Of a stretch of 64,000 bases of DNA, positions 1-64,000 are shown in pieces. Every line of letters starts with the position of its first letter. Positions within the stretch are counted from its first letter, which is position 1. Below the pieces are notes generated by a model, which saw only the letters and a list, made by a program, of their open reading frames with translations, was not told the origin of the DNA and made no database searches. Where the stretch lies: NCBI GenBank assembly GCA_900538765.1, contig UQAB01000001.1, positions 75,679-139,678 on the forward strand, in the 5' to 3' direction. The DNA comes from an uncultured Azospirillum sp. (GTDB lineage Bacteria; Pseudomonadota; Alphaproteobacteria; RF32; CAG-239). The translations under genes and the position numbers were made by a program.

Positions 1-9965: not shown

Positions 9966-10498
9966 ACTTCCGTTTCCATAACCCGCTGAACAACATCATA
10001 ATCAAAACCGGCACGCGCCAAAGCCGCCATATCTTTTTGACGAAATTCTGCCCGCAGTGCCTCACTCCGAAAAGGACCAATATGCTTCTTTTTAGCCAAA
10101 AGAAGGGCATTTTCGTAAGGATCAAATTCCTGCTCAGCCAAAACCGCCGCCACCACACTCTCTGCCACACCTTTTTCAGCCATTTTGCCGCGAATATACT
10201 TTTCAGACTTTCCCGCCGCCAGGTAATCATGGATTCGCAACTCAGCAAAACGATTGTCATTCAGATAATTATATCCCTGAAATTCAACCAAAATCTCCTC
10301 AATCCAATCCAGAGCCTCTGACCGGTCATAGTCCTTATTCTGATAAGCATAATCGCTAACCCTTTTCTGCAATACCCGGCGCAGATTATCAACCGAAGAT
10401 TCAAACCGCTGCAAATAATACAAGGCAATATTTTTCAGCCGCTGTTTTGTAATCTTCCGCAGCGGGCGCTTTTTCTTTTCTCCGTCTTCCTCAGACAC
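9962..10498 (-). CDS. recX: RecX-family regulatory protein
   Basis: RecX-like helical repeats (LKNIALYYLQRFESSVDNLRRVL...). The ORF-track start at 10504 is TTG with an SD only 2 nt away. The GTG two codons downstream has better spacing, so the start is uncertain. Confidence 0.6.
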   Translation of the reverse strand: MSEEDGEKKKRPLRKITKQRLKNIALYYLQRFESSVDNLRRVLQKRVSDYAYQNKDYDRSEALDWIEEILVEFQGYNYLNDNRFAELRIHDYLAAGKSEKYIRGKMAEKGVAESVVAAVLAEQEFDPYENALLLAKKKHIGPFRSEALRAEFRQKDMAALARAGFDYDVVQRVMETEV

Positions 10499-10568
10499 TT
10501 GCAAAATCCTTCAACATGGTTTAAGTATAAATCAAACAATATAAACATATTATAAAAGGATTACGCTA

Positions 10569-11486
10569 TTGGTTAAGACAAATTCTGATACTTGTGTATC
10601 ATTTCACATAAACAACAACGCTTTTTTCGGACGGCTGGTACGTCTCGACGACGTTGTCAACACCATCATCAGCCGCCACAATTATCCGGAAGTCGTTTCC
10701 TCGGTTGTCGCCGAAAGCGTCGCCTTGGCAGCCCTGCTGGCCAGTACGATAAAATATGAAGGCCTGTTCACCCTGCAAACCAAAAGTGACGGCCCGATAA
10801 GCATGGTTGTCGTTGATGTCACCTCAGAAGGCGTTATCAGAGCCTCCGCAACTTATGACGAAAAGCGCATTGAAATGGCGCGTAAACTGCGCAAAACCGA
10901 AGAAGAGCATGAAGAAGCCCCGCATTTCCTTGGCCACGGCTATCTTGCTTTCACCGTAGACCAGGGCGGTCCGGACAAAATGTATCAGGGCGTTGTTGAC
11001 ATTCAGGGAAAAACGCTGGCCGAATGCGCCCTGCGTTATTTTAAACAGTCTGAACAAATTGACACGGCACTCAAACTTTACGTCAAAGCACCGGAATATG
11101 ATGGGGACAAATGGCAGTCTGCCGGTGCCCTCCTGCAAAAACTGCCTGAAGCCGGCGGAAAAATTGATGAAAGCATAGATATTGAATCCCTGTGGGAAGA
11201 AGCTGTCGTCTTTTTGGACAGCCTCCGGACAGACGAAGTATTCAACCGGGAATTAAGCTCGGAAGAACTGCTGCACCGCCTGTATCATTCCAACAATCTG
11301 GAAACCTCCCTGCACAAAAACTACCGCTTTGGCTGCCGTTGCAGCCGGGAAAAACTTCAGGCCGTCCTAAGCAGCATGTCCCCGGAAGAAGTAGATTCTC
11401 TGGCCGAAAAAGGAAAAATCACGGCGGAATGCAGTTTTTGCGGAGAAAAATACAGCTTTGAAAAAGGGGAACTTCTCAAACAATAA
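10569..11486 (+). CDS. hslO: Hsp33 redox-regulated chaperone (HslO)
   Basis: N-terminal alignment to Hsp33 (..NAFFGRLVRLDDVVNTIISRHNYPEVVSSVVAE..). C-terminal zinc centre CRCS...CSFCGEKY. TTG start 8 nt after AAAAGGA. Confidence 0.75.
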   Translation: MVKTNSDTCVSFHINNNAFFGRLVRLDDVVNTIISRHNYPEVVSSVVAESVALAALLASTIKYEGLFTLQTKSDGPISMVVVDVTSEGVIRASATYDEKRIEMARKLRKTEEEHEEAPHFLGHGYLAFTVDQGGPDKMYQGVVDIQGKTLAECALRYFKQSEQIDTALKLYVKAPEYDGDKWQSAGALLQKLPEAGGKIDESIDIESLWEEAVVFLDSLRTDEVFNRELSSEELLHRLYHSNNLETSLHKNYRFGCRCSREKLQAVLSSMSPEEVDSLAEKGKITAECSFCGEKYSFEKGELLKQ

Positions 11487-11556
11487 CTATTTCTTAATTT
11501 ATAATTGATAACATATGCCCAATAACAGAAGTTAATTAATTTAAATGGAAATAAGC

Positions 11557-12168
11557 ATGCTGAAAAAACTATTTACCGTCCTGCTGCTGATTTTTGTCAC
11601 GCCGGCCTGTACCGGCCTTCAGGACGACATGGCGGAACCGCGCCGTTATGAAGAACCTCGATTCGCCGATCAGGCGCCAATCCGCCTCAAAGTCAACAAA
11701 ATTGACGTTGTTTCGGAGTTCACGCCGTCGTTTAAACGCCCGAACGTCGAACACCTCTTCCCGATTTCTATTGAGAAGACAGCTCGGATATGGGCGCGTG
11801 ATCGGCTTGAAGCCGTTGACTTCGGCTCTAACAAAGTAGCGCAGTTCATCATTAAAGATGCCAGCGTAACCGAAGAACCTGTACAATCAATAGAGCTCTT
11901 CACCAAAGACCGTATCAGATACCATGCCCGTCTGGTTGTCACACTCAAAATCACCGATTCCCAAACTAACAGCAGCGCCGAAACCACAATAGAGGCCTGG
12001 AGGGAACTAACCATCCCGGCTGATACGAATATTGATGAAAAAGAAAGACACTGGAATACGATGGTTCATAAGCTGTTTACGGAATTCAACCGCAGTATGG
12101 AAAGCAACATCAACCAGTACCTGAATATGTACGTCGTCAATAACAACTATATTCAGGAATATAATTAA
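11557..12168 (+). CDS. hypothetical lipoprotein
   Basis: MLKKLFTVLLLIFVTPAC is signal peptide plus Cys. No domain recognised. An alternative start lies at 11545. Confidence 0.45.
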   Translation: MLKKLFTVLLLIFVTPACTGLQDDMAEPRRYEEPRFADQAPIRLKVNKIDVVSEFTPSFKRPNVEHLFPISIEKTARIWARDRLEAVDFGSNKVAQFIIKDASVTEEPVQSIELFTKDRIRYHARLVVTLKITDSQTNSSAETTIEAWRELTIPADTNIDEKERHWNTMVHKLFTEFNRSMESNINQYLNMYVVNNNYIQEYN

Positions 12169-12224
12169 AGCAAAAGGCCTTGGAAATCCAAGGCCTTTTT
12201 AATAACACGCAAATTCTGCAAAAA

Positions 12225-12737
12225 TTATTTGGCAAGAATTTCAATCAACTGCTTTGTCGCTTCATCAGAAGAAATATTGTTGCAAACAGCATACTCGCTG
12301 GCCAAACGTCCCAAAGCCTGTTCATAAATCTGACGTTCGCTGTATGACTGCTCGGCAAGATTTTCATTGCGATACAAATCGCGGACAACTTCCGCAATCG
12401 CAACCGGATTTCCTGAATTTATTTTATTTTCATATTCCTGAGCACGGCGTGACCACATAATTTTCTTGACTTTCGCTTTGCCTTTCAAAACATTCAAAGC
12501 ATCATTCATCGTATCCGCTTCCGAAATTTTGCGCAGACCGATAGTATCAGCCTTAGCCATGGGAATGCGCAACGTCATTTTATCCTTGTCAAAATTAACA
12601 ACAATCAGCTCCAACTCCGAACCGGCAATCTTCTGCTTGGAAATATCGGAAACCTTACCGACGCCGTGAGCCGGATAGACAACAAAATCACCCGAATTGA
12701 ACGCAATGCCCGAAGAAACTTTTTTATTCATAATCAC
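12225..12737 (-). CDS. CarD/CdnL-family RNA-polymerase-binding transcription factor
   Basis: FNSGDFVVYPAHGVGKV matches the CarD_CdnL_TRCF N-terminal domain. Length is 170 aa. Confidence 0.8.
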   Translation of the reverse strand: MIMNKKVSSGIAFNSGDFVVYPAHGVGKVSDISKQKIAGSELELIVVNFDKDKMTLRIPMAKADTIGLRKISEADTMNDALNVLKGKAKVKKIMWSRRAQEYENKINSGNPVAIAEVVRDLYRNENLAEQSYSERQIYEQALGRLASEYAVCNNISSDEATKQLIEILAK

Positions 12738-12907
12738 TCCCTATCATGTTTGGATTATTCGGTTTTTGACAACAGTCAACCCCGTTAACGAAACATAACA
12801 TACCACATTTTAAACCTCAAATCTAGTCTAAAAATAAAAATATTTTGTCAATCGAGTCGTTTTTTGATTCTTAAGCCTTATTTTTACTAAGAAAAAAATA
12901 TTTTTTT

Positions 12908-12945
12908 TAGAAAAAAAGGAGAAAACACCCACGGCGTTCTCTCCT
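12908..12945 (-). terminator. rho-independent terminator downstream of ackA
   Basis: Hairpin GGAGAGAACGCCGTGGGTGTTTTCTCC followed by a T7 run, read on the minus strand. Confidence 0.5.
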
Positions 12946-12970
12946 CTCTGCCGATTCTCCGGGACACAGA

Positions 12971-14152
12971 TTACTTTGTCAGCTCTACCGTATCCTGAGC
13001 AATAACCAATTCCTCGTTTGTCGGAATAACAAAGACCTTAACTTTGGAATCCGGTGTTGAAATTTCAATTTCTTCACCGCGCTTGTTGTTGGCTTCATCA
13101 ACCAGCTTGATGCCTAGATAAGACAGACGCTCACACAGCATTTTACGCAGCAGCGGTGAATTTTCGCCGATTCCCGCCGTGAAAATTATCGCATCCACAC
13201 CGCCCAGAACGGCAATATAAGAACCGATAAAACGGATAATCGTATGAACATAAACTTCCATCGCCGTTTTAGCTTTTTCATCACCGGCCAGATACTTCGC
13301 TTCAACGTCACGGTTATCGGAGAAACCGCTCAACCCCAACATACCGCTCTGCTTGTTCAGCAAGTCGTTGACCTCGTCAACCGTCTTGCGCTGATACTTC
13401 ATGATATGCAGCGGAATATAAGGATCAATATCGCCGCAGCGTGTCCCCATCATAATTCCGGCCAACGGCGTAAAGCCCATGGATGTATCGCGGCATTTGC
13501 CGTGGTCAACGGCAGAAATGGAAGCACCGTTGCCTAAATGGCAGGTAATAAACTTACCGTCGCATCCCAACAGTTCCGCCGCCCGGCGGGCAACATACTG
13601 ATGAGAAGTCCCGTGAGCGCCGTAACGGCGAATCTGATGCGCTTCATATTGTTCAATCGGCAGTGGATAAAGATAAGCTTCTTTAGGCATACTCTGATGA
13701 AAAGCAGTGTCAAAAGCGGCAACCTGTTTAATATTCGGCAAAGCGTTTTTAACCGCCTTAATTCCCAAAACCGCCGCCGGATTATGCAGCGGAGCCAAAA
13801 TCGACAGCTCATCAATTTTCTTCAAAACCTCATCCGTAATCAAAACCGACTTGTCAAAGAAACTGCCGCCCTGAACCACACGATGCCCAACACCGTCCAA
13901 CTCGTCAAGACTCTTCAGAGCACCGTTCAAAAGCAGATTAAGAACTTCCCTGATAGCTTCGTTGTGAGAAGGCAAAGCAACATCTTTAATAATTTTGTCG
14001 CCGTCACCGATTTTAATACTGACAAAAGAACCGTAAATACCGATACGTTCGGCATTGCCTTTTGCTATAACTTCATATTTATCGCCATCAACATTAAACA
14101 ACTGATATTTCAAAGAAGACGAACCTGAATTAAGTACTAATATTTTTTTCAT
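12971..14152 (-). CDS. ackA: acetate kinase
   Basis: MKKILVLNSGSSSLKYQLF and later AckA motifs. Start moved to the internal ATG (M48 of the ORF-track ORF). Confidence 0.9.
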   Translation of the reverse strand: MKKILVLNSGSSSLKYQLFNVDGDKYEVIAKGNAERIGIYGSFVSIKIGDGDKIIKDVALPSHNEAIREVLNLLLNGALKSLDELDGVGHRVVQGGSFFDKSVLITDEVLKKIDELSILAPLHNPAAVLGIKAVKNALPNIKQVAAFDTAFHQSMPKEAYLYPLPIEQYEAHQIRRYGAHGTSHQYVARRAAELLGCDGKFITCHLGNGASISAVDHGKCRDTSMGFTPLAGIMMGTRCGDIDPYIPLHIMKYQRKTVDEVNDLLNKQSGMLGLSGFSDNRDVEAKYLAGDEKAKTAMEVYVHTIIRFIGSYIAVLGGVDAIIFTAGIGENSPLLRKMLCERLSYLGIKLVDEANNKRGEEIEISTPDSKVKVFVIPTNEELVIAQDTVELTK

Positions 14153-14185
14153 ATAAACAATCCTAAAAAACAATTCAAATAGTAT

Positions 14186-14460
14186 ATTTTGCTCGCAATT
14201 TCTGCACTGGTACCCCAAAATACACATTTCCAAGAAATGGTGAAGTTTGAGTCGAGTAGTAGGCGTCAAGGGCAGAAAAAGCGCAGTGTACAATGGCTAA
14301 GTAAAACTGTAACCAACGTTACAGTTTTATCTGTAACATCTCAGAAAATCTTAGTGAGTTAAGCTGTGACAACTGCTGCAACGAACTTAGATTCCTGAGC
14401 TAGTACATGAGCATTTTTCTGTCCCGCTGACAACGCACTAATCGACCATTACACCCCCTA
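14186..14460. repeat. degenerate family-A repeat copies: a 3' half-element, then a copy whose core is split by a ~108-bp insert
   Basis: ...TTTGCTCGCAATTTCTGCACTGGTACCCCAAAATACAC is the 3' half. Then AATGGTGAAGTTTGAG...GCGCAGTGTACA, the insert with hairpin AAACTGTAACcaacGTTACAGTTT, and ...GCTAGTACATGAGCATTTTTCTG. Confidence 0.6.
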
Positions 14461-14583
14461 AAAAATGGTGGAGTTTGAGGCTAATAGTAAGAAACAAGAG
14501 AAAATGCGAGGGAGTGTACATAGAAGTACATGACCGAACATTTTGCTCGCAGTTTCTGTACTAGTAGCCCAAAATACACCATT
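14461..14583. repeat. family-A structured repeat, intact copy
   Basis: AAAAATGGTGGAGTTTGAGGCTAATAGTAAGAAAC...GGGAGTGTACATAGAAGTACATGACCGAACATTTTGCTCGCAGTTTCTGTACTAGTAGCCCAAAATACACC. Termini are imperfectly complementary and inner stem AAAATG/CATTTT flanks the core. Confidence 0.7.
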
Positions 14584-14584
14584 T

Positions 14585-15583
14585 TTACGCTTGCAAACAA
14601 GTTATAGCAATAACCCCTACAATATCCTCAACCAAAGCCCCGCGGGACAAATCGTTGACCGGCGCATTCAATCCCTGCAATAAAGGACCATAGGCATCAC
14701 AACCGCCTAAACGCTGCAAGAGTTTATAACCAATGTTTCCAGCCTCAAGGCTTGGAAAAATCAAAACGTTAGCCTGTCCGGCAACATCGCTGCCCGGCGC
14801 TTTTTTCTTGGCGACAACACCATCCAATGCGGCATCGGCCTGCAACTCGCCGTCAAGCTTGATATTGAGTTTTTTATATTCTTCTGTCTGCAAATCTGCC
14901 TTGGCCATTTCTACGGCTCTCTTGACCTTGTCAACCCGCTCGCCCTTGCCAGAACCGTAAGTCGAATAAGAAAGCATAGCAACTTTCGGCTCAAAACCAA
15001 ACTTAAGAGCACTTTCGGCGGCATCCAGTGCAATATCGGCCATTTCCCTGTCCGTCGGATCAATAACAATACCGCAGTCAGAAAGCAAATATGGCTTATC
15101 CCCGAAAACCAGCAGGAAGAAAGAAGAAACCGCACGGCCTTTTTTAGCGGATTTAATAATCTGCAAAGCCGGACGCACCGTATCCGCCGTTGAATGATTG
15201 GCGCCGGAAACCATACCATCGGCATGACCGGATTTAATCATCAGCGTCCCGAAGTAATTATAGTTCAAAGCCAACTTTGCCGCATCTTCTTCCGTCAGAC
15301 CTTTGTCCTTGCGCAAGTCATACAAAAGTTTGGTATATTCGGCCAGCCGCGGAGAGTTTTCCGGCTTAACAATCTCGATTCCCTCCAGGCTCCATCCCTG
15401 CTTGGCAAAATGAGCCTTAATTTCGGCCTCATCTCCCAAAATAACCAGCTTGGCAACTTTTTCAGCGGCAATAAGATGTGCGGCTTCCAAAATCCGCATA
15501 TCTTCGCCTTCTGGCAAAACAATCGTTTTGTTCTTCAACTTGGCCTGTTCCATCAGGCTCTGCAAATATTTGTTATAAGACAT
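14585..15583 (-). CDS. pta: phosphate acetyltransferase (short Pta/Ptb family)
   Basis: MSYNKYLQSLMEQAKLKNKTIVLPEGEDMRILEAA... with a Pta C-terminal domain. Start at the internal ATG with SD AAGAAAAGG. Confidence 0.85.
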   Translation of the reverse strand: MSYNKYLQSLMEQAKLKNKTIVLPEGEDMRILEAAHLIAAEKVAKLVILGDEAEIKAHFAKQGWSLEGIEIVKPENSPRLAEYTKLLYDLRKDKGLTEEDAAKLALNYNYFGTLMIKSGHADGMVSGANHSTADTVRPALQIIKSAKKGRAVSSFFLLVFGDKPYLLSDCGIVIDPTDREMADIALDAAESALKFGFEPKVAMLSYSTYGSGKGERVDKVKRAVEMAKADLQTEEYKKLNIKLDGELQADAALDGVVAKKKAPGSDVAGQANVLIFPSLEAGNIGYKLLQRLGGCDAYGPLLQGLNAPVNDLSRGALVEDIVGVIAITCLQA

Positions 15584-15761
15584 TGATACAACCTTTTCTT
15601 TCGTTATAAGACAGTTGCCATCGCCCGGTGACAACCGATTTCTACCCATAATAAACTATGCTTCGCGCTAATTGTCCATAAAAAACTTTTGATTTTTTAT
15701 TGCAAATAGAATAACATCAACTAAATTCTAATAAACTTAATCATTTTGCAAAGGGAAAAAC

Positions 15762-16178
15762 ATGGAAAGAACATTATCAATTATCAAACCTGATGCAACC
15801 GAACGCAACATCACCGGACAAGTCAACAGCATGATTGAAGCGGCCGGCCTGCGCATTATCGCCCAGCGCCGCATTTTGCTGACCCAGACTCAGGCAGAAG
15901 AATTCTATGCTGAACACAAGGAAAAATCTTTCTTTCCGGGCATGATTCAGCAAATGATTTCCGGGCCGGTCGTTGTTCAGGTTCTTGAAGGAGAAAACGC
16001 CATAACCCTTTACCGCAGCATTATGGGGGCAACCAACCCGGCAGTCGCCGAAGAAGGCACCATCCGCAAAACCCTTGCCCTGTCTATTGATAAAAACACT
16101 GTGCACGGCTCCGATTCTCCGGAAGCAGCACAAAGAGAAATCGCCTTTTTCTTTAATCATACCGAAATCGTTGGCTAG
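15762..16178 (+). CDS. ndk: nucleoside diphosphate kinase
   Basis: [11 protein letters not shown]...NAIHGSD-type motifs. 138 aa. SD AAGGGAAAAAC. Confidence 0.95.
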
Positions 16179-16187
16179 GAGGAAAAG

Positions 16188-17249
16188 TTGCGCAAACTGT
16201 TTTTTGGGCTGTTTTTGATGGTAGCAGCGTTTTCAACGGTCGGCAATGCTCTGGCCGCGCCCGGCAGTTATACCGCGGAAGTCAAAATAGACATCACGGC
16301 AGACAGCGCCGCCGCTGCCCGGGACAAAGGCATGAAAGAAGCCTACCGCAGCGCCTTCATGGCCATTGCCTCCCGCTCAACCAATGAAGAAGGACTTGAA
16401 CGCCTGGCCAAACTGACCGACGACCAGCTGATAAACTTCATCAAGGAAGCAACCGTTGTTTCTGAAAAAGCTTCTGACGTCCGCTATATGGCAACATTAA
16501 AAATAAGTATAAACAACGACCTGCTGAAAACATTCATGCAGGAACAAAATATCAGTTATGTCGTTACCTCTTCATCCAATATTCTGGTCATCCCCGTATT
16601 TCGGGAATATCCAAGCAGTTCTCCGTTATTGTGGGAACAGGAAAACCTGTGGCGCCGGGCATGGGAAAACAATGTTGTCACCACCAGTCCCAACACCTAC
16701 GTTTCGATTCCGGCTGACGGTACCAACACCGCCGCCCTTGACGCCCAAAAAGCGTTGAGCCTTGACGGCATGGCTTTGGATCAGGTTGCCCGCCACATGG
16801 GAACATCAAACATCTTTATCCTTGACGCCGTTTATAACGGCATTGAAGGCCTAAAAGTCACCATAATCCCCTATAACGGCGGAACACCGCAAACCGTCAG
16901 CATCAGTGGCGACAGAAGCCCCGAACTTTTCGTACAGGCACAGCCGGAAATTGTCAAACAAATAGATTCGACCATCCGGCGGCAAAAAATAAGCATGAGC
17001 AGCCGCCCCAGCGACATCATGGTGTTGTTTGACTACAACCGCCTCAGCGACTGGATAAAAACAGAAAAGAAAATCAAGGAAGTAAACCTTGTCAACAATG
17101 TCAGTACCATAGCCATGGGCAAGGGGAAAGTACAGTTCAGCCTCAGCTATATCGGCTCTTTGGAGGATTTGACAGCGGCGCTTCGCGGTAAATCCCTGAT
17201 TTTACATAACTATGAGAACTTTTATACCTTGGAAAGCGTAGGAAATTAA
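16188..17249 (+). CDS. secreted hypothetical protein (possibly DUF2066-like)
   Basis: Signal peptide MRKLFFGLFLMVAAFSTVGNALA|AP. TTG start 5 nt after a perfect AGGAGG. Abuts the AI-2E transporter gene. Confidence 0.5.
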   Translation: MRKLFFGLFLMVAAFSTVGNALAAPGSYTAEVKIDITADSAAAARDKGMKEAYRSAFMAIASRSTNEEGLERLAKLTDDQLINFIKEATVVSEKASDVRYMATLKISINNDLLKTFMQEQNISYVVTSSSNILVIPVFREYPSSSPLLWEQENLWRRAWENNVVTTSPNTYVSIPADGTNTAALDAQKALSLDGMALDQVARHMGTSNIFILDAVYNGIEGLKVTIIPYNGGTPQTVSISGDRSPELFVQAQPEIVKQIDSTIRRQKISMSSRPSDIMVLFDYNRLSDWIKTEKKIKEVNLVNNVSTIAMGKGKVQFSLSYIGSLEDLTAALRGKSLILHNYENFYTLESVGN

Positions 17250-17250
17250 A

Positions 17251-18318
17251 ATGCCCGCAACAAAAACCACTAGCCGCAACTGGCTTTTCTGGACCACACT
17301 GTTTGTTTTGTTCTGTGCCGGCGTCTATGTGTTGCGCTCGGTTTTGATGCCGTTTGTCGCCGGAATAATTATTGCCTACCTGCTTGACCCTTGGGTGGCA
17401 AAATTCAAAAAAATGGGACTCAACCGCACAATTGGCACATTGTTGGTTTTGTTTTTGGTCTTAATTGTCGTCATCCCCGGCCTCCTCTTGCTGATTAGCC
17501 TCATCAACGAACAAATCGGGCGTTTTTTGGCCGCCGCCCCGGAATATATCAGTTCATTTTTGCGTAAAATAGAACCGGTAATCAACAATCTGCAGGAACG
17601 TATTCCAAATTTTAACGCTGAAAAAATCCGGGCTTACATGCGTTCTAACTTTGCCAACTGGCTGAAAATGGGCGGTTCGGTATTGCAAAGCCTCATTAGC
17701 AGCGGCTTTGCTCTGGTTAATATTATTTCGCTGTTAATGATTACGCCGATTGTCGCCTTTTATATCCTGCGCGACTGGGAAAATATTCTGAAAAAAGCCG
17801 ACAGCCTGCTTCCCCGCAAATCCAAAGCAGCCATAAAAGAACAAGCCAGAGAAATCGACAGGACACTCGCCGGCTTCATCCGCGGACAACTAAGCGTTTG
17901 CCTCATTCTCGGCACATTTTACTCTCTGGGGCTATACTTTACGGGACTTGAACTGGGGCTGCTGATTGGCTTCCTGGCAGGCCTGATTTCGTTCATCCCT
18001 TATATCGGCAGCATCAGCGGCTTTGTTGTCAGCGTTGCCGTAGCCTTGGCACAGTTTGACTCCATGGGACCCGTCTTGCAGGTTGTCGGCGTCTTCTTTG
18101 TCGGACAATTCCTTGAAGGCAATTTCCTGACTCCCAAACTGGTTGGGGACAGCGTCGGACTGCATCCGGTCTGGATTATGTTTGCCCTGTTGGCCGGCGG
18201 CGTTCTTCTCGGTTTTCTCGGCCTGATGATTGCCGTTCCTGTAGCCGCCGTCATTGGTGTTCTCATCCGCCACGCCATCAAAAACTATAAAGAAAGCAAC
18301 CTGTATTTAGAAAAATAA
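17251..18318 (+). CDS. AI-2E family transporter (PerM/YhhT/TqsA-like, UPF0118)
   Basis: Eight-TM profile with a conserved FV.GIIIAYLLDP N-terminal region. 355 aa. Confidence 0.8.
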   Translation: MPATKTTSRNWLFWTTLFVLFCAGVYVLRSVLMPFVAGIIIAYLLDPWVAKFKKMGLNRTIGTLLVLFLVLIVVIPGLLLLISLINEQIGRFLAAAPEYISSFLRKIEPVINNLQERIPNFNAEKIRAYMRSNFANWLKMGGSVLQSLISSGFALVNIISLLMITPIVAFYILRDWENILKKADSLLPRKSKAAIKEQAREIDRTLAGFIRGQLSVCLILGTFYSLGLYFTGLELGLLIGFLAGLISFIPYIGSISGFVVSVAVALAQFDSMGPVLQVVGVFFVGQFLEGNFLTPKLVGDSVGLHPVWIMFALLAGGVLLGFLGLMIAVPVAAVIGVLIRHAIKNYKESNLYLEK

Positions 18319-18356
18319 CAACACATTACCGATAAATAAAAAAGAAAACAAAATAC

Positions 18357-18393
18357 CTTTGGCGAAACCGGCGAAGAAACGCCGGTTTCGCCC
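18357..18393 (+). terminator. strong hairpin after the AI-2E transporter gene
   Basis: GGCGAAACCGGCG-aagaaa-CGCCGGTTTCGCC is a perfect 13-bp stem. No clear U-run follows. Confidence 0.4.
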
Positions 18394-18410
18394 AAAACAA
18401 ATTCAAGAGC

Positions 18411-18580
18411 CTACATACAAACAATACACGAGCGAAAGAATTACAAGCATGACGCCAACATCAAAATAACCTTAGCTCCTAAAAAGGGTGTGCTGCGCCG
18501 TAATTCTTGAGCGACGTGTACACAAACAGTACACAAGCGAAAGAATTACAAGCATGACGCCTTTTTTTAGGAGCTAAGGG
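18411..18580. repeat. family-B long palindromic repeat (two GAAAGAATTACAAGCATGACGCC arms around core CGTGTACACAAACAGTACAC)
   Basis: Duplicated arm at ~18428-18457 and ~18531-18560. Outer inverted repeat CCTTAGCTCCTAAAAAGGG / CCTTTTTTTAGGAGCTAAGG. Middle stem GTAATTCTT/AAGAATTAC. Its 3' end overlaps the stop of the methyltransferase gene. Confidence 0.6.
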
Positions 18581-19266
18581 CGGAAGAGGGACTTACGCGC
18601 CAACCTATTCATACTCCACAAATTCCCCCACCCGTTAACCGGCTGCACCTCATAACGGGAAACAAAATCAAAATCTCGGGAAAAGAACAGAGATGTCGCT
18701 TTGGTATAACAGTTCATTGGGCAAAATCCGTAAAAATCCACCTGTAACAAACCGGCTTCCCGCAACGCGGCAACGGCATCTTTATACTCTTGGCTGGTAT
18801 TTATGCGGTCACTGTCATCAAGAATAATAAGGCCGCCCGGAGCCAAAGCTTTAACCGCGCAGCGGGAACAATCTGCCCGGCGTTTACCGTCAACAACAAT
18901 CACATCATATTGCTGCCCGTCTTCAAATATGGCGTTATAATAACCCTCGCCCTCATCCCGCCAGCGCACGTCAAGATTTTCCTCATGAAACGCCGCCTGC
19001 CACTTCTCAAACCATTGCAAATTATCCTCAATACTGACAACCCTTTCTGCCCGGCTGGCCCAAAACAGGGAAGAATTACCGCAACCAAATTCAAAAATCG
19101 TTTTCCGGCTGTAATCAAACTGTGACAAATACTCTATTGCCGGATAAGTATACCAGGGAATGGGATTGCCGTTACGATCAAGGCAGACTTTCTCGTCTAT
19201 AGTTCTTTCTATGGCAAAATCCTTCCGCCACATATCAATAAATTTCTGAAACTTTTCACTATACAT
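18574..19266 (-). CDS. class I SAM-dependent methyltransferase (O-methyltransferase-like)
   Basis: Motif I FEFGCGNSSLFW and motif IV-like GGLIILDD. Start at internal ATG MYSEKF with SD GAGGG. Confidence 0.6.
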   Translation of the reverse strand: MYSEKFQKFIDMWRKDFAIERTIDEKVCLDRNGNPIPWYTYPAIEYLSQFDYSRKTIFEFGCGNSSLFWASRAERVVSIEDNLQWFEKWQAAFHEENLDVRWRDEGEGYYNAIFEDGQQYDVIVVDGKRRADCSRCAVKALAPGGLIILDDSDRINTSQEYKDAVAALREAGLLQVDFYGFCPMNCYTKATSLFFSRDFDFVSRYEVQPVNGWGNLWSMNRLARKSLFRP

Positions 19267-19350
19267 TCGGTTATACCCTCGTTGAAAACACATTTATTCG
19301 TCATATATCATAATTGCATTCATAAGAAAACATTTTTTAGGAGATAAAAC

Positions 19351-19566
19351 ATGGAATTAATCAAAAAGATAGCCGTTATATTAACACTTGTCGGTGCCCT
19401 GAACTGGGGATTGGTCGGTTTGTTCGGTTTTGACCTGGTTGCCGCTATTTTCGGTATTGGGTCGCTGCTCAGCCGTATCGTATATATTCTGGTAGGTGCA
19501 TCCGCCGTTTACAGTGCCGTCATTTGGTGCCACGGCTGCAAAGTCAAGGACATGGTAAAAAAATAA
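19351..19566 (+). CDS. DUF378-family small membrane protein
   Basis: GALNWGLVGLFGFDLVAAIFG...SRIVYILVGASAVY matches the DUF378 signature. SD TAGGAGATAAAAC. Confidence 0.65.
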   Translation: MELIKKIAVILTLVGALNWGLVGLFGFDLVAAIFGIGSLLSRIVYILVGASAVYSAVIWCHGCKVKDMVKK

Positions 19567-19582
19567 CCGGTCGATAATTCCC

Positions 19583-19620
19583 AAAAAAAACACATTCCCG
19601 GAAGAATGTGTTTTTTTATT
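19583..19620. terminator. bidirectional rho-independent terminator
   Basis: AAAAAAAACACATTCccggaaGAATGTGTTTTTTTATTTT has A/T runs on both sides. Confidence 0.55.
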
Positions 19621-19668
19621 TTGCATTCCTCAGGCAAATGCCTATAATAACCCTGCAAGGAGATAAAC

Positions 19669-19998
19669 ATGGCCAAACCGGAAATAACCCTCTATAATCC
19701 CCAGTCCAAAGACATGCAGACAATACGCCTCGGCTATTCTTTCACCATGCTGCTGTTCGGCTTTTTTGTGCCTTTCTTCCGCCGGGACTGGAAAACCGGC
19801 TTTATCCTCATGCTGTGTGACATTCTGAGTCTGAGCGCCGTTTCCGTCATTTTTGCCTGGTTCTATAATTTTTATGATGTCCGCCGCCTGATAAAAAAAG
19901 GCTATGTCATACAAAAAATCGACGGGATCCTGCCGCCCGAAAAAATGGAAAAACTCAAAGAAACGGCCCGAATGAAAAACATCAATATCTTTGGTTAA
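19669..19998 (+). CDS. hypothetical small membrane protein
   Basis: SD AAGGAGATAAAC. A -10-like TATAAT lies at ~19642. Two hydrophobic segments. No domain recognised. Confidence 0.45.
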   Translation: MAKPEITLYNPQSKDMQTIRLGYSFTMLLFGFFVPFFRRDWKTGFILMLCDILSLSAVSVIFAWFYNFYDVRRLIKKGYVIQKIDGILPPEKMEKLKETARMKNINIFG

Positions 19999-21028
19999 GC
20001 TTTGCCGCGGCGGAAGCTGCTGCCGAAGCAATCTGCATCAGCGTGTAACTAACCACATCCTCAACCGGCATACTATTGCTGCGCGTATCCCGCTCGCATT
20101 TATACAAAAGCTCCAAAACACTGAAAATACGGTCCTTGCTCCATAAGGTCAGCTGCCGTTTAAAACTGTTTTCACGAAAGAAAATAACCCGCGGCGTCAG
20201 CTTCATAACCGCCCTGTCCAGCGTTTCACCACTTTCCATAATCGCAACGCAGTTAAGCAAACGGTTAAAATGATAAACCATGCTGCGGATTATCATTGCT
20301 GGGTCTGTCCCCTCATTAACCAACTTTTGAAAAGCCTGTAAAGTCTTGTCTTTTTGCCCTGCAGCCGCCGAAAAGCAGACATCATCGCTGCTGGAAGAAG
20401 ACGTGTCGCTGATAACTTTGCTCACATCGTCCAAAGTCACATTTTTCTTACTGCCCATATAGGTAATCAGCTTGTCAATTTCACCAAGATTACTCTTGCG
20501 GTCGTTGGATAATCTGGCGCATAAAAGCTGCAACGCGTCATTGCCAATCGTCATACCGTTTTGCAGAAACAGCGATTTAGCCGTCGCATAAATATCCTCG
20601 TCCCGGTCTTCATAACAGGCAACCAGCGCAAAATCCGCCTCATCTTCACCAAGCTTAACCAAAGAAGATTTTTTGTTCAGCGAAGCAGAATAAACGATAA
20701 CCAGCGTATCCGACTTGGCATTTTCAAACAAAGCTTTCAAATGTTTTGTCAGATTGTTGTCGGCATCTTTAATCACGATAACCCGCCGTCCGCCCATCAA
20801 CGACTGCGCGTTAAACTCGCCGATTAAAACGCCGGCATCGCCGATAATGTCTTCACAATTCAGATAAACCACCTGAAACGGATCATAAATATCGGGACAA
20901 ACGGCAGCCGTCAGCTTCTTGACGTATTCATTGACCAAACCGTCGTTGGTTCCGTAAATAATCCAACATTTGATTGACGGCTCCGGTTTCTTGAGATACT
21001 TTTCAATCTGCGCCTGTTTATAAATCAC
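19982..21028 (-). CDS. holA: DNA polymerase III delta subunit
   Basis: HolA-like N-terminus (KCWIIYGTNDGLVNEY...). GTG start. Conserved leuS-lptE-holA order. Confidence 0.8.
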   Translation of the reverse strand: MIYKQAQIEKYLKKPEPSIKCWIIYGTNDGLVNEYVKKLTAAVCPDIYDPFQVVYLNCEDIIGDAGVLIGEFNAQSLMGGRRVIVIKDADNNLTKHLKALFENAKSDTLVIVYSASLNKKSSLVKLGEDEADFALVACYEDRDEDIYATAKSLFLQNGMTIGNDALQLLCARLSNDRKSNLGEIDKLITYMGSKKNVTLDDVSKVISDTSSSSSDDVCFSAAAGQKDKTLQAFQKLVNEGTDPAMIIRSMVYHFNRLLNCVAIMESGETLDRAVMKLTPRVIFFRENSFKRQLTLWSKDRIFSVLELLYKCERDTRSNSMPVEDVVSYTLMQIASAAASAAAKLNQRY

Positions 21029-21566
21029 TTCCGGCTCCCTGCTTGGTTATCAAAGCATGAAAATAAGCGCCGACACGCAGAGAAATATCGTCGGAAATAA
21101 TCTTGGCAGCCTCTTTTTCAGCCTTTTTCTGCGCCATTGTCGTCGAATACGGATTATTCAGAATATCATAACTGACATAAGCAATGCTTTCGCTTTCAAA
21201 CAAAAGCTTATCGCCTTCTTTCATCGAATAGCCGACACGATAAACCGCCATTTCGCGGGTTGCCGAAATATCCTCGCGCAACGCCTGCAAATAAACGTTT
21301 TTGCTGTTTAGTTTGACATACAGGCGATACTTCGGTTTTGACGGAACGCCGGTAGGCGTCAGGTTATCAATCAGGTTGTTGCGGATAAGCTGGCCGAAAC
21401 GGTTGGCAATCGGCTCAACCTTAACCTGCCGCATTTCATCGGAAATGGAAGTATCGAACTTGCTGTTATAATACCAGCCGTCCGTCCGTTCCCGCTGTAC
21501 GTACAAAGGCGAAAAGCCGCAAGCCGAAAGCAATAAAAACATTCCTGCCCAAAGATATTTTTTCAT
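21018..21566 (-). CDS. lptE: LPS-assembly lipoprotein LptE (RlpB)
   Basis: MKKYLWAGMFLLLSACGF has lipobox LSAC. Sits between leuS and holA. Start moved to the internal ATG. Confidence 0.6.
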   Translation of the reverse strand: MKKYLWAGMFLLLSACGFSPLYVQRERTDGWYYNSKFDTSISDEMRQVKVEPIANRFGQLIRNNLIDNLTPTGVPSKPKYRLYVKLNSKNVYLQALREDISATREMAVYRVGYSMKEGDKLLFESESIAYVSYDILNNPYSTTMAQKKAEKEAAKIISDDISLRVGAYFHALITKQGAGSDL

Positions 21567-21605
21567 ATAATCCCTCTTCTTACTTTTTCGCCTTTGCCTG
21601 AGCAA

Positions 21606-24089
21606 CTAAGCCGTAACAATATTAACGATTTTATTCGGTACCACAATCACCTTGCGGATTTCTTTCCCGGTCGTCTGCTTTTGAATATTTTCCAAAGCAA
21701 AAGCCGCTTTTTCAACCTCATCGCGAGCCGCATCTTTAGGCATCTCAATAATACCACGCATTTTTCCGTTCAACTGGACGGCAATGGAAACAATGTTGTC
21801 TTCTGCCAAAGCCGGATCGAAGACCGGCCAAGTCTCGGTAATAGCCAAAGTTCCATGCCCCATTCTGGCCCACATTTCCTCGCACAGGTGCGGCGTAAAC
21901 GGACACAGCAGCTTAATCAGATTTTCATAAAGCTCCGACGCAATCTTCTCTTTGTCAGACAAATAATTGACATAGGTCATCAGGGAAGAAACGGCCGTAT
22001 TGAATTTCATCTGGTCAATACGTTCGGTTACTTCTTTAATGCACTTATGCATTGCCCGCAAATCTTTTTCTTCGGCAACAGCATCTTTATAAACTTTTTT
22101 AAACAGGCCGTAAACCTTGTTAACAAAACGGTAAACGCCCATCAGACTCTCATCCGACCACATAGCGACCTGATCAAACGGCCCGATAAACATCTCATAC
22201 AAACGGAACGTGTCCGCACCGTAAGCATCGACAATCTCATCCGGATTAATAACATTGCCGCGGGATTTTGACATTTTTTCACCGTTTGACGCCAAAATCA
22301 TACCATGCGACGTCCGGCGGTTATAAGGTTCTTTTGTCGGCACATAACCGCAGTCATACAGAAACTTGTGCCAAAAACGGGAATACAGCAGGTGCAGGGT
22401 TGTATGCTCCATGCCGCCGTTGTACCAGTCAACATTCATCCAGTAATCCAAAGCTTCGGGAGAAGCAAACGCTTTGTCGTTGTGCGGATCGCAATAACGC
22501 AGAAAATACCAGGATGACCCGGCCCAGTTCGGCATGGTATCCGTTTCCCGGCGGGCTTTTCCGCCGCATTTCGGACATTTAGCTTCCAACCACACACCGG
22601 CTTTTGACAAAGGCGATTCGCCTTCGTCATTCGGATGATAATCGGGAACTTCCGGCAAAGTCAGCGGCAGTTCGCTTTCATCAATCGGCTGCCAGCCGCA
22701 ATGCTCGCAGTAAACCATCGGAATGGGCTCGCCCCAGTAACGCTGGCGGGAAAAGACCCAATCGCGCAGCTTGTAATTGACTTTAGAATGACCAAAACCG
22801 TTTTCTTCGGCAAACTTAACCGCTGCTTTCATTCCGTCTTCTTTGTTCATACCGTCCATAAAGCCGGAATTGATATGCGCCCCGTCTTCTTCCCAAGCTT
22901 TTTCGGAAATATCGCCGCCTTCCAAAACCTGAACAATCGGCAAATTAAACAGCTTGGCAAAATCATAGTCCCTCTGGTCATGCGCCGGAACCGCCATAAT
23001 TGCTCCCGTTCCGTATCCGGTCAAAACATAATCGGAAATAAAGACCGGAATCATTTTGCCGTTAAACGGATTCTTAGCCTTAATGCCTTTTAATTCCACA
23101 CCGCTTTTACTGTCGTCCATCGTCCGCTGCAAATCAGACTTCTTGGCAGTTTCCGCAACATAAGCCTGAACTTCCTGAGGGTTATCAAAACGGCTCATCA
23201 ACTCCTGAACAAAACGGTGTTCCGGCGCCATAACCATATATGTCACGCCGAAAGCCGTATCCGGCCGGGTCGTAAAGACCGTCATTTTCCGATTCAAATC
23301 CGTGCCGTCATCGGCATACAGGGCAAAATCAAGCTCCGCTCCATAAGACCGGCCAATCCAGTTAATTTGCTGACTTTTAACCCGGTCAATGAAATCCAAA
23401 TCGTCCAAGTCATCAATCAGGCGGTCGGCATATTTGGTAATCGCCACCATCCACTGTTCTTTGTCCCGGCGAACCACCTGCGCGCCGCAGCGTTCGCAGC
23501 AGCCGTTGACAACTTCTTCGTTTGCCAGACCGACCTTGCAGGACGGACACCAGTTAATGGCAATTTTGTCTTTATAAGCCAAACCTTTCTTAAACAGTTG
23601 AATAAACATCCACTGTGTCCATTTATAATATTCCGGGTCACAGGTGGAAATACATCTGTCCCAATCAAAGCTAAAGCCCAAAGATTTCAGCTGGCGGGTA
23701 AAATTCTCAATGTTCGCTTTCGTCGAAACCGCCGGATGAACGCCGGTTTTAATGGCATAGTTTTCAGCCGGAAGGCCAAACGCATCAAACCCCATCGGAT
23801 ACAAAACATTAAATCCCTGCATTCTCTTTTTGCGGGAGATAACGTCCAAAGCCGTATAAGAGCGTGGATGCCCAACGTGCAATCCGGCGCCTGACGGATA
23901 AGGAAATTCCACCAACGCATAAAATTTTTCCTTATTCTTGTCGATATCAACCTTGTAAGCCTTCTCATCTTCCCAGATTTTCTGCCATTTTCCTTCTATT
24001 GTTCTGAAATTATAACGGTCTTCCAGCTGCCATTCCCTCTGCCAGTCTTCAAAAGTTTCTTTACCGTTATATCTAGCCTTGTTTGTCAT
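21606..24089 (-). CDS. leuS: leucyl-tRNA synthetase
   Basis: HVGHPRSY (HIGH-type), KMSKSRGN, CP1 editing domain. 827 aa. Confidence 0.95.
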   Translation of the reverse strand: MTNKARYNGKETFEDWQREWQLEDRYNFRTIEGKWQKIWEDEKAYKVDIDKNKEKFYALVEFPYPSGAGLHVGHPRSYTALDVISRKKRMQGFNVLYPMGFDAFGLPAENYAIKTGVHPAVSTKANIENFTRQLKSLGFSFDWDRCISTCDPEYYKWTQWMFIQLFKKGLAYKDKIAINWCPSCKVGLANEEVVNGCCERCGAQVVRRDKEQWMVAITKYADRLIDDLDDLDFIDRVKSQQINWIGRSYGAELDFALYADDGTDLNRKMTVFTTRPDTAFGVTYMVMAPEHRFVQELMSRFDNPQEVQAYVAETAKKSDLQRTMDDSKSGVELKGIKAKNPFNGKMIPVFISDYVLTGYGTGAIMAVPAHDQRDYDFAKLFNLPIVQVLEGGDISEKAWEEDGAHINSGFMDGMNKEDGMKAAVKFAEENGFGHSKVNYKLRDWVFSRQRYWGEPIPMVYCEHCGWQPIDESELPLTLPEVPDYHPNDEGESPLSKAGVWLEAKCPKCGGKARRETDTMPNWAGSSWYFLRYCDPHNDKAFASPEALDYWMNVDWYNGGMEHTTLHLLYSRFWHKFLYDCGYVPTKEPYNRRTSHGMILASNGEKMSKSRGNVINPDEIVDAYGADTFRLYEMFIGPFDQVAMWSDESLMGVYRFVNKVYGLFKKVYKDAVAEEKDLRAMHKCIKEVTERIDQMKFNTAVSSLMTYVNYLSDKEKIASELYENLIKLLCPFTPHLCEEMWARMGHGTLAITETWPVFDPALAEDNIVSIAVQLNGKMRGIIEMPKDAARDEVEKAAFALENIQKQTTGKEIRKVIVVPNKIVNIVTA

Positions 24090-24108
24090 CTTTCCTCAAC
24101 CTTGTAAA

Positions 24109-24585
24109 TTATCTTGAAATCACATCTCTTCTGAATAAATCTCTCGCCCGGTACAAAATGGCCTTTTCCAGTTCGTCAGCCAATTTGGGATTGGCTTTTT
24201 TATCAACCCAGACGCCGTTTGACAGCTCGCGTTCGAAAACTTCCGCCTTCAACCCGTCTGCCCGCAGTTCGCGCGTATGAATGGTAACCGTCACCTTAAA
24301 CTGTTCATTGGCAGCGCCCGGCATAGACTTCCAGTCGGTAATAATAACACCGCCCTTTGAATCCGCCGACACCAGAGGCATAAAGGACAGCTTATCCAAA
24401 GAAGCCTGCCATAAATACGGATTAACGGCCAAAACCATCGGATTGACGGCTTTCTTTTCTTCAACAGAATTTTCATCCTCCGAAAAAGGATTCAAATCGG
24501 ACCAGTCCGGCATAACCGATTCCACGGAAGCACATCCCGAAACCAAAGTCAAAACGAGCAACATAGCGCTTAGTCTTTTTTTCAT
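24109..24585 (-). CDS. lipoprotein, DUF3576-like
   Basis: MKKRLSAMLLVLTLVSGC lipobox. Adjacent to leuS as in many alphaproteobacteria. The ORF-track start at 24603 is TTG, so the ATG at 24585 is preferred. Confidence 0.5.
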   Translation of the reverse strand: MKKRLSAMLLVLTLVSGCASVESVMPDWSDLNPFSEDENSVEEKKAVNPMVLAVNPYLWQASLDKLSFMPLVSADSKGGVIITDWKSMPGAANEQFKVTVTIHTRELRADGLKAEVFERELSNGVWVDKKANPKLADELEKAILYRARDLFRRDVISR

Positions 24586-24724
24586 CAGCTTGTCTCTTTT
24601 CAAATAACATTATACTGGTTGGACATTATAAGGGGTTTTGCTAAAAAGACAAGTATGTTTAACTTGTAATTAACGCTAAAAGCATTAAAATGAGCCGGTA
24701 AAATAACTTGAGCTTGAAAATAAA

Positions 24725-26011
24725 ATGTCTGATCCGCGCGAACTGGCGTTTTCCGCCATTAAAAACAGCCTCTCCCAAAGAGGATTCCTCACAATCCCCG
24801 CCGCTGACAATCTTTCGGCGGCCGATATACCTTTTGTAAATATGCTGTGCCTGACGGCTGTCCGCAACCTGACCGGAATTCAACTCATATTGAAAGATTT
24901 CCTCAGAAAAAAACTCCCGCCCAAAGCGCGCGATGTCTGGTATCTACTGCTTTTGGGAACAACGGAACTTTTGTATATGAGAACGCCGGACTATGCCGTC
25001 ATCAACAGCTATGTCAACCTGGCCAAAAAACTGACCGACCGCTACGTCGCCAACATGGTTAACGCCGTTCTGCGCAACATCAGCCGACAGAAAGAAGAAC
25101 TCCGGGCTAATGAATATCCTTTTTTCCCGGATAACTTCCGGACAATCCTGAAACAGGACTACGCGCCGGAAACCATAAAAAAAATCGAACAGGCTGCCCG
25201 CAGCGAACCGCCTCTGACCATCAGCGTCAAAAAAGACACGGCAGACTGGGCCCAAAGGCTGAACGGAACACACATCGCCGGCAACAGCCTGAAAATTGAC
25301 AACGCTGGACAAATAACCGCTCTTGACGGATATGCTGACGGCGCATGGTGGGTGCAGGATTTTGCAGCCTCGCTGGCCGTCACTGCCCTTTCCCCGCTTT
25401 CCGGAATGCGGGTACTTGACCTCTGCGCGGCACCCGGCGGCAAAACCGCCCAGCTGTTATCTGCCGGCGCCAATGTAACCTCGCTGGATTCTTCGGCCGA
25501 ACGCCTCAAAACACTGCGGGAAAACATCTCTCGCCTGCAGCTGCCCTTGCCAGAAATTATTAATGACGACGCCGCCCGCTTCCTGCAAAATTATAACGGC
25601 CCAAGATTCGACGCCATTATCCTGGACGCCCCCTGTTCGGCAACCGGCATATTCCGCCGCCACCCCGAACTCATCCATTTTAAAGATAAAAATGACACTG
25701 CCAAGCAAGCCGCGCTGCAGAAAAAAATTCTTGAACAGATTTCCTGCGCCCTCAAACCCGACGGAATCCTGATATATTGTGTTTGTTCCATCGCCAAATG
25801 CGAGGGCGAAAGGCAAATTCGCCGCTTCCTTGAAACGCATCCGGACTTCAAAGCCGTGCCGATAACCGAAAAAGACCTTCACCCCCGCCCCGGCATCAGC
25901 CTGCGCGAATTAATCACCAAGGAAGGTTTTGTCCGCACGCTGCCCTATATGCTTTCCGCTGTTGGCGGCATCGATTCGTTTTTCATTGCCAAACTCCATA
26001 AGGAGAAATAA
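24725..26011 (+). CDS. rsmB: 16S rRNA m5C967 methyltransferase RsmB/Sun
   Basis: N-terminal NusB-like domain and MTase core with DLCAAPGGKT and ILDAPCSATG. Confidence 0.85.
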   Translation: MSDPRELAFSAIKNSLSQRGFLTIPAADNLSAADIPFVNMLCLTAVRNLTGIQLILKDFLRKKLPPKARDVWYLLLLGTTELLYMRTPDYAVINSYVNLAKKLTDRYVANMVNAVLRNISRQKEELRANEYPFFPDNFRTILKQDYAPETIKKIEQAARSEPPLTISVKKDTADWAQRLNGTHIAGNSLKIDNAGQITALDGYADGAWWVQDFAASLAVTALSPLSGMRVLDLCAAPGGKTAQLLSAGANVTSLDSSAERLKTLRENISRLQLPLPEIINDDAARFLQNYNGPRFDAIILDAPCSATGIFRRHPELIHFKDKNDTAKQAALQKKILEQISCALKPDGILIYCVCSIAKCEGERQIRRFLETHPDFKAVPITEKDLHPRPGISLRELITKEGFVRTLPYMLSAVGGIDSFFIAKLHKEK

Positions 26012-26932
26012 ATGACTGAAAACAAGCACAACACCACAGACAACCGGCCTGTATACATCTTGGGCGGCAACGCGCTCGCCTGCTACCTTGGCGCCACACT
26101 GACAAATGCGGGAGAACGCGTCATCCTATTGACCGACGATGTCAAAAAAAACAAGCTAAACTCGCAGGGAATAACTCTCAAAGAAGGCCTGAGAAAAAAA
26201 CATTATACTTTCGAAACCGCCGTTTGGACCAAAGAAGAACCCAAACTGCTCATCATTACATCAGACATCTCCACACTGCATTCAGACTTAAGTGCCCTGA
26301 CCCCGAGCAAAATTTGCAACGCCCCGGTAATCTGTTTCACACTGCTGAAAGACACCGCCTATCTGCGGGATATTCTGGGATGCAATTTTGCCAAAGCCGT
26401 TTTCGATGGCTGGCTCCTGCAAAACAATCAACATATTGCGCTGGCCGATACAACGCCCGCCGTCACGGTCTATACGCCGCTAAACGAAAAATCTGCCGCA
26501 GTCTTAGAAGAATGTTTTATCCAAACCCCGCTCAAATTAACCTTTTCCGAAAACGAATACCAAACTTTCTGGTCGCATTTTACCGTTTATGCCGCCGCCT
26601 CCCTCGTTACCGCGGCTTACAACCAAAACCTGGCGCAAGCCGTCAAAAACAGTAATGCTGCTTATTCCCTGAACATGATAGCGGAAGAATTATGCCGGCT
26701 GGCCGAAGCGGATAAAATAACCCTGTCCCCGGAAGATATGCTGAAACGGCTGTATGACATCCCGGCAGATTACATCTTCCCATTGCAAACGGAAGCACCA
26801 AACGGCAATGCCGGAGAACTCGATACCGTCAGCAGCGTTATCCGTCAGGCTTCGCGCCGATTAAACCTCAAAACGCCGGAAACAAACAACCTGATTCACC
26901 ATATTTATGGCATATACCTTAGCATAACCTGA
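26012..26932 (+). CDS. ketopantoate reductase (ApbA/PanE)-like NAD-binding protein
   Basis: VYILGGNALACYLGATLTNAGERVILL Rossmann motif and an ApbA_C-like C-terminus. SD AAGGAG. Start is 1 nt after the rsmB stop. Confidence 0.5.
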   Translation: MTENKHNTTDNRPVYILGGNALACYLGATLTNAGERVILLTDDVKKNKLNSQGITLKEGLRKKHYTFETAVWTKEEPKLLIITSDISTLHSDLSALTPSKICNAPVICFTLLKDTAYLRDILGCNFAKAVFDGWLLQNNQHIALADTTPAVTVYTPLNEKSAAVLEECFIQTPLKLTFSENEYQTFWSHFTVYAAASLVTAAYNQNLAQAVKNSNAAYSLNMIAEELCRLAEADKITLSPEDMLKRLYDIPADYIFPLQTEAPNGNAGELDTVSSVIRQASRRLNLKTPETNNLIHHIYGIYLSIT

Positions 26933-26999
26933 TATCTCATATTGAAGATTAAGCTCCGCCGGGATATAATCAGTATAAATTTATTGTCGGAACAAAAAA

Positions 27000-28079
27000 A
27001 TGGAAATCAAACTTCTCATCACAGCCATAATTTTTTGCAGCAGCTTTGTTTTAAGCTTCTTCGGCCTAAAGATGTTTCTTAAAACCCAAAGAAACGCCGA
27101 CACGGCGCTTTCCCCGTTTCACAGTATTTTTATTGTTCTCTGCCCACTCATTTTTCTGGCTGCCGCGGCAATATATTTTCAAACGCTGCCTCAGGAAGAT
27201 TTTCTGTACCCGCTGTCCTTCCCCGAAATCTGCTTAGCCGGATGTTTAAGCCTGCTTGTGTATTTTCTTGCTTTCTTTTCACCGCGGCCGCTCTACTCCT
27301 TTTTGGGAATTCTGCTGTCCATGGCCGTCATATCCCTGTTTGTCCCCAGAGAATTTTTGCTTTTTGACGGAAGCCTGCCTTTTGCCGCGGACAGAATTCT
27401 GTTGGTTTTCATTTTCAGCTTCTTCTGTTTCGGCTTCAAATACCTAAACGGCATTGAGGGATTGCTGAACCTTCATTTTATTTTCTCAATGCTTGTAATT
27501 TTTCTGCTGAGCCTGGTGGAAGGCGTCCCGGTTGCACTGGGACTTACAGCTCTGGCGGTCATCGGAATTCTGTCAGCCTTCCAGATTTTCAACGCCTACC
27601 CGGCCAGACTTCAGCTAAACACGGCAGAAAGTGCCGGACTTGGCTTCATTATTACCTGGATAACCCTGAAAGCAACAATCGAGGGCGCCGCCACCTGTTG
27701 CCTGACATTTAACCTGTTTTACATATATACGGTCGCCGCCGCCATCATTGCCAAATTCTCCCTCCGTCCGGACAGACAAAACATAACAACCAACACCGGC
27801 TACTATCGGGCTTTGATAAAAGGCCTGTCGCCGGCGGACATCTGCAGCACAGTCGGCCGGCTGCTGCTGTTCCTGACAATTATCAGCGCTTTCCAGCTAT
27901 ATGCGCCAAACTGGTACTCCATACCTCTCTTTAGCCTGCTTGCCGTCATCTGGTTCTCTGAACAGCTCAAAAACTGGGATAAAAAAAATCCTACGCTCAA
28001 AGAAATTAATAACGATATCTTAAATGAATTTAAGAATAATATTGATGAAATAAAGAATAACCTGCGCAAGGATGACTAA
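27000..28079 (+). CDS. polytopic membrane protein with a degenerate MraY/WecA-like motif
   Basis: About 10 hydrophobic helices. FKYLNGIEGLLN resembles the N..DGIDGL motif of polyprenyl-phosphate sugar transferases with D to N/E substitutions. Confidence 0.4.
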   Translation: MEIKLLITAIIFCSSFVLSFFGLKMFLKTQRNADTALSPFHSIFIVLCPLIFLAAAAIYFQTLPQEDFLYPLSFPEICLAGCLSLLVYFLAFFSPRPLYSFLGILLSMAVISLFVPREFLLFDGSLPFAADRILLVFIFSFFCFGFKYLNGIEGLLNLHFIFSMLVIFLLSLVEGVPVALGLTALAVIGILSAFQIFNAYPARLQLNTAESAGLGFIITWITLKATIEGAATCCLTFNLFYIYTVAAAIIAKFSLRPDRQNITTNTGYYRALIKGLSPADICSTVGRLLLFLTIISAFQLYAPNWYSIPLFSLLAVIWFSEQLKNWDKKNPTLKEINNDILNEFKNNIDEIKNNLRKDD

Positions 28080-28082
28080 CCC

Positions 28083-29444
28083 ATGAAAATTCTCGATTGG
28101 CTCAAAGACCTCATCTTTCCGGTTATTCGGGAAAAAGAAACACCTGAAAATTTCGCCGACTGCCCGCCGATTATCTTCCGGGTCGGCGTCATAGAATTTG
28201 CCGACAATGTCAATGCCGACAGCGGGCTGGCTCTGGCAAAACTCCTTGGCGGCTACGACGACTTAAAGGTTTTTTACTTCGACGAACCTTTCGGAAAAAA
28301 CTTCCTGACGCTTGAAAGCCGCACAATCTTCGACCTGATTGACAAAGGGCAGGACATTATTGACAAGACCAAAACCGATGTCATCATCTGGGGCTATCGC
28401 GAAGGCGACAAAATCCGCCTGAACTTCCAAACCGACAAACAATATGAATATGAAGACAAATCCTTTGTTTCCCTGCTGGACAGTCTTTATATCCCTGCCG
28501 TTTCAGAAGCAAATGCCGCCGTTTTCCCTGAGGCTCTGCTGAACCTGATACACGGAGCCGTTATCAGCGCCGTCACGCCTCCGGACACGGAAACCAGAAT
28601 CTACCGCCGCTATCTGCTGAAAAAAATCATCCATGAATTGACCGTAGACAACTCCGCCAAAAATCTTCCCTCGGAATATATGCCTTATATTATGAACTTT
28701 CTGGGAATCATCTATCTGAGTTACGCTTATGACCAGGAAAACGGCAGAAACTTCAAAACAATATATAACCTTCTGAATACGGCGCTGAAACATCAGGACA
28801 TGATTACCAATCCCATCCACTTGGGCTGCATTTATTATCACATCGGCCAGTTATACGATTCGGCTACCATTTACACAACCCGCAACCCGTCGGGATATTT
28901 CAAAGGCGCTATCGGCTATTACCGTCAGGCACAAAAATACCTGAGCAAATATAACTATCCTTACGACTACGGTTATATCTCTTATAAATTGTCCGGATTG
29001 TTTTTCAATTACTGGAAACAAAAAGAAGACATCCAGGCGCTGCGCGACGCCGTGTTCCAGCTCCGTGAAGCAGAAAAAATATATACCTACGCCCTGTTTC
29101 CTGCCTTTTGGGCTGAAATACAGGGAAAACTGGGACAAATGCTGGCGCTGCTGGGTAACATCACCAAAAGTACGGAAATCTCGGAAATAGCCATTACCGC
29201 TTACCAAAACCGGCAAAAAGTAATCAGCGAAAAAAGATTCCCGCTTCAATGGGGACACCTCCAGGAAAGCATCGGAGAAATCCACTACCAGCTAGGGCAA
29301 AAAGGTGCCGGAGATTCGCACTTTGAAGAAGCCATGGAATATTTCCACGATGCCCTGTATATGTATGAAAACGCCCAAGATACAGCCGGAATAAAAAAAG
29401 TCAAAAACAGTATTAACAAATGCCGGCAGCATCTCCGCAACTAA
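28083..29444 (+). CDS. hypothetical 453-aa helical-repeat (TPR-like) protein
   Basis: Aromatic-rich repeated helices (YYHIGQLYDS..., YYRQAQKYLSKY...). No catalytic motif recognised. Confidence 0.4.
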   Translation: MKILDWLKDLIFPVIREKETPENFADCPPIIFRVGVIEFADNVNADSGLALAKLLGGYDDLKVFYFDEPFGKNFLTLESRTIFDLIDKGQDIIDKTKTDVIIWGYREGDKIRLNFQTDKQYEYEDKSFVSLLDSLYIPAVSEANAAVFPEALLNLIHGAVISAVTPPDTETRIYRRYLLKKIIHELTVDNSAKNLPSEYMPYIMNFLGIIYLSYAYDQENGRNFKTIYNLLNTALKHQDMITNPIHLGCIYYHIGQLYDSATIYTTRNPSGYFKGAIGYYRQAQKYLSKYNYPYDYGYISYKLSGLFFNYWKQKEDIQALRDAVFQLREAEKIYTYALFPAFWAEIQGKLGQMLALLGNITKSTEISEIAITAYQNRQKVISEKRFPLQWGHLQESIGEIHYQLGQKGAGDSHFEEAMEYFHDALYMYENAQDTAGIKKVKNSINKCRQHLRN

Positions 29445-29480
29445 AAAACCATCGCCATCCCCAGAACATAACTTTTATCT

Positions 29481-29612
29481 TTAGCCGCTGTAAAAGTTTG
29501 GAGTTTGAGACTAGTAGTAAGAAACTAGAGAAACCGCGACAGGAGTGTACACAATAGTACATGACTTAGCGGTTTACTCGCTGTTTCTGTACTAATAGCC
29601 CAAAATACGAAC
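29481..29612. repeat. family-A structured repeat, single copy
   Basis: CTTAGCCGCTGTAAAAGTTTGGAGTTTGAGACTAGTAGTAAGAAAC...AAACCGCgacaGGAGTGTACACAATAGTACATGACttaGCGGTTT...GTTTCTGTACTAATAGCCCAAAATACGA. Inner stem AAACCGC/GCGGTTT. Confidence 0.65.
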
Positions 29613-29617
29613 TTTTA

Positions 29618-30082
29618 CTAAGAGCACATTTTTACCTGGCGGAGAGCCTCCCCCACCACTATCGCCGCTGAAATCGCCATATTAATGGAACGGGCCTTGG
29701 GATTCATCGGGATAAGTAAACGCGCGTCTGCCTGATTATGAACATCCTCCGGCACACCGGCGCTTTCCCGCCCCATTAAAATAATATCATGCGGCTGAAA
29801 AGAAAAATCGGTATAAGGCTCGGAAGCGTGCGTCGACATCAGAACAAGCCGGCCGTATTCTTCTGGATGCGCCGCACGATAAGCCAAAAAATCCTGCCAT
29901 GAATTATGCCGCCGGTAAGATACCTGTTCCAAATAATCCATCCCGGCTCGACGCATGGCCTTTTCATTAAAAATAAACCCGCAGGGCTCAATAATGTCGA
30001 CGGCAAAGTCAAGACAAGCCCCCAAACGCAGCAATGTCCCTGTATTTTGCGGAATATCCGGTTGAAATAAAGCCAAACGCAT
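29618..30082 (-). CDS. trmL: tRNA (cytidine/uridine-2'-O)-methyltransferase TrmL (SpoU family)
   Basis: MRLALFQPDIPQNTGTLLRLGAC is a SPOUT fold. 154 aa. Confidence 0.8.
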   Translation of the reverse strand: MRLALFQPDIPQNTGTLLRLGACLDFAVDIIEPCGFIFNEKAMRRAGMDYLEQVSYRRHNSWQDFLAYRAAHPEEYGRLVLMSTHASEPYTDFSFQPHDIILMGRESAGVPEDVHNQADARLLIPMNPKARSINMAISAAIVVGEALRQVKMCS

Positions 30083-30116
30083 AACGAAATCACTCTACCT
30101 GACACGATACAAGTTT

Positions 30117-31229
30117 TTAAACATTGAAGAGGAACAACAACACATCCCCATCCTGCACCACATATTCCTTGCCCTCGGAACGAACCTTTCCGGCCTCTTT
30201 GCACTGCTGCTCACCGCCGTATTTTACAAAATCGTCAAAGGCAATGGTTTCAGCGCGGATAAAACCTTTTTCAAAATCAGAGTGAATAATACCGGCACAT
30301 TGCGGCGCTTTTGAACCCTTAATAAATGTCCAGGCACGAACTTCTTTGGGGCCGCAGGTAAAATAAGTTTGCAATCCCAAAATATTATACCCGGCACGGA
30401 TAATTTTTGCCAAACCGGTTTCCGTCAATCCCAGAGATTCCAAAAACTCTTTCTTCTCTTCCTCACTGTCCAGCTGGGCAACTTCAGATTCTATTGCGGC
30501 GGAAATAATAACCGCTTCCGTTCCTTCGGCTTTAGCCCGCTCTTCCACCAGCTTAGAATATTTATTGCCCGTCGCCGCCGATTCTTCATCAACATTGCAA
30601 ACATACAAAACCGGCTTAGACGTCAACAGCTGCAGCATTTCATACTGCTTATAGGCATCTTTTTCATCCTTGCTCGGCGCGGCTGAACGGGCAGGCTTTC
30701 CTTCCCGCAAGGCATTAATAATCGGTTCCATAACCTGTGCGCGGATTTTAGCTTCTTTATCACCGCCGGTCTGCGCTTTCTTCTTCGTTTGCTCAAAACG
30801 TTTTTCCAGAGATTCCAAATCGGCAATCATCAACTCTGTTTCAACAATATCCGCATCGCGTATCGGATCAACAGAACCTTCCACATGCGTAATGTTATCA
30901 TCGTCAAAACAACGCAAAACATGGATAATCGCGTCAACCTCACGAATATTGGCCAAAAACTGGTTGCCCAGCCCTTCCCCTTTGGAAGCGCCTTTAACCA
31001 AACCGGCAATATCCACAAATTCCAGCTGTGTCGGCGTAATCATCCGCGGATTAACCAGCTTGGTCAACTGATCAAGACGCGGGTCAGGCACGGCAACACG
31101 CCCGGTATTCGGTTCAATCGTGCAAAACGGAAAATTTGCCGCCTGAGCCGCAATTGTCTGCGTCAAAGCATTAAACAAAGTCGATTTTCCCACATTCGGC
31201 AAACCGACAATACCGCAATTGAATCCCAT
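30117..31229 (-). CDS. ychF: ribosome-binding ATPase YchF (Obg-family)
   Basis: GIVGLPNVGKSTLFNALT G1 motif and a TGS C-terminal domain. 370 aa. Confidence 0.9.
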   Translation of the reverse strand: MGFNCGIVGLPNVGKSTLFNALTQTIAAQAANFPFCTIEPNTGRVAVPDPRLDQLTKLVNPRMITPTQLEFVDIAGLVKGASKGEGLGNQFLANIREVDAIIHVLRCFDDDNITHVEGSVDPIRDADIVETELMIADLESLEKRFEQTKKKAQTGGDKEAKIRAQVMEPIINALREGKPARSAAPSKDEKDAYKQYEMLQLLTSKPVLYVCNVDEESAATGNKYSKLVEERAKAEGTEAVIISAAIESEVAQLDSEEEKKEFLESLGLTETGLAKIIRAGYNILGLQTYFTCGPKEVRAWTFIKGSKAPQCAGIIHSDFEKGFIRAETIAFDDFVKYGGEQQCKEAGKVRSEGKEYVVQDGDVLLFLFNV

Positions 31230-31335
31230 AAAAAAACTCCTTAAACAAAAACCTGAAATTGCTTTTCCTTATAGCCGATAATATCCCGTTTTTCAACAAA
31301 AAAAACCACCGAAAAAACGGTGGTTTTTACACATC

Positions 31336-31830
31336 TCAGGACCGCGCAATTTCATAAATCTCAACAACCCGCTTATACTTCGGGTTTTGAAACAGCTCCT
31401 CTTTGACTTCGGACAGCAAATCATAACGGCGGATATAACCGAACAGCAAATTATGATATTTGGCAAAGTAAGGATCCTGCGGCATAAACTTATTCGCCTC
31501 AACCTCACAAAGCCTATACTGCCACCTTTGATCAGAACCGATATCTGCCAAAACCCGAAAAAAAGTATCAGTCAAATACCCGTAACGGTCAACAACTCGC
31601 AACGCCTCGCCATACAGAAACAAGCGCGGCAACAGCTTTTCAAAACGACCGTCATAAAAATTCCGGCAACGCTTTTGCGGATCTGACTTATCGACTTTTT
31701 CCAATAAATCAAGAACCTCCTGTTCTGATAAGCAGTCGTTCAACCTTTTTCCACGATTGCCTTTCGGAAAATGACCGCAGCAACAGCAATCAAAAGAACT
31801 TCCCAAAAAATCAAGTTTGTCCCTAGCCAT
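31336..31830 (-). CDS. hypothetical cysteine-cluster protein
   Basis: MARDKLDFLGSSFDCCCCGHFPKGNRGKRLNDC... The ORF-track start at 31854 is GTG, so the internal ATG is used. Function unknown. Confidence 0.4.
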   Translation of the reverse strand: MARDKLDFLGSSFDCCCCGHFPKGNRGKRLNDCLSEQEVLDLLEKVDKSDPQKRCRNFYDGRFEKLLPRLFLYGEALRVVDRYGYLTDTFFRVLADIGSDQRWQYRLCEVEANKFMPQDPYFAKYHNLLFGYIRRYDLLSEVKEELFQNPKYKRVVEIYEIARS

Positions 31831-31870
31831 AATTCTTAAGTTTAATGATGACACAATAATATTTTCAAAC

Positions 31871-32443
31871 TTACTTTCTCAACAACATTCCCAACCGGTT
31901 GGAATATTCGGCAATCCCCTTTTCCAACAAAACCTCTATACTCTCGGCAATCAATTCTATATTGCCCTCAACAAGCGCTTTATCAGCCTTTGAAAATCCG
32001 CCGAGCACATAATTGACCACGTCATTGCCGCTGCCAGCCGGATGCCCGACCCCGATACGAATACGGTTATAATTCGGTGACACGGCCGCATCAATGGACT
32101 TAATACCGTTATGTCCGCCGGAACCGCCGCCTAATTTAGCTTTCAGCTTACCGCAGGGCAAATCCATATCATCATGCATAACAACAATATTTTCCGGCAA
32201 AATCTTATAAAAATGAGCAGCTTTGACAACGGCATTTCCCGACAAATTCATATAGGTCTGCGGTTTAAGCAAATAAACCTTTTCCCCGCCGATTTTTCCC
32301 TCGGCAATCATCCCGTCAAACTTGGCCTTAAAAGGCGCAAAAGAAAACTTGTCATGCAAAACATCTGCCGCCATAAAACCGACATTATGCCGCGTATTGG
32401 CATATTCCGCACCGGGATTTCCTAAACCGACAATCAAAAACAT
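31871..32443 (-). CDS. pth: peptidyl-tRNA hydrolase
   Basis: MFLIVGLGNPGAEYANTRHNVGF is the Pth signature. Start at the internal ATG. Confidence 0.85.
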   Translation of the reverse strand: MFLIVGLGNPGAEYANTRHNVGFMAADVLHDKFSFAPFKAKFDGMIAEGKIGGEKVYLLKPQTYMNLSGNAVVKAAHFYKILPENIVVMHDDMDLPCGKLKAKLGGGSGGHNGIKSIDAAVSPNYNRIRIGVGHPAGSGNDVVNYVLGGFSKADKALVEGNIELIAESIEVLLEKGIAEYSNRLGMLLRK

Positions 32444-32516
32444 CTGTATTCTTTCAAAAAACGGGAGCCAAGCTCCCGAAATCTTTAGCAAAACTCATCA
32501 TAAAAAAAATAAGTTG

Positions 32517-32605
32517 ATAAAGAGGTGTGCTGCGCAGCATAAATTTGACGACGTGTACAACAAACAGTACACGAGGAGAATTTATGCAAGCATGACACCT
32601 CTTTT
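32517..32605. repeat. family-B long hairpin repeat
   Basis: AAGAGGTGTGCTGCGCAGCATAAATTTgacgaCGTGTACAacaaacAGTACACGaggagAATTTATGCAAGCATGACACCTCTT has nested stems and the same core as 18411..18580. Confidence 0.55.
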
Positions 32606-32610
32606 GCGAC

Positions 32611-32901
32611 TTATTTTCTGAGGAAGTCGACGTGCAAAGCCTTATCACTAACCGGATGGAACTGAACATCCTGGCATTTAACGGAATATTTGGTACCTTC
32701 AACGTCTACTTCAATGGCAAACTTGTACAGACCTGCCATATCCAGAGCTTTTTCAACCTGTACCGGGTCAAGACTAATCATAACCGGTTCTTGTTTTCCA
32801 CCATAGATGACAGCGGGAACGCGTCCTTCACGACGACATGCGCGAGCTGCCCCCTTACCTGCCAATTCACGCTTTTTAGCATTAAAAATTAAATCAGCCA
32901 T
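32611..32901 (-). CDS. rplY: 50S ribosomal protein L25 (short, Ctc N-domain only)
   Basis: RVPAVIYGGKQEPVMISLD...EVDVEG is the L25 fold. Adjacent to pth as is typical. Confidence 0.75.
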   Translation of the reverse strand: MADLIFNAKKRELAGKGAARACRREGRVPAVIYGGKQEPVMISLDPVQVEKALDMAGLYKFAIEVDVEGTKYSVKCQDVQFHPVSDKALHVDFLRK

Positions 32902-33013
32902 TTTATAAATCCTTTATTATAAATGATACAAACTGCTTTGCGTACCTCCAGGGGTGTCCGCAAAGTAAGCTTTGTTTACATCTTTTTTTACATAATTTCA
33001 AGTATTTTTTATA

Positions 33014-33036
33014 CAAAAAAAGAGGCCGAAGCCTCT
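33014..33036 (-). terminator. terminator of the 33040..33525 gene
   Basis: AGAGGCttcgGCCTCT followed by T7, read on the minus strand. Confidence 0.5.
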
Positions 33037-33039
33037 TTC

Positions 33040-33525
33040 TCAATAGTCTGCTTTAGGTTCTACGACAATTTCCTCCGGCGTACAGGAAATAACGGAAACA
33101 ACCGCTCCGTCGCCAGGGCTGTAGTTTTTGTCAGAATTAACCATTTCTGCCGTAAACACCTCATCGCTCAAAAAAGTGCTGAAATGCCCAAAAACTCGAC
33201 CGTTTTCAATCTTGTCAACAGCAAAGTCATAATAAGCGCTCTTCATCACGCCATAAAAGCGTTCTCTGACAGCCCAAACGGACAACGCGCTTAAAATAAT
33301 TGCCACCAAAACAAAAACACTCCAAAGCATACCGCTGTCATCCTGTCGCAAATATTCATAATTATAAACGACACACAGCACTAAGGCAAAAATCATAGAA
33401 ACAGCCCATAATGTCCAATGATAATGCTTTTTAAAACTCCAAAACGGATTAACACTCATAACAAACAAAAAATTGCTGACATTTTCCGCAATCAGAATTC
33501 CTAAAATAACTTTCCAAGTTTCCAT
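33040..33525 (-). CDS. small membrane-anchored protein (2 N-terminal TM helices plus beta-rich C-domain)
   Basis: Hydrophobic N-terminus and C-terminal ...KIENGRVFGHFSTFLSDEVFTAEMVNSD... Family-type promoter/leader upstream (TTGACATTTTTGATTTTGATGATATTTT...ATTAATTATTATG). Confidence 0.5.
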   Translation of the reverse strand: METWKVILGILIAENVSNFLFVMSVNPFWSFKKHYHWTLWAVSMIFALVLCVVYNYEYLRQDDSGMLWSVFVLVAIILSALSVWAVRERFYGVMKSAYYDFAVDKIENGRVFGHFSTFLSDEVFTAEMVNSDKNYSPGDGAVVSVISCTPEEIVVEPKADY

Positions 33526-33605
33526 AATAATTAATGCTTAAATTAAGATAATAATAAATAACTGATTGAAAAATATCATCAAAATCAAAAATGTCAAACA
33601 TAACT
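33526..33605 (-). promoter_or_regulatory. family-type promoter plus AU-rich leader
   Basis: See the 33040..33525 entry. Confidence 0.4.
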
Positions 33606-33716
33606 TGCACATAGTTTCATATTCGTCAATTTTTCCTCTCTTCGTGAAAAATAATGGTTGAACATAAGAAAAATATATGTTAGATTAGATTTGTGATGAC
33701 AAGTGTGGAGGAAACT

Positions 33717-35597
33717 ATGAAAAGTATCTCAAAAGTAATGTTATTGTCAACTTCGTTCCTATTCCGCTTCGAAGCTGCTTACGCATTGGCCGATGCTGAT
33801 GCTTTTCCTGCTTTCCAAAGGGATGGTACCCACACACACTACACTACTAACCTCGCTCCTGTTCCACACTTGTCATCTGCACGCAATGAAATGGAATATA
33901 AGCTTGCTTCTGTTTGCTTCGTCACCGATACAACGGACTGCCGTGGCGGAAATTATGACATTCCGGATTACAACATCTGTGTTGAGGACGGTTATGACAA
34001 GACCTCCTGTCCCGATGAGTTTTACATTCCCGAAAACTACTGCCCTTATGACAGCAAATATTTTGCCAACTGCCGCGATGCCTGCGAGGGATATGTCGAA
34101 TGTGTCGACCCGTATTACGGTGTGGGTGAGGCTTGCCGTGGTTTATATGAAAAATGCGAATGCGACACCTGTCCCGGATATGTCTTTGAAAGCGATATTC
34201 CCCGCGGCTACCACAAAGTCGGGGAAGCCTGCAATTCCTGCGACGGGCCGAAATATAAGTACGAGATAAACACCTGCGACGGCTTTATGGAATGCACCGA
34301 CACCGGGCCGGAAGACGGCGCGGAAGTCTGCTGGCGCGGCGACACTCCGACATACAGCAGTTGCAAGCCCTGCGCCAATCTCGGCGATTTGGACAGTTGT
34401 CCGGCACATTATGTCTGCAAATATGAAGACTGCTCCAAGAAATATTACAAGACCGGCTGCGAAGACGGCTATATCTGGGACGAGGCGGCCAAGACCTGCA
34501 CACCGGAGTGTGATCCGAACGACCGCACCTGCCAATGTCCCGGAAAACATTTTTGCGACCCGGACACCAAAGTCGGCGACGGCAAAACCTGTACAACCGC
34601 CGACGGCACAACCTACTACGAAAGATGCCTCGTCAAGGAAACTTGTATAACCCATCATATGGCTAAAGATCCTGTATATCCGCAATGTCACATAAGAAAT
34701 TCTCTTGGTTTAAATAATTATTCATATTTTGTTGAAAAATACTGTACAACGCAGCAAAACCAAACTTATTACCGCTTTTGTTCTTGTACAGCTACTCAAA
34801 CGGATCCCTTGGGAAATATGCCGCCTTGCGCAGGCAAAAAACAATGCGATAACGATTCAGGATATGGTGAGCCCTGTATATGCGGCAACGGAAAATACTT
34901 TGATAAATGCGATGAATGTCAAATTCAAGGACAACGTTGGGAAAAAGACGAAAACGGCAATGGCGGCTGGTGTACAGACACAACAACAGATGTTCGTAAT
35001 CCGGACTATGATGGCGGAATGTTCTATGTTGACGAAAAATGCAAAATGTTAGATGGCACACCCATTTACGTAATCGGTTATTGCGGACAGTCCGGCTGCC
35101 GAGGTTATGCAAATTCTTGCAATGGTAAAATGCTTTGTGAAGATGATGAAGGTGCAGAAGGCGAAGTCGCCTGTGAATGCGGCGGAAGGAAATATTTCAA
35201 TAAATGTAAGGAAATGTGCCAATATAAAGTTAATAATACCGGAGTTAAATTCCATGAAACATCACACTGGTTTACAAAGGGCTGGTATATGGACAAAGTT
35301 GTTTGTACGCGTCTGGACGGCAGCAAAGTCGGTTATAGAAAACAATGCAATGCCACAACGACTGATGCCGCCGGCAACATGCCGCCATGTGCGGGAATGA
35401 AAGAATGTCCTAACGGAACATTCGGTACCGGAGAAAAATGTTCCTGCGGCGGGGTGTTATTTTACAGCGGTAACTGTATCACAGAATGCACTTACGAAGA
35501 CACCGCGGAAAGCTGTGCCGCCAAAGGACAAAGTTTTGAACAGAAATGTTATGGCACAAAAGACGAACAACAAACCTGGTTCGGACAGTGTAAATAG
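33717..35597 (+). CDS. secreted, extremely cysteine-rich repeat protein (EGF/furin-like spacing)
   Basis: GGAGG SD 6 nt before ATG MKSISKVMLLSTSFLFRFEAAYA (signal peptide). The ORF-track start at 33693 is GTG. About 80 Cys. Repeated module ...GNMPPCAG(K/M)K(Q/E)C.N..G.GE.C.CG.G.YF.KC.E.CQ. Confidence 0.6.
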   Translation: MKSISKVMLLSTSFLFRFEAAYALADADAFPAFQRDGTHTHYTTNLAPVPHLSSARNEMEYKLASVCFVTDTTDCRGGNYDIPDYNICVEDGYDKTSCPDEFYIPENYCPYDSKYFANCRDACEGYVECVDPYYGVGEACRGLYEKCECDTCPGYVFESDIPRGYHKVGEACNSCDGPKYKYEINTCDGFMECTDTGPEDGAEVCWRGDTPTYSSCKPCANLGDLDSCPAHYVCKYEDCSKKYYKTGCEDGYIWDEAAKTCTPECDPNDRTCQCPGKHFCDPDTKVGDGKTCTTADGTTYYERCLVKETCITHHMAKDPVYPQCHIRNSLGLNNYSYFVEKYCTTQQNQTYYRFCSCTATQTDPLGNMPPCAGKKQCDNDSGYGEPCICGNGKYFDKCDECQIQGQRWEKDENGNGGWCTDTTTDVRNPDYDGGMFYVDEKCKMLDGTPIYVIGYCGQSGCRGYANSCNGKMLCEDDEGAEGEVACECGGRKYFNKCKEMCQYKVNNTGVKFHETSHWFTKGWYMDKVVCTRLDGSKVGYRKQCNATTTDAAGNMPPCAGMKECPNGTFGTGEKCSCGGVLFYSGNCITECTYEDTAESCAAKGQSFEQKCYGTKDEQQTWFGQCK

Positions 35598-35696
35598 ATA
35601 TCCCCTTGTAAACTGGAGATGCTAATCGGCTACAAACCTTACAGTTTGACCACACTCGTTGGCGCGGAACAGTGTCTAATGACACCTTTGCATTCA

Positions 35697-35718
35697 GCCC
35701 CCGATAAATCGGGGGTTT
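35697..35718 (+). terminator. terminator after the Cys-rich gene
   Basis: CCCCCGATAAATCGGGGG followed by TTTTC. Confidence 0.5.
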
Positions 35719-35740
35719 TCTGTAAGGAGTGTAATAAGCA

Positions 35741-35769
35741 AAAAGGCTCTGAATTTTCAGAGCCCTTTT
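35741..35769. terminator. bidirectional terminator hairpin
   Basis: AAAAGGCTCTGAattttCAGAGCCCTTTT. Confidence 0.5.
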
Positions 35770-35772
35770 ATT

Positions 35773-36294
35773 TTAGTGAACTGTAACGGTAACAAACGGC
35801 AAGTCAACATTATCGCTCTTCACATCAACCCATAAACGCTCTCCGACTGAATAAGCGCACACAGCTCTGCCGATTACTTCACCTTCCAATTCCGCCGGTT
35901 GTTCTTTAGCTAAATCGACAAGCTCCGCATCGACAACAAGATGATAATCGTCAACACAGAGCTTACCAAACACCCGACCATCAATAACTCTGGTAATTTT
36001 AAAAGGAAAAAAACCACTGCTCATACATTCCACAAAGTAACGTTTCAGCATCAAAATGCCAAACATCGCCGGCAAACTGGAAACAATGGCAACAATGACA
36101 CACATTTCTTTTGACAAAACTTCCGTTCCATTGCAAAACGCCGCCGCTAAAACATTCAACAGCATCACACAACCCAAAAACAGAATAATCTTCATTCTGC
36201 CTTTGTAAGGACGCACCGGTTTTTTCCACAAAATCACACACATACTGCCCCAGCAAATGACGCTGCACAGCACAAAAATAATAAAAGATACCAT
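35773..36294 (-). CDS. small membrane-anchored protein (2 TM plus beta-rich C-domain)
   Basis: MVSFIIFVLCSVICWGSMCVILW... C-terminus ...ITRVIDGRVFGKL...EGEVIGRAVCAYSVGERLWVDV. Lies 11 nt downstream of the 36306..36806 gene, so likely an operon. Confidence 0.5.
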   Translation of the reverse strand: MVSFIIFVLCSVICWGSMCVILWKKPVRPYKGRMKIILFLGCVMLLNVLAAAFCNGTEVLSKEMCVIVAIVSSLPAMFGILMLKRYFVECMSSGFFPFKITRVIDGRVFGKLCVDDYHLVVDAELVDLAKEQPAELEGEVIGRAVCAYSVGERLWVDVKSDNVDLPFVTVTVH

Positions 36295-36305
36295 ACAAAA
36301 AATAT

Positions 36306-36806
36306 TTAAGGATTAATAATAACTCTTGGCTTCACCACACAAACCGTCAATTCCGGTTTCAGCATTTCAACCCTGACCTTATTGATCACCGCACCGACTT
36401 TCATCCGTTTGAGAAAATCCGGCCCGGCAAAACAGACTGCTTCAAAAGGCATATCCCGGTTAACACCGATTAAATTACCTTTGACATAACTGTTGCCGAA
36501 TTCCTGAACCTCAAACGAAAATTCCCTGCCCAGAATCTGTTCGGCAAAAGTTTTATGAACATACTTAATCGCCTGATAATCCCAAAACAAAGCAGTCCCG
36601 GTCAAAGTTCCAAACACAGCAAAATGTTCGGTAATATCCGGCCACGCAAAAACAAGCGTTGCAATCAACAATCCGGCCAGTTCGCCGACAAAAACACACC
36701 AGCCCTGACGCATCCTCTTATTCCACAACGGTTTAAGAAAGAAAATCAACGGCCAAGTTACAAAATTAAAAAAGAGCATCACGCTCACAATCCAATAACT
36801 TCCCAT
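36306..36806 (-). CDS. small membrane-anchored protein (2 TM plus beta-rich C-domain), paralogous architecture
   Basis: MGSYWIVSVMLFFNFVTWPLIFFL... Family-type promoter/leader upstream. Confidence 0.5.
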   Translation of the reverse strand: MGSYWIVSVMLFFNFVTWPLIFFLKPLWNKRMRQGWCVFVGELAGLLIATLVFAWPDITEHFAVFGTLTGTALFWDYQAIKYVHKTFAEQILGREFSFEVQEFGNSYVKGNLIGVNRDMPFEAVCFAGPDFLKRMKVGAVINKVRVEMLKPELTVCVVKPRVIINP

Positions 36807-36880
36807 AATTGTAATATTTAAAATTTATAATAATAAAGAAACATACTAGATGTACCGCAAATGGACAAAAGAGTCAACGA
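36807..36880 (-). promoter_or_regulatory. family-type promoter plus AU-rich leader
   Basis: Reverse complement reads TTGACTCTTTTGTCCATTTGCGGTACATC...TTTATTATTATAAATTTTAAATATTACAATTATG. Confidence 0.4.
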
Positions 36881-36910
36881 CAAAAGAGACCGGATGTTCC
36901 GGTCTCTTTT
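36881..36910. terminator. bidirectional terminator hairpin
   Basis: AAAAGAGACCGGatgttCCGGTCTCTTTT. Confidence 0.5.
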
Positions 36911-36916
36911 ATAAAA

Positions 36917-37237
36917 TCAAATAACAACACCTAATTGATAGATTTCATCAAATCCCAGCACCTCGGCGTCAACTTCAAGATGTTCCGCACCTTGCCCTTT
37001 TGACAAGTCCAGAAAATAGCCATGGCATAGACAGTCGTCTTTATAAAAATCCGCATGCCAGCCGCGTTCCTTGGTATAATAAGTCAGTACGGCAACAACA
37101 CGCTTCGGCTTTTCTTCCGGTTCCGTTTGAATTTGCAGCGGTTTAACATACTTTTTATACACATAGTCGCCAACATAAACAAGTACCAGAAAAACAACCA
37201 GAGTCACGGCAATAATAATAATTTCTTCTGTTTTCAT
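36917..37237 (-). CDS. small membrane-anchored protein (1 TM plus C-domain)
   Basis: MKTEEIIIIAVTLVVFLVLVYVG... Family-type promoter/leader upstream (TTGACATTTTGTCTATAAGGGGTATGAT...ATTAATTTCTAAATATACATAATTATG). Confidence 0.45.
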   Translation of the reverse strand: MKTEEIIIIAVTLVVFLVLVYVGDYVYKKYVKPLQIQTEPEEKPKRVVAVLTYYTKERGWHADFYKDDCLCHGYFLDLSKGQGAEHLEVDAEVLGFDEIYQLGVVI

Positions 37238-37320
37238 AATTATGTATATTTAGAAATTAATAATTAAAATATCTTTTATATCATACCCCTTATAGACAAA
37301 ATGTCAACAAAAAAGGGCGC
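37238..37320 (-). promoter_or_regulatory. family-type promoter plus AU-rich leader
   Basis: See the 36917..37237 entry. Confidence 0.4.
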
Positions 37321-37359
37321 TCTGAAAAAGCACCCCCGTTAAAGACAAAATATATCTTT

Positions 37360-39480
37360 TTATTTTTCGAGATCTTCACCGGTTTCCTGATTAACTCTCT
37401 TGGCAGAAAGTTTAATCTTACCGCGGTTATCCGTCCCCAGACATTTAACCCAAATCTCGTCGCCTTCCTTGTAAAAGTCAGAAACAGAAGCAATACGTTC
37501 GTTCTTAACCTCAGAAATATGAACCAATCCTTCCGTCTGTCCGAGGAAACGAACAAACGCACCAAAGTCCATAATCTTGGTAATCACGCCGTGATAAATC
37601 TTTCCTTCTTCCGGTTCGGCAACAATACCCATAATCCATTCCAAAGCGGCATCGCCGTCTTCCTTCTTCATGGATGCAATCTTGATAACGCCGTCATCGC
37701 TGATATCAATTTTGCAATGGGTCTTTTCGGTAATTTCACGAATAACCTTACCGCCGGAACCGATTACTTCGCGAATTTTATCAACCGGAATCTTAATCGC
37801 AACAATACGCGGCGCTTTGTCTGAAACATGTGGCCGCGGCTCGGCAATAACTTTCGCCATTTCGCCCAAAATATGAATACGGCCTTCATGAGCCTGAGCC
37901 AAAGCTGTCTGCATAATTTCTTTGGTAATGGAAGTAATCTTAATATCCATCTGCAAGGCGGTAACACCGTCTTTTGTTCCGGCAACCTTAAAATCCATAT
38001 CACCAAGATGGTCTTCATCACCGAGAATATCAGTCAAAACGGCAACCCGGCCATCATCTTCCTTAATCAACCCCATGGCAATACCGGCAACCGGCTTAGC
38101 CAAAGGAACACCGGCAGACATCAAAGACAATGTCGTTCCGCAAACGGTAGCCATCGAAGAAGAACCGTTTGATTCCAAAATCTCGGAAACAACACGAACC
38201 GTATAGGGAAAAGTATCCTTATTTTTCGGCATCATCGGATGAATAGCGCGCCATGCTAGCTTGCCGTGGCCGATTTCACGGCGTCCCGGAGCGCCGGTAC
38301 GACCGCACTCACCAACGGAAAACGGTGGAAAGTTATAATTCAGCATAAAGTCTTCTTTATATTCTTCCATCAGTCCGTCAATAATCTGCGCGTCTTCACC
38401 GGTACCCAAAGTTGTCGCAACCAGAGCCTGTGTTTCACCGCGCGTAAAGATAGCGGAACCGTGAGCCATTGGCAAAACGTCAACTTCACACCAAATCGGT
38501 CGAACAGTCTTTGTATCACGGCCGTCAATACGATGTCCCGTTGTCAAAACTTTTTCGCGAACAACCTTGTGCATTAATTTTTCCAACGCATCCTGCGCAT
38601 ATTTCTGCTCAAACTCATTTTCAGGATCAAGCGTCGCTTTAAATTCTTCGGAAGCTTTGCCAACCAGTTCACCGCGTTTCAGTTTGTCTGTTTCTTTGAA
38701 AGCTTCTTCAAACTTAGCTATAAAACCTTTCTCAAGTTTATTGTAAAGCTCGTCAAATTCCGGCGGAAACTTCGGCGCTTCCCACCGCGGTTTACCGGCT
38801 TCAGAAACCATTTCATTAATCATTTTGATAACCGGTTGGAAGCTCTCAAAACCAAACATAACCGCACCGAGCATTGTTTCTTCAGACAATTCCTGGGCTT
38901 CAGATTCTACCATCAGCACACCTTCTGATGTACCGGCAACAGCCAGTTCGAGTTCGGATTCTTTACGCTGATCCATTGTCGGATTCAAAATATACTGTCC
39001 GTCTTTATAACCAATCTTAGCCGCACCGATAGGCCCTAAGAACGGAATGCCGGAAACTGCCAGAGCAGCAGAAGCCGCAATCATGGCAACAACATCGGAA
39101 TCTGTCTGCTGGTCATGAGAAAGAACTGTACAAATAACTTGAACTTCATTTTTAAAAGCATCCGGGAACAGCGGACGAATTGGACGGTCAATCAGGCGAG
39201 AGATAAGAACTTCACGCTCGGAAGGCTTGCCTTCTCTTTTCATAAAACCGCCCGGCACTTTACCGGTAGCGTAATATTTTTCTTGATAATTAACTGTTAA
39301 AGGGAAGAAATCCTGATCGGGAGCAGCTTCCTTGGCTGCGCAAACTGTAGCTAAGACAGTGGTTCCTCCATAAGTTGCTTCCACGGCGCCGAGAGCCTGC
39401 TTAGCAATTTTACCTGTTTCTAAAACTAATTTTCTGCCGCCCCATTCCATTTCTTTGCGGCAAATATTCAATTCGACCAT
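37360..39480 (-). CDS. pnp: polynucleotide phosphorylase
   Basis: Two RNase PH domains plus KH and S1 domains. 706 aa. Sequence is diagnostic. Confidence 0.95.
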
Positions 39481-39649
39481 ATTTCTATACCTTTCATTTC
39501 ATCTTTTCAAACATCTTTATAAAACCTCACCCGAATTGGTCAAACCCGGGATTTTTAATATAAAGCACAATAATTACAATAATTGATATCGTGTAATAAA
39601 CTCCAAGTGCAAAAAAAACAGTATTCTCAAATTCTCCAGCACCTTCTTC

Positions 39650-40140
39650 AAAAAACTTGGAGTTTGAGGTCAATAGTAAGAAACTAGAGAAAATGTGAGG
39701 GAGTGTACATAGAAGTACATAACCGAACATTTTACTCGCAGTTTCTGTACTAGTGACCCAAAATACGAGTTTTTCAAAATTCACTTTTAGGAGAGCAGAT
39801 AGAGTAGTTTCCAGGTGCGAGAAAAATTCTAGTGTACAGAGAAGTACATGAATTTTTTGAGACACCCTCTCCTAAAAATGTTTTCAAAAAAACTTGGAGT
39901 TTGAGGTTAATAGTAAGAAAACAGAGAAAATGCGAGGGAGTGTACATAGAAGTACATGACCGAACATTTTACTCGCAGTTTCTGTACTAGTAACCCAAAA
40001 TACGAGTTTTTTAAAATTCACTTTTAGGAGAGCAGATAGAATAGTTTCCAGGTGCAAGAAAAATTCTAGTGTACAGAGAAGTACATGAATTTTTTGAGAC
40101 ACCGTAAAACTGCTCTAGATGCCTCATAAAAGTGAATTTT
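39650..40140. repeat. two tandem ~245-bp composite repeat units (family-A element plus a second hairpin element) filling the rpsO-pnp intergenic region
   Basis: Units at ~39652-39893 and ~39892-40140. Each has AAACTTGGAGTTTGAGGT(C/T)AATAGTAAGAAA...GGGAGTGTACATAGAAGTACAT(A/G)ACCGAA...CCCAAAATACGAGTTTTT. Then TTTTAGGAGAG...TAGTGTACAGAGAAGTACATGA...CTCTCCTAAAA. ORFs 39527..39865 and 39884..40102 are artefacts of the repeat. Confidence 0.7.
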
Positions 40141-40141
40141 T

Positions 40142-40414
40142 TTACTTACGGAGATCCAGCTTCTTAATAATTTCCTGATATCTGTCGTTGTTCTTGGCTT
40201 TCAAATAGTCAAGAAGATGGCGACGACGGCTGACCATTTTCATTAAGCCCAAACGGGAGTGCAAGTCTTTGTTATGAACATTGAAATGGCCGATAAGCTT
40301 ATTGATTCTGGCTGTCCAAATAGCAATCTGAACTTCCGGAGAACCTGTATCATTCGGATTCAAACCATAAGTATTTACAATTTCTTTTTTTTCTTCATTC
40401 GTAATAGACGACAT
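40142..40414 (-). CDS. rpsO: 30S ribosomal protein S15
   Basis: [31 protein letters not shown]... 90 aa. Confidence 0.9.
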
Positions 40415-40429
40415 CTGTATTTCCTTATT

Positions 40430-41341
40430 TTAGAGATTAAACACACGAACCGGAGCAATTTTCCGTTCTTCGATTCGCACAATCGCCGCCAGTTTACCGT
40501 TATATGTTGCCACAGCGTCTTCTCCAATGTGCTTAGAAACATCATAAGCGCGCGGAGACAGCCCCTGCCCCATTTTCAGTTTGGCGGCATCTGCTTCCGA
40601 AACAGCAATAACCGTGATGTCGCACAGAAATGTTTCTAACGGAAGCAAAAACTTATTAAGGTCTTCACCGTACACCATATTTTCTAAATTTTCCAGTAAA
40701 ATTTTCTGACTCAGATCAAAATTTCCGCATTTTGTCCGCCGCAGCTCCTGCAAATATCCTAAAGTTCCGAGTTTTAAAGCAATATCTTTGCCCAAAGTAC
40801 GGATATATGTCCCTTTGGAACAGCGGACTTTAAACCGCGCCTGCTGATTCGGCAACTCTTCAAGCAATTCCAGAGCATAGATTTCCACCTCGCGTTTGGG
40901 AATATCGACACAGATTCCCTTTCGTGCCAAATCATAAGCCCGCCGCCCGTTAATTTTAATCGCGGAATAAACCGGCGGCACCTGAACAATTTTCCCTAAA
41001 AAAGCCGGAATAACCGCTTCAATCTCCGAACGCTCGGGAATTTTCTCACATTGGGCAATCACCTCTCCCTCGGAATCATCCGTATCGGTAGAAACACCCC
41101 AACGAATAATAAATTCATACTCCTTGACGCCATCTGTCACAAAAGGCAAAAGCTTTGTCGCCTCGCCGAATGCAACCGGCAAAACCCCTGTTGCAAAAGG
41201 ATCCAGCGTCCCGGCATGGCCGTTTTTCCTGGCCCGGAACAAGCGTTTCGTCCGGCGCACCACATCTGTCGACCCCATTCCCCGGGATTTGTCAACCACC
41301 AGCCAACCGTTAATCTCTTCACCTTTGTTATGTTTCATCAA
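40430..41341 (-). CDS. truB: tRNA pseudouridine(55) synthase TruB
   Basis: GWLVVDKSRGMGSTDVVRRTKRLF...GHAGTLDPFATGVL is the catalytic Asp motif. PUA C-terminus. Confidence 0.9.
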   Translation of the reverse strand: MMKHNKGEEINGWLVVDKSRGMGSTDVVRRTKRLFRARKNGHAGTLDPFATGVLPVAFGEATKLLPFVTDGVKEYEFIIRWGVSTDTDDSEGEVIAQCEKIPERSEIEAVIPAFLGKIVQVPPVYSAIKINGRRAYDLARKGICVDIPKREVEIYALELLEELPNQQARFKVRCSKGTYIRTLGKDIALKLGTLGYLQELRRTKCGNFDLSQKILLENLENMVYGEDLNKFLLPLETFLCDITVIAVSEADAAKLKMGQGLSPRAYDVSKHIGEDAVATYNGKLAAIVRIEERKIAPVRVFNL

Positions 41342-41402
41342 CCTTCCCCGTTCATAATTTTACATCTTTTTAACCGATAAGCGCCCGTCTGTCAATGGAT
41401 AC

Positions 41403-41433
41403 AAAAAAACCTGAATCCGTTAAGGGATTCAGG
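41403..41433 (-). terminator. terminator of the 41440..42195 gene
   Basis: CCTGAATCCgttaagGGATTCAGG followed by T7, read on the minus strand. Confidence 0.5.
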
Positions 41434-41439
41434 CCATAA

Positions 41440-42195
41440 TTAATACAGCAACGACTTTGAATAATAAAAAACAAATCTTTCGCGCACAACAACCCAAAAG
41501 TCATAGCACAAATCCGCCACACTCCTGGGAGCGCAAAACCTGTCCGCCGCCAAACGGTTTCCAAAACAGCTGTTTCGTATTTTGAAAAAACGTTCCGAAC
41601 GCCGAACCAAACTGGGATAACGCAAATCCACCCGCATAAAAATACATTTATACATCAAATATCTGAGAACAAACACCTCCGTTTTGTTTTCGACCAGCAG
41701 CAAATCGCTTTTGATTGGAAACAGCAAAGAAGCGTCAAACATACCCTGTTCCCAAACATCATAGGCATTTTCTCCTGTCCTCTTGGCAATAATCTGTTTG
41801 GAATTTTTAGCATTGCAAAACACGCTTTCATAAATTACCTGACAAAAACACCCGCTCCCGTCAAAAAAAGACGTGATATTTGCACCATAAAAATAACAGC
41901 CAAAACTTTGCCCCAAACAAATAACTTTTCCTTGCTGCAGCGTATACCAAACATTCTCTTTCTCAAAGAATATCATTTCCCGATAAAAATAAGCATTGGC
42001 AACCTCATCTGCAACAAGCATCATCGCCGCCGCATTGACAATCAACAGCGTTTCGGCATCATCAGAAATCAATATCAACAACTCTCCCTGCCGCTCGGCA
42101 CGCCCGTTTTGACAATCAATGACAACATTGCCGTCTGATTTTTTTACAATTTGTAATCTCGCATTGCCGTTTTTAAAAACTTTTTTATTTCTCAT
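41440..42195 (-). CDS. hypothetical protein (~250 aa) with family-type AU-rich leader
   Basis: Start chosen at MRNKKVFKNGN... by analogy to the leader pattern TTTAATTATTATTGTTATATTTTTATG. The ORF-track start at 42234 lies inside the AT-rich leader. No domain recognised. Confidence 0.4.
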   Translation of the reverse strand: MRNKKVFKNGNARLQIVKKSDGNVVIDCQNGRAERQGELLILISDDAETLLIVNAAAMMLVADEVANAYFYREMIFFEKENVWYTLQQGKVICLGQSFGCYFYGANITSFFDGSGCFCQVIYESVFCNAKNSKQIIAKRTGENAYDVWEQGMFDASLLFPIKSDLLLVENKTEVFVLRYLMYKCIFMRVDLRYPSLVRRSERFFKIRNSCFGNRLAADRFCAPRSVADLCYDFWVVVRERFVFYYSKSLLY

Positions 42196-42300
42196 AAAAA
42201 TATAACAATAATAATTAAACATATAAATAAACAAACTTCGGCAACATAATCCCGCTTTAAATGAAAATCAACTTTTTTTTACATTTTTTTCTTTTTCTCC
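42196..42300 (-). promoter_or_regulatory. promoter plus AU-rich leader (family-like)
   Basis: TTGATT-17nt-TATGTT then an AT-rich leader. Confidence 0.35.
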
Positions 42301-42333
42301 TAACCGCTGCTTTCATGCAACGTCTTTTGCAAT

Positions 42334-42354
42334 AAAAAAACCGCCCGAAGGCGG
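42334..42354 (-). terminator. rbfA terminator
   Basis: CCGCCttcgGGCGG followed by T7, read on the minus strand. Confidence 0.5.
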
Positions 42355-42361
42355 CAGTCTA

Positions 42362-42745
42362 TTAATCCTTATTATCTAAATCCTGTCTGACTTTGGGATT
42401 TCTCAGCAATTTCTCAATCTTGTCAACTTCTTCAAATGTTTTATCAATACGGAAATTTAGCTCCGGTACATATCTCAAATCGGTTTTGGAAATAATCACC
42501 TTGCGCAAATAATTGGCAGCCAACTGTAAACCGCCGATAACTTCCTGCTCCTTGCTTTTGTCAGAAGTAATGACATAAACTGTTGCATATTTCAAATCAG
42601 GAGAAACGCGCGCTTCCATAATCGTCACCAGCGTATTAACCCCTTGCAAATTACGAATTTCATCCCGTTCAACCTGATTGGCAATAATCTTCTTAATTTC
42701 CTGTCCAACTCTCAGCTGACGTTGCGACGGCTCTTTCTCTGCCAT
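42362..42745 (-). CDS. rbfA: ribosome-binding factor A
   Basis: RQLRVGQEIKKIIANQVER... KH-like fold. 127 aa. Confidence 0.85.
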   Translation of the reverse strand: MAEKEPSQRQLRVGQEIKKIIANQVERDEIRNLQGVNTLVTIMEARVSPDLKYATVYVITSDKSKEQEVIGGLQLAANYLRKVIISKTDLRYVPELNFRIDKTFEEVDKIEKLLRNPKVRQDLDNKD

Positions 42746-42851
42746 AAAACTTCTCCTTAATCACGTTAACACGGCTATATATAAAGCTAAAAACAATGAT
42801 AATCAAGAAAAAACAAAAGGACAGGATAAAATCCCGCCCTTTTTAACCAAC

Positions 42852-43481
42852 TCAGAACAAGCCCGGCGCACTGTAAACTTCCAAACTTCCGTTTTTCCAC
42901 GCCAATCTTGCCTTTTGACATCTTTTCCCGGCAAAGACAGTGTCTTGAACAAATTCGGTTTTTATTTTCCCCGAACACAGACCTGTTTCCTCCCAGGAAT
43001 AAGCAACACCCCTTCCGGCTCGCACGCCTCTTCCCGGAACACAATGCAAACCATAAGTATTATCATGCGGTTCCAGGTAAGTCAGAACAATTCCGTCTTT
43101 CTGTTGCAAAGCAAAAACCCAGAAATCAGGACAGTCAATAATTCTGCTACCCAAACTTTTTACTTCTCCGGGCTTCTGTTCGTCAGGTTCAATGGTAAAA
43201 AACGTTTTTCCTTCTGAAAACAAAGGCTTTTGCCCCACAAAACCATAAAAACAAAATATGCCCTCAGACGGCCGATAAGAAGAAAGTTCATTTTTATCGC
43301 TGCTGAGCCAAAACAAACCGCCTTCTTCAAAATACAACAGATTTCCCCGCGTTTCAAAACGCTTGTCCGTTGAAATGACAACATCATACAATCCGCTTGC
43401 GGAGTTAAACTTTCTTAGCCACACTTTTTTACCATACCGGCACAAATCATAAGTTTTAATTTCTCTGACATCCATAATCAT
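42852..43481 (-). CDS. family protein (WxSS-motif, DUF1566/Lcl-C-terminal-like?)
   Basis: GGLFWLSSDKNELSSY and a later YSWEETG. The AU-rich leader TTTATTATTAAATTTTTATGATTATG is retained 25 nt after the upstream paralog. Confidence 0.4.
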   Translation of the reverse strand: MIMDVREIKTYDLCRYGKKVWLRKFNSASGLYDVVISTDKRFETRGNLLYFEEGGLFWLSSDKNELSSYRPSEGIFCFYGFVGQKPLFSEGKTFFTIEPDEQKPGEVKSLGSRIIDCPDFWVFALQQKDGIVLTYLEPHDNTYGLHCVPGRGVRAGRGVAYSWEETGLCSGKIKTEFVQDTVFAGKRCQKARLAWKNGSLEVYSAPGLF

Positions 43482-43506
43482 AAAAATTTAATAATAAAGA
43501 AGTATT

Positions 43507-44031
43507 TCAAAAGTTCGTTAATATCGGACGGATAAAGGCTTCATCCGCGGAAAAGGCATCATCTTCTTTAGCCAAATTCCAATAATATAAAAACGCCCCC
43601 AATCCCTTTCGGGAAGTCCAATAGTATCTAAGAACTTTCAGCGGCTGCCCGCCGATTTCCCTCATTGCGGCATTAATACCCCCAAAATGCGCATTAATGC
43701 ACTTCCAAATATCCTTGTCTGCCAAAATATCGTTTCGACCACAAAACGAATGCTGATTACAATATCCTTTAACACAATTCCGATTAACTTTGCATTCAGA
43801 ATCCGCCAATGCAATTATATAACAGCAAAAGGCGATTCCGACTGGTGTTCGGCCGGACATATCTTCTTTGTAAGGACTAATCAAACCATCAGAATAAACA
43901 ACACGGAAAGCATATTTTTCTTTTCTTCGGACATAACGCCAAAAACGGGAAAAAATCCCATGTTGATAAAAAACTGTAAAAACATTGTCATCATCACGAC
44001 ATAAACAAGGAGAGTCTTTTTCTGTTTTCAT
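43507..44031 (-). CDS. family protein (WxSS-motif, DUF1566/Lcl-C-terminal-like?)
   Basis: ...RYYWTSRKGLGAFLYYWNLAKEDDAFSADEAFIRPIL. Cassette upstream: TTGACTTTTGTCTAGCC...ATTATTAACTTAATAAAAAAATATAATTATG. Confidence 0.45.
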   Translation of the reverse strand: MKTEKDSPCLCRDDDNVFTVFYQHGIFSRFWRYVRRKEKYAFRVVYSDGLISPYKEDMSGRTPVGIAFCCYIIALADSECKVNRNCVKGYCNQHSFCGRNDILADKDIWKCINAHFGGINAAMREIGGQPLKVLRYYWTSRKGLGAFLYYWNLAKEDDAFSADEAFIRPILTNF

Positions 44032-44110
44032 AATTATATTTTTTTATTAAGTTAATAATATTTTTTCAACCCAAACCCTACCACAGGCTAGACAAAAGTC
44101 AACAAAAAAA
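44032..44110 (-). promoter_or_regulatory. family-type promoter plus AU-rich leader
   Basis: Conserved TTTTTTTGTTGACTTTTGTCTA. Confidence 0.45.
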
Positions 44111-44140
44111 GCTCCGAGTTTTAGCTCGGAGCTTTTGTTA

Positions 44141-44269
44141 TTAATCAGAAACTTCCGTCTTTTTCTTTTTTGCTTCTTCCTCAGCACAAAACTGCACCAA
44201 ATCATCAACTAAAAATCCAGCTGTTTCTAAACTGTCTTTAATACTTTGCAAAAATTCCTCTCTTTTCAT
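44141..44269 (-). pseudogene. 42-codon truncated paralog of the 51085..51696 gene (N-terminal domain only)
   Basis: Manual translation gives MKREEFLQSIKDSLETAGFLVDDLVQFCAEEEAKKKKTEVSD*. The paralog begins MEKEKFLQSIKETLEAAGFLVDDLVQYCAEKE... The upstream cassette is retained but the -35 reads TTGGCT instead of TTGACT. Too short for the ORF track. Confidence 0.5.
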
Positions 44270-44345
44270 AATTATATATTTTAAAAATTAATAATACTTT
44301 TTCTCTCTCATTACTGCAATCTAAACAAAAGCCAACAAGAAAGGT
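44270..44345 (-). promoter_or_regulatory. degenerate family-type promoter plus leader
   Basis: CTTGTTGGCTTTTGTTTAGA...AGTATTATTAATTTTTAAAATATATAATTATG. Confidence 0.4.
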
Positions 44346-44375
44346 TTCAAATTAAAATTCGAAACCTTTAAAATT

Positions 44376-44819
44376 TCATGAAAGACTGTTCATGCGCCGC
44401 ACCGGTCGGATAAAATTCGTTTCCCGGTTCAGGTGGCCGTTTTCGGCAGAATCCGGATAAACAAAAACCAACTCGTCAGGATTGTTCATCCATACTGTAT
44501 CCGTCCACACCGCACCGCGTCCGATACGGTCACCGCCAAGACTGACAATAAATTGGCAAAGCTCCTCAAACACCGGATGAATTGAAAGCCAAAACTCTTT
44601 AATTCCCAAATGACAGGGCTTGCCGTCAATCTTAACCGTCTTTACAATCTCCTTAGCTTCCGCAGGGGTATGCCACTTGCGGTCTTCTTTCAAAGAAATG
44701 GCATAACCGTTATAAATCACGGCTTCAACCTTTTTGTCCGGCAGCAAATCATGAGAAATTTCACCGCCAAGATACAAAATTGCAAACTTCTCGTTCTTTT
44801 GAAATTCTTTCTTTTCCAT
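44376..44819 (-). CDS. family protein (DUF1566/Lcl-C-terminal-like?)
   Basis: ...VKIDGKPCHLGIKEFW...SLGGDRIGRGAVWTDTVWMNNPDELVFVYPDSAENGHLNRETNFIRPVRRM aligns with the C-terminus of the 51085..51696 protein. Cassette upstream with TTGACT-16-TATAGT. Confidence 0.45.
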   Translation of the reverse strand: MEKKEFQKNEKFAILYLGGEISHDLLPDKKVEAVIYNGYAISLKEDRKWHTPAEAKEIVKTVKIDGKPCHLGIKEFWLSIHPVFEELCQFIVSLGGDRIGRGAVWTDTVWMNNPDELVFVYPDSAENGHLNRETNFIRPVRRMNSLS

Positions 44820-44900
44820 AATAATTGTGTATTTAGTAGTTATAAAAATATTTTAACATCGCTACTATACTACATTTTAGACAAAAGTCAACAAAATATA
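44820..44900 (-). promoter_or_regulatory. family-type promoter plus AU-rich leader
   Basis: TTTGTTGACTTTTGTCTAAAATGTAGTATAGT...AAATACACAATTATTATG. Confidence 0.45.
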
Positions 44901-44958
44901 AAATAAAAAAAGCGGCGTGCTTTTAACACCCCGCTCAAAACCATTTTGATAAATCAAA

Positions 44959-45444
44959 TTAGTTGTTTTCAAACGCTTTCGCCTGTTTTTTGGCATCATC
45001 GTCTGTTCTGGCAACGTTAACCAAAATTGTCTGGGTAACTTCCGGATGAAGATTCAATTTAACTTCATACACGCCCAAATCTTTAATCGGTCTTTCCAGA
45101 AAAACGCAGCGGCGTTCAATATCAAAACCGGACTCTTTAATTGCAGCGGCAATATCGCGAATGGTAACAGAACCATACAACTGACCTGTTTCGGCAGCCT
45201 GACGGATAAGAATTGCGCTGTAACCTTTCAGAGCTTCAGCCTTCTTACCGGCTTCTTCAAGCAAAGCCTTGTTGTGAGCTTCTAACTCTGCTTTTTTGTT
45301 TTCGTAAAAAGCAACATTGGCTTCAGTAGCGCGAAGAGCCTTTTTGCTCGGCAAAAGATAGTTGCGGGCATAACCGTTCTTGACATTAACTTTGTCACCC
45401 ATTTTACCTAATTTATCAACATGTTCCAGAAGAATAATTTCCAT
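44959..45444 (-). CDS. rplI: 50S ribosomal protein L9
   Basis: MEIILLEHVDKLGKMGDKVNVKNGYARNYL. 161 aa. Confidence 0.9.
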   Translation of the reverse strand: MEIILLEHVDKLGKMGDKVNVKNGYARNYLLPSKKALRATEANVAFYENKKAELEAHNKALLEEAGKKAEALKGYSAILIRQAAETGQLYGSVTIRDIAAAIKESGFDIERRCVFLERPIKDLGVYEVKLNLHPEVTQTILVNVARTDDDAKKQAKAFENN

Positions 45445-45459
45445 AGTTTCTCTCCTTCC

Positions 45460-45687
45460 TTAATCAGCCACGAACGGCAGCAAGCCGATGTAGCGGGCAC
45501 GTTTAATAGCGCGGGCCAGTTCTCTCTGCTTTTTAACAGAAACAGCTGTGATGCGGCTCGGAATGATTTTTCCTTTTTCAGAAATGTATCTTGAAAGGAG
45601 TTTAACGTCTTTGTAGTCAATTTTCAAAGCGTCTTCGCCGGAAAACGGACAAGCTTTTTTTCTTCTAAAGAATACTTGTTTAGCCAT
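45460..45687 (-). CDS. rpsR: 30S ribosomal protein S18
   Basis: [26 protein letters not shown]. 75 aa. Confidence 0.9.
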
Positions 45688-45698
45688 TATACAATCTC

Positions 45699-46028
45699 CT
45701 ATTCTTCGCTGGCGTCTTTTTCGCTTGATGAAACTTCGCTGAATTCATCAACTTTAACTGTCATGTAACGAATGATGTCTTCGTTAAAGCGCATAACGCG
45801 TTCAAATTCCGCAATAGCGTTAGCCGGAGCGGTAATGTTCATCAGAACATAATGGCCTTTACGGTTTTTCTTAATGCGATAAGCCAGGTTTTTCAAACCC
45901 CAGTTATCAACTCTGACGACTTCGCCACCTTCTTTCTTAACGACATTGCTCAAATCTTCAACAATGCTGTTAACCTGAGAAGCGCCCAAGTCCTGACGTG
46001 CAATCAGCACGCTTTCATAATTAGTCAT
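45699..46028 (-). CDS. rpsF: 30S ribosomal protein S6
   Basis: [14 protein letters not shown]...[10 protein letters not shown]. Confidence 0.9.
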
Positions 46029-46281
46029 TTATAAATTCTCCTTATGGATTCTCAACAAATGCCGCCTGCAATCGATATAAGGAATCGAAACAGCCGGCGT
46101 GTTCTTTTGTATAGCCCGAACATTTCGAGCAAGGAACGGCTGCAATATACACCAAACTCGTTAATTTGCAAGCATTTTTTCATTTTACGGCAAATTTAGC
46201 CAAAATCAGCCGCCATATTTATATTATATTAAGGTTTTGCCTTTATATTTAAACAAAATAAACTTAACACCTGGGGCGCAA

Positions 46282-46623
46282 ATGCTGAATTTTAAACCAA
46301 TATTGATATTCTGTCTGGTTCTGGCGGTCGGTTCCTGCGGCTGGTTTCACCACAGCGGCAAAACCATACACCACATCCCGGCACCGGCAGGATATGCCAA
46401 CGAAATACAAAAAATAAGCCTGCTTGACCCCTATACCCGCAATATTGTCCATTGTTACGATTCATCTTCCGGCGGCTCGGAAAACTGCGCCAGAAAATAC
46501 AAACGAAAAAACTTTGTCCGTTTCCGCGACATCCCGTATAAAACGGCAAACTACGATTTTCTGACCAGAGAAACTTATCCGACCCGCCGCTGGAGAGAAC
46601 ACGAACGCACGCCCCGGTGGTAA
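46282..46623 (+). CDS. small putative lipoprotein
   Basis: MLNFKPILIFCLVLAVGSCG is lipobox-like. The ORF-track start at 46237 is TTG. Weak SD. Confidence 0.35.
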   Translation: MLNFKPILIFCLVLAVGSCGWFHHSGKTIHHIPAPAGYANEIQKISLLDPYTRNIVHCYDSSSGGSENCARKYKRKNFVRFRDIPYKTANYDFLTRETYPTRRWREHERTPRW

Positions 46624-46629
46624 TCTGCA

Positions 46630-48153
46630 ATGCTGGCCAGAATCAATACTGTTACCTTTAACGGCTTAGAAGTTTTAAACGTCGACCTGCAGGTTCAGAT
46701 TTCATCTGGAATGCCTGCATTTTCCATCGTCGGCCTCCCGGATAAATCCATTGCCGAAAGCCGCGAGCGTGTCCGCGCCGCATTGAACTCTCTTGGGCTG
46801 TCTGTCCCTGCCAAACGCATCACCATCAACCTTGCACCGGCAGATTTACTGAAAGAAGGCGCTCACTTTGACCTTCCCGTCGCCTTAGGCCTGCTTGCCG
46901 GCATGGGAATTATCCCGCAGGAAGAAATCAGCCGTTATGTCGTCCTCGGCGAGCTCAGCCTTGACGGCGCCATTCTCCCTGTCAACGGTGCACTTCCCGT
47001 TGCAATCAAAGCCAACGCGCAAAACCTCGGCCTTATCTGCCCGGAGGCTCAAGGCGCTGAAGCAGCTTGGTCCGGGCTGAAAGACATCATCGCCGCATCT
47101 TCTCTGCTGGCATTGATAAACCACTTCAAAGGCGCGCAAATCATTCCTGCCCCAAAAACCTTGAAAAAAGCGCCAGCCGCCAAACATTTGGACATGAAAG
47201 ACGTCAAAGGGCAGGAAAGCGCCAAAAAAGCTCTTGAAATCGCTGCAGCCGGCGGACACAATATGTTAATGATTGGTCCGCCGGGAGCCGGAAAAAGCAT
47301 GCTCGCATCACGCCTGCCGGGAATTCTCCCGCCGTTGACGCCCGAAGAAGCCCTTGCCACCAGTATGATTCATTCCATAGCCGGTGCCCTGAAAGACGGA
47401 CAACTCTGTTTTGAGCGACCGTTCCGCGCCCCGCACCATAATGCCTCAACCCCGGCCTTGGTCGGCGGCGGCAGACGCGCTGAACCGGGAGAAATTTCCC
47501 TCGCCCATAACGGCGTATTATTCTTGGACGAGCTTCCCGAATTCAACCGTGCAACCCTGGAAGCGCTGCGCCAACCGCTCGAAAACGGCAGCATCACCAT
47601 TTCCCGGGTAAACGCTCATACAACCTATCCGGCAAAGTTCCAGCTCATCGCGGCAATGAACCCCTGCCGCTGTGGCAATCTAGGAAATCCGAGGTTTGAA
47701 TGCTCCCGAGCACCGAAATGTGCCGAAGAATATCAGGCAAAAATTTCCGGACCGCTCCTCGACCGTATAGATATACAAATTGAAGTTCCCGCCGTCAGTC
47801 CTTGGGAAATAGCCGACGTCAAAACCGGCGAAAGCTCAGCCGAAATCTTGCAAAGAGTTATCCATGCCCGCAACATCCAAACCGAAAGATTCCGACGTTT
47901 CGGCCATCCCGAACTGCACACCAATTCCGAACTCAGAGGCGACCTCCTGGAACAGGCCGTACAGCTGGATAATGACGCGGAACAGCTTCTCATCGCCTTT
48001 GCCGACAAAAACAACCTTTCAGCCCGCGCTTATCATCGTATTTTGCGGTTAGCAAGAACAATTGCAGACTTGCAAAATAACGAAAAAGTGCTTAAACTGC
48101 ACGTAGCTGAGGCTTTGTCCTATCGCAGGGCATTACCAAACCGGAGAAAATAA
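46630..48153 (+). CDS. YifB/ComM-family Mg-chelatase-like AAA+ ATPase
   Basis: Lon-like N-domain, Walker A GPPGAGKSMLA, and a ChlI-type core with the Cys cluster CRCGNLGNPRFECSRAPKC. Confidence 0.85.
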   Translation: MLARINTVTFNGLEVLNVDLQVQISSGMPAFSIVGLPDKSIAESRERVRAALNSLGLSVPAKRITINLAPADLLKEGAHFDLPVALGLLAGMGIIPQEEISRYVVLGELSLDGAILPVNGALPVAIKANAQNLGLICPEAQGAEAAWSGLKDIIAASSLLALINHFKGAQIIPAPKTLKKAPAAKHLDMKDVKGQESAKKALEIAAAGGHNMLMIGPPGAGKSMLASRLPGILPPLTPEEALATSMIHSIAGALKDGQLCFERPFRAPHHNASTPALVGGGRRAEPGEISLAHNGVLFLDELPEFNRATLEALRQPLENGSITISRVNAHTTYPAKFQLIAAMNPCRCGNLGNPRFECSRAPKCAEEYQAKISGPLLDRIDIQIEVPAVSPWEIADVKTGESSAEILQRVIHARNIQTERFRRFGHPELHTNSELRGDLLEQAVQLDNDAEQLLIAFADKNNLSARAYHRILRLARTIADLQNNEKVLKLHVAEALSYRRALPNRRK

Positions 48154-48165
48154 TGGAGAAAATAC

Positions 48166-51006
48166 ATGAAAATCACTAGGTGTTTCAAACTTTTAGCCTG
48201 TTCTGCCATGGCTCTGTCCATATGCAGCATAGCATTCTCCGAAACAATGGCCTCACAATACAGCAATAGTTTCCAACAAGATACGGAATCCGGAAGCCGC
48301 AGTGTTCGCGTCGAATATACGGGACTAAGCCGTTCCATGGGCTTCTTTGACGAAGCACAGCCCCAACCGGAAGAAATCCAGGGAAGCGCCAATGTCAACA
48401 CCAGACTCAAACAACGTCTTCCCCAACCCAAAGTAAACGTCAAAAGTACTTACAGCGGCGAAACTTACCGTGACGGCAGTATCTTTGGCGGCACCTGCTG
48501 CACCGCCTCTAACAAACAGGATAACAGCATTTTCCCCGGACATGGCTGCTCTAAAGACGAAATGCGCGGCTGTGTTACAGTCAAACCGGCGCCAAAAAAA
48601 GTTCCCTGCAAGCCTAAAAAACGCAAAATCATTGCCAAAGAAGCTGTTCCGATGCGCGAAAACTTCGTTAATAACTACGTCACCGTCGGCCGCCGCGACG
48701 TTTATCGCAGCATCCACAATCAATGCCAGAAATTTGCCCCCATTCAGCTGGAATGGGTTGATTTCAGACTGAATGAAGAAGACATCAACGGCACAATGTC
48801 ACAAAAACTCGGCAACTACCGTTTCCGCATTTTCGGCTGCCGCCGTTTTAGCAAAGAAGCTTTCCTTGATCAGAGTCGTCTGATGCAGCAAAACATGCGC
48901 TTCATGTCCATTTTCGAAAATGAACTCAAAGACTGCTTCAAAATCGTAAAAATTCCTAACGATGTCTGTACGGAAGTAACGCCCAGCCCGCTGCCCGAAT
49001 ATTTGGTAACCGCGGAAATCACCAATTATTTTATGAACATCTGCGATAAATACGACTGGGACAACAGCGTTAAGGAAGACAAACGCACCGGCTCGTCTGA
49101 AATTACGATTAAATGGACAATCACCGACATCAATAAAACCAAAGCTTACTGGAGCGGTGAAACAAACGGTTACGGCGAATTAATGCGCGGCGAGGAAAAC
49201 GGCGAAATAATCCTGGTGGAAAGAGCCTATGCCGACGCTGTCAATAATTTGCGCAACAATCCCGGCTTCCAAAAACAACTTTCCCGCCGCTTCAGTCCGG
49301 CTGAAAGAGAAAACCAGCGCATTGAACTGATTGAGCGCGAAAGAGAGCTTAACCCGGCAAAATGCCAATACACCAAACATGAAACAGAAATCAACGAAAC
49401 AACAAAATACGTTTACACGCCTGACAAACCGGCTGAAAAAGTTGATGTTCCGGAACCCGTATCACCGCTGGTTAAAAATAAAGAAGTACTGCCGGTTCCA
49501 ACAGTCGTTGCCAAACTCTCCGACGGTTCGGTTGTCGAAAAACAGTCTGACGGCGTTGTTATCCGCAAAAACAAAGACGGCAGCAGCATAAAAGTGGCTC
49601 CGGCTCCCAAACCGGCTCCGGAAATCAAAACGACCGTTACGACAACGGTAGAAAAGGAAATTCCGATACCGACACCCCCGGTTCCGCTGCCAGAACCTGC
49701 ACCATTACCGGCAGCACCGTTACCTACCCCGGCACCGGCCGTAACCACCACCACAACAACCGTTGTTACAACGGTAACAGAAGAGCCAGCACAGGTTTTT
49801 GACGCCGCAACATTACTTGAAAAAGAGCGCCCGTCAGAACCTCTGGACATCAGCCTTATTCCGACAAATCAGGAAGAACGTTACGGTCAAAATTCTGAAT
49901 TTGAAGATGCGGAAATCAAGGTTGACCTGAAAACCACAACGTTGGATAAGCCTTCCGGCGTCATCCCTCTGCCTGTACCGCCGCTGCCGGTTCCGGAAAA
50001 GCCCTGCAACAACATGACATTGTTTGGCCCGGATTGCGACTGCAATAATAAACTGTACCGCGGTTGTGAGGACAACAAGCTGTATAAAGGCTGTGAGGAC
50101 AACAAACTTTACGGCGGCTGTGAAGCTCAAACGCTGTTTGGCGATTGCACCAAAGATCCCCAGGGCTGCAAAGTCACAAACAACATCGATTTGGATATTG
50201 ATGAAAAAGGCGGTGTTGAAGCGACCGGTACAGTCAGCAAAGAAACCTGGATCAGCGTTCCGATTAATGATCAGGGAGCTATTGACGCTCAGAATAACCT
50301 CTGCATCATTGAGCGCCCGGCTTACGATACGCCGCTGACGCCGGAAGATGTCTATAAGATACGCGCGTCAATCATCTCAATTACCAACAACCAGGGAAAG
50401 AAAGGCGCCGGTCTTATCGTTTCCGACCAGTTTGTTTTGACCTCGGCCGACCTGATAACCAAAGAAAACAATTCTTATGAATTGCAGACAATCAACGGCG
50501 TCAAATTCAAAGGCCATGCGGTTCGCCTTAACCCGAACAAGAATGTTGCCCTGATATTCATGGAAAAGAAGACGACATACACACCGCTCTCTCTGAACCT
50601 TGAACTGCCGCCGATTAATAAGGACAAATTCCTGACGCTGGGTATCCTTGATTTCAGTACCGGCGAAGGTTACCTTGAAGATTCCGGAAAAGTCAGCGGT
50701 TACCGTTATTCTGAAAACCGCGGCACAGAAATCATCATTGATACTTTCGTTCAGGATGTCACGTTGGGCGGCGCTTTGATTGATAAGCAGGGAACAATTA
50801 CCGGCTTGGCTCATACCGGTGCCAAACCGAGTGAAAATACAGACTTGTTCCTACCGATTGCCACGGCAATGAAGAGTGTCGGTCTTGAAATCTGCGGCAA
50901 ACAGATAAAAGACATTCCGGTCAAGAATACTGAAATCAGCGACGCTATTCTCTTCAACAGCGGGTCAAAAGAACCTCTGCCGATGAACAAGAGCGAACGC
51001 AAATAA
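48166..51006 (+). CDS. large secreted protein with Pro/Thr-rich linker, Cys repeats and C-terminal degenerate trypsin-like domain
   Basis: Signal peptide MKITRCFKLLACSAMALSICSIAFS. PT-rich region ...PIPTPPVPLPEPAPLPAAPLPTPAPAVTTTTTT... Triple (R/K/G)GCEDNKLY repeat. C-terminal GAGLIVSDQFVLTSADLI ... GTEIIIDTFVQDVTLGGALIDKQGTITGL resembles the S1/HtrA fold with His and Ser positions substituted. Confidence 0.55.
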   Translation: MKITRCFKLLACSAMALSICSIAFSETMASQYSNSFQQDTESGSRSVRVEYTGLSRSMGFFDEAQPQPEEIQGSANVNTRLKQRLPQPKVNVKSTYSGETYRDGSIFGGTCCTASNKQDNSIFPGHGCSKDEMRGCVTVKPAPKKVPCKPKKRKIIAKEAVPMRENFVNNYVTVGRRDVYRSIHNQCQKFAPIQLEWVDFRLNEEDINGTMSQKLGNYRFRIFGCRRFSKEAFLDQSRLMQQNMRFMSIFENELKDCFKIVKIPNDVCTEVTPSPLPEYLVTAEITNYFMNICDKYDWDNSVKEDKRTGSSEITIKWTITDINKTKAYWSGETNGYGELMRGEENGEIILVERAYADAVNNLRNNPGFQKQLSRRFSPAERENQRIELIERERELNPAKCQYTKHETEINETTKYVYTPDKPAEKVDVPEPVSPLVKNKEVLPVPTVVAKLSDGSVVEKQSDGVVIRKNKDGSSIKVAPAPKPAPEIKTTVTTTVEKEIPIPTPPVPLPEPAPLPAAPLPTPAPAVTTTTTTVVTTVTEEPAQVFDAATLLEKERPSEPLDISLIPTNQEERYGQNSEFEDAEIKVDLKTTTLDKPSGVIPLPVPPLPVPEKPCNNMTLFGPDCDCNNKLYRGCEDNKLYKGCEDNKLYGGCEAQTLFGDCTKDPQGCKVTNNIDLDIDEKGGVEATGTVSKETWISVPINDQGAIDAQNNLCIIERPAYDTPLTPEDVYKIRASIISITNNQGKKGAGLIVSDQFVLTSADLITKENNSYELQTINGVKFKGHAVRLNPNKNVALIFMEKKTTYTPLSLNLELPPINKDKFLTLGILDFSTGEGYLEDSGKVSGYRYSENRGTEIIIDTFVQDVTLGGALIDKQGTITGLAHTGAKPSENTDLFLPIATAMKSVGLEICGKQIKDIPVKNTEISDAILFNSGSKEPLPMNKSERK

Positions 51007-51008
51007 CC

Positions 51009-51036
51009 CAAAAAAGCGCCCGTTTGGGCGCTTTTT
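51009..51036. terminator. bidirectional terminator
   Basis: AAAAAAGCGCCCgtttGGGCGCTTTTTT. Confidence 0.55.
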
Positions 51037-51050
51037 TGATAAACAAAATA

Positions 51051-51080
51051 AAAGCTCCAAAATAAAACTTGGAGCTTTTA
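51051..51080 (-). terminator. terminator of the 51085..51696 gene
   Basis: AAAAGCTCCAAaataaaacTTGGAGCTTTT. Confidence 0.5.
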
Positions 51081-51084
51081 TAAT

Positions 51085-51696
51085 TTAAGATAATTCAGAC
51101 AAATCCAGCACCGGATGAACAACGTAGTTGCCGTACTTATTGCGGTAGTCCACGCCGCCCCAATCAGCGCCAATAAGCGTACAGAAGACCCACGCGTGGT
51201 AGCCGTCATACTCGGACGACGACCAATACCATTTCCCCTGCACCACTATTGTATCACCGCCAAGGCTAATCAACAAATTATCAAGCGCTTTTTTCTGTTC
51301 CTCACAGCTACTCATCACTTTTTTCCAGAATCCAATTTTTCCGGCGCTGCAAGCATGACCTTCTATTTTAATTTCACGACAATACTTCACAACTTCTCTC
51401 CACGGCACCGTCCTTGAAGAATCATGTAAGGTGATAAGATGATTCTCAAAAATAACGCCCAATGGCTTTTTGCCTTCAAGCGGAACCCATGACCGAACCA
51501 TACCCTCATACATAACTTCAAAAGGAAATCTTTCCTCGTTCTCTTTTGAAGAAACACCAACGACAGAAACGTCACTTGCTACAGCATTAATAGCCGGTAC
51601 CTCCTTTTCAGCACAATATTGCACCAAATCGTCAACTAAAAACCCTGCCGCCTCCAATGTCTCTTTAATACTTTGTAAAAATTTTTCTTTTTCCAT
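51085..51696 (-). CDS. family protein: N-terminal domain plus DUF1566/Lcl-C-terminal-like domain
   Basis: ...GKWYWSSSEYDGYHAWVFCTLIGADWGGVDYRNKYGNYVVHPV matches the hallmark YWSST...AW.v.f..G......yvRcV ending of DUF1566/FISUMP-type domains. No signal peptide. Confidence 0.5.
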   Translation of the reverse strand: MEKEKFLQSIKETLEAAGFLVDDLVQYCAEKEVPAINAVASDVSVVGVSSKENEERFPFEVMYEGMVRSWVPLEGKKPLGVIFENHLITLHDSSRTVPWREVVKYCREIKIEGHACSAGKIGFWKKVMSSCEEQKKALDNLLISLGGDTIVVQGKWYWSSSEYDGYHAWVFCTLIGADWGGVDYRNKYGNYVVHPVLDLSELS

Positions 51697-51775
51697 AATT
51701 ATATATTTTAATTAATAATAAATTTCATATTCCTACTCTATCACGCATTAGACAAAAGTCAACAAAAAAACATCT
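51697..51775 (-). promoter_or_regulatory. family-type promoter plus AU-rich leader (reference copy)
   Basis: Reverse complement reads TTTTTTTGTTGACTTTTGTCTAATGCGTGATAGAGTAGGAATATGAAATTTATTATTAATTAAAATATATAATTATG. Confidence 0.5.
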
Positions 51776-51819
51776 AAACCATTCATCTGCTTATACCGCT
51801 GCTAATCCGCCTTAATCCT

Positions 51820-52255
51820 AGCCGTAGTAAAAAGTTCAGAGTTTGCGGCAGATAATAAGAATCTCGGAAAAAGACGAAGGGAGTGTACATAGAAGTACAT
51901 GACCGAGTATTTTTTCAATGTTCTGTATTAGATGCCCAAAATACGCAGCAACAAACCCAAACCCCGACCTTAGCCGCTGTAAAAAGGTCGGAGTTTGCGG
52001 CAGATAATAAGAATCTCGGAAAAAGACGAAGGAAGTGTACACAGAAGTACATGACCGAGTATTTTTCCGAGATTCTGTATTAGGTACCCAAAATACGCAG
52101 CAACAAACCCAAGCCCCGACCTTAGCCGCTGTAAAAAGGTCGGAGTTTGCGGCAGATAATAAGAATCTCGGAAAAAGACGAAGGGAGTGTACACAGAAGT
52201 ACATGACCGAGTATTTTTCCGAGATTCTGTATTAGGTGCCCAAAATACGAGCTTT
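51820..52255. repeat. three tandem ~152-bp family-A-variant repeat units between infB stop and the 51085 gene promoter
   Basis: Each unit is ...CCGACCTTAGCCGCTGTAAAAAGGTCGGAGTTTGCGGCAGATAATAAGAATCTCGGAAAAAgacgaaGGGAGTGTACACAGAAGTACATGACCGAGTATTTTTCCGAGATTCTGTATTAGGT(A/G)CCCAAAATACG... ORFs 51836..52204, 51883..52083, 51970..52287, 52035..52235 and 52187..52393 are repeat artefacts. Confidence 0.7.
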
Positions 52256-54757
52256 TTACAATGTTGCGGCGATTTCCTCCACCTCATAACACTCTATAAA
52301 GTCACCGACTTGAATATCGTTATAGTTTTCAAAACTCATACCGCATTCATAGCCGGATTTGACCTCTTTAACATCTTCCTTAAAGCGTTTTAGCTGAGCC
52401 AAAGCGCCATCATGAATAACAACATTGTCACGCAGCAGACGAACCTTGGCACCACGCTTGACAAAGCCTTCCGTCACCATGCAGCCGCCGACTTTACCGA
52501 CACCGGTAATATTGAAGACATTGCGGATTTCGGCATAACCGATAATCTTTTCTCTCAATTCAGGCGACAACATACCTTCCAAAGCCTTCTTAATGTCATC
52601 GGCCACATCATAAATAATCGAGTAATAACGAATATCCACGCCGTCCTGACGCGCCATGTCACGGGCATGCGGAATAGCACGGACGTTAAAGCCGATGATA
52701 AAGGCATTGGAAGCCTTAGCCAGAGTAACATCGGAATCCGAAATAGGACCAACGGCAGAATGCAAAATCTGAACGCTGACTTCCTCGTTGGACAACTTCT
52801 TAATTGTACCTTCAATAGCCTCAATAGAACCTTGAACATCAGCCTTGATAATAACCGGCAAATGCTTAACTTCGCCTGACTTAATCTTATCAAGCATCTG
52901 TTCCATTGCAGACTTGGCACTCTTAACCAGTTTAGCGTCACGTTCTTTGCGAATACGATAACCGGTAACTTCCTTAGCCTGGTTTTCGTCCTTAACAATG
53001 ACAAAATCGTCACCGGCTGCCGGCGTTCCTTGCAAACCGAGAATTTCAACTGGGGTCGCCGGACCGGCTTCCGTCATCTTCTTGCCATGTTCGTTAAACA
53101 TAGCGCGGACATGTCCCCACTCCTTACCGGCAATACAAATATCACCAACGCGCAGCGTACCGTTCTGAACCAGAACCGTTGCAACAGAACCGCGGCCTTT
53201 TTCCATCTTGGCTTCAACAACCGTACCCGAAGCCATGCGATTCGGGTTGGCTTTCAAATCCAGAATTTCCGCCTGCAACAGAATAGCTTCAACCAGCTTA
53301 TCAATGTTAATACGCTTCTTAGCCGAAACTTCTGCGCTCAAATATTCACCGCCCATATCTTCAACGGCAATGCCATGTTGCAATAAAGCGGTCTTCACCT
53401 TCATCGGATCAGCGCCCGGAAGGTCAATCTTGTTAATCGCAACCACAATCGGCACTTCTGCAGCCTGAGCATGGCGGATTGCCTCAACCGTCTGCGGCAT
53501 AATGCCGTCATTGGCAGCAACCACCAGAACCACAATATCGGTAACCTTTGCACCGCGAGCACGCATTTCTGAAAAGGCCTCGTGTCCCGGCGTATCAATA
53601 AAGGCAATCTTTTTGCCTCCGGCAACTTCAATCTGATAAGCACCGATATGTTGCGTAATACCACCAGCCTCGCGAGAAGCAACGTTTGTTTCGCGCAAAG
53701 CATCCAATAACGAAGTCTTACCATGGTCAACGTGTCCCATAACCGTAACCACCGGCGCTCTCGGCAGCAAATCGGCGTCCGTATCTTCCGGACCGGTCAA
53801 CCCCTGCTCAACATCGCTGTCGGCAACTCGTTTAAACTTATGTCCGAATTCCTCAACCACAATCTGCGCCGTATCGGCATCAATCGGTTGGTTAATCGTA
53901 GCCATAACCCCTAAAGCCATCAGCTTTTTAATAACTTCGGCACCTTTTTCTGCCATACGGTTAGCCAATTCCTGAACCGTAATAATTTCAGGAATAACGA
54001 CCTCTTTAACAATTTTTTCTGTCGGCTGCTGAAAAGCCTGCTGCTTCGGCTGTTTTTTCTTAAACCGACGCCGGCCGCCGCCAAAACCATAATCATCGTC
54101 ATCTTCATCAACACTGCTCAATGTATGCAGGTTGACTTTTCCGCCGCGCCGCGGTGTTTCAAAACTGCGCTTCATAACTTTTTTGCGCTCTTGTTCAAAA
54201 ACATCATCTTTGCTCAAAGATCTTTCGGCAACTTTTTTAAACTTATGATTATGGGAATCTTCTTCCTCGTCTTCGTCCTCTTCATCGAAATCGCGGGACT
54301 TCTTTTCCTTAATCTTCTGAATACGATCATCCTCAGCCGGTGAAACCGCTGCCGTTACCACAGGACGAACAGCTGCTTTTTTCTCCTCCGCCGCCTTTTT
54401 AGCTTCTTCGGCTTCCCGTTGAGCCTTTTCCTGCTCTTCCTGTTCACGTCTCAGCTGGCGCTGGCGTTCCTTCTCTTCTTCCTCCTGCCGGCGTTTGGCA
54501 TCATGCTCTTTAGCCTCGGCAATAAGCCGCAGCTTTGCAGCTGTCGCTTCGTCAATTTTAACTTTAGGCTCTTCCGTTTCGCTGCGATTGGCGATAACCC
54601 TCTTCTTTCGCACTTCAACCTGAACAATCTTCTTGCCGTCATTATTGTGCGCCCGGGAACCGTCGCTTACATTTTTGAGTGTAAGGGTAGATTTACCTGA
54701 TAATGTTAATTTGCTTTTTGCATTATCTTCTGTCATTAATTTTTTTCTCCGTATCAT
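52256..54757 (-). CDS. infB: translation initiation factor IF-2
   Basis: GTPase domain [19 protein letters not shown]...DTPGHEAF...NKID and the IF-2 C-terminal domains. An alternative start is the ATG at 54736. Confidence 0.95.
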
Positions 54758-54765
54758 CTAACCGG

Positions 54766-55338
54766 TTATGCGTGCAAAAAACACTCATAACGTTTTAATT
54801 CTTTATATACTGTTTTTGACATTTCGCTCTTCAAAAAAGCGGCATGCACCGTATTAACTTTATCTAATGCCTTATCCAACTCCTCAGTAGTATACAATCC
54901 GAAAACATCCAGTCCTTTAGCCATACTCAACACTTTTTCATGCCCGTCGGCTCCGGCATCGCTGGCCTCAAGAATAAAAGCGACCTTTCCACGCTCCAAA
55001 GCTTCCTTAACCTTGTCAAAACCGGTAACCAGTTCCCCGGCCTTCCGCGCCAGATTAATCGCTTCCAAACCTTTTTTCTTCAAAAGGGCTTCCGTCATCT
55101 CAACCAATGACAAATCCGCTCTTGCCCGACCCTTAGTCGCCTTGGCAAACTGGTTTTTCTGAATGGTCGTTTCCAGCTTCTGCTTAGAATTTGAAACATA
55201 AATCCCGCGTCCCGGAAGTTTTTTCTTAAAATCCGGAATAACCCGCCCGCCGGAAATAAGCGTAAAACGCAAAAGCTCGTCTTTGCTTTTCACTTCTCCG
55301 GTCAGAATACATTTTCTGTCTTCAGTTTCCTGTTTCAT
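54766..55338 (-). CDS. YlxR (DUF448)-L7Ae fusion RNA-binding protein of the nusA-infB operon
   Basis: RKCILTGEVKSKDELLRF...LPGRGIYV is YlxR. LLKKKGLEAINLARKAGELVTGFDKVKEALERGKVAFILEASDA is L7Ae-like. The position between nusA and infB is typical of alphaproteobacteria. Confidence 0.7.
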   Translation of the reverse strand: MKQETEDRKCILTGEVKSKDELLRFTLISGGRVIPDFKKKLPGRGIYVSNSKQKLETTIQKNQFAKATKGRARADLSLVEMTEALLKKKGLEAINLARKAGELVTGFDKVKEALERGKVAFILEASDAGADGHEKVLSMAKGLDVFGLYTTEELDKALDKVNTVHAAFLKSEMSKTVYKELKRYECFLHA

Positions 55339-55480
55339 CTTCCTGTATCGATCAATAATAAAGAAACAATAACGGATAATTTTAGGCTAAAACAGAGAAG
55401 AGGAACGGAGCACCACACAGTGTATTAAAGAAACACATAAAAATGTGAACGCCGTACCGCTCCTCTGACAGCGCATAAAA

Positions 55481-57004
55481 CTATTCGCCCTCTTCTGTGA
55501 ACCAGTGCTCACGCGCTGCCATAATAACTCTGTTAGCTTCGGCCTGAGAAATAACACTCTCACCAAGCATTTCAATCAGCTCATCGGCAGCCAAATCAGC
55601 CAAATCATCAATGGTTTTAACGCCTTTTTCAGCCAAAACCAAAATCATATCCTGGTCCAGACCGCTGATTTCTTTCAGTTTGTCATCAATACCCAAAGAT
55701 TTACTCTTGTCGGCAAACTCCTTGTCACGCTTCGCAACAAACTCCTGAGCACGGCTCTGCAGTTCTTTAGCTACATCTTCGTCAAAACCCTCAATTTCAG
55801 ACAGCTCGGAAAGCGCAACCAAAGCAACCTCATCAACCGTTGAAAAACCTTCGGCAATCAGCAAATGAGCAATCATTTCATCAACGTCCAAAGCTTCCAT
55901 AAAGCGCTGAGAGCGGACTTTATTTTCATTGGAACGTCTTTCCTGTTCCTGCTCTTCGGTCAAGACATCTATATCGCAGCCAAGCAGCTGGGAAGCCAGT
56001 TTAACATTCTGACCGCGGCGGCCGATAGCGATTGAAAACTGCTCCTGAGGAACAACCACTTCAATACGGCCGTTTTCTTCATCCAAAACCACCTTGGAAA
56101 CCTCAGCCGGCGCCAAAGCGCTGACAATATACTGGGCTTTGTCTTCGGAATAAGGAACAATATCAATTTTTTCACCCTGCAATTCATTGACAACCGCCTG
56201 AACGCGAATACCGCGCAAACCAACGCAGGCACCGACAGCGTCAACCGTAACATCCTCGGCTTTAACGGCAATTTTAGCCTTTGACCCCGGATCGCGGGCA
56301 ACACCCATAATCTTGACAATACCATCATAAATTTCAGGAACTTCCTGAGTAAACAGCTTGGCCATAAATTCCGGACAAGTTCTGGAAAGGAAAATCTGCG
56401 GTCCTTTGTTTTCGCGGCGAACATCCAGAACATAAGCACGGATACGGTCGCCGTTTTTAAATTTCTCACGGGCAATCGTTTCGTCACGGCGTAAAATCGC
56501 TTCCGTCTTGCCGATATCCAAAACAACATTGCCGAACTCGGCTCTCTTAACCGTACCGTTGATAATCGTGCCGATTTTTTCGCGATATTCTTCATATTGC
56601 TTATTGCGTTCAGCTTCACGTACTTTCTGAACGATAACCTGCTTGGCAGTCTGTGCGGCAATACGTCCGAAATCAATCGGCGGCAGCGCGTCAATCAAAA
56701 ACTCGCCGACTTTAGCATCCGCTTTGATTTTTTTAGCTTTACTCAACGGCAGCTGAGCCGCCTCATTCTCAATAACGGCATCTTCCTCAACAACTTCGCG
56801 ATAACGGGACAAAGCGATAGCGCCTGTCTTGCGGTCAATATTGGCTCTGATGTCATGTTCAACACCGTATTTGGAACGGGCGCCTTTCTGAATAGCAACT
56901 TCCATCGCCACAAAAACATCCTCGCGGTCAATATTTTTCTCTCTGGCCACCGTGTCGGCAACCAAAAGAATTTCCGGTCTCGGCATACTTTCAATATTTT
57001 CCAT
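55481..57004 (-). CDS. nusA: transcription termination/antitermination factor NusA
   Basis: NusA N-domain, S1, two KH domains and a C-terminal acidic repeat. 507 aa. Confidence 0.95.
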   Translation of the reverse strand: MENIESMPRPEILLVADTVAREKNIDREDVFVAMEVAIQKGARSKYGVEHDIRANIDRKTGAIALSRYREVVEEDAVIENEAAQLPLSKAKKIKADAKVGEFLIDALPPIDFGRIAAQTAKQVIVQKVREAERNKQYEEYREKIGTIINGTVKRAEFGNVVLDIGKTEAILRRDETIAREKFKNGDRIRAYVLDVRRENKGPQIFLSRTCPEFMAKLFTQEVPEIYDGIVKIMGVARDPGSKAKIAVKAEDVTVDAVGACVGLRGIRVQAVVNELQGEKIDIVPYSEDKAQYIVSALAPAEVSKVVLDEENGRIEVVVPQEQFSIAIGRRGQNVKLASQLLGCDIDVLTEEQEQERRSNENKVRSQRFMEALDVDEMIAHLLIAEGFSTVDEVALVALSELSEIEGFDEDVAKELQSRAQEFVAKRDKEFADKSKSLGIDDKLKEISGLDQDMILVLAEKGVKTIDDLADLAADELIEMLGESVISQAEANRVIMAAREHWFTEEGE

Positions 57005-57043
57005 TTTATCCTCTTATCTTAAATTGTATCTTTTTATTAAAAA

Positions 57044-57547
57044 TTATAATTCAACTTCTGCCTGAGCTTCCTCATATTCTTTCAAAAGCTCATCAGTAAT
57101 GACTATCTTTGCCTTGGCGACATCTTCAAAAGGAATTTTATATTCCGTATCTTCCATCGTCAGGCAAATATTGTTCTCAGTGTCAACGCCGTTAACAACA
57201 CCCTTGAAACGTTTTCTGTTTTCAACCGCTACTGCCGTTTCAACTTTCACCTCATAACCGGCAAAACGCTTAAAATGCTCTATCTTTGTCAAAGGGCGGT
57301 CGATTCCCGGAGAGCTGACTTCCAGAGAATACTGATTCTCTATCGGGTCTTTTTCATCCAAAACGTCAGACAAAGCGCGGCTAACCTTGGCACAGTCATC
57401 AACCGTGATTTCCGTCCCGTCTTTCCGGTCAATCATAACCTGTAAAGTCGGATTTTTCATGCCAATAGTCAAAACCCTAATCAGCTCATATCCCAATCCT
57501 TCGACCACAGGTTCCAACATATCCTGCAAAGGGTGTTTATTAATCAT
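57044..57547 (-). CDS. rimP: ribosome maturation factor RimP
   Basis: LEPVVEGLGYELIRVL...LEVSSPGIDRPL. Confidence 0.85.
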   Translation of the reverse strand: MINKHPLQDMLEPVVEGLGYELIRVLTIGMKNPTLQVMIDRKDGTEITVDDCAKVSRALSDVLDEKDPIENQYSLEVSSPGIDRPLTKIEHFKRFAGYEVKVETAVAVENRKRFKGVVNGVDTENNICLTMEDTEYKIPFEDVAKAKIVITDELLKEYEEAQAEVEL

Positions 57548-57816
57548 TGACGATTCCTTCTAACAAAAAAGCGGGGCTTTTGACCCCACTTTCAATAATA
57601 TTATCAATTTATGAAACTCTTATACCACAAAAATTTTAAAAATCAAGCAGGAAAATCGCTGCCGGGCTTTTCATCCGCTGTATAATTTAAAATTTGCAAC
57701 AGATAATTTAAAAACATGATACCCAGAACAAAATATACAAAATTACCTTATTCTTTAACCTTTAATATATTAGTTCCCGACTAAGTCAACTCCAATTTAT
57801 AACATAAGAAAATTCT

Positions 57817-59592
57817 TCATATTTTTTTTTTATATTTCAAAACAAAATCATTAACAAGGTCATAAATCTTCTGCTTGTAACATTTTTGATTGTATAAAGT
57901 TTCTATATCAATATCTTTATTCCCAACATATATTTTTATTCGTGAACCCAGCTTGACATCAATATCTTCGTCTAAAGCTAGAAAGTCTAAATTAAAAATT
58001 TCAGCATATTGTTTTTTAATCTTTTCTTTAAGCCTCAAATAATCTTCATTTACTAACAAATATTTTAGCATAAATTCATTTCCAAAAAAATCCTTGTATT
58101 TTGAATAATCATTACTAGCAATACTAGCGCACTTATCATTTGTTATATCACAAGGATACAAACTTAAATCAATCTTTTCGCTTTTATTTATAACAAACCA
58201 ACATGTCAATCCTCCATCAGAAGGGCGTTCTTTAAAATATTCTTCACTCAAGGTTCTGTAATATGCATAATAATCTCTTAGGCATTCACCGTTTTCTACA
58301 TATTCAATTTTCTTTGATAGAGGAGCTTGAGAATTAGTACTTCCATCTTTTACCAAAGAAATTGTTGCTGGTTGAACATCCTTATAAATAATAAACGTTT
58401 TATTACGATCTAAATAATTTTTCTTATTTTCAATGACGATATTCTTGTCTTTCTTCAACGTTCTATATTCTCTTAATTTGTCTCCAGCAAAATCCTTCTC
58501 ATCAAAATAGTAAAGCTTATCTCGTACTTTAATTGAGGCATGGGGAGGTAAACCAACAAACTCTTCTTTATCTGAATTTTGTCGATAAAAAAAGAACTCG
58601 GCATTGTAATTAAACAATTCATATTTTTTGTTTTGAAATGATAAACTTGCTATCGTATACGGAGAATTATTGGTAATTATATACTCAACTTCAAAATCAT
58701 TGTAATTAGAGATAACACGAGAAAACTTAACCTCAACCTGAGACTTCAACTCCTCAATTTTATCACTGAAAGGTTTCGCTATTAGCTTTCCATCAGTCAT
58801 AAAATTAAATGTCTGCTCTATAAGATTATTTATTTTCTTTTGTTTTTCTGAACTACAAATATTCCCATCAATTTCCGTTGCAATTTCATCAGTTTTATAA
58901 GCCATTGCTGCTTGATAATCTTTACTTAATTTTCTTAAATCATCTAAAAAATCCATTCCCAAATTTTTGTCATTAGTAAGAATATCTTTATCAGATGGGG
59001 AAATATTAAAAATTTCTTCTGTATACTCTTCTTCATTTTCTAAAATCTCAAGATAAGAAGAAATAATTTTTTTTACTTTCTTTCTGTTGTTTAACTCTTT
59101 TAACTTTTGTTCCTCCCTTTTCTGTTTCATATCCTTATTATACGTTTTACATGAACGATAATTACTAATTTCATTCATTCTCGACAAACTTAATTCTGTT
59201 TTTAATACATTTATATCCTTTTGCAGAGGGTTATCGTCATAAACATTTGCCAAAAACAAGCTATAATGTTCTATTACGGTTTCCATGTCGCCTAAAACAA
59301 TATCTTTAATATTATCACATACGTTTGACACTTCCATATTAGCAATCTCTGTTTTTATCTCTACTAAGCTAGATATTCTATTTGAAAGTACAATCCGTGA
59401 TGTTACAGAAGCAATTTTCTCATACTCAGAAAATAATTTTATTTTCTTGTTTATAAATTCTTTTTCCCCTGCTGGCTCGTAAAAATATTTATAATAAGAA
59501 TAACAAATACTTCCACAAATTATTATTGTTAACAAGGCTATTAAAGATAGTAAAATTATTTTCTTTAATTTCAACATTTTCTTTTCTTCCAT
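57817..59592 (-). CDS. AT-rich-island hypothetical lysine-rich single-pass membrane protein (~592 aa)
   Basis: Start at MEEKKMLKLKKIILLSLIALLTIIICG with SD GGGGTGA 3-4 nt upstream. N-terminal TM then a large K/N/E/Y-rich domain. Very low GC compared with neighbours. Confidence 0.55.
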   Translation of the reverse strand: MEEKKMLKLKKIILLSLIALLTIIICGSICYSYYKYFYEPAGEKEFINKKIKLFSEYEKIASVTSRIVLSNRISSLVEIKTEIANMEVSNVCDNIKDIVLGDMETVIEHYSLFLANVYDDNPLQKDINVLKTELSLSRMNEISNYRSCKTYNKDMKQKREEQKLKELNNRKKVKKIISSYLEILENEEEYTEEIFNISPSDKDILTNDKNLGMDFLDDLRKLSKDYQAAMAYKTDEIATEIDGNICSSEKQKKINNLIEQTFNFMTDGKLIAKPFSDKIEELKSQVEVKFSRVISNYNDFEVEYIITNNSPYTIASLSFQNKKYELFNYNAEFFFYRQNSDKEEFVGLPPHASIKVRDKLYYFDEKDFAGDKLREYRTLKKDKNIVIENKKNYLDRNKTFIIYKDVQPATISLVKDGSTNSQAPLSKKIEYVENGECLRDYYAYYRTLSEEYFKERPSDGGLTCWFVINKSEKIDLSLYPCDITNDKCASIASNDYSKYKDFFGNEFMLKYLLVNEDYLRLKEKIKKQYAEIFNLDFLALDEDIDVKLGSRIKIYVGNKDIDIETLYNQKCYKQKIYDLVNDFVLKYKKKI

Positions 59593-59706
59593 AATCACCC
59601 CGCTTATTCGAAAAACCATTAATCGAAAAATACTTCCAATAAAAAGACACAAACAACAAAAAAATGAAAAACTAAATCTATATTAATCATCCATTATACA
59701 CAACAT

Positions 59707-60816
59707 TTAACCGTCTTCAAGATGAAGCAATATCGACACGCTCACCAATACCGTAATCAAAATAGGCGTCCAAACCGCCATAAATACCGGAATATAGCCG
59801 TTCAAACCGAAAGTATAAATAACCTGCGATGAAAAATAAACCAGAAAACCGGCAATAATACCGCCGACAATAAGAAACATCACGCCACCGCGGCGATTGT
59901 TCGGCCGCAGAGCAAAAACCGCCGCTACCAAAACCATGGCACAAAGCATAAATGGCGAAGCAATCAGCGACAAATAACGAATTCGATGTTTAACCACCGA
60001 AAAGCCGGATTTTTTATAAAATTCTATTGTGCTGGGCAAATCCCAAAAAGAAATGGCGTCAGGATCAATAAAATTCTCCCGGATACGATCGACCGTAATC
60101 GTTGTGTTGTACTTAACGCTGTTGACAATAGTCCGCGGCTTACCGGCCTCAAATACATTAACATCTTTCAACTCAATCTGTTCATTTTTCAAAACCGCCA
60201 TAAAAGCACCAACCTGCCGCAAAATCTGGGAATTATGGTCAAGTTCCAAAATATTGACATCATACAAATACAAAGTCTGCTCATCTTCCTGACGGACGGA
60301 TTTGGCCTGCATTACCAAAACATTGCCTTCTTCCGCCGCTTCCCTGATCCATAATCCTTTATCGGAAAAAAGCACGGCCTTCGGATTTTTGGTCTTAAGC
60401 TGATAATCCATCGTTTCAAAAATTTCCAACATCCTTGAGGCAATCGGATTAAAAATACTCACATTAATCACGCCAATCATAAAAACGGCAAACAGAACCG
60501 GAACCAGAAAGCCCCAAACAGACACCCCTGCTGCCCGGATAATCACAAATTCGTTTGTTTTGCTGACTTTTTGAAAAGTCACCATCGCGGCAATCATCAT
60601 GACAAACGGGAAAATCATATCCAGTGTCCGCGGCAATTTCATCATTACCATCTTCAGAACAAAACCCCAGCCGATATCCGGCCTGTCCGCCACACGGCGC
60701 AGCAAATCAATCACCTCAAACATAAATATAATGCCCAGCACCATAATCAGAACTGAGAAAAAATTCCACACAATCTGCTTTGTCAGATATCTGCCGAGAA
60801 TAGAATTAGGTTTCAT
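59707..60816 (-). CDS. LptF/LptG-family LPS export permease (YjgP/YjgQ)
   Basis: Six-TM topology with a large periplasmic loop and a conserved N-terminal ILGRYL...F region. 369 aa. Confidence 0.75.
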   Translation of the reverse strand: MKPNSILGRYLTKQIVWNFFSVLIMVLGIIFMFEVIDLLRRVADRPDIGWGFVLKMVMMKLPRTLDMIFPFVMMIAAMVTFQKVSKTNEFVIIRAAGVSVWGFLVPVLFAVFMIGVINVSIFNPIASRMLEIFETMDYQLKTKNPKAVLFSDKGLWIREAAEEGNVLVMQAKSVRQEDEQTLYLYDVNILELDHNSQILRQVGAFMAVLKNEQIELKDVNVFEAGKPRTIVNSVKYNTTITVDRIRENFIDPDAISFWDLPSTIEFYKKSGFSVVKHRIRYLSLIASPFMLCAMVLVAAVFALRPNNRRGGVMFLIVGGIIAGFLVYFSSQVIYTFGLNGYIPVFMAVWTPILITVLVSVSILLHLEDG

Positions 60817-60898
60817 TATATTTAAACAGCTTTCCTTTTTAAAAATTTGCCTACAACATAACCAAAAACGACCGCTTTGGCAAATACTTTTTTCAAGG

Positions 60899-61825
60899 CT
60901 AAAACCAGCCTAGCGACAAATACCTTTCCGTCCCGTCCGGCAAAATAACCACAATCACCTTCTTGGCAAACTCCGGACGCTGCCCGATTTTCACCGCCGC
61001 CGCCAGCGCTGCTCCGGCAGAAATGCCTATCGGCAAACCTTCTTCCTTAGCCGCGTCTTTCAACAAAGCGATTGCTTCGTCATCCTTAATATCTATAACT
61101 TCGTCCACCAAAGATTTATCATAAAACGGCGGCACGAACCCGGCGCCTATACCGGGAATTTTATGCGCACCGGCCTCCCCGCCTGACAAAACCGGACTGG
61201 AAGCCGGCTCCACGGCAACAACATACAAATCCGGATTGCAGGTTTTCAGCGTCGACGCTATTCCAGTCAAAGTCCCGGAAGTCCCGACAGCACTGACAAT
61301 CACGTCAACATTTCCGCCGGTATCCTCCATAATCTCCATACTCGTTCCCAGCCGGTGCGCTTCGGGATTGGCTTCGTTTTCAAACTGTTTCAACATAATC
61401 ACGTTCGGATTTTTCGCCGCCAAGATTTCCGCCTTTTTTATCGCACCGTTCATCCCGTCTTCTCTAGGCGTCAAAATAACCTCCGCCCCGAAATGGCGCA
61501 TCATCTTGATACGTTCTTCACTCATATTTTCCGGCATGGTTATCACCAGTTTATATCTCTTGGCCGCACACATCGCCGACAAAGCAATGCCCGTATTTCC
61601 CGAAGTGGCTTCCACAAAAACCGTTTCACTGTTGACCTTTCCGCTCTCTTCCGCTTTTTCAAGCATTTTCAAAGCAATACGGTCCTTAACCGAAAACAAC
61701 GGATTATAAGCCTCGCACTTTCCCAAAATCTCGGCCTTAACCTTATGCTTGCGGCACAAACGATTTAAACGCAGCAACGGCGTATGCCCGACCATTTCCG
61801 TAATTGAATTGTAAATTTTCTTCAT
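60899..61825 (-). CDS. cysK: cysteine synthase A (O-acetylserine sulfhydrylase)
   Basis: MKKIYNSITEMVGHTPLLRLN...SVKDR (PLP lysine) ...GTSGTLTG. Start at the internal ATG. Confidence 0.85.
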   Translation of the reverse strand: MKKIYNSITEMVGHTPLLRLNRLCRKHKVKAEILGKCEAYNPLFSVKDRIALKMLEKAEESGKVNSETVFVEATSGNTGIALSAMCAAKRYKLVITMPENMSEERIKMMRHFGAEVILTPREDGMNGAIKKAEILAAKNPNVIMLKQFENEANPEAHRLGTSMEIMEDTGGNVDVIVSAVGTSGTLTGIASTLKTCNPDLYVVAVEPASSPVLSGGEAGAHKIPGIGAGFVPPFYDKSLVDEVIDIKDDEAIALLKDAAKEEGLPIGISAGAALAAAVKIGQRPEFAKKVIVVILPDGTERYLSLGWF

Positions 61826-61921
61826 TTTGACCTCTAACCTGTTCATAAAGCGCAAAACAAGTTTATTTTCTGCGCCGGATTTGCTACTATTGGCTCAATC
61901 TTAAAGGCAAATAATAAAAAA

Positions 61922-62506
61922 ATGATAAAGACCCAAACTTTTATTTATACGGTTTTACTCGGAACGATCCTCGCTGTGCCGGCGCCGGCAACCAGTCTGG
62001 ATGAAATCTACCGGGACATCGTCCGCTCCGACAACAGCGGATATTTGCCGCTATACGTTAAAAACCGCAACGCGCCGGAATTCCTCTTTGATGACAGCGA
62101 GCTGCAAAAAGCCAAAGACAATCCCCCGCTCATCCCGATTATTCAGGAAGAAGACAGCGTTATTGACTTTGAAAACAAAAGAAAACTGCGCGAGCTGGAA
62201 GAGCAGGCCAGGATTTTACAATGGCAGCAAACGCTTAACGCCGTAAAAGAAAACCGCGTTACTCCGGTCGAATTAAAAGAAATCGAACAAAAAGCCGAAA
62301 AGAACGACCCTCAGGCCATTGAAGTCTACGCTTATATTTATGCCCGCGGGATTGGTGTCAAACCTGATTTGCCCAAAGCGTTCCAACTCTACCAGAAGGC
62401 AGAAAAGTTAAACGTACCCAATGCCTTGCAAAATGCTGCCAAGGTATATAAAGCCATGTCCCCGAAACAAAGAAAAGAGCTTTCCCCGCTGAAGGCTAAG
62501 AATTAA
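61922..62506 (+). CDS. secreted Sel1-like repeat protein
   Basis: Signal peptide MIKTQTFIYTVLLGTILAVPAPA. C-terminal AIEVYAYIYARGIGVKPDLPKAFQLYQKAEKLN matches the SLR consensus. Confidence 0.5.
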   Translation: MIKTQTFIYTVLLGTILAVPAPATSLDEIYRDIVRSDNSGYLPLYVKNRNAPEFLFDDSELQKAKDNPPLIPIIQEEDSVIDFENKRKLRELEEQARILQWQQTLNAVKENRVTPVELKEIEQKAEKNDPQAIEVYAYIYARGIGVKPDLPKAFQLYQKAEKLNVPNALQNAAKVYKAMSPKQRKELSPLKAKN

Positions 62507-62999
62507 ATTCTTCGGGAAACAACTGCTGCAGAGCCAGCCAGTGACAATAGTTTATCTTGACTTTTCCGCTGAAAATATCTTCAATATCCGCCCAAACGGC
62601 TTCGCCGTTTTCCGGTGTTTTCCACCGCGGACGCAACACATCAAAACCATAAGCGTCAGCTTCATAAACCATAAAAAACTGATGGTAAATATAAAACATG
62701 CCGCTTGGCTTTTCATCATCGGCGAAATAATTAACCGTCTGCTCAAACTGCCGAACACCTTTATCCAGCATAAACTCCACGCCGGTTTCTTCATAAAGCT
62801 TGCGGAACAGACAATCCCTGAAATTCTCGCTGCGGCGAATGCTTCCGCCCGGAAATTCAGGAACCCCCACTCCCGGAGGATAAGTCAGCAAAATCTTGTT
62901 TTCCTTAACCAACAGGGCAAAATAACCGTTTTTATATGCCGGGATAACATCATCGGCATATTTTGGACGCCCTTTGCGGTTAAAGAAAAGATTATCCAT
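62496..62999 (-). CDS. NUDIX hydrolase
   Basis: Nudix box GGSIRRSENFRDCLFRKLYEETGVE. Confidence 0.7.
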   Translation of the reverse strand: MDNLFFNRKGRPKYADDVIPAYKNGYFALLVKENKILLTYPPGVGVPEFPGGSIRRSENFRDCLFRKLYEETGVEFMLDKGVRQFEQTVNYFADDEKPSGMFYIYHQFFMVYEADAYGFDVLRPRWKTPENGEAVWADIEDIFSGKVKINYCHWLALQQLFPEEFNS

Positions 63000-63654
63000 G
63001 CTGCGCTTCCGTCAAAAGATGTTCAACAAACTCTGCCAACCCGGTCTGTCTGACGCGCTTCATTCTCTCTGCGGAAATAATTTTCTGCACCTTATAAACC
63101 GTTTCTTCCAGATTGACATTCAACAAAACATAATCAAATTCTTTCCAATGGCTCACTTTGTCAGGAAACTGAGACATCCGCTTTTTGATAACTTCTTCAG
63201 AATCCGTCCCTCTGCCGTACAAACGCCGTCTAAGCTCCACAATTGATGGCGGCAGAAGATAAATCGTCACGACATCATCCGGCGCCTTAGCCTTCATCTG
63301 CCGAGCTCCGGCCCAATCCATATCAAACAAAACATCTTCGCCGACATTCAAAAAGCCGTCCACCTCTGAGCGCAAAGTCCCGTAACGCGCGCCGTATTGA
63401 GAATCAACACATTCATAAAAAGCGTCTTCGGCCTTGAGCTTGTCATATTCCGCATCGGAAATAAAATGATAATCGATATCTTCAACTTCCGTGTCACGCT
63501 TTGGCCGGGTCGTTACCGAAACTGAAAACTTAATATGCTCGTCCTGAGCCAGAATTTCTTTGCAGACAGCACCTTTTCCCGTCCCCGACGGTCCCTCAAT
63601 AATAAACATTGCGCCGCGGCGGACTCTTTTCAGTTTGTCGATAATGTCATTCAT
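62992..63654 (-). CDS. gmk: guanylate kinase
   Basis: FIIEGPSGTGKGAV P-loop and VSVTTRPKRDTEVEDIDYHFIS. Start chosen at the ATG with SD GAGGAGAAAG rather than 63672. Confidence 0.85.
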   Translation of the reverse strand: MNDIIDKLKRVRRGAMFIIEGPSGTGKGAVCKEILAQDEHIKFSVSVTTRPKRDTEVEDIDYHFISDAEYDKLKAEDAFYECVDSQYGARYGTLRSEVDGFLNVGEDVLFDMDWAGARQMKAKAPDDVVTIYLLPPSIVELRRRLYGRGTDSEEVIKKRMSQFPDKVSHWKEFDYVLLNVNLEETVYKVQKIISAERMKRVRQTGLAEFVEHLLTEAQHG

Positions 63655-63757
63655 GTCTTTCTCCTCGCCCAAATGTGTAAAACTGCTGCTGCAAATTTTG
63701 ATTTTAAGTAATTTTATAGTATATTGCTAAAAACAATATTAATAAGGATTTTCAAAA

Positions 63758-64000
63758 ATGGCAACATCAAAACGTTATCAAAACATCCTCATTACCGGCG
63801 CTTCTAGCGGTATTGGCGAAGCCTTGGCGCTGCAATATGCCAAAACCACCGCCGCCCGCCTGTTTTTATCAGGCAGAAATGAAGAACGCCTGCAGGATGT
63901 CTGCCGCCGCTGCAAAGACCTTGGCGCAGAAACCGAATGCAAAATCATTGACGTAACCGACCGCCAAGCTATGAAAGAATGGATAAACCAATGCGAAAAG
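63758..64000 (+). CDS. short-chain dehydrogenase/reductase (SDR), N-terminal part (runs off window end)
   Basis: Manual translation gives MATSKRYQNILITGASSGIGEALALQYAK... with the TGxxxGxG cofactor motif. SD AAGGA 9 nt before the ATG at 63758. Confidence 0.6.
   Translation, partial: MATSKRYQNILITGASSGIGEALALQYAKTTAARLFLSGRNEERLQDVCRRCKDLGAETECKIIDVTDRQAMKEWINQCEK

Follow-up and report, generated by a model that had tools for sequence, protein, structure and literature searches.

In an uncultured gut alphaproteobacterium, the pta-ackA spacer carries a long hairpin repeat in which the 4-nt apical loop is replaced by a segment of 109 nt, hereafter called the apical module. Alleles with and without this segment occur in natural strains, and the module is found again at other loci as a discrete and portable unit, with breakpoints at conserved half-cores and in several arm backgrounds. 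We interpret it as an optional apical unit of a mosaic family of hairpin repeats, which would be gained and lost by recombination at the half-cores, and give this interpretation roughly an even chance of being correct. The host repeats form a long-hairpin intergenic family of uncultured gut Alphaproteobacteria that is previously undescribed. All positions given below are those of the window, namely the whole stretch of 64,000 nucleotides that was analyzed (contig UQAB01000001.1 of GCA_900538765.1, from an uncultured Azospirillum sp.).

Canonical members of the host family are imperfect hairpins of ~115-125 nt, with the motif GTGTACA-N4-AGTACATGA at the tip of each. A search of the window for GTGTACA-N(3-8)-AGTACATGA gave eight occurrences, which share the + strand and a gap of 4 nt, against zero expected from shuffled sequences. 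Across the family the apex takes the form G(T/C/T)GTACA-N4-AGTAC(A/G/A)TGA, and the base of the hairpin is also conserved. The core stem covaries (GTGTAC/GTACAT, GCGTAC/GTACGT, GTTTAC/GTAAAT), and in the arms designated type A the middle changes with compensation while base and tip are conserved. The half-cores of one repeat, lying upstream of ruvC (L030), were considered as decayed forms; this was rejected, since GTTTACA/AGTAAATGA is a compensated core variant which is found intact in L079 and L085. Fold energies are better on the + strand for canonical copies and slightly better on the - strand for type A copies.

The repeats are located downstream of genes or within operons, as in the pta-ackA, rpsO-pnp and atpG-atpD spacers and downstream of infB. 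In every canonical copy of the window, as well as in the five contexts of the module presented below, the right-hand gene lies on the - strand with its end facing the element, and the window's - strand is therefore the transcribed one. Strains differ in the number of repeats, for a 152-nt unit downstream of infB is present in one to five tandem copies and the rpsO-pnp spacer has variants of 424, 533, 652 and 661 nt; no event of +105 nt was found at either of these two loci.

In the window, the pta-ackA spacer measures 432 nt and separates two genes of the - strand, ackA being the downstream gene of the pair. It contains a half copy of the canonical repeat, the composite copy A and the intact copy B (table 1). 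The half-cores of copy A are separated by 109 nt (14293-14401), as opposed to 4 nt in all eight intact copies of the window. The preliminary description was right in reporting a split core, but its spacing of 5 nt for the other copies should be 4 nt. Natural strains have an intact core at the same site. The junctions of copy A read ...GCGCAGTGTACA|ATGGCTAAG...TTCCTGAGCT|AGTACATGAGC..., and the arms flanking the insert are mutually complementary. Predicted folds have energies of -78.0 and -81.7 kcal/mol on the two strands, with z scores of -5.5 and -6.2, respectively. The full ends of copy A become visible in the 310-nt allele of the spacer (AAATGGTG...CACCATTT), from which copy B is missing, and in the 78-nt allele the remnant at the ackA side is fused to the end of copy B.

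Table 1. Features of the pta-ackA region, in positions of the window.
Feature	Position	Strand	Basis or remark
ackA (acetate kinase)	12971..14152	-	PF00871 on identical product; ATG at 14150-14152, exactly as in public gene calls
Half copy, right-arm remnant of canonical hairpin repeat	14186..14225	+	Direct-repeat family D6, 90% identical to 14540-14579
Copy A, type A hairpin repeat plus apical module (composite)	14236..14455	+	Fold: long stem and three-way junction
Left half-core GTGTACA	14286..14292	+	Sequence read
Apical module (insert)	14293..14401	+	109 nt in place of 4-nt loop; absent from L006, L041 and L044 with otherwise identical arms
HP1	14302..14329	.	Perfect 12-bp hairpin TAAAACTGTAAC-caac-GTTACAGTTTTA, with A-run and T-run at flanks
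HP2	14340..14399	.	Imperfect hairpin of ~60 nt, CTCAG...CTGAG; fills rest of insert
Right half-core AGTACATGA	14402..14410	+	Sequence read
Copy B, canonical intact hairpin repeat	14461..14585	+	Core GTGTACA-TAGA-AGTACATGA; fold -54.1 kcal/mol, z -10.3
pta (phosphate acetyltransferase)	14585..15649	-	PF01515; upstream gene of the pair, end faces repeats

The module consists of two hairpins, HP1, which is the perfect 12-bp hairpin already noticed inside the insert, and HP2; they are joined by a linker that reads AUGUUACAGAUAAAA on the window's - strand. No terminal inverted repeat is present in the module, the ends of which (ATGGCTAAG... and ...TTCCTGAGCT) are complementary over ~5 nt (TGGCT/AGCTA), and the 64-kb window has only this one copy.

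Public assemblies were queried with the exact AckA and Pta proteins, and the matches were contigs of human-gut metagenomes and metagenome-assembled genomes (MAGs) belonging to the same organism, including one contig identical to the window over 21 kb. The spacer has alleles of 78, 204, 310, 327 and 432 nt. Those of 432 and 310 nt are filled, that is they contain the module, whereas the 327-nt alleles, found in L006 (GCA_948786125.1), L041 (GCA_948573425.1) and L044, are empty. The sole difference between the 327-nt and 432-nt alleles is a 4-nt loop in place of the 109 nt, with a net change of 105 nt; the empty core reads GTGTACA-CACC-AGTACATGA, with a CACT loop in L044, and the arms are 100% identical. 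The remaining length alleles fit the gain or loss of whole repeat units. A contiguous core is re-formed by computational excision of the insert, contrary to the refuting condition of the preliminary description, and natural empty alleles show it at two loci, pta-ackA and atpG-atpD. Comparison of filled and empty sites at these two loci revealed no target-site duplication of the kind that the preliminary description proposed to look for, the loop being replaced and not split.

The filled pta-ackA sequence is identical in more than 15 independent assemblies produced with different assemblers, and the empty allele is present in at least three. These counts, together with the complementarity of the arms and a pattern unexpected by chance, refute the reading of copy A as an artefact of assembly or a chance combination of half-core-like words, which we regard as practically excluded. 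Only the usual proneness of repeats to misassembly in metagenomes speaks for it.

To find the module elsewhere, 185,579 species-representative genomes (GTDB) were scanned with the HP1 pattern and metagenomes were scanned with a central 20-mer of the insert. The first scan returned one true match (L021), in which the module lies between a HAD hydrolase gene and lepA of an alphaproteobacterial MAG from deer cecum, plus 16 chance palindromes. The HP1 pattern was too narrow, because one locus of the window's species has a different HP1, and this variant probably explains why the species was missed. The second scan gave eight true matches: four at pta-ackA, one in a spacer that precedes ruvC (L030), one between atpG and atpD (L031) and two between the genes of an oxidoreductase and an M29 peptidase (L034 and L035). 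The module is therefore known in five contexts, pta-ackA, atpG-atpD, M29 peptidase/oxidoreductase, upstream of ruvC and HAD/lepA, with the genes identified by Pfam.

In all these contexts the module sits between half-cores and in one orientation, with the left junction ACA|ATGGCTAAG in five out of five. The right junction is CCTGAG-CT-AGTAC, except in L021, where it is CCTGAG-A-TGTAC, and the length of the module ranges between 105 and 109 nt. The arms of the host repeats belong to at least three subfamilies, namely type A (window, L030 and L031), canonical (L034) and a third kind (L021). The identity of the arms is 73-89% within type A and 44-65% otherwise, that of the module 97-98% and 81-93%, respectively; the window module, in particular, is 97-98% identical to those of L030 and L031. 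A covariance model of the module (R1) scores 135 bits at the window copy and 112-135 bits at the other loci. Searches with this model of ~417 kb of fetched DNA produced no further or diverged copies and none outside a core, the latter being absent also from the true matches of both scans, and spurious ORFs in the protein collection led to no additional candidates. The copy number, as counted from the known loci, is at most ~3 per genome.

Other copies of the insert, sought as a check of the preliminary description, thus exist at further loci and all lie within half-cores. The preliminary reading of the core as a target site is partly supported: the same position and orientation in at least five contexts and at least three arm subfamilies make the core a recurrent site for a nested hairpin-bearing element, for which transposition would be one possible route. 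The related idea of a homing-type insertion is not sustained, for no homing endonuclease or mobilising enzyme was found.

The atpG-atpD locus was followed in ten further contigs gathered with the AtpG protein of L031. Eight contigs have a spacer of 342 nt with the same type A arms and the intact core GTGTACA-CAGC-AGTACATGA; filled alleles are those of L031 (448 nt) and L069 (444 nt), the latter with a changed order of units. This locus probably belongs to the window's species, on the basis of co-occurrence in samples (the window organism is present in 4 of 11) and not of a shared assembly. The inserts of pta-ackA and atpG-atpD show three fixed, locus-specific differences and have thus undergone no recent conversion between them. 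Three samples (ERZ28598511, ERZ28657989 and ERZ780157) have a filled pta-ackA; atpG-atpD lies on a separate contig, and there one sample has the empty allele and two have the filled one.

Contigs of the M29 locus, gathered with the M29 peptidase of L034, include CAQFEJ010000048.1 of GCA_948786125.1. In this MAG pta-ackA is empty (L006) and the M29 locus is filled (L083), which places the M29 locus in the window's species. Since this MAG and one of the three samples mix filled and empty loci, the state of the module is set independently at each locus. The M29 locus also displays other exchanges. The HP1 stem is wholly replaced by AAAAAGCACCA...TGGTGCTTTTT between the same flanks in L034, L035 and L077-L084, the complete hairpin reading AAAAAGCACCA-aagtaa-TGGTGCTTTTT and retaining the A and T runs. 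In L079 and L085 the outer flanks (TTAGCCGCTGTAAAAG...CTTTTTACAG) are unchanged and enclose another hairpin that lacks the module, and alleles of the L077 and L078 types differ by a swap at the right base of the host hairpin. Moreover, AGTAC|ATGAC is split by an extra 47 nt at this locus. The mosaic nature of the family is thus seen directly: hairpin bases, whole hairpins, tandem units and HP1 have been exchanged between copies and alleles.

Neighbor-joining trees of the pta-ackA region were constructed on 21 kb, 6 kb and 3 kb. All three trees show the empty L006 nested in a clade of filled alleles, and filled alleles are also found in the more divergent strains L007 and L010. This topology favours loss rather than gain of the module at pta-ackA, with a polarity that is insecure, since the same tree shows homoplasy for the alleles of 78 and 310 nt and hence frequent recombination. 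The near-clonal empty group at atpG-atpD is separated from the two filled lineages by 40-60 substitutions per 3.7 kb, in a tree without outgroup.

The nested position of the empty allele and the filled state of the most divergent strains at both loci are compatible with a reading in which the module is the interior of an ancestral long form, so that the short forms with 4-nt loops would derive from internal deletion and arms and module would have spread together. Homologous type A arms in three of the five contexts are in line with it, as is the identity of copy A as a unit with L030 and L031 (86-90%); the same dimorphism of long and short forms occurs in Correia elements, with their 50-bp internal segment (PMC2229807). 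However, the same module is present in hosts with canonical arms (L034 and L077) and with other arms (L021), and its divergence is far below that of the arms, contrary to the expectation for co-inheritance under equal constraint. Moreover, the loops of the short forms (NAGA, CASY) are not consistent sub-strings of the module ends, and the IHF consensus WATCAANNNNTTR is absent from the module even with one mismatch allowed, whereas the Correia segment has an IHF site. We consider an ancestral long form improbable. Deletion between the flanking GTACA direct repeats was also evaluated and rejected, as it would give GTGTACATGA, a product that was never seen; similarly, the CACC and CACT loops are not derivable from the ends of the insert.

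In the recombination model that we prefer, breakpoints inside both half-cores would allow the module to be gained or lost as a unit, with replacement of the 4-nt loop and no duplication. The event could occur by short-homology recombination, gene conversion or template switching between members of the family at the half-cores, and ordinary homologous exchange of alleles between strains could then contribute as well. Recombination at half-cores would account for the replacement of the loop and for identical junctions, as well as for the small number of copies, an apparently reversible change and the parallel swaps of HP1, base and whole hairpins; neither transposition nor homing fits the data better. 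The model also has weak points: the homology of the half-cores amounts to only ~7-17 nt and is short for RecA-dependent conversion, the fetched DNA yielded no donor with a CACC or CACT loop, the inserts of pta-ackA and atpG-atpD show no recent conversion, and the origin of the first filled copy is left unexplained.

A different route would be mobilisation in trans, in which the module is a non-autonomous element moved by an enzyme with specificity for the site or the structure of the hairpin apex. Precedents for such a mechanism include ssr9, which ISPpu9 places into REP sequences, the REP-targeting insertion sequences IS1397, ISKpn1 and IS621 and the single-strand mechanism of the IS200/IS605 type; in particular, a lone small-RNA module has spread into palindromic repeats (PMC12288879) and insertion sequences specific for REP are known (PMC1525189). 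The insertion point and orientation of the module are identical in at least three unrelated arm subfamilies and at least two species, the module is conserved far beyond its host arms and the cores are intact at empty sites, all as this route would predict. Also the occupation of one fixed position in a palindromic repeat, observed in the five contexts, is a property of IS110 modules, and the AT on both sides of the L021 module (ACA-AT-GG...GAG-AT-GTAC) would suit a recombinase with a dinucleotide core. Yet this AT...AT arrangement is found solely in L021, the flanking dinucleotides being unequal (AT...CT) in the other four contexts, i.e. in the window, L030, L031 and L034. Removal of the element plus one core in the IS110 style predicts loops other than the observed CACC, CACT and CAGC, and neither simple insertion nor precise excision recovers them.

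The features of the module in relation to IS200/IS605 elements are the lack of duplication, a constant left flank (TACA|) and two hairpins, of which HP2 reaches the end of the element; here too, excision would not regenerate the observed empty site. As for miniature inverted-repeat elements (MITEs), the module lacks terminal inverted repeats, target-site duplication and many dispersed copies, having one copy in the 64-kb window and three loci in, or attributed to, the species, all in hairpin cores; the same lack of inverted repeats and duplication, and the presence of at most ~3 copies per genome with none seen outside a core, weigh against mobilisation in trans. No transposase or recombinase domain was detected in the window (Pfam on 30 ORFs plus precomputed annotation), nor any transposase, DEDD transposases included, in the fetched flanks of any module copy. 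The composite had no blastn match in plasmids and phages, and scans of viral contigs with the insert 20-mer and with the core were equally negative. Overall, we hold mobilisation in trans to be rather unlikely.

The strong conservation of the module could instead reflect selection on a functional RNA, either a small RNA or an element for processing or termination in cis, a reading that is compatible with either route of spread. On the - strand, the layout would be HP2, then the single-stranded linker and then HP1 with its U-run. The long host stem could be a stalk for processing by an enzyme such as RNase III. In all five contexts transcription reads the - strand, including the interior of the pta-ackA and atpG-atpD operons, and the architecture resembles that of a small RNA. 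HP1 has been swapped for an unrelated stem of the same shape with the A/U runs retained, while the linker and the base of HP2 are invariant across the swap, and the module retains 97-98% identity against 73-89% of the type A arms. Against these points, the module is dispensable, since near-identical strains differ in its presence at two loci, and the search with the HP1 pattern detected it in only one of the 185,579 species representatives.

The pattern of substitution in HP2 does not favour RNA function either. The window lineage has a mismatch (ACTGCT) in the tip stem of this hairpin (AGCTGT/ACAGCT), a stem that L030, L031 and L034 have intact, and the few substitutions known are mostly pair-breaking and uncompensated (ACTGCT in the window, AGA in L031, AAT in L028). 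The insert as a whole varies too little for covariation to be assessed, and HP1 changes en bloc. None of the Rfam 15 covariance models matches the window at the gathering threshold, and with E values up to 10 the region 14100-14650 has matches only at chance level, to microRNA and lncRNA models (E >0.4). Further, no promoter-like site was found on the - strand, HP1 is weakly terminator-like on both strands but was not called by a terminator scan, and the G-U asymmetry between the strands is slight. We therefore judge a functional RNA to be unlikely.

These two readings can be combined by viewing the module as a small-RNA cassette, portable and specific for the apical loop of host hairpins, which it would colonise either with the help of an enzyme recognising their tip (by structure or by an RNA guide) or because the stem provides a processing stalk. 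We regard this as a distinctly long shot. If true, an enzyme recognising the GTGTACA/AGTACATGA tip would constitute a new targeting mechanism, and release of the RNA from the host stem would give bacteria a counterpart of the pri-miRNA-like gene arrangement, with an 'RNA in a hairpin tip'.

Returning to recombination at the half-cores, a gain of the module would add two hairpins, one of them weakly terminator-like, to the read-through transcripts of pta-ackA and atpG-atpD. Operon coupling or mRNA stability may therefore vary with the filled or empty state of the locus, and the matched natural alleles in two central operons offer a direct test of the effects of nested modules on both properties. 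The present data document an undescribed and structurally constrained family of repeats in abundant uncultured Alphaproteobacteria of the human gut, and the tip, which is the most conserved feature of this family, is precisely where a highly conserved module is added or removed. They also provide a system for asking how modules move between palindromic repeats, whether through half-core recombination or with a dedicated enzyme; the question has long been discussed for REP, BIME, ERIC and Correia-type repeats. In practical terms, the spacers can be used as markers for strain typing, given the length alleles of 78-432 nt and the copy-number variants of the 152-nt unit.

The module belongs with modular and dimorphic intergenic palindromic repeats that have an optional internal segment, or with nested insertions into palindromic repeats. 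A similar dimorphism is that of the Correia elements or NEMIS of Neisseria (~107 bp and 155 bp), whose long and short size classes differ by a 50-bp internal segment at a fixed place (PMC2229807). Like the family of the window, they are intergenic hairpin repeats of 100-160 bp with two size classes and are co-transcribed with their neighbours, and type A arms with and without the module at pta-ackA and atpG-atpD reproduce their dimorphism. Correia elements differ in having 24-bp terminal inverted repeats, TA duplications and hundreds of copies. Unlike their internal segment, moreover, the module lies exactly in the apical loop, is rare (~3 loci per genome or fewer) and is conserved far beyond the arms.

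The ssr9 module of ISPpu9, an element of the IS110 family, spreads alone with the transposase acting in trans (PMC12288879, PMC1525189). Both ssr9/ISPpu9 and IS1397, ISKpn1 and IS621 likewise occupy one fixed position within a palindromic intergenic repeat and have no classical inverted repeats. These systems have a defined enzyme, conserved end boxes and equal junction dinucleotides, whereas for the apical module no enzyme was found, the dinucleotides are unequal in four of five contexts and the loop is replaced.

The ERIC/IRU and YPAL repeats of enterobacteria are imperfect palindromes of ~127-168 bp which lie in transcribed intergenic regions and affect mRNA in an orientation-dependent manner (PMC2229807). 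They share with the window family the imperfect palindromes and the transcribed intergenic location; the sequences are unrelated, and ERIC has TA duplications. Longer variants of ERIC with internal insertions of ~70 bp at specific sites have reportedly been described by Hulton in 1991 and by Wilson and Sharp in 2006. Such insertions are not reported at the hairpin tip or as common to arm subfamilies, and the module is both. Finally, the BIMEs of E. coli and the pneumococcal BOX elements (A-B-C) likewise have interchangeable modules, variable number and content of units, tandem clusters and a location in operon spacers. However, the modules of BIME and BOX lie side by side, whereas that of the window is nested in the apex of another repeat and thereby produces a three-way junction.

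The spacer between pta and ackA occurs in five length alleles (78, 204, 310, 327 and 432 nt) among the window and the related contigs L001-L010 and L040-L044, and all five lengths follow from which of three components are present, namely copy A, a hairpin repeat with type A arms that bears the module (a two-hairpin insert of about 105-109 nt) in its tip, copy B, a canonical hairpin with intact core, and the module itself. The 78-nt and 310-nt alleles are shared by unrelated strains.

At the M29-peptidase locus, the stem of HP1, the first hairpin of the module, is entirely different (contigs L077-L084 and L034), and the sequence AGTAC-ATGAC is split after AGTAC by an additional 47 nt. This 47-nt segment, bordered by the partial repeat GAGCT(AG)TAC...GAGCTTAC, may represent a second small insertion into the same tip. 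In contigs L079 and L085, this site has the same outer flanks but holds another hairpin, which lacks the module and has the core GTTTACA-TAGT-AGTAAATGA; L079 additionally contains a further G+C-rich repeated sequence (GTCATCCTCGG...) of about 200 nt. The entire element is replaced at this one locus.

The HP1 region of the window contains GTTACAG once and CTGTAAC twice, and GTTACAG can therefore pair either upstream, which forms HP1, or downstream, which forms a 7-bp stem with the loop TTTTAT. Both hairpins use GTTACAG and are thus mutually exclusive. This two-way pairing is not kept in the module copies with variant HP1.

Hairpins of a third subfamily, type C, share the tip GTGTAC-ACAAACA-GTACAC and are flanked by an A-run and a T-run; L001, L002, L008 and L028 contain them as well. 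Several hairpins are directly preceded on the left by the motif TTAGCCGCTGTAAAA (present also in L030, L034 and L079), which together with CTTTTTACAG on the right constitutes an outer inverted repeat; the window has three occurrences of TTAGCCGCTGTAAAA vs. none expected by chance.

Coordinates of the features in the window and in related contigs
Feature	Sequence	Positions	Strand
pta-ackA spacer	window	14153-14584	
GTTACAG/CTGTAAC region	window	14306-14337	
Type C hairpins	window	18409-18561; 32553-32574	
TTAGCCGCTGTAAAA	window	29481-29495; 51970-51984; 52122-52136	
rpsO-pnp spacer units	window	39650-40103	
infB-downstream array	window	51819-52274	
D5, D7, D8 repeats	window	44017-44343; 51608-51770	
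Small ORFs	window	43507-44031; 44376-44819; 51085-51696	-
600-aa ORF	window	57817-59619	
M29-peptidase site with module	L077-L084	~3590-3998	
Same site	L034	~10700-11100	
Module-free hairpin	L079	3587-4205	
Module-free hairpin	L085	3587-3686	

Elsewhere in the window, repeated 5' regions of families D5, D7 and D8 (at most 82-88% identity) precede several small ORFs that matched no Pfam family and may form a paralogous gene family with common promoter and leader. An ORF of 600 aa, equally without Pfam family, lies in a stretch that, alone in the window, is strongly AT-rich (GC 0.30 at 58-60 kb vs. about 0.45 in the rest); this ORF may have been horizontally acquired.

Downstream of infB, a 152-nt unit, in which a canonical hairpin is joined to a linker of about 40 nt, is present in three tandem copies, and the spacer measures 255, 407, 559, 711 or 863 nt across strains, corresponding to 1-5 units; this array is a VNTR-like marker. 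The rpsO-pnp spacer contains two 237-nt units, each combining a canonical hairpin with a shorter type B hairpin of identical tip, and its length across strains is 424, 533, 652 or 661 nt. In E. coli, processing by RNase III takes place in the rpsO-pnp spacer.

Follow-up and report, generated by a model that had tools for sequence, protein, structure and literature searches.

Background

ERIC sequences, also called IRUs, are imperfect palindromes of 127 bp found in Enterobacteriaceae and Vibrionaceae, and for more than 30 years they have served to type strains. To our knowledge, neither the mechanism of their mobility nor the reason for the conservation of their centre has become known since they were described in 1990-91, and we know of no description of tandem arrays or of arm chimeras for them. 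They are reported to have TA termini and to duplicate a TA target site (PMC2229807, Table 1).

Several other described systems come close to the repeats studied here, which lie in a 64-kb stretch of DNA (hereafter the window) from an uncultured gut alphaproteobacterium. REP, BIME and REPIN elements (RAYT, TnpA-REP) are also clustered intergenic hairpin repeats of Proteobacteria, thought to act as single-stranded DNA hairpins with an enzyme encoded elsewhere in the genome. However, REPs are only 20-40 nt long and are tagged with GTAG or CGTC where the stem begins at its foot, and REPINs conserve the base of a long hairpin and vary at its tip, the reverse of our repeats, which conserve the tip and vary at the base. 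Co-transcription and an influence on mRNA processing are described for Correia/NEMIS, RUP, RPE, YPAL and other MITEs, which are 100-200 nt long and form long hairpins (PMC2229807). Our repeats resemble Correia/NEMIS, RUP, RPE and YPAL in the 100-200 nt length and in the long-hairpin folding, but the hallmarks of those families are target duplications and inverted repeats conserved at the ends, while here the termini vary and the centre is conserved. Lastly, attC sites, the attP of phage CTX and the ssoA of rolling-circle plasmids share with our repeats a strand-specific folded hairpin, a free arm sequence and a replication-linked orientation, and ssoA also a conserved motif in the terminal loop. 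In attC, in contrast, the conserved boxes and the crossover lie at the base of the stem, and an adjacent integrase is needed.

Two palindromic loci of one repeat family

A preliminary description of the window had pointed to two loci with long palindromic repeats. Both (B1 and B2, Table 1) are confirmed as genuine copies of a small family, B, of long hairpin-forming intergenic repeats: each is a long imperfect palindrome with the same apical stem-loop, GTGTAC / 7-8 nt loop / GTACAC. In B1 the outer inverted repeat is CCTTAGCTCCTAAAAAGGG / CCTTTTTTTAGGAGCTAAGG, the inner arms are GTGTGCTGCGCC-GTAATTCTT...AAGAATTAC-AAGCATGACGCC and the apex reads cGTGTACA-CAAAC-AGTACAC; the middle stem of B2 is GCATAAATT / AATTTATGC. 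Folded as single-stranded DNA, the 110 nt of B1 reach -30.1 kcal/mol (z -7.5; 0 of 200 shuffles were as good) and the 86 nt of B2 reach -24.1 kcal/mol (z -6.9).

The loci are as first described, with two small corrections. The right flank common to B1 and B2 is CAAGCATGAC(G/A)CC, and a G precedes CAAGCATGAC in B2 only. The other correction concerns the duplicated arm beside B1, which is 95% identical to positions 18522-18561 (family D9), does not fold by itself and is kept in all strains L001-L008. Since a decayed trace of a left arm persists next to it (AAATTCAAGAGC-CTACATAC versus TAATTCTTGAGCGACGTGTAC), what is left there is a full unit of a tandem array in degraded form and not a clean half copy. 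The idea that its left edge marks a nick in the loop is likewise weakened, the decayed left arm being recognisable upstream.

Table 1. Positions of the repeat elements and their parts in the window
Feature	Positions	Strand	Details
Solo A-type right arm, without left arm or core	14186-14225	+	family D6; 90% identical to 14540-14579
D-type hairpin, core split by an insert	14236-14454	+	profile HMM matches both halves
A-type hairpin	14460-14586	+	core 14514-14530; dG -32.4, z -8.2; E 8e-8
Degraded B unit, first of tandem array	18413-18456	+	degenerate core (ACATACAAACAATACAC) and B right arm
Inter-unit spacer of B array, AACATCAAAATAA	18457-18469	+	recurs with each extra 105-106 nt unit in L004-L006 and L008
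Complete B1 hairpin	18470-18579	+	outer stem overlaps stop codon 18574-18576 (minus strand) of a 230-aa gene
B1 left arm; apical core; right arm	18470-18515; 18516-18533; 18534-18579	+	core GTGTACACAAACAGTACA
A-type hairpin between convergent genes	29479-29624	+	core 29545-29561
Complete B2 hairpin	32519-32604	+	between L25 and pth genes; core 32553-32571 (GTGTACAACAAACAGTACA)
A-C-A-C array in rpsO-pnp spacer	39650-40141	+	cores 39703, 39832, 39940, 40069; period 237 nt
Three tandem A-type units, 152 nt each, downstream of infB	51810-52259	+	cores 51883, 52035, 52187

The family extends beyond these two loci, as six further B-type copies were found in other MAGs. Matches were obtained in contigs L044 (E 8e-6), L121 (1e-4), L100 (5e-4) and L046 (5e-3), and weaker ones in L041, L073 and L053. 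It had been noticed from the two loci that their stems differ and nevertheless pair, and this is borne out by an alignment of eight B copies, in which 91% of the cells of 20 stem pairs are paired and 10 of these pairs are altered on both sides, a result that none of 500 shuffles matched. B is a true family. Among the matches listed in a metagenome scan with the B left arm, three were true B copies, all at the two known loci, and the rest were chance matches; the literature containing the motif strings consisted of unrelated primers and oligonucleotides.

A conserved tip shared with other hairpin repeats

The core sequence GTGTACA-N3-8-AGTACA occurs in the window far above chance, with 11 matches where 0.00 are expected, plus one split copy, and all 12 of these cores are on the plus strand. 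Families A and B do share one core, at the apex of the hairpin and on the same strand, and the suggestion that they form a superfamily holds more widely than was supposed. In the genome collection the core sits atop long hairpins at more than 120 loci, in Legionella, Rhodanobacteraceae, Berkiella, Bdellovibrionales, Vampirovibrio and alphaproteobacterial MAGs. The members are imperfect palindromes of 85-150 nt whose conserved tip is made of purines, a 6-bp stem GTGTAC/GTACAY that is usually closed by a G.T wobble, a loop A-N4-6-A and again purines, while the sequence of the arms is free provided that they pair. Our definition of the superfamily asks for purine flanks, hairpin arms of 35 nt or more and, placed exactly at the tip, the core GTGTAC - A-N4-6-A - GTACAY; B1, B2 and the other B copies all carry such a tip. 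A profile HMM and a covariance model built from 116-117 members, all from other genomes, detect every A, C and D copy of the window (E 2e-10 to 9e-5); B1, B2 and the E. coli ERIC are not detected by either. The membership of B is argued from the core, the apical position, the strand and a hybrid between B and D (see below), and B is a divergent branch of the superfamily with a longer loop, AGTACAC and different arms. Viral contigs scanned with the core gave 11 matches, about 10 of which are chance matches without hairpin arms, and therefore point to no phage link.

The two GTACA words of the core had been described as direct half-sites. They are better read as the two strands of the 6-bp apical stem (GTGTAC / GTACAY), because natural variants preserve both the pairing and the G.T wobble, and because the core strand folds more stably than its complement in 104 of 115 elements with DNA parameters (105 of 127 with RNA parameters). 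The variants are GCGTAC/GTACGT, GCATAC/GTATGT, GCGTAG/CTACGT and, in ERIC, GCTTAC/GTAAGT, and all of them retain the outer wobble. Had the words been half-sites about one helical turn apart in duplex DNA, bound by a nucleoid-associated or regulatory protein, the arms would be incidental. The 11-bp distance between the GTAC motifs in most copies and the conservation of the motif across phyla would suit such a site, but the spacing goes from 11 bp in A to 12 bp in B1 and 13 bp in B2, the variants GCTTAC/GTAAGT and GCATAC/GTATGT change both GTACA words complementarily and so keep the stem and not the word, the motif invariably occupies the very tip of a long hairpin, the two strands differ from each other, and the elements avoid divergent promoter regions. 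We thus give a duplex binding site very little credence. The TGTA-N8-TACA contained in the core, which we take to resemble sites of the CRP/NtcA type, is ruled out as such a site, as its spacing varies and the stem covaries. The tip behaves as a structured, strand-specific module. A likeness of AGUACAUGAGGA and CCGGAGUG to the sarcin-ricin loop of 23S rRNA was judged coincidental, as the pairing context differs.

Relationship to ERIC and to catalogued small RNAs

Like ERIC, the repeats are intergenic, multi-copy, long imperfect palindromes that are best conserved at the centre, have no known transposase and are co-transcribed with their neighbours; B1 and B2 in particular combine a strong fold and several copies with a location within known operons or convergent gaps. 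When the E. coli ERIC was compared with 1.85 Mb, only three matches were obtained, individually weak (E 0.02 to 0.16), and these fell exactly on cores and on the same strand. The alignment of ERIC to the cores, AGGCGAC.AGT..ATCCCC.GGAG..TACAT..AGTA..TGAC.GGGGT, agrees base for base around the superfamily tip (GGAG-xxTACA-loop-AGTAxxTGA) and in the arms (AGGCGAC.AGT, GAGC, ACGCAG). By eye, the right end of ERIC, AAGTATGACG, also resembles CAAGCATGACG of B. There are also differences. The apical stem of ERIC is GCTTAC/GTAAGT with a 4-nt loop, as opposed to GTGTAC/GTACAC, a loop of 7-8 nt and other arms in B; the core of B differs from the central inverted repeat of ERIC (GTGAATCCCCAGGAGCTTACATAAGTAAGTGACTGGGGTGAGCG), and the profile HMM and covariance model give no link between the two. 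Neither TA ends nor a duplicated target of the kind reported for ERIC came to light, the sole clean indel (of a C-type hairpin) lying in a T-run, and the host is outside the Enterobacteriaceae and Vibrionaceae.

A comparison of the window with Rfam gave nothing at the gathering thresholds, and its matches with E up to 5 were at chance level and none fell on B; sX9 and V_AS5 had no match there even with E up to 5. Elsewhere in the group, sX9 (RF02228) scores 43.1 on a Rhodanobacter-type copy, against a gathering score of 44, and V_AS5 (RF02818) spans the entire E. coli ERIC with E 3e-9, although its 46.4 bits are far under the threshold of 96. The sX9 consensus, AUGuaCC.ACuCGuaCACUccGGuUCC, is the complement of the tip and a left arm; the family describes the other strand and covers just one half of the palindrome. 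Both sX9 and V_AS5 are catalogued as single sRNA genes rather than repeats. As one would expect of a repeat, sX9 ranks among the 20 bacterial sRNAs annotated most often (PMC9029176). In our best explanation the B family belongs to a large, mostly unrecognised group related to ERIC, and the analysis suggests that ERIC itself is a branch of a far larger group of hairpin repeats that conserve the tip.

Gene context and the possibility of an RNA function

Elements are about three times as frequent in gaps between convergent genes (23) as in gaps between divergent genes (8). B1 itself lies between convergent genes, with an A5 run before its inner hairpin and a T7 run after it, which makes a bidirectional terminator-like effect possible. 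B2 is within the 3' region of the L25 gene and precedes a canonical terminator (minus strand, 32478-32462). A simple scan for intrinsic terminators did not flag either B hairpin in its entirety.

One may consider that the elements function as RNA, i.e. that the co-transcribed hairpins stabilise or destabilise 3' ends, terminate transcription, are cut by an RNase or are sRNAs, in which case the tip would be an RNA-protein site and the covariation would reflect selection on RNA structure. Besides the gene context just described, the strong covariation, the conserved wobble of G.U type and the tandem G-A flanks are typical of RNA motifs. Relatives are catalogued as RNAs, with sX9 seen on Northern blots in Xanthomonas and V_AS5 covering an ERIC, and ERIC affects mRNA stability in Yersinia (PMC2229807, PMC10969869). 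Yet at five of seven window loci the core strand, which has the better structure, runs antisense to the operon mRNA, and across genomes the orientation to the flanking genes is mixed, 20 elements being sense and 32 antisense; sX9 is likewise the complement strand. In addition, structure is dispensable at the B2 site, where all ten other strain contigs sampled have a chimera without a hairpin (see below), and an RNA function leaves the loop insertion and the changes in array size unexplained. It is a possible but rather unlikely account of the repeats.

Variation between strains

The window is matched by human-gut metagenome contigs and MAGs. The B array at 18.5 kb comprises 0.5, 1.5, 2.5 or at least 3.5 units depending on the strain. 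Downstream of infB the spacer holding the A array measures 256, 408, 560, 712 or 864 nt in other strains, in steps of 152 nt, and these lengths, taken alone and without comparison of sequence, fit one to five A units. In the rpsO-pnp spacer one A+C unit is absent from L141 and the last C hairpin from L140; the latter is the one clean indel that we found, and it sits in a T-run, not at a TA.

At the B2 locus, all ten of the other strain contigs sampled have a B left arm joined at the core to a D right arm, a chimera that also occurs in two JGI contigs and is incapable of forming the hairpin. Arms of B can thus be exchanged, at the core, for arms from other families. A related species lacks the B hairpin, its site being too diverged to read. 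In the split D-type hairpin, GTGTACA ends at 14292 and AGTACATGA begins at 14402, so that the 109-nt insert (14293-14401) sits exactly between GTGTACA and AGTACA, and strains L004, L005 and L008 have an intact core there, GTGTACA-CACC/CACT-AGTACATGA. Internal insertions have been reported for ERIC as well. Solo arms stop at or near the core as well: the window has two such right arms, and contigs of other MAGs have two left ones. That the arrays vary in copy number is demonstrated, and gain or loss of a hairpin, the joining of a foreign arm at the tip and an insertion in the tip loop are each observed in one case.

Breakpoints at the core bring to mind a conservative site-specific recombinase of the tyrosine or serine type (compare dif/Xer and integron attC), for which GTGTAC/GTACAY would be the binding arms around an overlap of 6-8 bp. 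The layout of the core, with inverted arms of 6-7 bp around a spacer of 6-8 bp, suits such a site, the arms of different families meet exactly there, and the tandem arrays can be read as core-to-core units. However, both the length (6 to 8) and the sequence of the spacer vary among copies, which conservative recombination does not tolerate, and the 109-nt insert lacks the second core that an integrated circle would have left at its far end. The hybrids are accounted for equally well by recombination within the one stretch of shared homology. No protein family recurs within 8 kb of the elements at about 120 loci, where only housekeeping genes and no recombinase gene were found, and Pfam and NCBIfam scans of 34 window ORFs revealed no RAYT gene and no transposase, recombinase, integrase or HUH domain; the window ORFs scanned likewise include no cassette genes and no plasmid context, the neighbours being housekeeping genes. 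Inspection by eye also shows no R''/R' boxes of attC (RYYYAAC / GTTRRRY) at the foot of the stem, be it in B1, B2, A, C or D. A recombinase crossover site is accordingly most improbable.

Core breakpoints can in fact arise without a dedicated enzyme, either through recombination at the only shared 17-20 nt or through cleavage of the loop by the host. This touches on another alternative, in which the repeats are neutral relics of old insertions, their palindromy kept by intrastrand repair of one arm from the other and their rearrangements due to slippage and to tip cleavage of the SbcCD type by the host. The arrays do change by whole units, as ordinary tandem repeats do, the C hairpin indel is in a T-run, and chimeras without a hairpin are tolerated; Sharp and co-workers reportedly found palindrome-linked deletions and internal insertions for ERIC, which we count on the same side. 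Neutrality nonetheless fails to explain why a tip of about 20 nt, with its G.T wobble and compensated changes in the stem, has been retained in Alphaproteobacteria, Legionella and Vampirovibrio alike when the arms have lost all resemblance, and it leaves the origin of new copies and families at new loci unexplained. We regard it as improbable.

Proposed mode of action

The account that we favour, and consider reasonably probable, is that the B loci are non-coding, non-autonomous, ERIC-like palindromic repeats whose tip is recognised in trans and which spread as single-stranded DNA hairpins. The apical hairpin would be the module recognised, the elements would act and spread while exposed as single-stranded hairpins during replication, the enzyme would be encoded elsewhere unless the elements exploit hairpin processing by the host, and effects on neighbouring mRNAs, such as those of 3'-end hairpins, would be side effects.

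That the active form is probably single-stranded DNA is inferred solely from the strand asymmetry and from a moderate replication-strand bias for which gene orientation is a confounder: of 102 loci across genomes, 72 have the core on the C-rich strand, and the skew at third codon positions gives 63 versus 38. A mutational origin of the strand asymmetry was considered and rejected, as a C-to-T bias would place the G.T on the G-rich or coding strand, and the opposite is seen. The better-folding strand is on the leading-strand template; elements of the IS200/IS605 type are active on the lagging-strand template. Since the better-folding strand is not on the lagging-strand template, the replication-strand bias may reflect selection against stable hairpins rather than a mechanism.

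A more specific version, which we find unlikely, would make the conserved apical hairpin the substrate of a hairpin-specific DNA enzyme acting at the loop, e.g. one of HUH type or another single-strand nuclease/ligase. Were this true, such an enzyme would explain the swaps of arms at the tip, the insertion in the tip and the growth of arrays by whole units, as well as the spread of ERIC-like repeats through Proteobacteria and beyond, and this gut alphaproteobacterium with its strain variation would be a natural system for identifying the mechanism of ERIC mobility.

The group spans Alpha-, Beta- and Gammaproteobacteria, Bdellovibrionales and a Vampirovibrio MAG, at least two 'sRNA' families of Rfam match instances of it, and its elements are visibly in flux between strains of one abundant human-gut bacterium. 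The tip provides a defined motif for comparative genomics, for example for phylogenetic profiling in search of a partner protein. Such loci will also confuse assembly and sRNA annotation, and the repeats account for part of the variation in intergenic length among gut MAGs.

B-type hairpins in the window and in other genomes

The sequence at 18.5 kb and 32.5 kb is as the preliminary description had it, two long palindromic repeats with differing but paired stems, here called B1 and B2. In B1 an outer stem (CCTTAGCTCCTAAAAAGGG / CCTTTTTTTAGGAGCTAAGG) is followed by inner arms (GTGTGCTGCGCC-GTAATTCTT...AAGAATTAC-AAGCATGACGCC) and a tip, cGTGTAC-ACAAACA-GTACAC, while the middle stem of B2 (GCATAAATT / AATTTATGC) is wholly unlike that of B1 with its pairing retained. 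Folded as single-stranded DNA, B1 reaches -30.1 kcal/mol (z -7.5) and B2 -24.1 kcal/mol (z -6.9), with no shuffled sequence as good in either case. The duplicated arm described at 18.5 kb is also there, with 95% identity to 18522-18561. B1 lies between convergent genes, its outer stem overlapping the stop codon of a 230-aa gene, and B2 sits between the L25 gene and the canonical terminator preceding pth. Between the end of the AI-2E transporter gene and the B array, immediately upstream of the latter, is a separate 13-bp perfect hairpin (GGCGAAACCGGCG-AAGAAA-CGCCGGTTTCGCC), which shows a one-sided change between strains (ACCGG / ACGGG).

An nhmmer search of loci taken from other genomes (L-numbers), with B1 and B2 as the queries, gave B-type copies in L044 (E 8e-6), L121 (1e-4), L100 (5e-4) and L046 (5e-3), and weaker matches (E 0.05 to 2.5) in L041, L073 and a Burkholderiales contig, L053; several B-type copies in other genomes adjoin copies of another arm family, C. 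From base to tip, the B signature consists of an outer stem, a 3-bp helix T(G/A)C...G(C/T)A, a GNC bulge, a variable stem of 9-13 bp and, on the tip side, (GAGC)GAC, GTGTAC, an A-rich loop of 6-9 nt and GTACA(C/T). An alignment of eight copies has 20 predicted pairs, with 91% of cells paired and 10 of the 20 pairs changed on both sides, and this pairing was matched neither by shuffles (0/500) nor by any slid register. A metagenome scan with the exact B left arm gave, among the matches listed, only the two known loci. The B loci are real and B is a real family. Since further B-type copies exist and the core is far above its chance frequency, the outcome that would have refuted the preliminary description, namely only two B copies and a core as frequent as by chance, does not apply.

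Hairpin repeats and other features of the window
Feature	Position	Strand	Description
B1	18470-18579	+	110-nt imperfect palindrome
B2	32519-32604	+	outer-inner frame and tip as in B1; loop 8 nt
Family A cores	14.5 kb, 29.5 kb, 39.70 kb, 39.94 kb, 51.9 kb	+	three tandem copies at 51.9 kb
Family B cores	18.5 kb, 32.5 kb	+	
Family C cores	39.83 kb, 40.07 kb	+	
Family D core	14.3 kb (14286-14410)	+	split copy
Insert in D core	14293-14401		109 nt
Solo arms	14186-14225, 18413-18456		end at or near core; the second is the duplicated B arm
Perfect hairpin	18361-18392		13 bp
Separate repeat family	44017-44343, 44827-44899, 51608-51770		shared TAGACAAAAGTCAACAAAA box
In-frame tandem repeat	50047-50127		27 nt, three copies
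Low-G+C segment	57817-59652		30% G+C

A superfamily sharing the tip

The window holds 11 matches to the core GTGTACA-N3-8-AGTACA where 0.00 are expected; every one is on the + strand, and allowing two mismatches gave no further matches there. A twelfth core is split by an insert. All window cores, of four arm families (A to D), are intergenic. The window itself consists of housekeeping DNA from a Gram-negative bacterium of the human gut that is known from metagenomes and MAGs only and whose closest named relatives are MAGs titled 'uncultured Alphaproteobacteria'. Its genes include pta-ackA, the AI-2E transporter, holA, L25-pth, rbfA-truB-rpsO-pnp and rimP-nusA-infB, and no transposase or recombinase domain was found among 34 ORFs scanned.

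When a genome collection was searched with GTGTACANNNNAGTACATGA, at least 120 loci matched, and nearly all of those listed form the tip of hairpins of 100-160 nt. Hosts among the matches listed are Legionella, Rhodanobacteraceae, Lysobacterales, many gamma- and alphaproteobacterial MAGs, Berkiella, Gallionella, Bdellovibrionales, a Vampirovibrio MAG, Rickettsiales and Holosporales, with a few matches in MAGs labelled Clostridia or Saccharibacteria. Profiles built from this superfamily (consensus AA.CGGA-GTGTACA-NNNN-AGTACATGA-G(G/C)ATT) pick up all window copies of A, C and D (E 2e-10 to 9e-5), the split D copy being hit in its two halves, as well as a copy on a Yersinia plasmid. B1 and B2 escape them, and B is therefore a divergent branch, tied to the other families by its core, apical position, strand and B/D chimeras. 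The earlier idea of a superfamily built on a shared core was right, the core being common to A, B, C, D and the genome loci.

The gamma-type consensus carries the same word in direct orientation on both arms (left GGAGCGCAGG, right CCGAGCACC), so that these segments do not pair but make an internal loop, which is conserved. A likeness of AGUACAUGAGGA and CCGGAGUG to the 23S sarcin-ricin loop region is probably coincidental. In four Rhodanobacteraceae loci (L088, L109, L110, L056) several gamma-type elements have small hairpins of roughly 25-40 nt nested in the left or right arm as insertions; their internal positions coincide between elements, recalling the fixed-site insertions reported in ERIC.

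ERIC, reported from Enterobacteriaceae and Vibrionaceae, is a MITE-like palindrome of 127 bp with no known transposase; in Yersinia it affects the stability of mRNAs (PMC2229807, PMC10969869). Its classical 44-bp centre occurs in 5426 of 5426 complete E. coli genomes. An nhmmer search of 1.85 Mb of fetched loci with the full E. coli ERIC gave three hits only (E 0.021, 0.024 and 0.16), all exactly on cores and on the same strand (AGGCGAC.AGT..ATCCCC.GGAG..TACAT..AGTA..TGAC.GGGGT); the E-values are weak individually, and it is the position of all three hits that points to a link with the superfamily. A BLAST search with a Rhodanobacter-type copy also found a Yersinia copy with the core GCGTACA-CGT-AGTACGT. 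The B elements are a new family, from an uncultured gut alphaproteobacterium, within a known kind, the ERIC-like palindromic repeats.

Repeat copies match two Rfam 'sRNA' families: a Rhodanobacter-type copy comes near the threshold of sX9 (RF02228, a Xanthomonas sRNA; 43.1 bits, gathering score 44), and E. coli ERIC falls far below that of V_AS5 (RF02818; 46.4 bits, gathering score 96, E 3e-9). The sX9 consensus is the complement of the tip and a left arm. sX9, which has no known role, was seen as a Northern band of 75 nt (PMC3300014); it is one of the 20 bacterial sRNAs annotated most often (PMC9029176), as expected of a repeat. Annotations using RF02228 or RF02818 may label repeats as sRNA genes.

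The tip as a structure

The preliminary description suggested a common motif with direct GTACA half-sites, which would lie on duplex DNA. Long hairpins, however, carry as apical stems not only the standard GTGTAC/GTACAT but GCGTAC/GTACGT, GCATAC/GTATGT, GTGTAT/ATACAT, GCGTAG/CTACGT, GCTTAC/GTAAGT (ERIC) and GTGTAC/GTACAC (B), in which the inner pairs change on both sides and an outer G.T wobble is kept in all but B. With RNA parameters the core strand is the better-folding one of the two in 105 of 127 cases, and with DNA parameters in 104 of 115; the GTACA spacing is 11 bp in A, 12 in B1 and 13 in B2. Since the stem covaries, one strand folds better and the spacing varies, the duplex reading is disfavoured: the tip is a structure of which one strand is special, an apical hairpin that is conserved, covarying and strand-asymmetric, with free arm sequence.

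Variation between strains

Contigs with an identical neighbouring protein were compared, and DNA rearrangements occur both at the tip and in whole units. At 18.5 kb the intergenic length is 150, 256, 361-362 or 552 nt; with a B unit of 105-106 nt, this amounts to 0.5, 1.5, 2.5 or at least 3.5 units. The 51.9-kb spacer, judged by gene coordinates rather than sequence, measures 256, 408, 560, 712 or 864 nt, which fits one to five A units of 152 nt. The rpsO-pnp spacer is short of a whole A+C unit in one strain and of only the last C hairpin in another, the latter difference being a 128-nt indel within a T-run. The B hairpin at the L25-pth site is absent in one related species (pnp 85% identical). 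Solo arms occur in the window and in other MAG contigs (L046, L073).

At 32.5 kb, all 10 other strain contigs sampled have a chimera whose left arm is that of B and whose right arm is that of family D, with the junction at the core; six of them have an extra complete D hairpin as well. In this chimera the long hairpin cannot form. That such a hairpin-less chimera is tolerated weakens a serious rival explanation, in which the elements work at the RNA level as 3'-end hairpins, RNase targets or sX9-like transcripts, as does the antisense orientation of the elements in the window.

The core of a D copy at 14.3 kb is intact in three strains; in five others, and in the window, it is interrupted by a 109-nt insert that falls exactly between its GTGTACA and its AGTACATGA. 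The insert, which had no other occurrence in all DNA searched, may be a fragment of an element targeting hairpin loops, in the way that IS1397 targets REP loops. Two hairpins lie in it, one perfect and resembling a bidirectional terminator (AAAACTGTAAC-CAAC-GTTACAGTTTT), the other about 60 nt long. The core is unlikely to be a classical site-specific recombination site, because its spacer varies between copies in both sequence and length, there is no second core with the insert, and no recombinase was found among the window ORFs scanned or near the genome-scan loci listed.

Orientation and possible mode of spread

Counting the split copy, 12 of 12 window cores, at about seven independent loci, lie on the + strand, which is C-rich throughout and antisense to most genes. 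Among the genome-scan loci listed, the core strand is the C-rich one in 72 of 102, in 43 versus 11 where |skew| exceeds 0.05, and in 63 versus 38 by third-codon-position skew, a measure here uncorrelated with gene strand. Relative to flanking ORFs (crude calls), 20 cores are sense and 32 antisense, while 23 lie between convergent genes and 8 between divergent ones. Given the skew bias and these mixed orientations, core orientation appears tied more to the replication strand than to transcription, though the two are confounded.

The better-folding strand is the leading-strand template, a position that selection against stable lagging-strand-template hairpins explains at least as well as an IS200/IS605-like mechanism. 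We suggest that the tip is probably a module recognised in trans, whose active form would be a single-stranded DNA hairpin; spread and rearrangement would then proceed via a putative hairpin-specific enzyme, or else the host would process the loop, with subsequent repair at the core that the elements share. Among the genome-scan loci listed, no enzyme gene is found repeatedly in the neighbourhood of the elements. To our knowledge, three things have not been described before: how broad the group is, that its conserved tip is structural in nature, and that strains differ at the tip. Together they offer a practical handle on the old question of how ERIC-type elements move.

Other features of the window

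A separate repeat family with a shared box precedes several small ORFs (147-209 aa, no Pfam match) and extends into their 5' ends; these ORFs look like paralogous genes with a conserved 5' region. A segment of low G+C (about 45% elsewhere in the window) is probably of foreign origin or evolving fast; the 611-aa ORF in it matches no family. The in-frame tandem repeat falls within a 946-aa ORF whose sole Pfam match (precomputed) is a weak one to Trypsin_2.

Follow-up and report, generated by a model that had tools for sequence, protein, structure and literature searches.

Giardia, an organism of the gut lumen, encodes its VSPs in a large multigene family whose members contain about 10 to 12% cysteine in a regular scaffold. 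Sequence between the cysteines is variable, a terminal segment is conserved, and the disulfides are presumed to confer protease resistance. Known recombination-variable antigens rely on one expression site together with promoterless silent cassettes (PMC4534519). The uncultured CAG:495-like gut Alphaproteobacteria are common in human metagenomes, and their interactions with their surroundings are almost uncharted; a literature search found no relevant account of CAG-495 or RF32 biology, or of the cysteine-rich family described here. The gene analyzed in this work lies in a 64-kb stretch of DNA from an uncultured alphaproteobacterium, referred to below as the window, and its sequence features suggest a variable surface or binding protein.

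Gene structure and expression signals

The 626-amino-acid open reading frame at positions 33717 to 35597, noted in a preliminary description of the window, was borne out, together with its GGAGG Shine-Dalgarno sequence and a signal peptide whose pattern is present by inspection and kept in the family. Cysteines had been overcounted at about 80 (approximately 13%), as the actual number is 62 (9.9%). The features of the locus, in window coordinates, are as follows:

33658 to 33686, + strand: putative sigma-70-like promoter (TTGAAC, 17-nt spacer, TAGATT, with TG upstream), read from the sequence
33707 to 33711, + strand: Shine-Dalgarno sequence GGAGG, 5 nt before the ATG
33717 to 35597, + strand: coding sequence, 626 amino acids plus stop
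33717 to 33785, + strand: predicted Sec signal peptide, residues 1 to 23, cleavage after AYA, from inspection of the translation
33786 to 33905, + strand: disordered spacer, residues 24 to 63, with a conserved G-T/I-H-T-H/Y-Y/H-T motif
33906 to 34646, + strand: conserved N-half, residues 64 to 310, beginning at ASVCF(I/V)TDT, with about four different Cys-rich submodules, GC3 0.63
34626 to 34646, + strand: junction CLVKETC, residues 304 to 310, nearly invariant in the family alignment
34713 to 34925, + strand: variable-array module 1, residues 333 to 403, HMM E-value 2.8e-24
35010 to 35225, + strand: variable-array module 2, residues 432 to 503, HMM E-value 2.8e-21
35274 to 35495, + strand: variable-array module 3, residues 520 to 593, HMM E-value 1.8e-25
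35487 to 35594, + strand: conserved C-terminal cap, residues 591 to 626, C-x-Y-E-D-T-x-E-x-C...F-x-x-K-C...W-x-G-x-C-K
35697 to 35721, + strand: intrinsic-terminator-like hairpin (GCCCCCG, ATAAAT loop, CGGGGGT, then TTTCT), read in the sequence and unlisted by the scanner
35745 to 35764, bidirectional: second hairpin, listed by the terminator scanner

An alternative GTG or ATG start at 33693 or 33696 would lengthen the protein to 634 or 633 amino acids. Alignment of upstream regions showed that the Shine-Dalgarno sequence is kept as GGAGG or AGGAGG among paralogs. The putative promoter of the cysteine-rich gene sits within an upstream block of about 95 nt that is common to paralogs at other loci, and its TTG and parts of its −10 element were invariant across eight paralog and ortholog upstream regions taken from different loci. 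With just 8 of 12 positions matched, it was left unlisted by the consensus scanner. The upstream block, Shine-Dalgarno sequence, ATG, and signal peptide are all kept in L010, L013, L014, L011, L012, and L007, each at another locus, and window positions 33628 to 33875 are 97% identical to L010. The family copies would be independent expression units. Rfam gave no match over the whole window, and no riboswitch or leader RNA was recognized upstream of the gene. Judged from the sequence, the open reading frame is real: it has a GGAGG, starts with a plausible Sec signal peptide, and is followed by a terminator of its own.

Protein architecture and predicted structure

The layout runs from the predicted signal peptide through the spacer to the start motif ASVCF(I/V)TDT, then the N-half, the CLVKETC junction, the module array, and a 36-amino-acid cap. 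By eye, the signal peptide comprises MKSISK, a hydrophobic VMLLSTSFLF, and AYA followed by L, and an N-terminal MKxSKVxLLSTxxLF is kept throughout the family. Spacer length differs by about 40 to 110 amino acids among aligned family members, and in short-leader relatives the start motif lies, by inspection, directly behind a canonical signal peptide. The conserved SVC was considered as a lipoprotein attachment site and rejected, as it is found 60 to 130 amino acids from the N terminus in the subfamily and lacks a canonical lipobox on inspection. The C terminus reads TWFGQCK, without a hydrophobic segment.

The repeat that had been reported to recur two to three times is present in three copies, for which the HMM gave E-values per domain between 1e-21 and 1e-25. 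Arrays across the family contain two to four copies of this 72-amino-acid module, with 8 to 10 cysteines each, and the 10 alignment columns conserved at 90% or above consist of eight Cys and two Gly. In the cap, the invariant columns are E594, T596, C600, F607, C611, G623, and C625. Of 46 full-length family members, 38 have an even number of cysteines in the mature region, and this parity, combined with a strictly conserved cysteine scaffold, argues for disulfides rather than free thiols or metal sites. AF2 models, all built from shallow alignments (inputs of 35 and 50 rows), had a pLDDT below 50 for residues 1 to 113, about 66 to 84 in the N-half from residue 121, 88 for module 3 (pTM 0.63), and 79 to 90 for the cap. 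These data support the earlier view of a cysteine-rich, internally repetitive protein that is predicted to be exported.

Family range and homology searches

Searches recovered 34 relatives when sequences were clustered at 90%, and 526 cluster representatives out of 1.84 billion when they were clustered at 50%, and all were unannotated; homologs are therefore rare, and not the widespread ordinary repeat proteins that the preliminary description had set against its own proposal. The relatives that carry a name are all hypothetical proteins from metagenome-assembled genomes (MAGs) of Alphaproteobacteria or Pseudomonadota, including CAG:495 and UMGS1426. No eukaryotic sequence occurs among the named homologs, which leaves the proposed host-receptor mimicry unsupported. 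By these searches, the family is new: an earlier undescribed, many-copy family restricted to uncultured human-gut Alphaproteobacteria. One MAG of the same species, with a flank 98% identical to the window, has at least 10 dispersed, distinct family loci, each with a different C-half, and what these copies have in common is confined to the gene portion, at 67 to 85% identity. The JAUNPO MAG provided 10 family contigs with their 5' ends missing. Within the 64-kb window, there is no second copy or silent cassette of any part of the gene.

No families were matched by the window protein at E ≤ 10 in Pfam-A or in NCBIfam, the latter including the Myxococcus-type cysteine-rich repeat TIGR02232. Pfam searches with 35 aligned members produced three isolated sub-threshold matches only, Pfam and NCBIfam searches with long relatives produced nothing useful, and a PDB sequence search produced a single chance match (E = 0.62). 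The searches revealed no recognized adhesin or lectin domain. Lcl_C (PF07603) is absent from the window protein and appeared at a sub-threshold E of 0.02 in 1 of 35 relatives; a WxLP...YWSS motif in P0019, P0023, P0131, and P0153 resembles one of adhesins containing Lcl_C or DUF1566.

The EGF/furin-like cysteine spacings described earlier were unmatched in every profile or fold search. For example, no EGF-like, furin-like, or TNFR CRD family in Pfam was found at E ≤ 10 in the window protein or in 34 relatives, with the exception of P0153, which scored 30 bits on RANK_CRD_2 via 17-residue stretches belonging to a module type absent from the window protein. Foldseek detected no significant fold likeness between the module and solved EGF, furin, or TNFR members, and TNFR-family chains were among its nonsignificant matches (E of 2.5 to 8, TM ≤ 0.27).

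Mosaicism between alleles, strains, and loci

The allele in the window was assembled independently in four other samples (L001 to L004) at the identical locus with 98 to 99% DNA identity, and its 90% cluster contains 85 member sequences, one of them on 33 contigs. Compared with L005, from the same species and the same locus, the window is 98 to 100% identical up to 33860 and 60 to 93% identical through the N-half; positions 34659 to 35450 are unalignable, the cap is 68 to 83% identical, and identity beyond it is 92 to 98%. DNA homology to L005, L010, L012, L013, and L014 stops at 34645 to 34646, and similarity to other alleles returns at approximately 35451 to 35475. Protein comparisons show the same division, with 99% identity in the N-half and 32% in the C-half for P0006 versus P0007, and 99% and 45%, respectively, for P0004 versus P0005. 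Three different alleles occupy the window locus within the species (the window allele, P0007, and P0011), and a difference of exactly one 93-amino-acid module separates alleles with 90% identity or more. The spacer is patchily mosaic, the window sharing its version with P0006 and P0007, and P0001 sharing its version with P0003.

Between the window and L005, dS was 0.70 in the N-half and 0.05 to 0.16 in the flanks, with dN/dS values of 0.04 to 0.14. A low dN/dS of 0.04 to 0.12 places the N-half under purifying selection, indicating that the gene is not decaying. No positive selection was seen gene-wide (dN/dS of about 0.13, with C-half dS saturated).

The shift from a GC-rich 5' half to an AT-rich 3' half, reported to fall near 34.64 kb, proved to be sharp and significant. 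GC content is 0.53 in the N-half versus 0.42 in the C-half, and GC3 is 0.63 versus 0.36. A CUSUM of GC3 placed the change-point after codon 307 (nt 34637), at the CLVKETC junction, and 0 of 20,000 codon permutations reached its statistic. Over 100-codon windows, GC3 within the gene swings by 0.41, compared to a maximum of 0.32 and a next-highest value of 0.20 among the 34 other long open reading frames in the window. Paralogs and orthologs elsewhere, both at different loci and in further genomes, show the same pattern of a high-GC3 N-half and a low-GC3 C-half, so that the join goes back to the ancestor of the family and the step is not the marker of a one-off foreign fusion. Of the chimeric origin that had been suggested from this step, what stands is that it coincides with what the alignments mark as a true recombination boundary. 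The step would represent the border of a recombination-homogenized N-half with a deeply diverged, AT-richer C-half, and biased gene conversion or AT-biased drift may be its cause.

Genes adjoining family members differ at every locus. The small open reading frames adjacent downstream of the window gene are convergent, and they are 92 to 98% conserved between strains with different C-halves. Flanking small membrane open reading frames, considered as possible immunity or partner genes, are present at the window locus only and absent at other family loci. No reverse transcriptase was found among Pfam-annotated genes within ±10 kb. A diversity-generating retroelement target was rejected on this ground, given also that the 64-kb window contains no second copy of any part of the gene and that entire cassettes are replaced rather than points substituted. 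The gene is linked to no anchor, no autotransporter barrel, and no gene dedicated to secretion, and no outer-membrane route was identified; the protein may remain periplasmic in a diderm cell.

Alternative explanations

The sharp GC3 step, with a break in homology at the same point, could be read as a recent chimera in which a native GC-rich 5' half was joined to a horizontally acquired, AT-rich, eukaryote-like 3' half of EGF, furin, or TNFR type that serves host-receptor mimicry. The TNFR-family chains among the nonsignificant Foldseek matches and the RANK_CRD_2 score of P0153 lean the same way, the latter via a module type that the window protein lacks. However, the composition pattern is shared by family members at different loci and in further genomes, and both halves are confined to one bacterial lineage; these comparisons largely refute a recent chimera, which we consider very improbable. 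A mis-join of two paralogs over the conserved junction during metagenomic assembly can be dismissed with near certainty. The family contigs of one MAG do break exactly at the conserved region, showing that assemblers struggle there, but the identical pairing of N-half and C-half was recovered at the identical locus in the four independent assemblies noted above (ENA, Logan), and the 90% cluster, with its 85 sequences, also speaks against an artifact.

An invariant motif that joins a conserved N-half to a C-half open to exchange, in a predicted secreted protein with many copies per genome, is also what would be expected of a polymorphic toxin or bacteriocin, in which an N-terminal delivery or receptor-binding region carries a variable C-terminal effector past a conserved motif. 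This explanation is improbable, as the variable part is an array of modules on the same scaffold followed by a conserved cap rather than a set of unrelated toxin domains, no downstream immunity gene co-varies with it, and toxin families were unmatched in Pfam and NCBIfam. Rather unlikely, in our judgment, is a cysteine-rich housekeeping protein of the periplasm or envelope, which would act in metal or redox buffering or, like the cysteine-rich envelope proteins of chlamydiae, contribute to envelope structure, and whose variability would reflect relaxed constraint. Such a role is compatible with the low overall dN/dS and with a Sec signal as the only visible export route, but purifying selection on the N-half and a strict, even-numbered cysteine scaffold that points to disulfides count against it. 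Nor does a buffering role predict that a genome should contain 10 or more diverged paralogs, that a single locus should have three deeply different alleles within a species, or that modules should be gained and lost in register.

Proposed role and comparison with known systems

From the observed architecture and mosaicism we infer, with a probability of roughly 55%, a multigene family confined to one lineage, whose modular, all-disulfide proteins are exported by Sec, shuffled by recombination, and have a binding or surface role. The alignments show that homologous recombination makes the diversity, anchored at the junction, at the cap, and in the stretch formed by the 5' untranslated region and the signal peptide. 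Whole C-half arrays swap between dispersed paralogs and also between strains, modules are gained or lost in register, and short spacer patches are converted; the alleles are reshuffled old lineages rather than products of rapid mutation. The Cys/Gly scaffold would carry variable loops, its disulfide density would provide stability in the protease-rich gut, and the proteins would work outside the cytoplasm as a binding or surface repertoire, either adhesin-like or antigenically diverse.

A dispersed family of at least 10 copies with putative promoters of their own is a strong candidate interface with the host, phage, and other microbes. It combines clear cassette exchange at a fixed junction with no detectable relatives in Pfam, NCBIfam, or PDB, and the 72-amino-acid module is possibly a new small disulfide scaffold of structural and engineering interest. 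Because the conserved half breaks short-read assemblies, the diversity of the family is under-represented in MAGs.

Among described systems, CdiA-CT and Rhs proteins likewise have a short invariant motif between a conserved N-terminal body and a C-terminal region that can be exchanged, and their VENN (CdiA) and PxxxxDPxGL (Rhs) motifs are analogous to the demarcating motif here. Unlike theirs, the C-half of the present family is built of one repeated scaffold module and a conserved cap, without a toxin domain or cognate immunity gene. The modules would resemble EGF-like, furin-like, and TNFR domains in being small, disulfide-stabilized, mostly beta-hairpin, extracellular units in tandem. Conserved anchors, segmental replacement of a variable region, and several donor copies per genome are features of the recombination-based antigens Anaplasma Msp2, Neisseria PilE/pilS, Borrelia VlsE, and Treponema TprK (PMC4534519). 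These cassette antigens have no sequence or fold relationship to the cysteine-rich family, whose paralogs, by contrast, carry the upstream block, Shine-Dalgarno sequence, and signal peptide at other loci, and whose alleles are stable enough to recur over many samples.

Giardia VSP/CRP170 proteins are eukaryotic, with CXXC motifs, a C-terminal transmembrane helix, a CRGKA tail, and an N-terminal variable part (PMC2188815). The window protein differs from them in having no transmembrane anchor, a conserved N-half, and a variable C-half, and it had no match to Pfam VSP at E ≤ 10. It resembles them in its gut setting, multigene organization, scaffold of approximately 10 to 12% cysteine, variable inter-cysteine sequence, and conserved terminal segment. 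A tentative and rather unlikely extension of this resemblance is that the family gives its bacteria an equivalent of the VSP coat of Giardia, in which at least 10 protease-resistant, disulfide-knotted surface proteins with previously unseen folds would, by cassette exchange and possibly selective expression of copies, vary the cell surface against IgA, phages, and changing host or protist ligands.

Gene, signals, and module architecture

As the preliminary description stated, window 33717-35597 (+) holds an open reading frame of 626 aa, preceded by a GGAGG Shine-Dalgarno sequence. The estimate of about 80 Cys (13%) was too high, as the protein contains 62 (9.9%).

Features of the gene and its flanks (window coordinates)
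33040-33525 (-): 161-aa ORF
33707-33711 (+): Shine-Dalgarno GGAGG, 5 nt upstream of ATG
33717-35597 (+): Cys-rich gene
35697-35721, 3' of the gene: GC-rich hairpin, then T-run
35745-35764, 3' of the gene: second hairpin
35773-36294 (-): 173-aa ORF
36306-36806 (-): 166-aa ORF
36917-37237 (-): 106-aa ORF

Alternative GTG and ATG starts at 33693 and 33696 would lengthen the product by 7 to 8 residues, and the start at 33717 is favored because relatives such as P0003 and P0006 begin MKSIS. By inspection, the N terminus consists of MKSISK, then VMLLSTSFLFRF, then EAAYA with cleavage before L, and reads as a predicted Sec signal peptide. The gene lies on the strand opposite to that of nearly all its neighbors and looks monocistronic, based on the two hairpins downstream. 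The four small flanking ORFs, situated between the genes for L25 and PNPase, encode proteins with 1 to 3 predicted transmembrane segments and no Pfam match; two of them, of 161 and 173 aa, are weak paralogs of each other at 28% identity (E 5e-6). All four are kept between strains and are missing from other family loci.

A profile of the module, started from three candidate copies and refined by iteration over the family, detects precisely three copies in the window protein (aa 333-403, 432-503, and 520-593; E 1e-21 to 1e-25), in agreement with the two to three copies first noticed in the C-terminal half. Linkers span 17 to 30 aa, and relatives carry 2 to 4 modules. In the consensus, xxGxYxVKxxCTTxxG-x8-C-x5-DCxGNxxPCxGKKxC-x5-G-x4-CxCGGxxYFxxCxxxC, 10 columns are at least 90% conserved, eight of them Cys and two Gly. 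Alleles at least 90% identical can differ by exactly one module plus linker (93 aa; 739 versus 646 aa), showing in-register gain and loss of modules. An even Cys count in 38 of 46 full-length members, together with the invariant Cys columns, indirectly supports an all-disulfide state.

Four other family proteins (P0019, P0023, P0131, and P0153) have the 72-aa module array replaced by different Cys-rich repeats (YKYxCTG...CDGKYxxCxC...GYxW), along with a Cys-poor C-terminal domain bearing WxLP...YWSS motifs. This domain is reminiscent of DUF1566/Lcl_C, for which Pfam gave only E 0.02 in one protein.

Relation to known families

The window protein had zero matches to Pfam-A and NCBIfam at E≤10 and only one chance match among PDB sequences, and a Pfam search of 35 aligned members gave just three isolated subthreshold matches, including that to Lcl_C. 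In an AF2 model from a 35-row alignment (mean pLDDT 70.8), residues 1 to 113 are disordered and the remainder forms small beta-hairpin units at pLDDT ~66 to 90; a single-module model from 50 module sequences reached pLDDT 88 and pTM 0.63. TNFR-family chains and Cys-rich parasite proteins gave noise-level matches only. One relative passed the RANK_CRD_2 threshold, via 17-residue stretches of a module type missing from the window protein. These results do not support assigning the protein to the EGF, furin-like, TNFR, or VSP families.

Against 1.84 billion cluster representatives, a profile search returned 526 proteins at E≤1e-3, of which 141 reached E≤1e-30, and the members examined are built from varying combinations of these and additional Cys-rich module types. 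All named members are called "hypothetical protein" and come from Alphaproteobacteria or Pseudomonadota MAGs, with CAG:495 and UMGS1426 among these. Eukaryotic relatives did not appear, and the eukaryote-like folds initially proposed find no counterpart in these searches.

Mosaic alleles at one locus

Contig L005, from a strain of the same species, carries the same locus, with pth, L25, and the 161-aa ORF on one flank and the 173-, 166-, and 106-aa ORFs and PNPase on the other. Identity was scored in 60-nt windows.

Identity of the window to L005
up to 33860: 98-100%
33861-34178: 60-78%
34179-34650: 82-93%
34659-35450: unalignable
35451-35568 (C-terminal cap): 68-83%
35569-35748: indel
from 35749: 92-98%

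The indel, in a 3' untranslated stretch including one terminator hairpin, leaves the window longer by ~130 to 180 bases. A third contig of the species, L015 (MAG JAUNPO01), matches window 35727-41860 at 98% identity in its downstream flank and bears yet another C-half (the part after the CLVKETC junction), P0011. Because all three C-halves differ, at least three deeply different alleles exist at one locus in one species.

At the protein level, N-halves (the conserved part that ends with the CLVKETC junction) and C-halves assort independently. For example, P0006 and P0007 are 99% identical in the N-half and 32% identical in the C-half, and for P0004 and P0005 the values are 99% and 45%. The C-half nearest to that of the window is found in P0004 (58%); the N-halves of the two share only 77% identity. 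These comparisons show cassette exchange at fixed anchors.

Composition step

The suspected composition shift is real. The N-half (aa 67-310) has a GC3 of 0.63, against 0.36 for the C-half (aa 311-590), and a CUSUM change-point lies after codon 307 (nt 34637); its statistic was reached in 0 of 20,000 codon permutations. When three segments were fitted, GC3 came to 0.47, 0.70, and 0.37, the boundaries falling at nt 34203 and 34635. The swing in 100-codon windows, 0.71 to 0.30, is the largest of 35 long window ORFs (next, 0.32 and 0.20), and the change-point is located within CLVKETC (aa 304-310), a peptide that hardly varies in the family. The second-largest swing, 0.32, belongs to a 440-aa ORF at 12971-14293 (-). 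Elsewhere, window 58001-60000 has only 30% GC versus a window mean of 44.6%.

The same pattern recurs at other family loci where the genome has 44 to 47% GC; in a lineage of 37% GC (contigs L011 and L012) it is no more than weak.

GC3 of N-half / C-half in compared contigs
L005: 0.66 / 0.40
L010: 0.65 / 0.33
L013: 0.63 / 0.31
L007: 0.58 / 0.30

The step is therefore a family property and does not record one recent fusion event, the chimeric origin first suggested. Segment 34203-34635 has both the highest GC3 and the greatest similarity between copies. We infer that GC-biased gene conversion would act on the homogenized part and AT-biased divergence on the rest.

A dispersed multigene family

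Among close relatives, only P0001 and P0007 share the locus of the window, and no second copy was found within the 64-kb window. Other copies lie between two CitMHS transporter genes (P0006), after a Mur ligase gene (P0004), between a flavoprotein gene and malQ (P0003), or at further separate loci (P0005, P0015, and P0018), with no recurring neighbor gene among these six. In the species-representative genome collection, one MAG of the same species contributes 10 contigs bearing family genes. Most of these contigs break off in the conserved region that immediately precedes CLVKETC, and each runs on into a different C-half and different flanking genes; they are alike only across the gene part, at 67 to 85% identity.

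The ~95 nt that precede the ATG are likewise shared with paralogs at other loci; for L010, a contig carrying a paralog at a different locus, identity over window 33628-33875 is 97%. Because this block includes a candidate promoter (TTGAAC-17-TAGATT), the Shine-Dalgarno sequence, and the signal peptide, full-length copies look like independent expression units, not silent cassettes. The organization is multicopy, each full-length copy with its own candidate promoter.

The family gene of L010 (4460-9587) is flanked on each side by a CitMHS-type transporter gene; these two tandem paralogs encode 449 aa each, and the arrangement looks like an insertion into, or next to, a duplication. Upstream of P0015, L007 (1-7835) has a series of ORFs on one strand, two for very large proteins without Pfam match (>1139 and 1487 aa), followed by one for a T2SSE-family ATPase and one of 176 aa.

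An intergenic repeat of ~120 nt, which contains inverted symmetry, is also scattered over the window (39650-40103, 14461-14577, 29492-29616, and 51829-52262). Between pnp and rpsO it is organized as a 237-nt unit present 1.9 times; near 52 kb there are three copies in tandem, and the remaining sites have one copy each. Related contigs carry it too. No Rfam family matched the repeat, which may represent a REP- or MITE-like element.

Selection and interpretation

By Nei-Gojobori estimates, dN/dS is 0.04 to 0.12 in the N-half and ~0.13 in C-half pairs, where dS is saturated; no gene-wide positive selection signal was found with this saturation, and the scaffold is under purifying selection. Between the window and L005, dS is 0.70 in the N-half and 0.05 to 0.16 in flanking genes, which indicates old allelic or paralogous diversity shifted by recombination, not fast local mutation. 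The allele of the window is common, its 90% cluster holding 85 sequences, one of them present on 33 contigs.

Alternatives weighed were a polymorphic toxin, a periplasmic housekeeping Cys-rich protein, a eukaryote-like chimera, and an assembly artifact; an assembly chimera is excluded because the same join occurs in four independent assemblies. The family is an undescribed, lineage-restricted, recombination-shuffled set of disulfide-rich modular proteins with predicted export. No anchor or outer-membrane route was identified for it, and no known binding domain was detected. Its members would be exported beyond the inner membrane and may be variable binding or surface proteins displaying loops on a protease-resistant scaffold. 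The protein family is new, and the theme of variable secreted or surface multigene families is already known: the role proposed here would be analogous to that of the Cys-rich variable surface proteins of Giardia (PMC2188815), and the recombination logic resembles that of bacterial variable antigens (PMC4534519).

Follow-up and report, generated by a model that had tools for sequence, protein, structure and literature searches.

The local gene order rbfA-truB-rpsO-pnp represents housekeeping synteny, and rpsO and pnp are separated here by a spacer of 661 nt (39481-40141; positions refer to the window, i.e., the whole 64-kb stretch of DNA that was analysed). According to the ORF list and NCBIfam, both genes lie on the minus strand: pnp, encoding polynucleotide phosphorylase (PNPase), at 37360-39480 (TIGR03591, 1037 bits), and rpsO, encoding ribosomal protein S15, at 40142-40414 (TIGR00952, 117.6 bits). 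NCBIfam also identifies truB at 40430-41341 on the same strand. The question raised by this locus is whether such a long and structured spacer is a device for controlling pnp or has some other origin. In E. coli, the pnp leader hairpin is cut by RNase III, and PNPase is autoregulated. An earlier note on this DNA extended that model to the present spacer. The reading that we favour instead, with a probability of about 0.72, is that a non-autonomous mobile hairpin of the ERIC/IRU type invaded the spacer and, after local amplification, is present there in four copies.

The host is an uncultured alphaproteobacterium, not an enterobacterium, and the sequences come mostly from gut metagenomes. Roughly 576 contig blocks have this S15, and samples ERZ1311629 and ERZ28619117 are examples of those in which the species occurs. 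When a genome collection was scanned, the closest PNPase among the matches listed was 81% identical, and the same species was not among them.

Organization and folding of the spacer

Two tandem 237-nt units, which are 95% identical and each consist of one A and one B hairpin element, make up positions 39650-40141. Tandem Repeats Finder detects a 237-nt period at 39650-40103, with 1.9 copies, 95% matches, and a score of 845, and a repeat search pairs 39650-39866 with 39887-40103 at 96%. The earlier note had described a spacer of about 660 bp with two tandem composite A+B units, and this description is accurate (661 nt, 2 x 237 nt). It had also stated that the spacer consists almost entirely of repeats; repeats do dominate, but they cover only 492 of the 661 nt (74%), and the remaining 169 nt beside pnp (39481-39649, minus strand, delimited by the spacer alignment) form a unique leader.

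Along the direction of transcription, the elements are arranged in the order B2-A2-B1-A1, all on the minus strand. B2 (40013-40141, 129 nt) is a full-length B-subfamily element, identified as an inverted repeat and by R1, a covariance model built from the A/B repeat family (94 bits, E 5e-20). The TAA stop codon of rpsO adjoins this element, at an offset of -5 from its covariance-model boundary. The outer stem that had been proposed for the second unit is indeed present in B2, where AAAATTCACTTTTAGGAG/CTCATAAAAGTGAATTTT at 40013-40030/40123-40140 match over 18 nt at 94%; this stem has a perfect 14-bp pairing, AAAAUUCACUUUUA/UAAAAGUGAAUUUU. A2 (39887-40012) and A1 (39650-39775), each of 126 nt, are ERIC-like elements of the A subfamily and score 117 and 118.7 bits, respectively, with R1. 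B1 (39776-39886, 111 nt) is a decayed B element, recognized by its alignment with B2 and by its fold; it has lost about 17-19 nt internally, its distal end is degenerate, and R1 matches it only in part (39813-39868, 46 bits). Nevertheless, the UUUUAGGAGAG/CUCUCCUAAAA stem is still present in B1, and a TTTTAGGAGAG/CTCTCCTAAAA stem is found in the first unit.

The transcribed-strand RNA of the spacer has a predicted folding energy of -206 kcal/mol, compared with -131 +/- 6.7 kcal/mol in shuffled sequences (z = -11.3). In the mRNA sense, single elements are predicted to form irregular helices of 36-49 bp with energies of -36 to -48 kcal/mol (B2, -47.6 with 49 pairs; A2, -35.7; A1, -44.4). Helices of this length would be compatible with the proposal that the stacked stems serve specifically as RNase III substrates, replacing or modulating the autoregulation of PNPase in the manner of the E. 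coli leader; however, the longest uninterrupted helices reach only 8-14 bp, which counts against it.

Folding also bears on a second possibility, namely that the repeats are plus-strand structured-RNA genes, antisense to rpsO-pnp. The E. coli rpsO-pnp operon offers a precedent in SraG, an antisense sRNA encoded in its spacer (PMC5029454), and the plus-strand form is indeed the stabler one in 26 of 30 distinct copies (mean -5.9 kcal/mol, minimum free energy), with the basal pair of the apical stem being G.U on that strand in 19 of 21 copies. Apart from this one pair, however, G.U (24) and A.C (23) mismatches are balanced in the consensus stems, which argues against strand-specific selection. 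The copies have no promoter, and the only promoter-like site reported by a scan of the spacer, on the plus (antisense) strand at 39555-39583, is within chance expectation. An Rfam scan of the window matched no family at gathering thresholds and, at permissive thresholds, gave only chance-level miRNA-precursor and VrrA matches (E 0.2-4.7). Copy-number polymorphism and tandem arrays, moreover, suit mobile DNA better, and we consider antisense RNA genes very improbable.

A protein-coding spacer is hardly credible. Two ORFs (39527-39865, 112 aa, and 39884-40102, 72 aa) do lie on the gene strand, and the gene caller annotated one of them on contig L003, but neither has an NCBIfam match. A T8/T9 polymorphism (39611-39618) and a 128-nt indel lie within or span these ORFs and break the frame, and the ORFs traverse repeats that are non-coding elsewhere; this reading was therefore rejected.

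A dispersed repeat family with a probable distant link to ERIC

The A and B elements represent two subfamilies of a single structured repeat of 123-131 nt with compensatory base-pair changes: a set of 21 diverse copies fits one consensus hairpin of 32 pairs, 26 of which are changed on both sides. R1 locates nine copies at four loci in the window, of which eight are full-length and one (B1) is decayed. Copies other than those between rpsO and pnp follow pta, trmL, and infB; all are on the plus strand, and each abuts the stop codon of a minus-strand gene. The family is spread across many gut and soil metagenome contigs, and R1 finds about 80 copies in contigs chosen solely by a 17-nt apical motif, including high-GC soil contigs. 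Thus the earlier note was right that stacked hairpins expand the spacer, but elements that also occur behind pta, trmL, infB, and dozens of other genes are genome-wide rather than specific to pnp, which weakens the case for dedicated RNase III substrates there.

Position relative to genes is a further common property. Among the 79 distinct copies, 50 have a long ORF that ends at -15 to +5 of one boundary, as against 4 with an ORF ending at the other boundary (binomial p ~4e-11, although the copies are not fully independent). In these 50, the stop codon of the upstream gene lies within or against the basal stem, with the element always facing the same way. A matching arrangement is seen at the ERICs of E. 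coli ybhI, Salmonella clpP, and a Rahnella ABC gene. Yersinia ERICs at stop codons are likewise said to obey an orientation rule, as De Gregorio reportedly described in 2005. Integron attC sites, REP/RAYT elements, IS200/IS605 ends, Xer sites, and SECIS elements were also considered for this hairpin-after-stop position and were rejected by inspection, on the grounds that there are no R''/R' (RYYYAAC/GTTRRRY) boxes, that the synteny is housekeeping, that the size is wrong, and that the stops are mostly TAA.

ERICs are described as 127-bp repeats with terminal inverted repeats and TA ends that form an RNA hairpin and exert an orientation-dependent RNase E effect on upstream mRNA (PMC2229807, PMC10969869, PMC3184786, PMC2267715); the importance of their orientation is also noted in reviews (PMC2229807). 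Their range is given as Enterobacteriaceae and Vibrionaceae (PMC10969869), and a literature search for ERIC-like repeats in Alphaproteobacteria found no report. Like ERIC, IRU, and RU-1, which are imperfect palindromes of about 127 nt that form one long hairpin, the copies here measure 123-131 nt. Features common to ERIC and the present family include a GGAG-[6-bp apical stem, 4-6-nt loop]-TGA core, GAGTT(T)G..GG towards the left end, ACGAG towards the right, and A+T-rich termini; like ERIC, most copies here have TA at both ends, starting with TAAAAG and finishing with CTTTTA in the mRNA sense. Both also share an intergenic location, transcribed in ERIC and probably so here, strain-variable copy number, and a single orientation at stop codons. 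On the other hand, the host here is an alphaproteobacterium, the core reads GTGTACANAGAAGTACAT instead of the ERIC GCTTACATAAGTAAGT, similarity does not extend to the blastn level, and the A and B subfamilies are interleaved in tandem arrays.

A second covariance model, R2, was built from seven gammaproteobacterial ERICs only (E. coli, Proteus, Citrobacter, Vibrio, Salmonella, and Rahnella). When R2 was run over the whole window with filters off, the top five matches were exactly the five full-length A copies, matched at model positions 1-129 and on the plus strand only, with E-values, which are rough, of 6e-6 to 0.16. In particular, A1 and A2 were matched end to end (26.9 bits, E 6.7e-5, and 21.3 bits, E 0.0023, respectively). 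R2 missed the B copies in the window, R1 in turn missed the canonical E. coli ERIC, and when an A copy was compared by blastn with plasmids carrying hundreds of ERICs, there was no match. R2 also matches sequences L103, L157, and L092, and two of these, L092 and L103, are intermediates that combine the ERIC motif AAGGCGGC...GCAGCCAAC with the apical GTGTACANAGAAGTACAT of the family. In addition, blastn pairs a soil copy with a hairpin of 126 nt located between xylA and xylB on a plasmid of Yersinia frederiksenii; R1 matches this hairpin end to end (21 bits). These comparisons fit a distant relative within the ERIC superfamily rather than a strict ERIC, the kinship resting on profile and structure similarity together with the intermediates.

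Variation of the spacer and its transcription signals

Eleven sequences of the same species carry rpsO-pnp spacer alleles of 661, 533, or 424 nt with four, three, or two elements. B2 is missing as a whole block from the 533-nt allele, and is absent in L002, L008, and L010. This filled/empty comparison (661 versus 533 nt) is the sole pair of its kind; it falls inside an A-run, where no TA duplication is readable, and loss of B2 could equally be explained as a slippage deletion. The infB array also varies, with three copies here and one in L108. The earlier note had suggested comparing the same spacer in related genomes. Five related species have repeat-free rpsO-pnp spacers, which measure 95-150 nt in four of them and about 340 nt in the fifth, and a further species (L156/L137) has a single B element after rpsO. 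The latter could reflect retention by selection and speaks for RNase III substrates at this locus, as does the lack of a detectable terminator between the genes. Variation in copy number within the species and the absence of elements from the five relatives speak against them. Because copy number differs between strains, the array looks like a pile-up of mobile elements rather than a dedicated pnp control device.

Within the pnp-proximal leader, the 11 same-species sequences differ only in the T8/T9 tract (39611-39618) and in a tandem duplication of 9 nt (39567-39584), of which L004 has a single copy; the leader is otherwise conserved. A small hairpin, AAAAAUCC-CG..CG-GGUGAGG (39525-39556, minus strand), which was recognized by comparison with L011, L012, L013, L156, L137, and L128, stands downstream of all repeats and immediately ahead of the ribosome-binding site of pnp. 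Its 4-9-bp stem is conserved across species and covaries between them (CCCG/CGGG, CCTAG/CTAGG, CCTGC/GCAGG, and CCTCA/TGAGG); the hairpin is probably the native pnp leader element. Whereas the earlier note suggested that the repeats could replace or modulate pnp autoregulation, this hairpin has been kept and nothing has visibly been replaced. The E. coli leader hairpin is single, unique, conserved, and located 3' of the pnp promoter and ahead of the start codon, and autoregulation depends on it; the structures considered here are mobile repeats present in several copies, whose number varies and which five related species lack at this locus, and they lie upstream of a different, small conserved hairpin. 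What the two systems share is the gene pair, structured RNA between the genes, and a candidate nuclease entry point.

Another MITE family, Correia/NEMIS of Neisseria, lends some further plausibility to RNase III, since these small hairpin-forming mobile repeats are co-transcribed with neighbouring genes and their RNA stems are cleaved by that enzyme (PMC2229807, PMC10969869). They differ from the present family, however, in having 24-26-bp terminal inverted repeats and an IHF site and in being confined to Neisseria; by description they are also set apart in that no stop-codon anchoring has been reported for them. The closest studied relatives, the Yersinia ERICs, point to RNase E, and the enterobacterial RNase III hairpin invoked in the earlier note is an analogy only. 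Overall, we consider it quite unlikely that the stems are dedicated RNase III substrates.

Are the elements transcribed together with both genes? A terminator scan of the rpsO-pnp spacer found no canonical intrinsic terminator. In related species, a terminator-like rpsO hairpin falls downstream of the position that the elements occupy here, and therefore the elements are probably part of the rpsO transcript and likewise co-transcribed with pnp, as judged from sequence.

The alternative is that the elements are mobile bidirectional terminators or insulators, so that rpsO would end in the array and pnp would be expressed from its own promoter. In its favour, many copies have an A-run before the hairpin and a T-run after it. 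Copies also stand directly after stop codons, and one is situated between convergent genes. Furthermore, the GC-rich terminator-like hairpin that follows rpsO in relatives has no clear counterpart in this spacer. A sigma-70-like match, read by eye, is visible downstream of the repeats: the loop of the leader hairpin holds TTGACC, and TATAAA follows 16 nt downstream at 39516-39521. This TTGACC-16-TATAAA (39543-39516) could be a separate, putative pnp promoter; the promoter scan missed it because its rule demands T at position 6 of the -10 hexamer. Against termination, the T-run is part of a weak basal stem adjoined by an internal loop and does not follow a GC-rich stem, several copies have no T-run at all, and the terminator scan was negative. 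The promoter-like hexamers, in the loop and flank of the leader hairpin, are not conserved in related species. In these relatives, the interval that separates the rpsO hairpin from the pnp leader hairpin is too short for a promoter, and read-through transcription is therefore implied. We regard mobile terminators as rather unlikely.

Origin of the array and its possible effects

Invasion by mobile hairpins accords with the general character of the family: its members are shorter than 200 bp, non-coding, and multi-copy, and show presence/absence polymorphism between strains, as is generic for bacterial MITEs. A search of the window and of the fetched loci, which are a small sample, for an autonomous parent, recognizable as a left and a right half on either side of 0.3-4 kb, found none; nor did this small sample contain a transposase sharing the terminal inverted repeats of the family.

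On the mobile-hairpin reading, local amplification would have proceeded by tandem duplication of the 237-nt unit or by unequal recombination, and the array would lie in the 3'UTR of rpsO, 5' of the ancestral terminator/leader region. It would be transcribed with rpsO and, by read-through, presumably with pnp. If the Yersinia ERICs are a guide, ribosomes that terminate translation of rpsO at its stop codon may open the base of the first hairpin and thereby expose it to an endonuclease, RNase E or possibly RNase III acting on long helices. Cleavage would then alter the relative stability of the rpsO and pnp segments of the mRNA. Any effect on pnp would be a by-product of insertion that is tolerated at several dosages, with the native leader not replaced. 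Note that orientation-dependent and ribosome-sensitive destabilisation of upstream mRNA by RNase E is known only for the Yersinia ERIC (PMC2229807, PMC10969869).

For the study of pnp, the locus is a caution that a long structured leader can be a strain-variable pile-up of mobile hairpins and not a regulatory device. With regard to ERIC-type repeats, which are known from enteric bacteria and vibrios and are widely used in strain typing, the data suggest that distant relatives exist in uncultured gut Alphaproteobacteria and soil metagenomes. These relatives keep the ERIC size, hairpin architecture, and stop-codon-anchored orientation, and conservation of this kind across very different base compositions points either to mechanism (target choice) or to function (translation-coupled mRNA decay). 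The more distant family members could also aid the search for the ERIC transposase.

A bolder generalization, which we offer tentatively and think doubtful, is a wider ERIC superfamily extending over gut Alphaproteobacteria, high-GC soil bacteria, and one viral-classed contig, characterized by a stop codon in the basal stem in a fixed orientation and serving as a portable, translation-coupled switch on mRNA 3'-end decay. If this were true, four stacked switches before pnp would tie the dose of PNPase to the efficiency of hairpin processing, PNPase being the very exonuclease that digests such hairpins, and the breadth of the family would offer a comparative route to the enzyme that mobilises ERICs.

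The position of the stop codon may have another consequence as well. According to Liang, Rudd, and Deutscher in 2015, a REP element within about 15 nt of a stop codon reportedly hinders terminating ribosomes and lowers expression of the upstream gene. REP elements differ from the repeats described here in that they are 20-40 nt long, have no family relationship to them, and owe their mobility to RAYT transposases. By analogy, however, a stop codon that lies within the basal stem could possibly cause a REP-like interference with upstream expression.

Organization and alleles of the rpsO-pnp spacer

The 661 nt between the rpsO stop codon and the pnp start (39481-40141) hold an array of mobile, structured, ERIC-like repeats, which vary in number and leave the native leader in place. 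In the ORF list, NCBIfam equivalog models identify rbfA (42362-42745), truB (40430-41341), rpsO (40142-40414) and pnp (37360-39480), all on the minus strand. An ORF of approximately 251-264 aa (41440-42234, minus), which has no Pfam hit on record, interrupts this otherwise conserved cluster between rbfA and truB; it is found in all same-species contigs and is split in two in one of them (L004). In the direction of transcription, the order is the rpsO TAA, B2 (40141-40013, 129 nt), A2 (40012-39887), B1 (39886-39776, 111 nt), A1 (39775-39650), a unique leader of 169 nt that adjoins pnp (39649-39481), and the pnp ATG, where A and B denote two subfamilies of a hairpin repeat and all parts are given in the minus, or transcription, sense. 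B1 is a decayed B2, in which roughly 17-19 nt of one arm and some of the outer stem are missing.

The earlier note described the spacer as consisting almost entirely of tandem composite hairpin units. Such units are present: Tandem Repeats Finder detects 1.9 copies of a 237-nt unit (39650-40103, 95% matches), and a repeat search of the window pairs 39650-39866 with 39887-40103 at 96% identity and recovers the inverted arms quoted in that note. The repeats, however, make up 74% of the spacer, not nearly all of it. The transcribed strand folds at -206 kcal/mol, compared with -131 +/- 6.7 kcal/mol for shuffled sequences (z = -11.3). Because of the tandem unit, the inverted arms, and a fold far better than that of the shuffles, the observation is real. 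Folded singly in the mRNA sense, the elements form irregular helices of 36-49 bp (-36 to -48 kcal/mol), within which the longest perfect runs are 8-14 bp.

Comparison of the window with ten contigs encoding an identical S15 protein reveals three allele classes among the 11 sequences. The 661-nt allele (B2-A2-B1-A1) is carried by the window, L001, L004-L007 and L009, including one variant with a 9-nt deletion and one with a T9 tract; the 533-nt allele (L002, L008 and L010) lacks B2 as a block; and the 424-nt allele (L003) contains one B and one chimeric A, a structure that unequal recombination between A2 and A1 could have produced. Across all 11 sequences, the 169-nt pnp-proximal leader is invariant except for a T8/T9 tract (39611-39618) and a 9-nt tandem duplication (39567-39584; two copies of AATTATTGT on the gene strand), which is single in L004. 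No target-site duplication could be read from the same-species spacer alignment.

A dispersed repeat family probably related to ERIC

Family A occurs at three further loci in the window, with all copies on the + strand: one element (14460-14587) between pta and ackA that adjoins the stop codon of pta (minus), one (29490-29618) located 2 nt from the stop codon of trmL (minus), and three tandem elements (51831-52258, 152-nt period) directly at the stop codon of infB (52256-54757, minus). The second of these lies between convergent genes, the other being a 453-aa ORF without an NCBIfam match whose stop is 48 nt away. The infB array is also strain-variable, since the orthologous locus on metagenome contig L108 has a single copy versus three in the window. 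Immediately downstream of the pta-ackA element, weak partial matches to the A profile at 14184-14227 and 14235-14292 (region 14164-14313) suggest older, decayed copies. These overlap the 5' extension annotated for the ackA ORF, whose homology to ackA models begins only at residue 48. A possible diverged member at 32506-32617 (+) matches the family model weakly over its full length (23 bits, E 0.007) and likewise starts 4 nt from the stop of a minus-strand ORF.

A metagenome collection was scanned with a 17-nt apical motif, GTGTACANAGAAGTACAT, and the matching contigs were searched by nhmmer and a covariance model, which recovered about 80 copies. B-type copies lie at many unrelated loci, so that B is a dispersed subfamily and not special to the rpsO-pnp spacer. 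Similarly, family members frequently occur on other contigs as neighbouring or tandem pairs and triplets (L094 7482-7746, L199 1330-1587, L153 8956-9209, L192 1-337), so that clustering is typical of the family in general and not peculiar to this spacer. A and B are equal in length (123-131 nt) and can be aligned in one consensus: a basal stem, an internal loop UGGAG/AUACG or a paired variant of it, conserved ..AUAG.. / ..CUAG.. segments, variable stems, and an apical AGUGUACA-NAGAAG-UACAUGA. RNAalifold predicts one long hairpin for 21 diverse copies, in which 26 of 32 pairs are changed on both sides. In 26 of 30 copies, folding as the + strand is favoured by about 6 kcal/mol; pair statistics from the 21-copy alignment show no strand bias except for a conserved apical G.U. 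The same apical GGAGTGTACANAGAAGTACATGAGG is found in hairpins of about 125 nt on high-GC contigs (GC 0.54-0.62; L125, L181, L170, L126, L136, L163, L169, L187 and L194), apparently from soil. On several of them, the hairpin is within 12 nt of the end of a long ORF. Two members lie on an IMG/VR contig classed as viral (L216, UViG_3300029572_000326; 1273-1403 and 6469-6596), and one of them is a B-type copy with a 5' extension, TTAGCCGCTGTAAAAG, common to several chromosomal copies. No autonomous relative was found in the window or the retrieved loci.

In a blastn search against plasmids, a soil copy matched a 126-nt hairpin between xylA and xylB of a Yersinia frederiksenii plasmid, and because of this match the family was compared with ERIC/IRU elements. 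A covariance model of the A/B family (R1) covers the Yersinia hairpin end to end (21 bits). The ERIC core, as represented in the ERIC-PCR primers, occurs at a median of 9 per E. coli genome. A second model (R2) was built exclusively from seven canonical ERICs (E. coli ybhI-ybhJ, Proteus, an IncN plasmid, Citrobacter, Vibrio, Salmonella clpP-clpX and Rahnella). These have TA-ended termini and resemble the A/B family in overall size, in the core layout GGAG-[6-bp stem, 4-6-nt loop]-TGA-...-GAGC, and in arm motifs (TTCGAGTTGCAGG against TCGGAGTTTGCGG, GTATGACGAG against AATACGAG). When R2 was run on both strands of the whole window with filters off, its top five matches were exactly the full-length A copies, which span model positions 1-129 and are on the + strand only: 29489-29619 (E 6e-6, 30.8 bits, the best in the window), 39651-39774 (E 6.7e-5), 14459-14587 (E 7.8e-5), 39886-40013 (E 2.3e-3) and 52130-52259 (E 0.16). 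R2 gives no score to their reverse complements, which form hairpins just as good, so that the signal is sequence-specific and oriented rather than mere hairpin-ness. On two metagenome contigs (L092 1197-1324, L103 748-876), copies have the arm motif of canonical ERICs, AAGGCGGC...GCAGCCAAC, alongside the apical sequence of the A/B family; these copies are true intermediates linking the two. We assign the A/B repeats to a distant branch of an ERIC superfamily and do not call them ERIC sensu stricto, because R1 misses the E. coli ERIC, R2 misses the B copies of the window, blastn detects no similarity of an A copy to ERIC among plasmids, and the E-values of both models, which were quickly calibrated, are rough.

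ERIC elements are MITEs of 127 bp, bounded by terminal inverted repeats and TA ends; their RNA forms a hairpin, and their described range is limited to Enterobacteriaceae and Vibrionaceae (PMC2229807, PMC3184786, PMC10969869, PMC2267715). The earlier note drew its comparison from enterobacteria. The host is not an enterobacterium: the closest PNPases in a species-representative genome set belong to uncultured Alphaproteobacteria (78-81%), followed by those of Azospirillum and other Alphaproteobacteria (65% or less). An identical PNPase on record is annotated only as 'Pseudomonadota bacterium', and an identical S15 is encoded on hundreds of metagenome contigs, several from human-gut assemblies. 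The rpsO-pnp array is an ERIC-like MITE cluster in an unexpected host class. We put the probability that the elements are ERIC-type mobile repeats, and not a dedicated regulator, at roughly 0.7.

Stop-codon anchoring and the probable native pnp leader

In the orientation of the window + strand ('model-plus'), the gene 3' of an element lies on the opposite strand and has its stop codon at the element boundary; in most copies, the basal stem (UAAAAG...CUUUUA) begins with the TAA. A frame open for at least 250 nt and ending -15 to +5 nt from that boundary accompanies 50 of 79 distinct element sequences, compared with 4 of 79 for the mirror arrangement, where the copies are not fully independent in that some represent orthologous loci of different strains. 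The exceptions are mostly elements within tandem arrays. The rpsO stop codon itself adjoins B2 and, in the 533-nt allele, A2. The ERICs of E. coli ybhI, Salmonella clpP and Rahnella lie 1-24 nt past a stop codon and are oriented in the same way relative to it, and Yersinia ERICs that sit beside stop codons reportedly have one common orientation (De Gregorio et al. 2005).

Alphaproteobacterial rpsO-pnp spacers have a median length of 233 nt (range 44-1378, 71 loci). The comparison with related genomes that the earlier note had proposed shows no element in the four closest species in the genome set (L011-L014; spacers of 95-150 nt) or in related species L128 (about 340 nt), and a single B-type element, directly 3' of the rpsO stop, in a further species (L156/L137). 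In L011-L013, L128 and L156/L137, a GC-rich terminator-like hairpin past rpsO is followed within about 10 nt by a second hairpin, AAAAAUCC-stem-loop-GGUG(A/C/G)GG, immediately before the pnp ribosome-binding site; in L014 the first hairpin is present, with no recognisable counterpart of the second motif. The second hairpin lies 40-90 nt upstream of pnp (L011, L012 and L013 at about 2950-2990, L156 at about 9515-9545, and also L128) and is conserved, with fully compensatory stem changes, across five or more related species (CCTAG/CTAGG, CCTAGGGAC/GTCTTTAGG, CCTGC/GCAGG and CCTCA/TGAGG). In the window, it is retained downstream of all repeats (39525-39556, minus; stem CCCG/CGGG). This hairpin has no Rfam match and is probably the native pnp leader element of the clade.

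Possible effects on pnp expression

In L156, the B element precedes the terminator-like hairpin and thus lies within the rpsO 3'UTR. By position, the window array would likewise lie there, and mainly because of this match it is probably transcribed. Co-transcription with rpsO and, via read-through, with pnp seems likely because a terminator scan predicts no terminator between the two genes and because, in related species, the two native hairpins stand too close together to accommodate a promoter. The elements might conceivably instead terminate rpsO transcription, with pnp having its own promoter; a candidate is TTGACC-16-TATAAA (39543-39538 and 39521-39516), although its hexamers lie within or next to the conserved hairpin and related species do not preserve them.

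If the ERIC-type array is co-transcribed, then, by analogy with Yersinia, where ERIC has an orientation-dependent, ribosome-sensitive RNase E effect on the upstream mRNA (PMC2229807, PMC3184786, PMC10969869, PMC2267715), a ribosome terminating at the rpsO stop codon would open the base of the first hairpin and an endonuclease could enter, namely RNase E or, conceivably on the long helices, RNase III. Cleavage would yield one rpsO segment with hairpins at its 3' end and one pnp segment with hairpins at its 5' end, and would shift their relative stabilities. A measurable effect of the array on pnp expression is nevertheless doubtful, and we find it quite improbable that the elements are RNase III substrates replacing pnp autoregulation, a possibility raised in the earlier note; its observation is confirmed, its interpretation supported in part.

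A lone sigma-70-like site on the + strand (TTAATA-17-AATAAT, 39555-39583) points into the repeats, antisense to the pnp leader, and is reminiscent of SraG, an antisense sRNA of E. coli, but the number of such sites is at chance level (1 found, 2.9 expected).

Follow-up and report, generated by a model that had tools for sequence, protein, structure and literature searches.

A widespread family of palindromic intergenic repeats at gene ends, apparently distant relatives of enterobacterial ERIC

From their sequence and predicted structure, we conclude that the repeats of the window (the whole 64-kb stretch of DNA that was analysed) appear to be a new and widespread ERIC-type palindromic intergenic repeat, distantly related to the enterobacterial ERIC. 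It is, in our judgement, fairly probable that the copies are non-coding, dispersed, imperfectly palindromic repeats of the ERIC/IRU type that would act as co-transcribed hairpins at the 3' ends of genes. The initial annotation of this DNA could match the family to no described element, a view that has to be given up, since ERIC/IRU is tied to it by architecture, strand asymmetry, position at stop codons and a covariance-model cross-match.

The family itself, and the positions first given for its copies, were borne out by pattern searches. The pattern AGTGTACA-N4-AGTACATRA had nine matches in the window, all on the + strand (starting at 14513, 29544, 39702, 39831, 39939, 40068, 51882, 52034 and 52186), against none in 100 shuffled sequences; the window core reads GGAGTGTACA-N4-AGTACATGAC. 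The shared flanks described earlier, GGAGTTTGAGG..AGTAAGAAAC and GTTTCTGTACTAGT..CCCAAAATAC, were also found where none was expected. The first inventory was incomplete, since two further subfamilies had escaped it, including the T3 elements with their variant cores: six loci of the window together hold 13 or more copies or fragments, which belong to four subfamilies (T1-T4) of hairpin-forming elements of about 105-130 nt (Table 1). Thus, the spacer between rpsO and pnp (39650-40140), in which two T1 copies had correctly been recognised, contains four elements in all, the other two being T2 copies, of which the truncated one sits at the junction of a 237-bp tandem duplication. Similarly, what had been read as degenerate copies at 14186-14460 consists of an orphan 3' half followed by a complete T4 element, whose apical 4-nt loop is replaced by a structured 109-nt insert (14293-14401); no second copy of this insert was found among all the sequences compared. 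All copies in the window are intergenic, as had been noted, and the only ORFs over them are spurious ones that run through arrays. Like MITEs in general, the family is small, non-coding, multicopy and dispersed.

Table 1. Repeat copies and fragments in the window. R1 is the covariance model described in the text.
Feature	Position	Strand	Evidence
Orphan 3' half of T1 element	14186..14225	+	repeat family D6; 3'-arm pattern, 3 mismatches
T4 element, resembling L034	14239..14455	+	split core AGTGTACA...AGTACATGA; both halves found by nhmmer
T1 element	14461..14585	+	core match; fold -52.8 kcal/mol, z -10.4; R1 45.3 bits, E 2.8e-10
Truncated T3 copy (inner 5' arm, apex and 3' arm)	18400..18456	+	repeat family D8; sequence reading
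T3 element, core GACGTGTACACAAACAGTACACAAG	18472..18578	+	R1 20.3 bits, E 0.008; fold -60 kcal/mol, z -11
T1 element between convergent genes	29488..29616	+	core match; fold -48 kcal/mol, z -7.1; R1 40.3 bits, E 8.5e-9
T3 element, core GACGTGTACAACAAACAGTACACGAG	32507..32616	+	R1 31.4 bits, E 3.8e-6; fold -55.9 kcal/mol, z -11.5
T1 element, first of four in rpsO-pnp spacer	39650..39774	+	core match; R1 47.9 bits
T2 element, 3' arm truncated	39775..39886	+	core at 39831; partial R1 match; repeat family D1
T1 element, duplicate copy	39887..40011	+	core match; R1 50.7 bits, E 6.7e-12
Complete T2 element	40012..40140	+	core at 40068; fold -52.7 kcal/mol, z -9.6; R1 44.7 bits
Three T1 units in tandem, 152 bp each (51830-51954, 51982-52106, 52134-52258)	51830..52258	+	core matches; repeat family D2; R1 41.7-47.2 bits

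Each of the core-matched copies folded, as had been anticipated, into one long hairpin (-48 to -60 kcal/mol, z -7 to -10). With the T2 and T3 elements included, z ranged from about -7 to -11.5, and the T4 element, in which the arms pair around the branched insert, reached -78 kcal/mol with a z of -5.7. The self-complementary segments from which compensatory evolution had originally been deduced (AAAATG/CATTTT, AAACCGC/GCGGTTT and ATCTCGGAAAAA/TTTTTCCGAGAT) are present in the sequence, and covariation was confirmed by a count over seven window copies and six relatives: among 45 pairs, 91.3% of the cells were paired, compared with 36-49% when the partners were slid by one to three columns, and changes affected both sides in 30 pairs, values that none of 500 shuffles reached. 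The changes were almost wholly from one Watson-Crick pair to another, with seven one-sided cells. The earlier claim of selection on a secondary structure therefore holds to the extent that the hairpin is selected, or else preserved by some mechanism; covariation of this Watson-Crick kind tells apart neither the selected strand nor RNA from DNA. An RNAalifold run on a MAFFT alignment of 103 foreign copies was set aside because the variable helices misalign, so that it recovered the core only, and it was replaced by a curated subset with a supplied structure.

The architecture common to the copies starts with a 6-bp apical stem, closed by a G.U pair and bordered on either side by GA/GA purine loops; below this apex come a 'variable' helix of free sequence, an AAGR...RAC layer, which is conserved, and lastly an outer stem formed by an A-run and a T-run. 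At its outermost stem, each locus has an A-run/stem/T-run unit of its own (GGCGUC followed by U7 in T3), and a terminator scan at two loci, using a tool that models only stems with 3-8-nt loops, found no terminator. The ends of most copies read TA-AAAA...TTTT-TA, which is weak evidence of a duplicated TA in such an AT-rich genome. The apex is the best-conserved part of the element and the termini the least, unlike terminal inverted repeats bound by a transposase; the distinction first drawn from transposase-recognised MITEs stands on this point, although ERIC, the proposed relative, is itself classed as a MITE. The core is not invariant, as it had seemed to be at first, since in copies found without requiring it, the apical stem has also undergone compensatory changes.

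The family extends far beyond this genome. The core, set within different self-complementary arms, was found at 120 loci from many taxa (alpha-, beta- and gammaproteobacteria, Bdellovibrionales, Chlorobium, Vampirovibrio and others), whose folds have the loop and bulge pattern in common; the nearest relatives of the window elements come from gut alphaproteobacterial MAGs. We built a covariance model, R1, from 38 foreign copies, none of them from gut alphaproteobacteria or E. coli. This model recovered the window copies at E values of 7e-12 to 9e-9 and the T3 copies at 3.8e-6 and 0.008. An all-versus-all blastp comparison of 821 ORFs from the 120 loci detected no protein family in more than seven loci, and no recurrent transposase or RAYT-like gene was seen near them (in the window and in foreign loci of 1-8 kb). 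At gathering thresholds, Rfam had no match over the elements of the window or of 18 foreign loci; relaxing the threshold to E<=10 in the window gave nothing relevant over the elements, and a literature search for the core sequence returned irrelevant matches only.

In reviews, ERIC is usually placed among the MITEs, as a co-transcribed element of 127 bp with a TA duplication, which affects the upstream mRNA via RNase E in a manner that depends on its orientation (PMC2229807; PMC10969869; PMC3184786). R1 also detected the E. coli ERIC, aligning with all of it in the same orientation (20.9 bits, E 0.005), and Smith-Waterman comparisons of ERIC with 125 elements gave z-scores of up to 11.7, with 13 above 3 in the forward and 0 in the reverse orientation. 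When ERIC was used as an nhmmer query over 0.9 Mb, the best three matches were elements of the family aligned in register (E 0.019-0.063); this search found no window copy, and a sequence-only profile of the family failed to find ERIC. The statistics of the link are modest (E 0.005 to 0.06), and what the window copies share with ERIC is the architecture and a weak cross-match of the model. ERIC/IRU/RU-1 and the window family are both imperfect palindromes of about 125 nt that form one long hairpin of the same fold topology, with a 6-bp G.U-closed apical stem between GA/GA loops (CCCCAG-GA-GCUUAC-loop-GUAAGU-GA-CUGGGG in ERIC, GG-GA-GUGUAC-loop-GUACAU-GA-CC in the window family). In both, the forward strand folds much more stably than the reverse (-56.2 versus -40.0 kcal/mol for ERIC, -54 versus -44 for T1, with -54.1 on + and -44.4 on - for the first element of the rpsO-pnp spacer), and both are intergenic and multicopy, and they sit at the stop codon of a gene to which their forward strand is antisense. 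They differ in the apical stem itself, which is GUGUAC/GUACAU with a 6-nt loop in the window family and CUUAC/GUAAG with a 4-nt loop in ERIC, and in their termini; ERIC's central consensus, GTGAATCCCCAGGAGCTTACATAAGTAAGTGACTGGGGTGAGCG, is absent from the window copies. ERIC is flanked by a duplicated TA, which may also be present at the ends of the window copies, and the hosts of the window family lie far outside the Enterobacteriaceae and Vibrionaceae, the range given for ERIC in reviews (PMC10969869).

All six window loci abut the stop codon of a minus-strand gene: the T1 element 14461..14585 touches that of pta (14585-14587), the T1 element between convergent genes ends 2 nt from that of trmL (29618-29620), the complete T2 element ends 1 nt from that of rpsO (40142-40144), the last unit of the tandem array overlaps that of infB (52256-52258), and the two T3 elements overlap the stop ends of ORFs 18574-19293 and 32611-32901. 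Across genomes, the 3' end of the element was located at most 12 nt from the stop codon of an antisense gene in 34 of 101 elements, and the mirror case occurred in two of 101, a 17-fold bias. The E. coli ybhI ERIC has the same placement, with its forward strand antisense to the gene, and De Gregorio and colleagues reportedly found in 2005 that ERIC copies adjoining stop codons have one orientation. With this single orientation after stop codons, what the mRNA of the gene would contain is the reverse complement of the + strand.

Other repeat families resemble this one in part. Correia/NEMIS, RUP, RPE, YPAL and SPRITE are likewise small, non-coding, multicopy hairpins near gene 3' ends, often co-transcribed, and they have been proposed to influence mRNA processing or termination; dyad-symmetric regions are the target of YPAL, and SPRITE is terminator-like. 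None of them has sequence similarity to the window family, RPEs insert in frame within genes whereas the window elements do not, and what defines these MITE-like families is their conserved termini, together with a matching IS if one is known, whereas in the window family it is the apex that is conserved. REP/BIME/REPIN elements also form intergenic hairpins after stop codons, with compensatory stem evolution and a structure-dependent mechanism, but they are 20-40 nt long, carry a GTAG or CGTC tag and have a RAYT gene; we rejected this identity for the window elements, which are about 120 nt long, have no 5' GTAG/CGTC tag in alignments and lack a RAYT gene nearby. QMITE2 of Coxiella, which is also found in 3' UTRs, was discarded as REP/GTAG-based and unrelated. 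Finally, the CIR elements of Caulobacter and Brucella are intergenic repeats of about 110 nt that are conserved between alphaproteobacteria, but they consist of two arms and a linker exposing a GANTC methylation site in a loop, whereas the window family forms a single hairpin with no conserved GANTC.

Comparisons between strains showed that copy number shifts locally by unequal recombination, through arrays of one to five units and deletions between neighbouring copies. The infB spacer measures 255 to 863 nt in other strains, in 152-nt steps that correspond to one to five units, and the T3 element 18472..18578 is the unit of a 106-bp array with 0.5 to at least 4.5 copies between strains; in L144, the piece at 18400..18456 is the sole T3 sequence present. 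Recombination with the adjoining T4 copy has removed the T1 element at pta from strains L236 and L237, and in strains L235 and L238 this T4 copy is uninterrupted, with a CACC or CACT loop; larger ERIC variants with internal insertions are said to have been described by Wilson and Sharp in 2006. The rpsO-pnp spacer has two to four units in different strains; strain L124 lacks its 237-bp duplication, and strain L123 lacks the complete T2 element of this spacer, with junctions inside T-runs, which is the only exact case of presence and absence. We also observed that the N-gaps of assemblies fall inside repeat arrays. The trmL site is empty in most related species, which are too diverged to align, and in relatives L180 and L183 plain bidirectional terminators lie right after trmL. 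Protein look-ups and a metagenome scan found no clean filled/empty pair from which a target duplication could be read, and the strain comparisons revealed recombinational gains and losses of units only, with no clean new insertion.

We infer that the elements are co-transcribed with the upstream gene and most likely act as 3'-UTR hairpins, each hairpin beginning 0-12 nt past the stop codon and serving as a 3'-end structure. The hairpin might hold up 3'-to-5' exonucleases much as a terminator does, or be cleaved by RNase III or RNase E, and terminating ribosomes would open its base, as has been suggested for the ERIC copies of Yersinia. To reach new gene ends, the elements would need a mobilising activity acting in trans, and the integrity of the hairpin may be kept because either this activity or a function of the RNA requires it. 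One feature sits uneasily with such a role: the more stable strand, bearing the conserved G.U pair and the purine loops, is antisense to the abutting gene, a poor fit with a function in the mRNA of that gene.

This strand asymmetry raises the possibility, which we still consider unlikely, that the RNA of the + strand is what functions, as structured RNAs of about 120 nt antisense to gene 3' ends, like AS5 of Vibrio cholerae, with the apical module as a protein-binding or processing site. The + fold is the more stable one in 92 of 121 elements (mean -65.3 versus -59.6 kcal/mol) and also in ERIC, and 74% of the unpaired bases on this strand are purines. A G.U pair closes the apical stem in 105 of the 109 copies aligned to the model, the majority of which were ascertained by the exact core; this pair is kept in several variants with covaried stems and in ERIC, and is G-C in T3 and two foreign T3-like copies. 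Outside the core, the model alignment contains 225 G.U against 156 A.C pairs (1.4-fold), but simple minimum-free-energy folds gave equal G.U counts on the two strands (263 versus 299), and the compensatory changes are nearly all between Watson-Crick pairs. V_AS5 (RF02818), the Rfam entry for ERIC, matches ERIC on the same strand (E 1e-8, 46 bits against a gathering score of 96), and it matched neither the window copies nor seven foreign loci that included the most ERIC-like copies. It derives from a 133-nt RNA antisense to VC1225, detected by sRNA-seq and Northern blots (PMC2665243), but the Northern signal of a multicopy repeat may reflect read-through from convergent genes. A promoter-consensus scan at two loci identified no promoter-like site in or before the elements, and the number of tandem units varies freely between strains; the discrete sRNA genes envisaged by the initial annotation are thus improbable, the + strand being antisense to the abutting gene.

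A role of the hairpin as DNA seems to us quite unlikely, even if several features would suit it. Single-stranded or cruciform DNA would be recognised by a structure-specific enzyme (as for REP/RAYT, IS200/IS605 ends and integron attC), or elements would insert into the loops of terminator hairpins, RNA effects being incidental. Symmetric Watson-Crick covariation is expected if either DNA strand must fold, a conserved apex with variable termini is the opposite of MITEs of the TIR type, and G.T and tandem G.A pairs are stable in DNA as well. The outer A-run/stem/T-run units resemble the plain terminators after trmL in the two relatives, yet none of the filled sites turned out to have a counterpart allele with an empty terminator. 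The 109-nt insertion, exactly in the apical loop and polymorphic between strains, would also fit. Against this, neither a GTAG nor a CGTC tag is present in the elements, whose length far exceeds that of REPs, and the 120 loci have no RAYT-like or other recurrent gene nearby; for co-oriented genes, moreover, the purine-loop strand would lie on the leading-strand template, not where IS200- or REP-type mechanisms act. As for neutral debris, palindromes made and homogenised by recombination with neither function nor current mobility, the strain-level changes are indeed all unequal crossovers or deletions between neighbouring copies, but the architecture kept across classes and phyla with many independent compensatory changes, the 17-fold bias in stop-codon orientation and position across unrelated genomes, and an occupancy of the trmL site that varies among related species make it very improbable.

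Returning to the relationship with ERIC and the reading of the elements as 3'-end hairpins, we would propose, tentatively, that ERIC is just the enterobacterial branch of a very large superfamily of stop-codon-abutting hairpins, spanning most Pseudomonadota and reaching into other phyla, whose apical module is recognised by one conserved trans-acting factor. This factor could be a nuclease, an RNA-binding protein or the long-sought enzyme that mobilises ERIC and, if the proposal is true, a single mechanism would account for why the elements are placed at gene ends in one orientation. Strain typing has drawn on ERIC for decades (ERIC-PCR), while its origin, mobilising enzyme and function are unsettled. 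For the common human-gut bacterium studied here, probably an uncultured alphaproteobacterium, the repeats mean variable-number tandem arrays after essential genes (infB, rpsO-pnp), which break assemblies and give rise to spurious 'hypothetical protein' calls. If the relationship holds, hundreds of diverged relatives across bacterial classes would be open to comparison. They conserve the apical stem with its G.U closure, the GA loops and the orientation in which they abut stop codons, while their termini and middle helix are free to vary, a contrast that would narrow the possible mechanisms.

We found nine matches to the core of the element, AGTGTACA-N4-AGTACATRA, in the window, 9/9 of them on the + strand, and none across 100 dinucleotide-preserving shuffles of the window. 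The arm motifs quoted in the initial annotation were also found and are non-random, and direct-repeat detection clustered the same loci. The copies listed there are real, but the list was incomplete, since more exist and they belong to four subfamilies, T1 to T4, every copy in the window lying on the + strand. T3, whose core is GACGTGTACA(A)CAAACAGTACACRAG, was detected solely by a covariance-model search.

Repeat elements and neighbouring features in the window
Feature	Position	Strand	Arms or sequence	Remark
T1, single copies	14461-14585, 29488-29616, 39650-39774, 39887-40011	+	GGAGTTTGMGG..ATAGTAAGAA / TTCTGTAYTAG..CCCAAAATAC	
T1, tandem array	51830-52258	+		three 152-bp units
Orphan T1 3' half	14186-14225	+		
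T2 copies	39775-39886 (truncated), 40012-40140	+	CAGATAGAG / CTCTAGATG	hairpin fold computed
T3 copies	18472-18578, 32507-32616, 18400-18456 (truncated)	+		
T4	14239-14455	+		complete element
Insert in T4	14293-14401			109 nt, structured; replaces exactly the 4-nt apical loop
Terminator hairpin	18362-18393		GGCGAAACCGGCG-AAGAAA-CGCCGGTTTCGCC	small; after AI-2E transporter-family gene
Array-crossing ORFs	39527-39865, 51836-52204, 51970-52287			
AT-rich repeat (D5, D7)	44038-44110, 44271-44343, 44827-44899, 51698-51770; also 44181-44294 / 51608-51721		ending TAGACAAAAGTCAACAAAAAAA	

Two other features were observed. ORFs of 105-179 codons cross the repeat arrays in the window and in strains (L124 2813-3151; L134 409-879; L143 340-879); public assemblies annotate them as genes, they have no Pfam match and almost certainly represent repeat artefacts. 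The AT-rich repeat, detected as direct-repeat families D5 and D7, is unrelated to the element. Several minus-strand ORFs start shortly downstream of it, and it may serve them as a common promoter, operator or leader.

Folded in silico, every copy forms one long hairpin with an energy of -48 to -60 kcal/mol (z-scores -7 to -10), and in the window copies the + strand hairpin is 6-12 kcal/mol stabler than its complement. The central claim of the initial annotation, compensatory covariation between loci, was correct: when the seven T1 copies of the window and six closely related copies taken from MAGs of gut Alphaproteobacteria were aligned on a 45-pair structure, 91.3% of cells held a standard pair, vs 36-49% with partners slid by 1-3 columns, changes had occurred on both sides in 30 of the 45 pairs, and the observed pairing values were reached in 0/500 shuffles. 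This covariation proves that the hairpin is constrained. Since nearly all pair changes go from Watson-Crick to Watson-Crick, with a one-sided change in only 7 cells, it is silent on the strand constrained and on RNA versus DNA.

The family extends beyond the window's genome. When the 17-base core was scanned against a single genome of each species, at least 120 matches were obtained and, although about 140 chance matches are expected over the entire 596-Gb collection, the core lies between self-complementary arms that differ in sequence by taxon in nearly every match listed, showing that these are real elements. Hosts among the matches listed include gut, rumen and environmental Alphaproteobacteria (with Rickettsiales and Holosporales), many Gammaproteobacteria (five Legionella species, Berkiella, Rhodanobacteraceae, Woeseiaceae and Thiotrichales among them), Gallionella, Bdellovibrionales, two Chlorobium MAGs, one Vampirovibrio, and also Saccharibacteria and some Clostridia MAGs, with probable misbinning in a few of them. 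No Rfam family matches the elements at gathering thresholds, and no protein family was found to recur beside them at the foreign loci compared. The foreign folds have a loop and bulge pattern in common: outward from the apex come the apical stem, a loop of 5' NNA and 3' GA (GA/GA in T1), then two base pairs and a bulged A; a short helix leads to a second GA/GA loop, beyond which lie about 10 bp of free-sequence helix, an AAGG...CAACG layer and finally the outer stems. In gammaproteobacterial MAG copies (L025, L030, L082, L023, L028), the palindrome extends past the 121-nt model through outer layers that these copies share, such as CACCTCTAAAAAT...ATTTTTAGAGGTG, giving elements of about 160-170 nt.

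We then searched the loci with R1, a covariance model trained on 38 foreign copies that included no E. coli and no gut-alphaproteobacterial sequence. R1 recovered every window copy (E 7e-12 to 9e-9) together with additional foreign copies, in which the apical stem carries compensatory changes (GCGUAC/GUACGU, GCAUAC/GUAUGU, GUGUAU/AUACAU). Thus, the core is less invariant than the scan implies, because the scan itself required it. The lasting feature is a 6-bp stem that a G.U pair usually closes, with G/A residues on its flanks. Of 109 copies aligned to the model, most of them ascertained by the exact core, 105 have G.U as this closing pair, and it is G-C in T3 and two foreign T3-like copies; where unpaired positions are conserved, the + strand has G or A.

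This architecture is reminiscent of ERIC (IRU), the enterobacterial palindromic intergenic repeat, and we took for comparison an E. coli copy between ybhI and ybhJ (L121 559-684). Its apical module, CCCCAG-GA-GCUUAC-AUAA-GUAAGU-GA-CUGGGG, has the same design as that of T1, GG-GA-GUGUAC-N6-GUACAU-GA-CC; its strand asymmetry is alike (-56.2 vs -40.0 kcal/mol), and a distance of 1 nt separates it from the ybhI stop codon, its forward strand being antisense to ybhI, in the same arrangement as in the window. Smith-Waterman comparison of ERIC with 125 elements gave z up to 11.7, with thirteen elements above 3 in the forward orientation and 0 in the reverse; the window copies reached 4.0, 3.2, 2.3 and 1.9. 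The best three nhmmer matches of ERIC over 0.9 Mb were elements aligned in register (E 0.019-0.063), and R1 matched the whole of E. coli ERIC, on the same strand (20.9 bits, E 0.005), while a sequence-only family profile did not detect ERIC. The window elements are therefore not ERIC in the strict sense, but it is probable, rather than proven, that both belong to one wider family. Rfam RF02818 (V_AS5), labelled 'Vibrio RNA AS5' and typed as an antisense gene, also matched E. coli ERIC full length, with 46 bits (E 1e-8), short of its gathering score of 96. What the entry models thus appears to be the ERIC repeat and not an antisense RNA present in single copy. V_AS5 gave no score on the window copies or on seven foreign loci including the most ERIC-like copies. 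Reviews describe ERIC as a 127-bp MITE with 7-bp TIRs and a TA duplication, co-transcribed with flanking genes and carrying an RNase E site with orientation-dependent action on upstream mRNA (PMC2229807; PMC10969869; PMC3184786), and restrict its hosts to Enterobacteriaceae and Vibrionaceae (PMC10969869).

At 6/6 window loci, the gene-proximal element abuts or overlaps the stop codon of a minus-strand gene (pta, trmL, rpsO, infB and two ORFs), so the mRNA of that gene would carry the reverse complement of the + strand. Scans of the rpsO-pnp and infB spacers revealed no promoter-like sites in or before the elements, and a simple terminator scan there was negative. Among model matches in 100 foreign loci (ORFs of at least 100 codons), the + strand 3' end of the element is no more than 12 nt away from an antisense gene's stop codon in 34/101 cases, the mirror case, a 5' end beside the stop codon of a sense gene, occurring in 2/101; a cruder orientation count gave 63 vs 18. 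At such distances, the hairpin starts where the terminating ribosome still covers the mRNA. De Gregorio and colleagues reportedly saw the same bias for Yersinia ERICs in 2005.

The bacterium that carries the window is very common in the human gut (576 blocks of an assembly collection index its exact S15 protein), and element numbers vary among its strains. The rpsO-pnp spacer measures 661, 652, 533 or 424 nt, corresponding to 4, 4, 3 and 2 elements, and the infB spacer 255, 407, 560, 712 or 863 nt (L134-L143), that is, one to five T1 units of 152 bp in steps of about 152 nt, as a variable-number tandem repeat behaves. The T3 array (18400-18578; L144-L153) has 106-bp units numbering from 0.5 (one truncated copy by itself) up to 4.5 or more; assemblies break there, three public ones having N-gaps inside it. 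The terminator after the neighbouring AI-2E gene shows a loop-inversion polymorphism, its loop being TTTCTT in L151 and L153. T1 is missing from the pta-ackA spacer of some strains, where the homologous T4 and T1 3' ends have recombined, and two strains (L235, L238) have T4 with an uninterrupted CACC or CACT loop in place of the insert, which folds on its own and had no further copy in the sequences compared, bar a weak match in L010 (E 0.09). After trmL, the window's species has an element, a relative at 77% protein identity has a copy of a different, short subfamily, and other relatives have none; the stop codon is followed in two more distant relatives (L180, L183) by a plain bidirectional terminator (AAAAACCTCGGAAAATCCGAGGTTTTT; AAAAAAGCTCCGATTTCGGAGCTTTTTT). 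Its stem resembles the locus-specific T1 outer stem, AAAAAGCTCG...CGAGCTTTTT, a hint that elements may have come to lie within earlier terminator hairpins. Strain and relative comparisons yielded no clean pair of filled and empty sites.

Altogether, the best-supported reading is that the elements are a dispersed non-coding palindromic repeat of ERIC type. Such an element lodges at a gene 3' end, would be carried in the transcript of the abutting gene and would act there as a 3'-end hairpin, perhaps as a terminator, a decay barrier or a nuclease substrate opened at its base by terminating ribosomes. Local recombination expands and contracts element numbers. The data establish the repeat, its hairpin, the family, the orientation bias and the variation among strains, and from these the transcription, the effect at the RNA level and the means of mobility are inferred. 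The main tension for this 3'-end hairpin is that the strand-specific signatures, namely the conserved G.U pair, loops made up of purines only and greater stability, are all on the strand antisense to the abutting gene. They belong to the + strand, and the V. cholerae AS5 RNA, the sole experimental datum on the family, has the same polarity (PMC2665243), making an RNA from the + strand a serious rival as the functional molecule. A structure formed at the DNA level and used for mobility is likewise a serious rival. A repeat of the ERIC type is an element of a kind already known; as far as the searchable literature shows, the novelty lies in these subfamilies, in how broad the family is, in its common apical module and in a stop-codon bias quantified across phyla.
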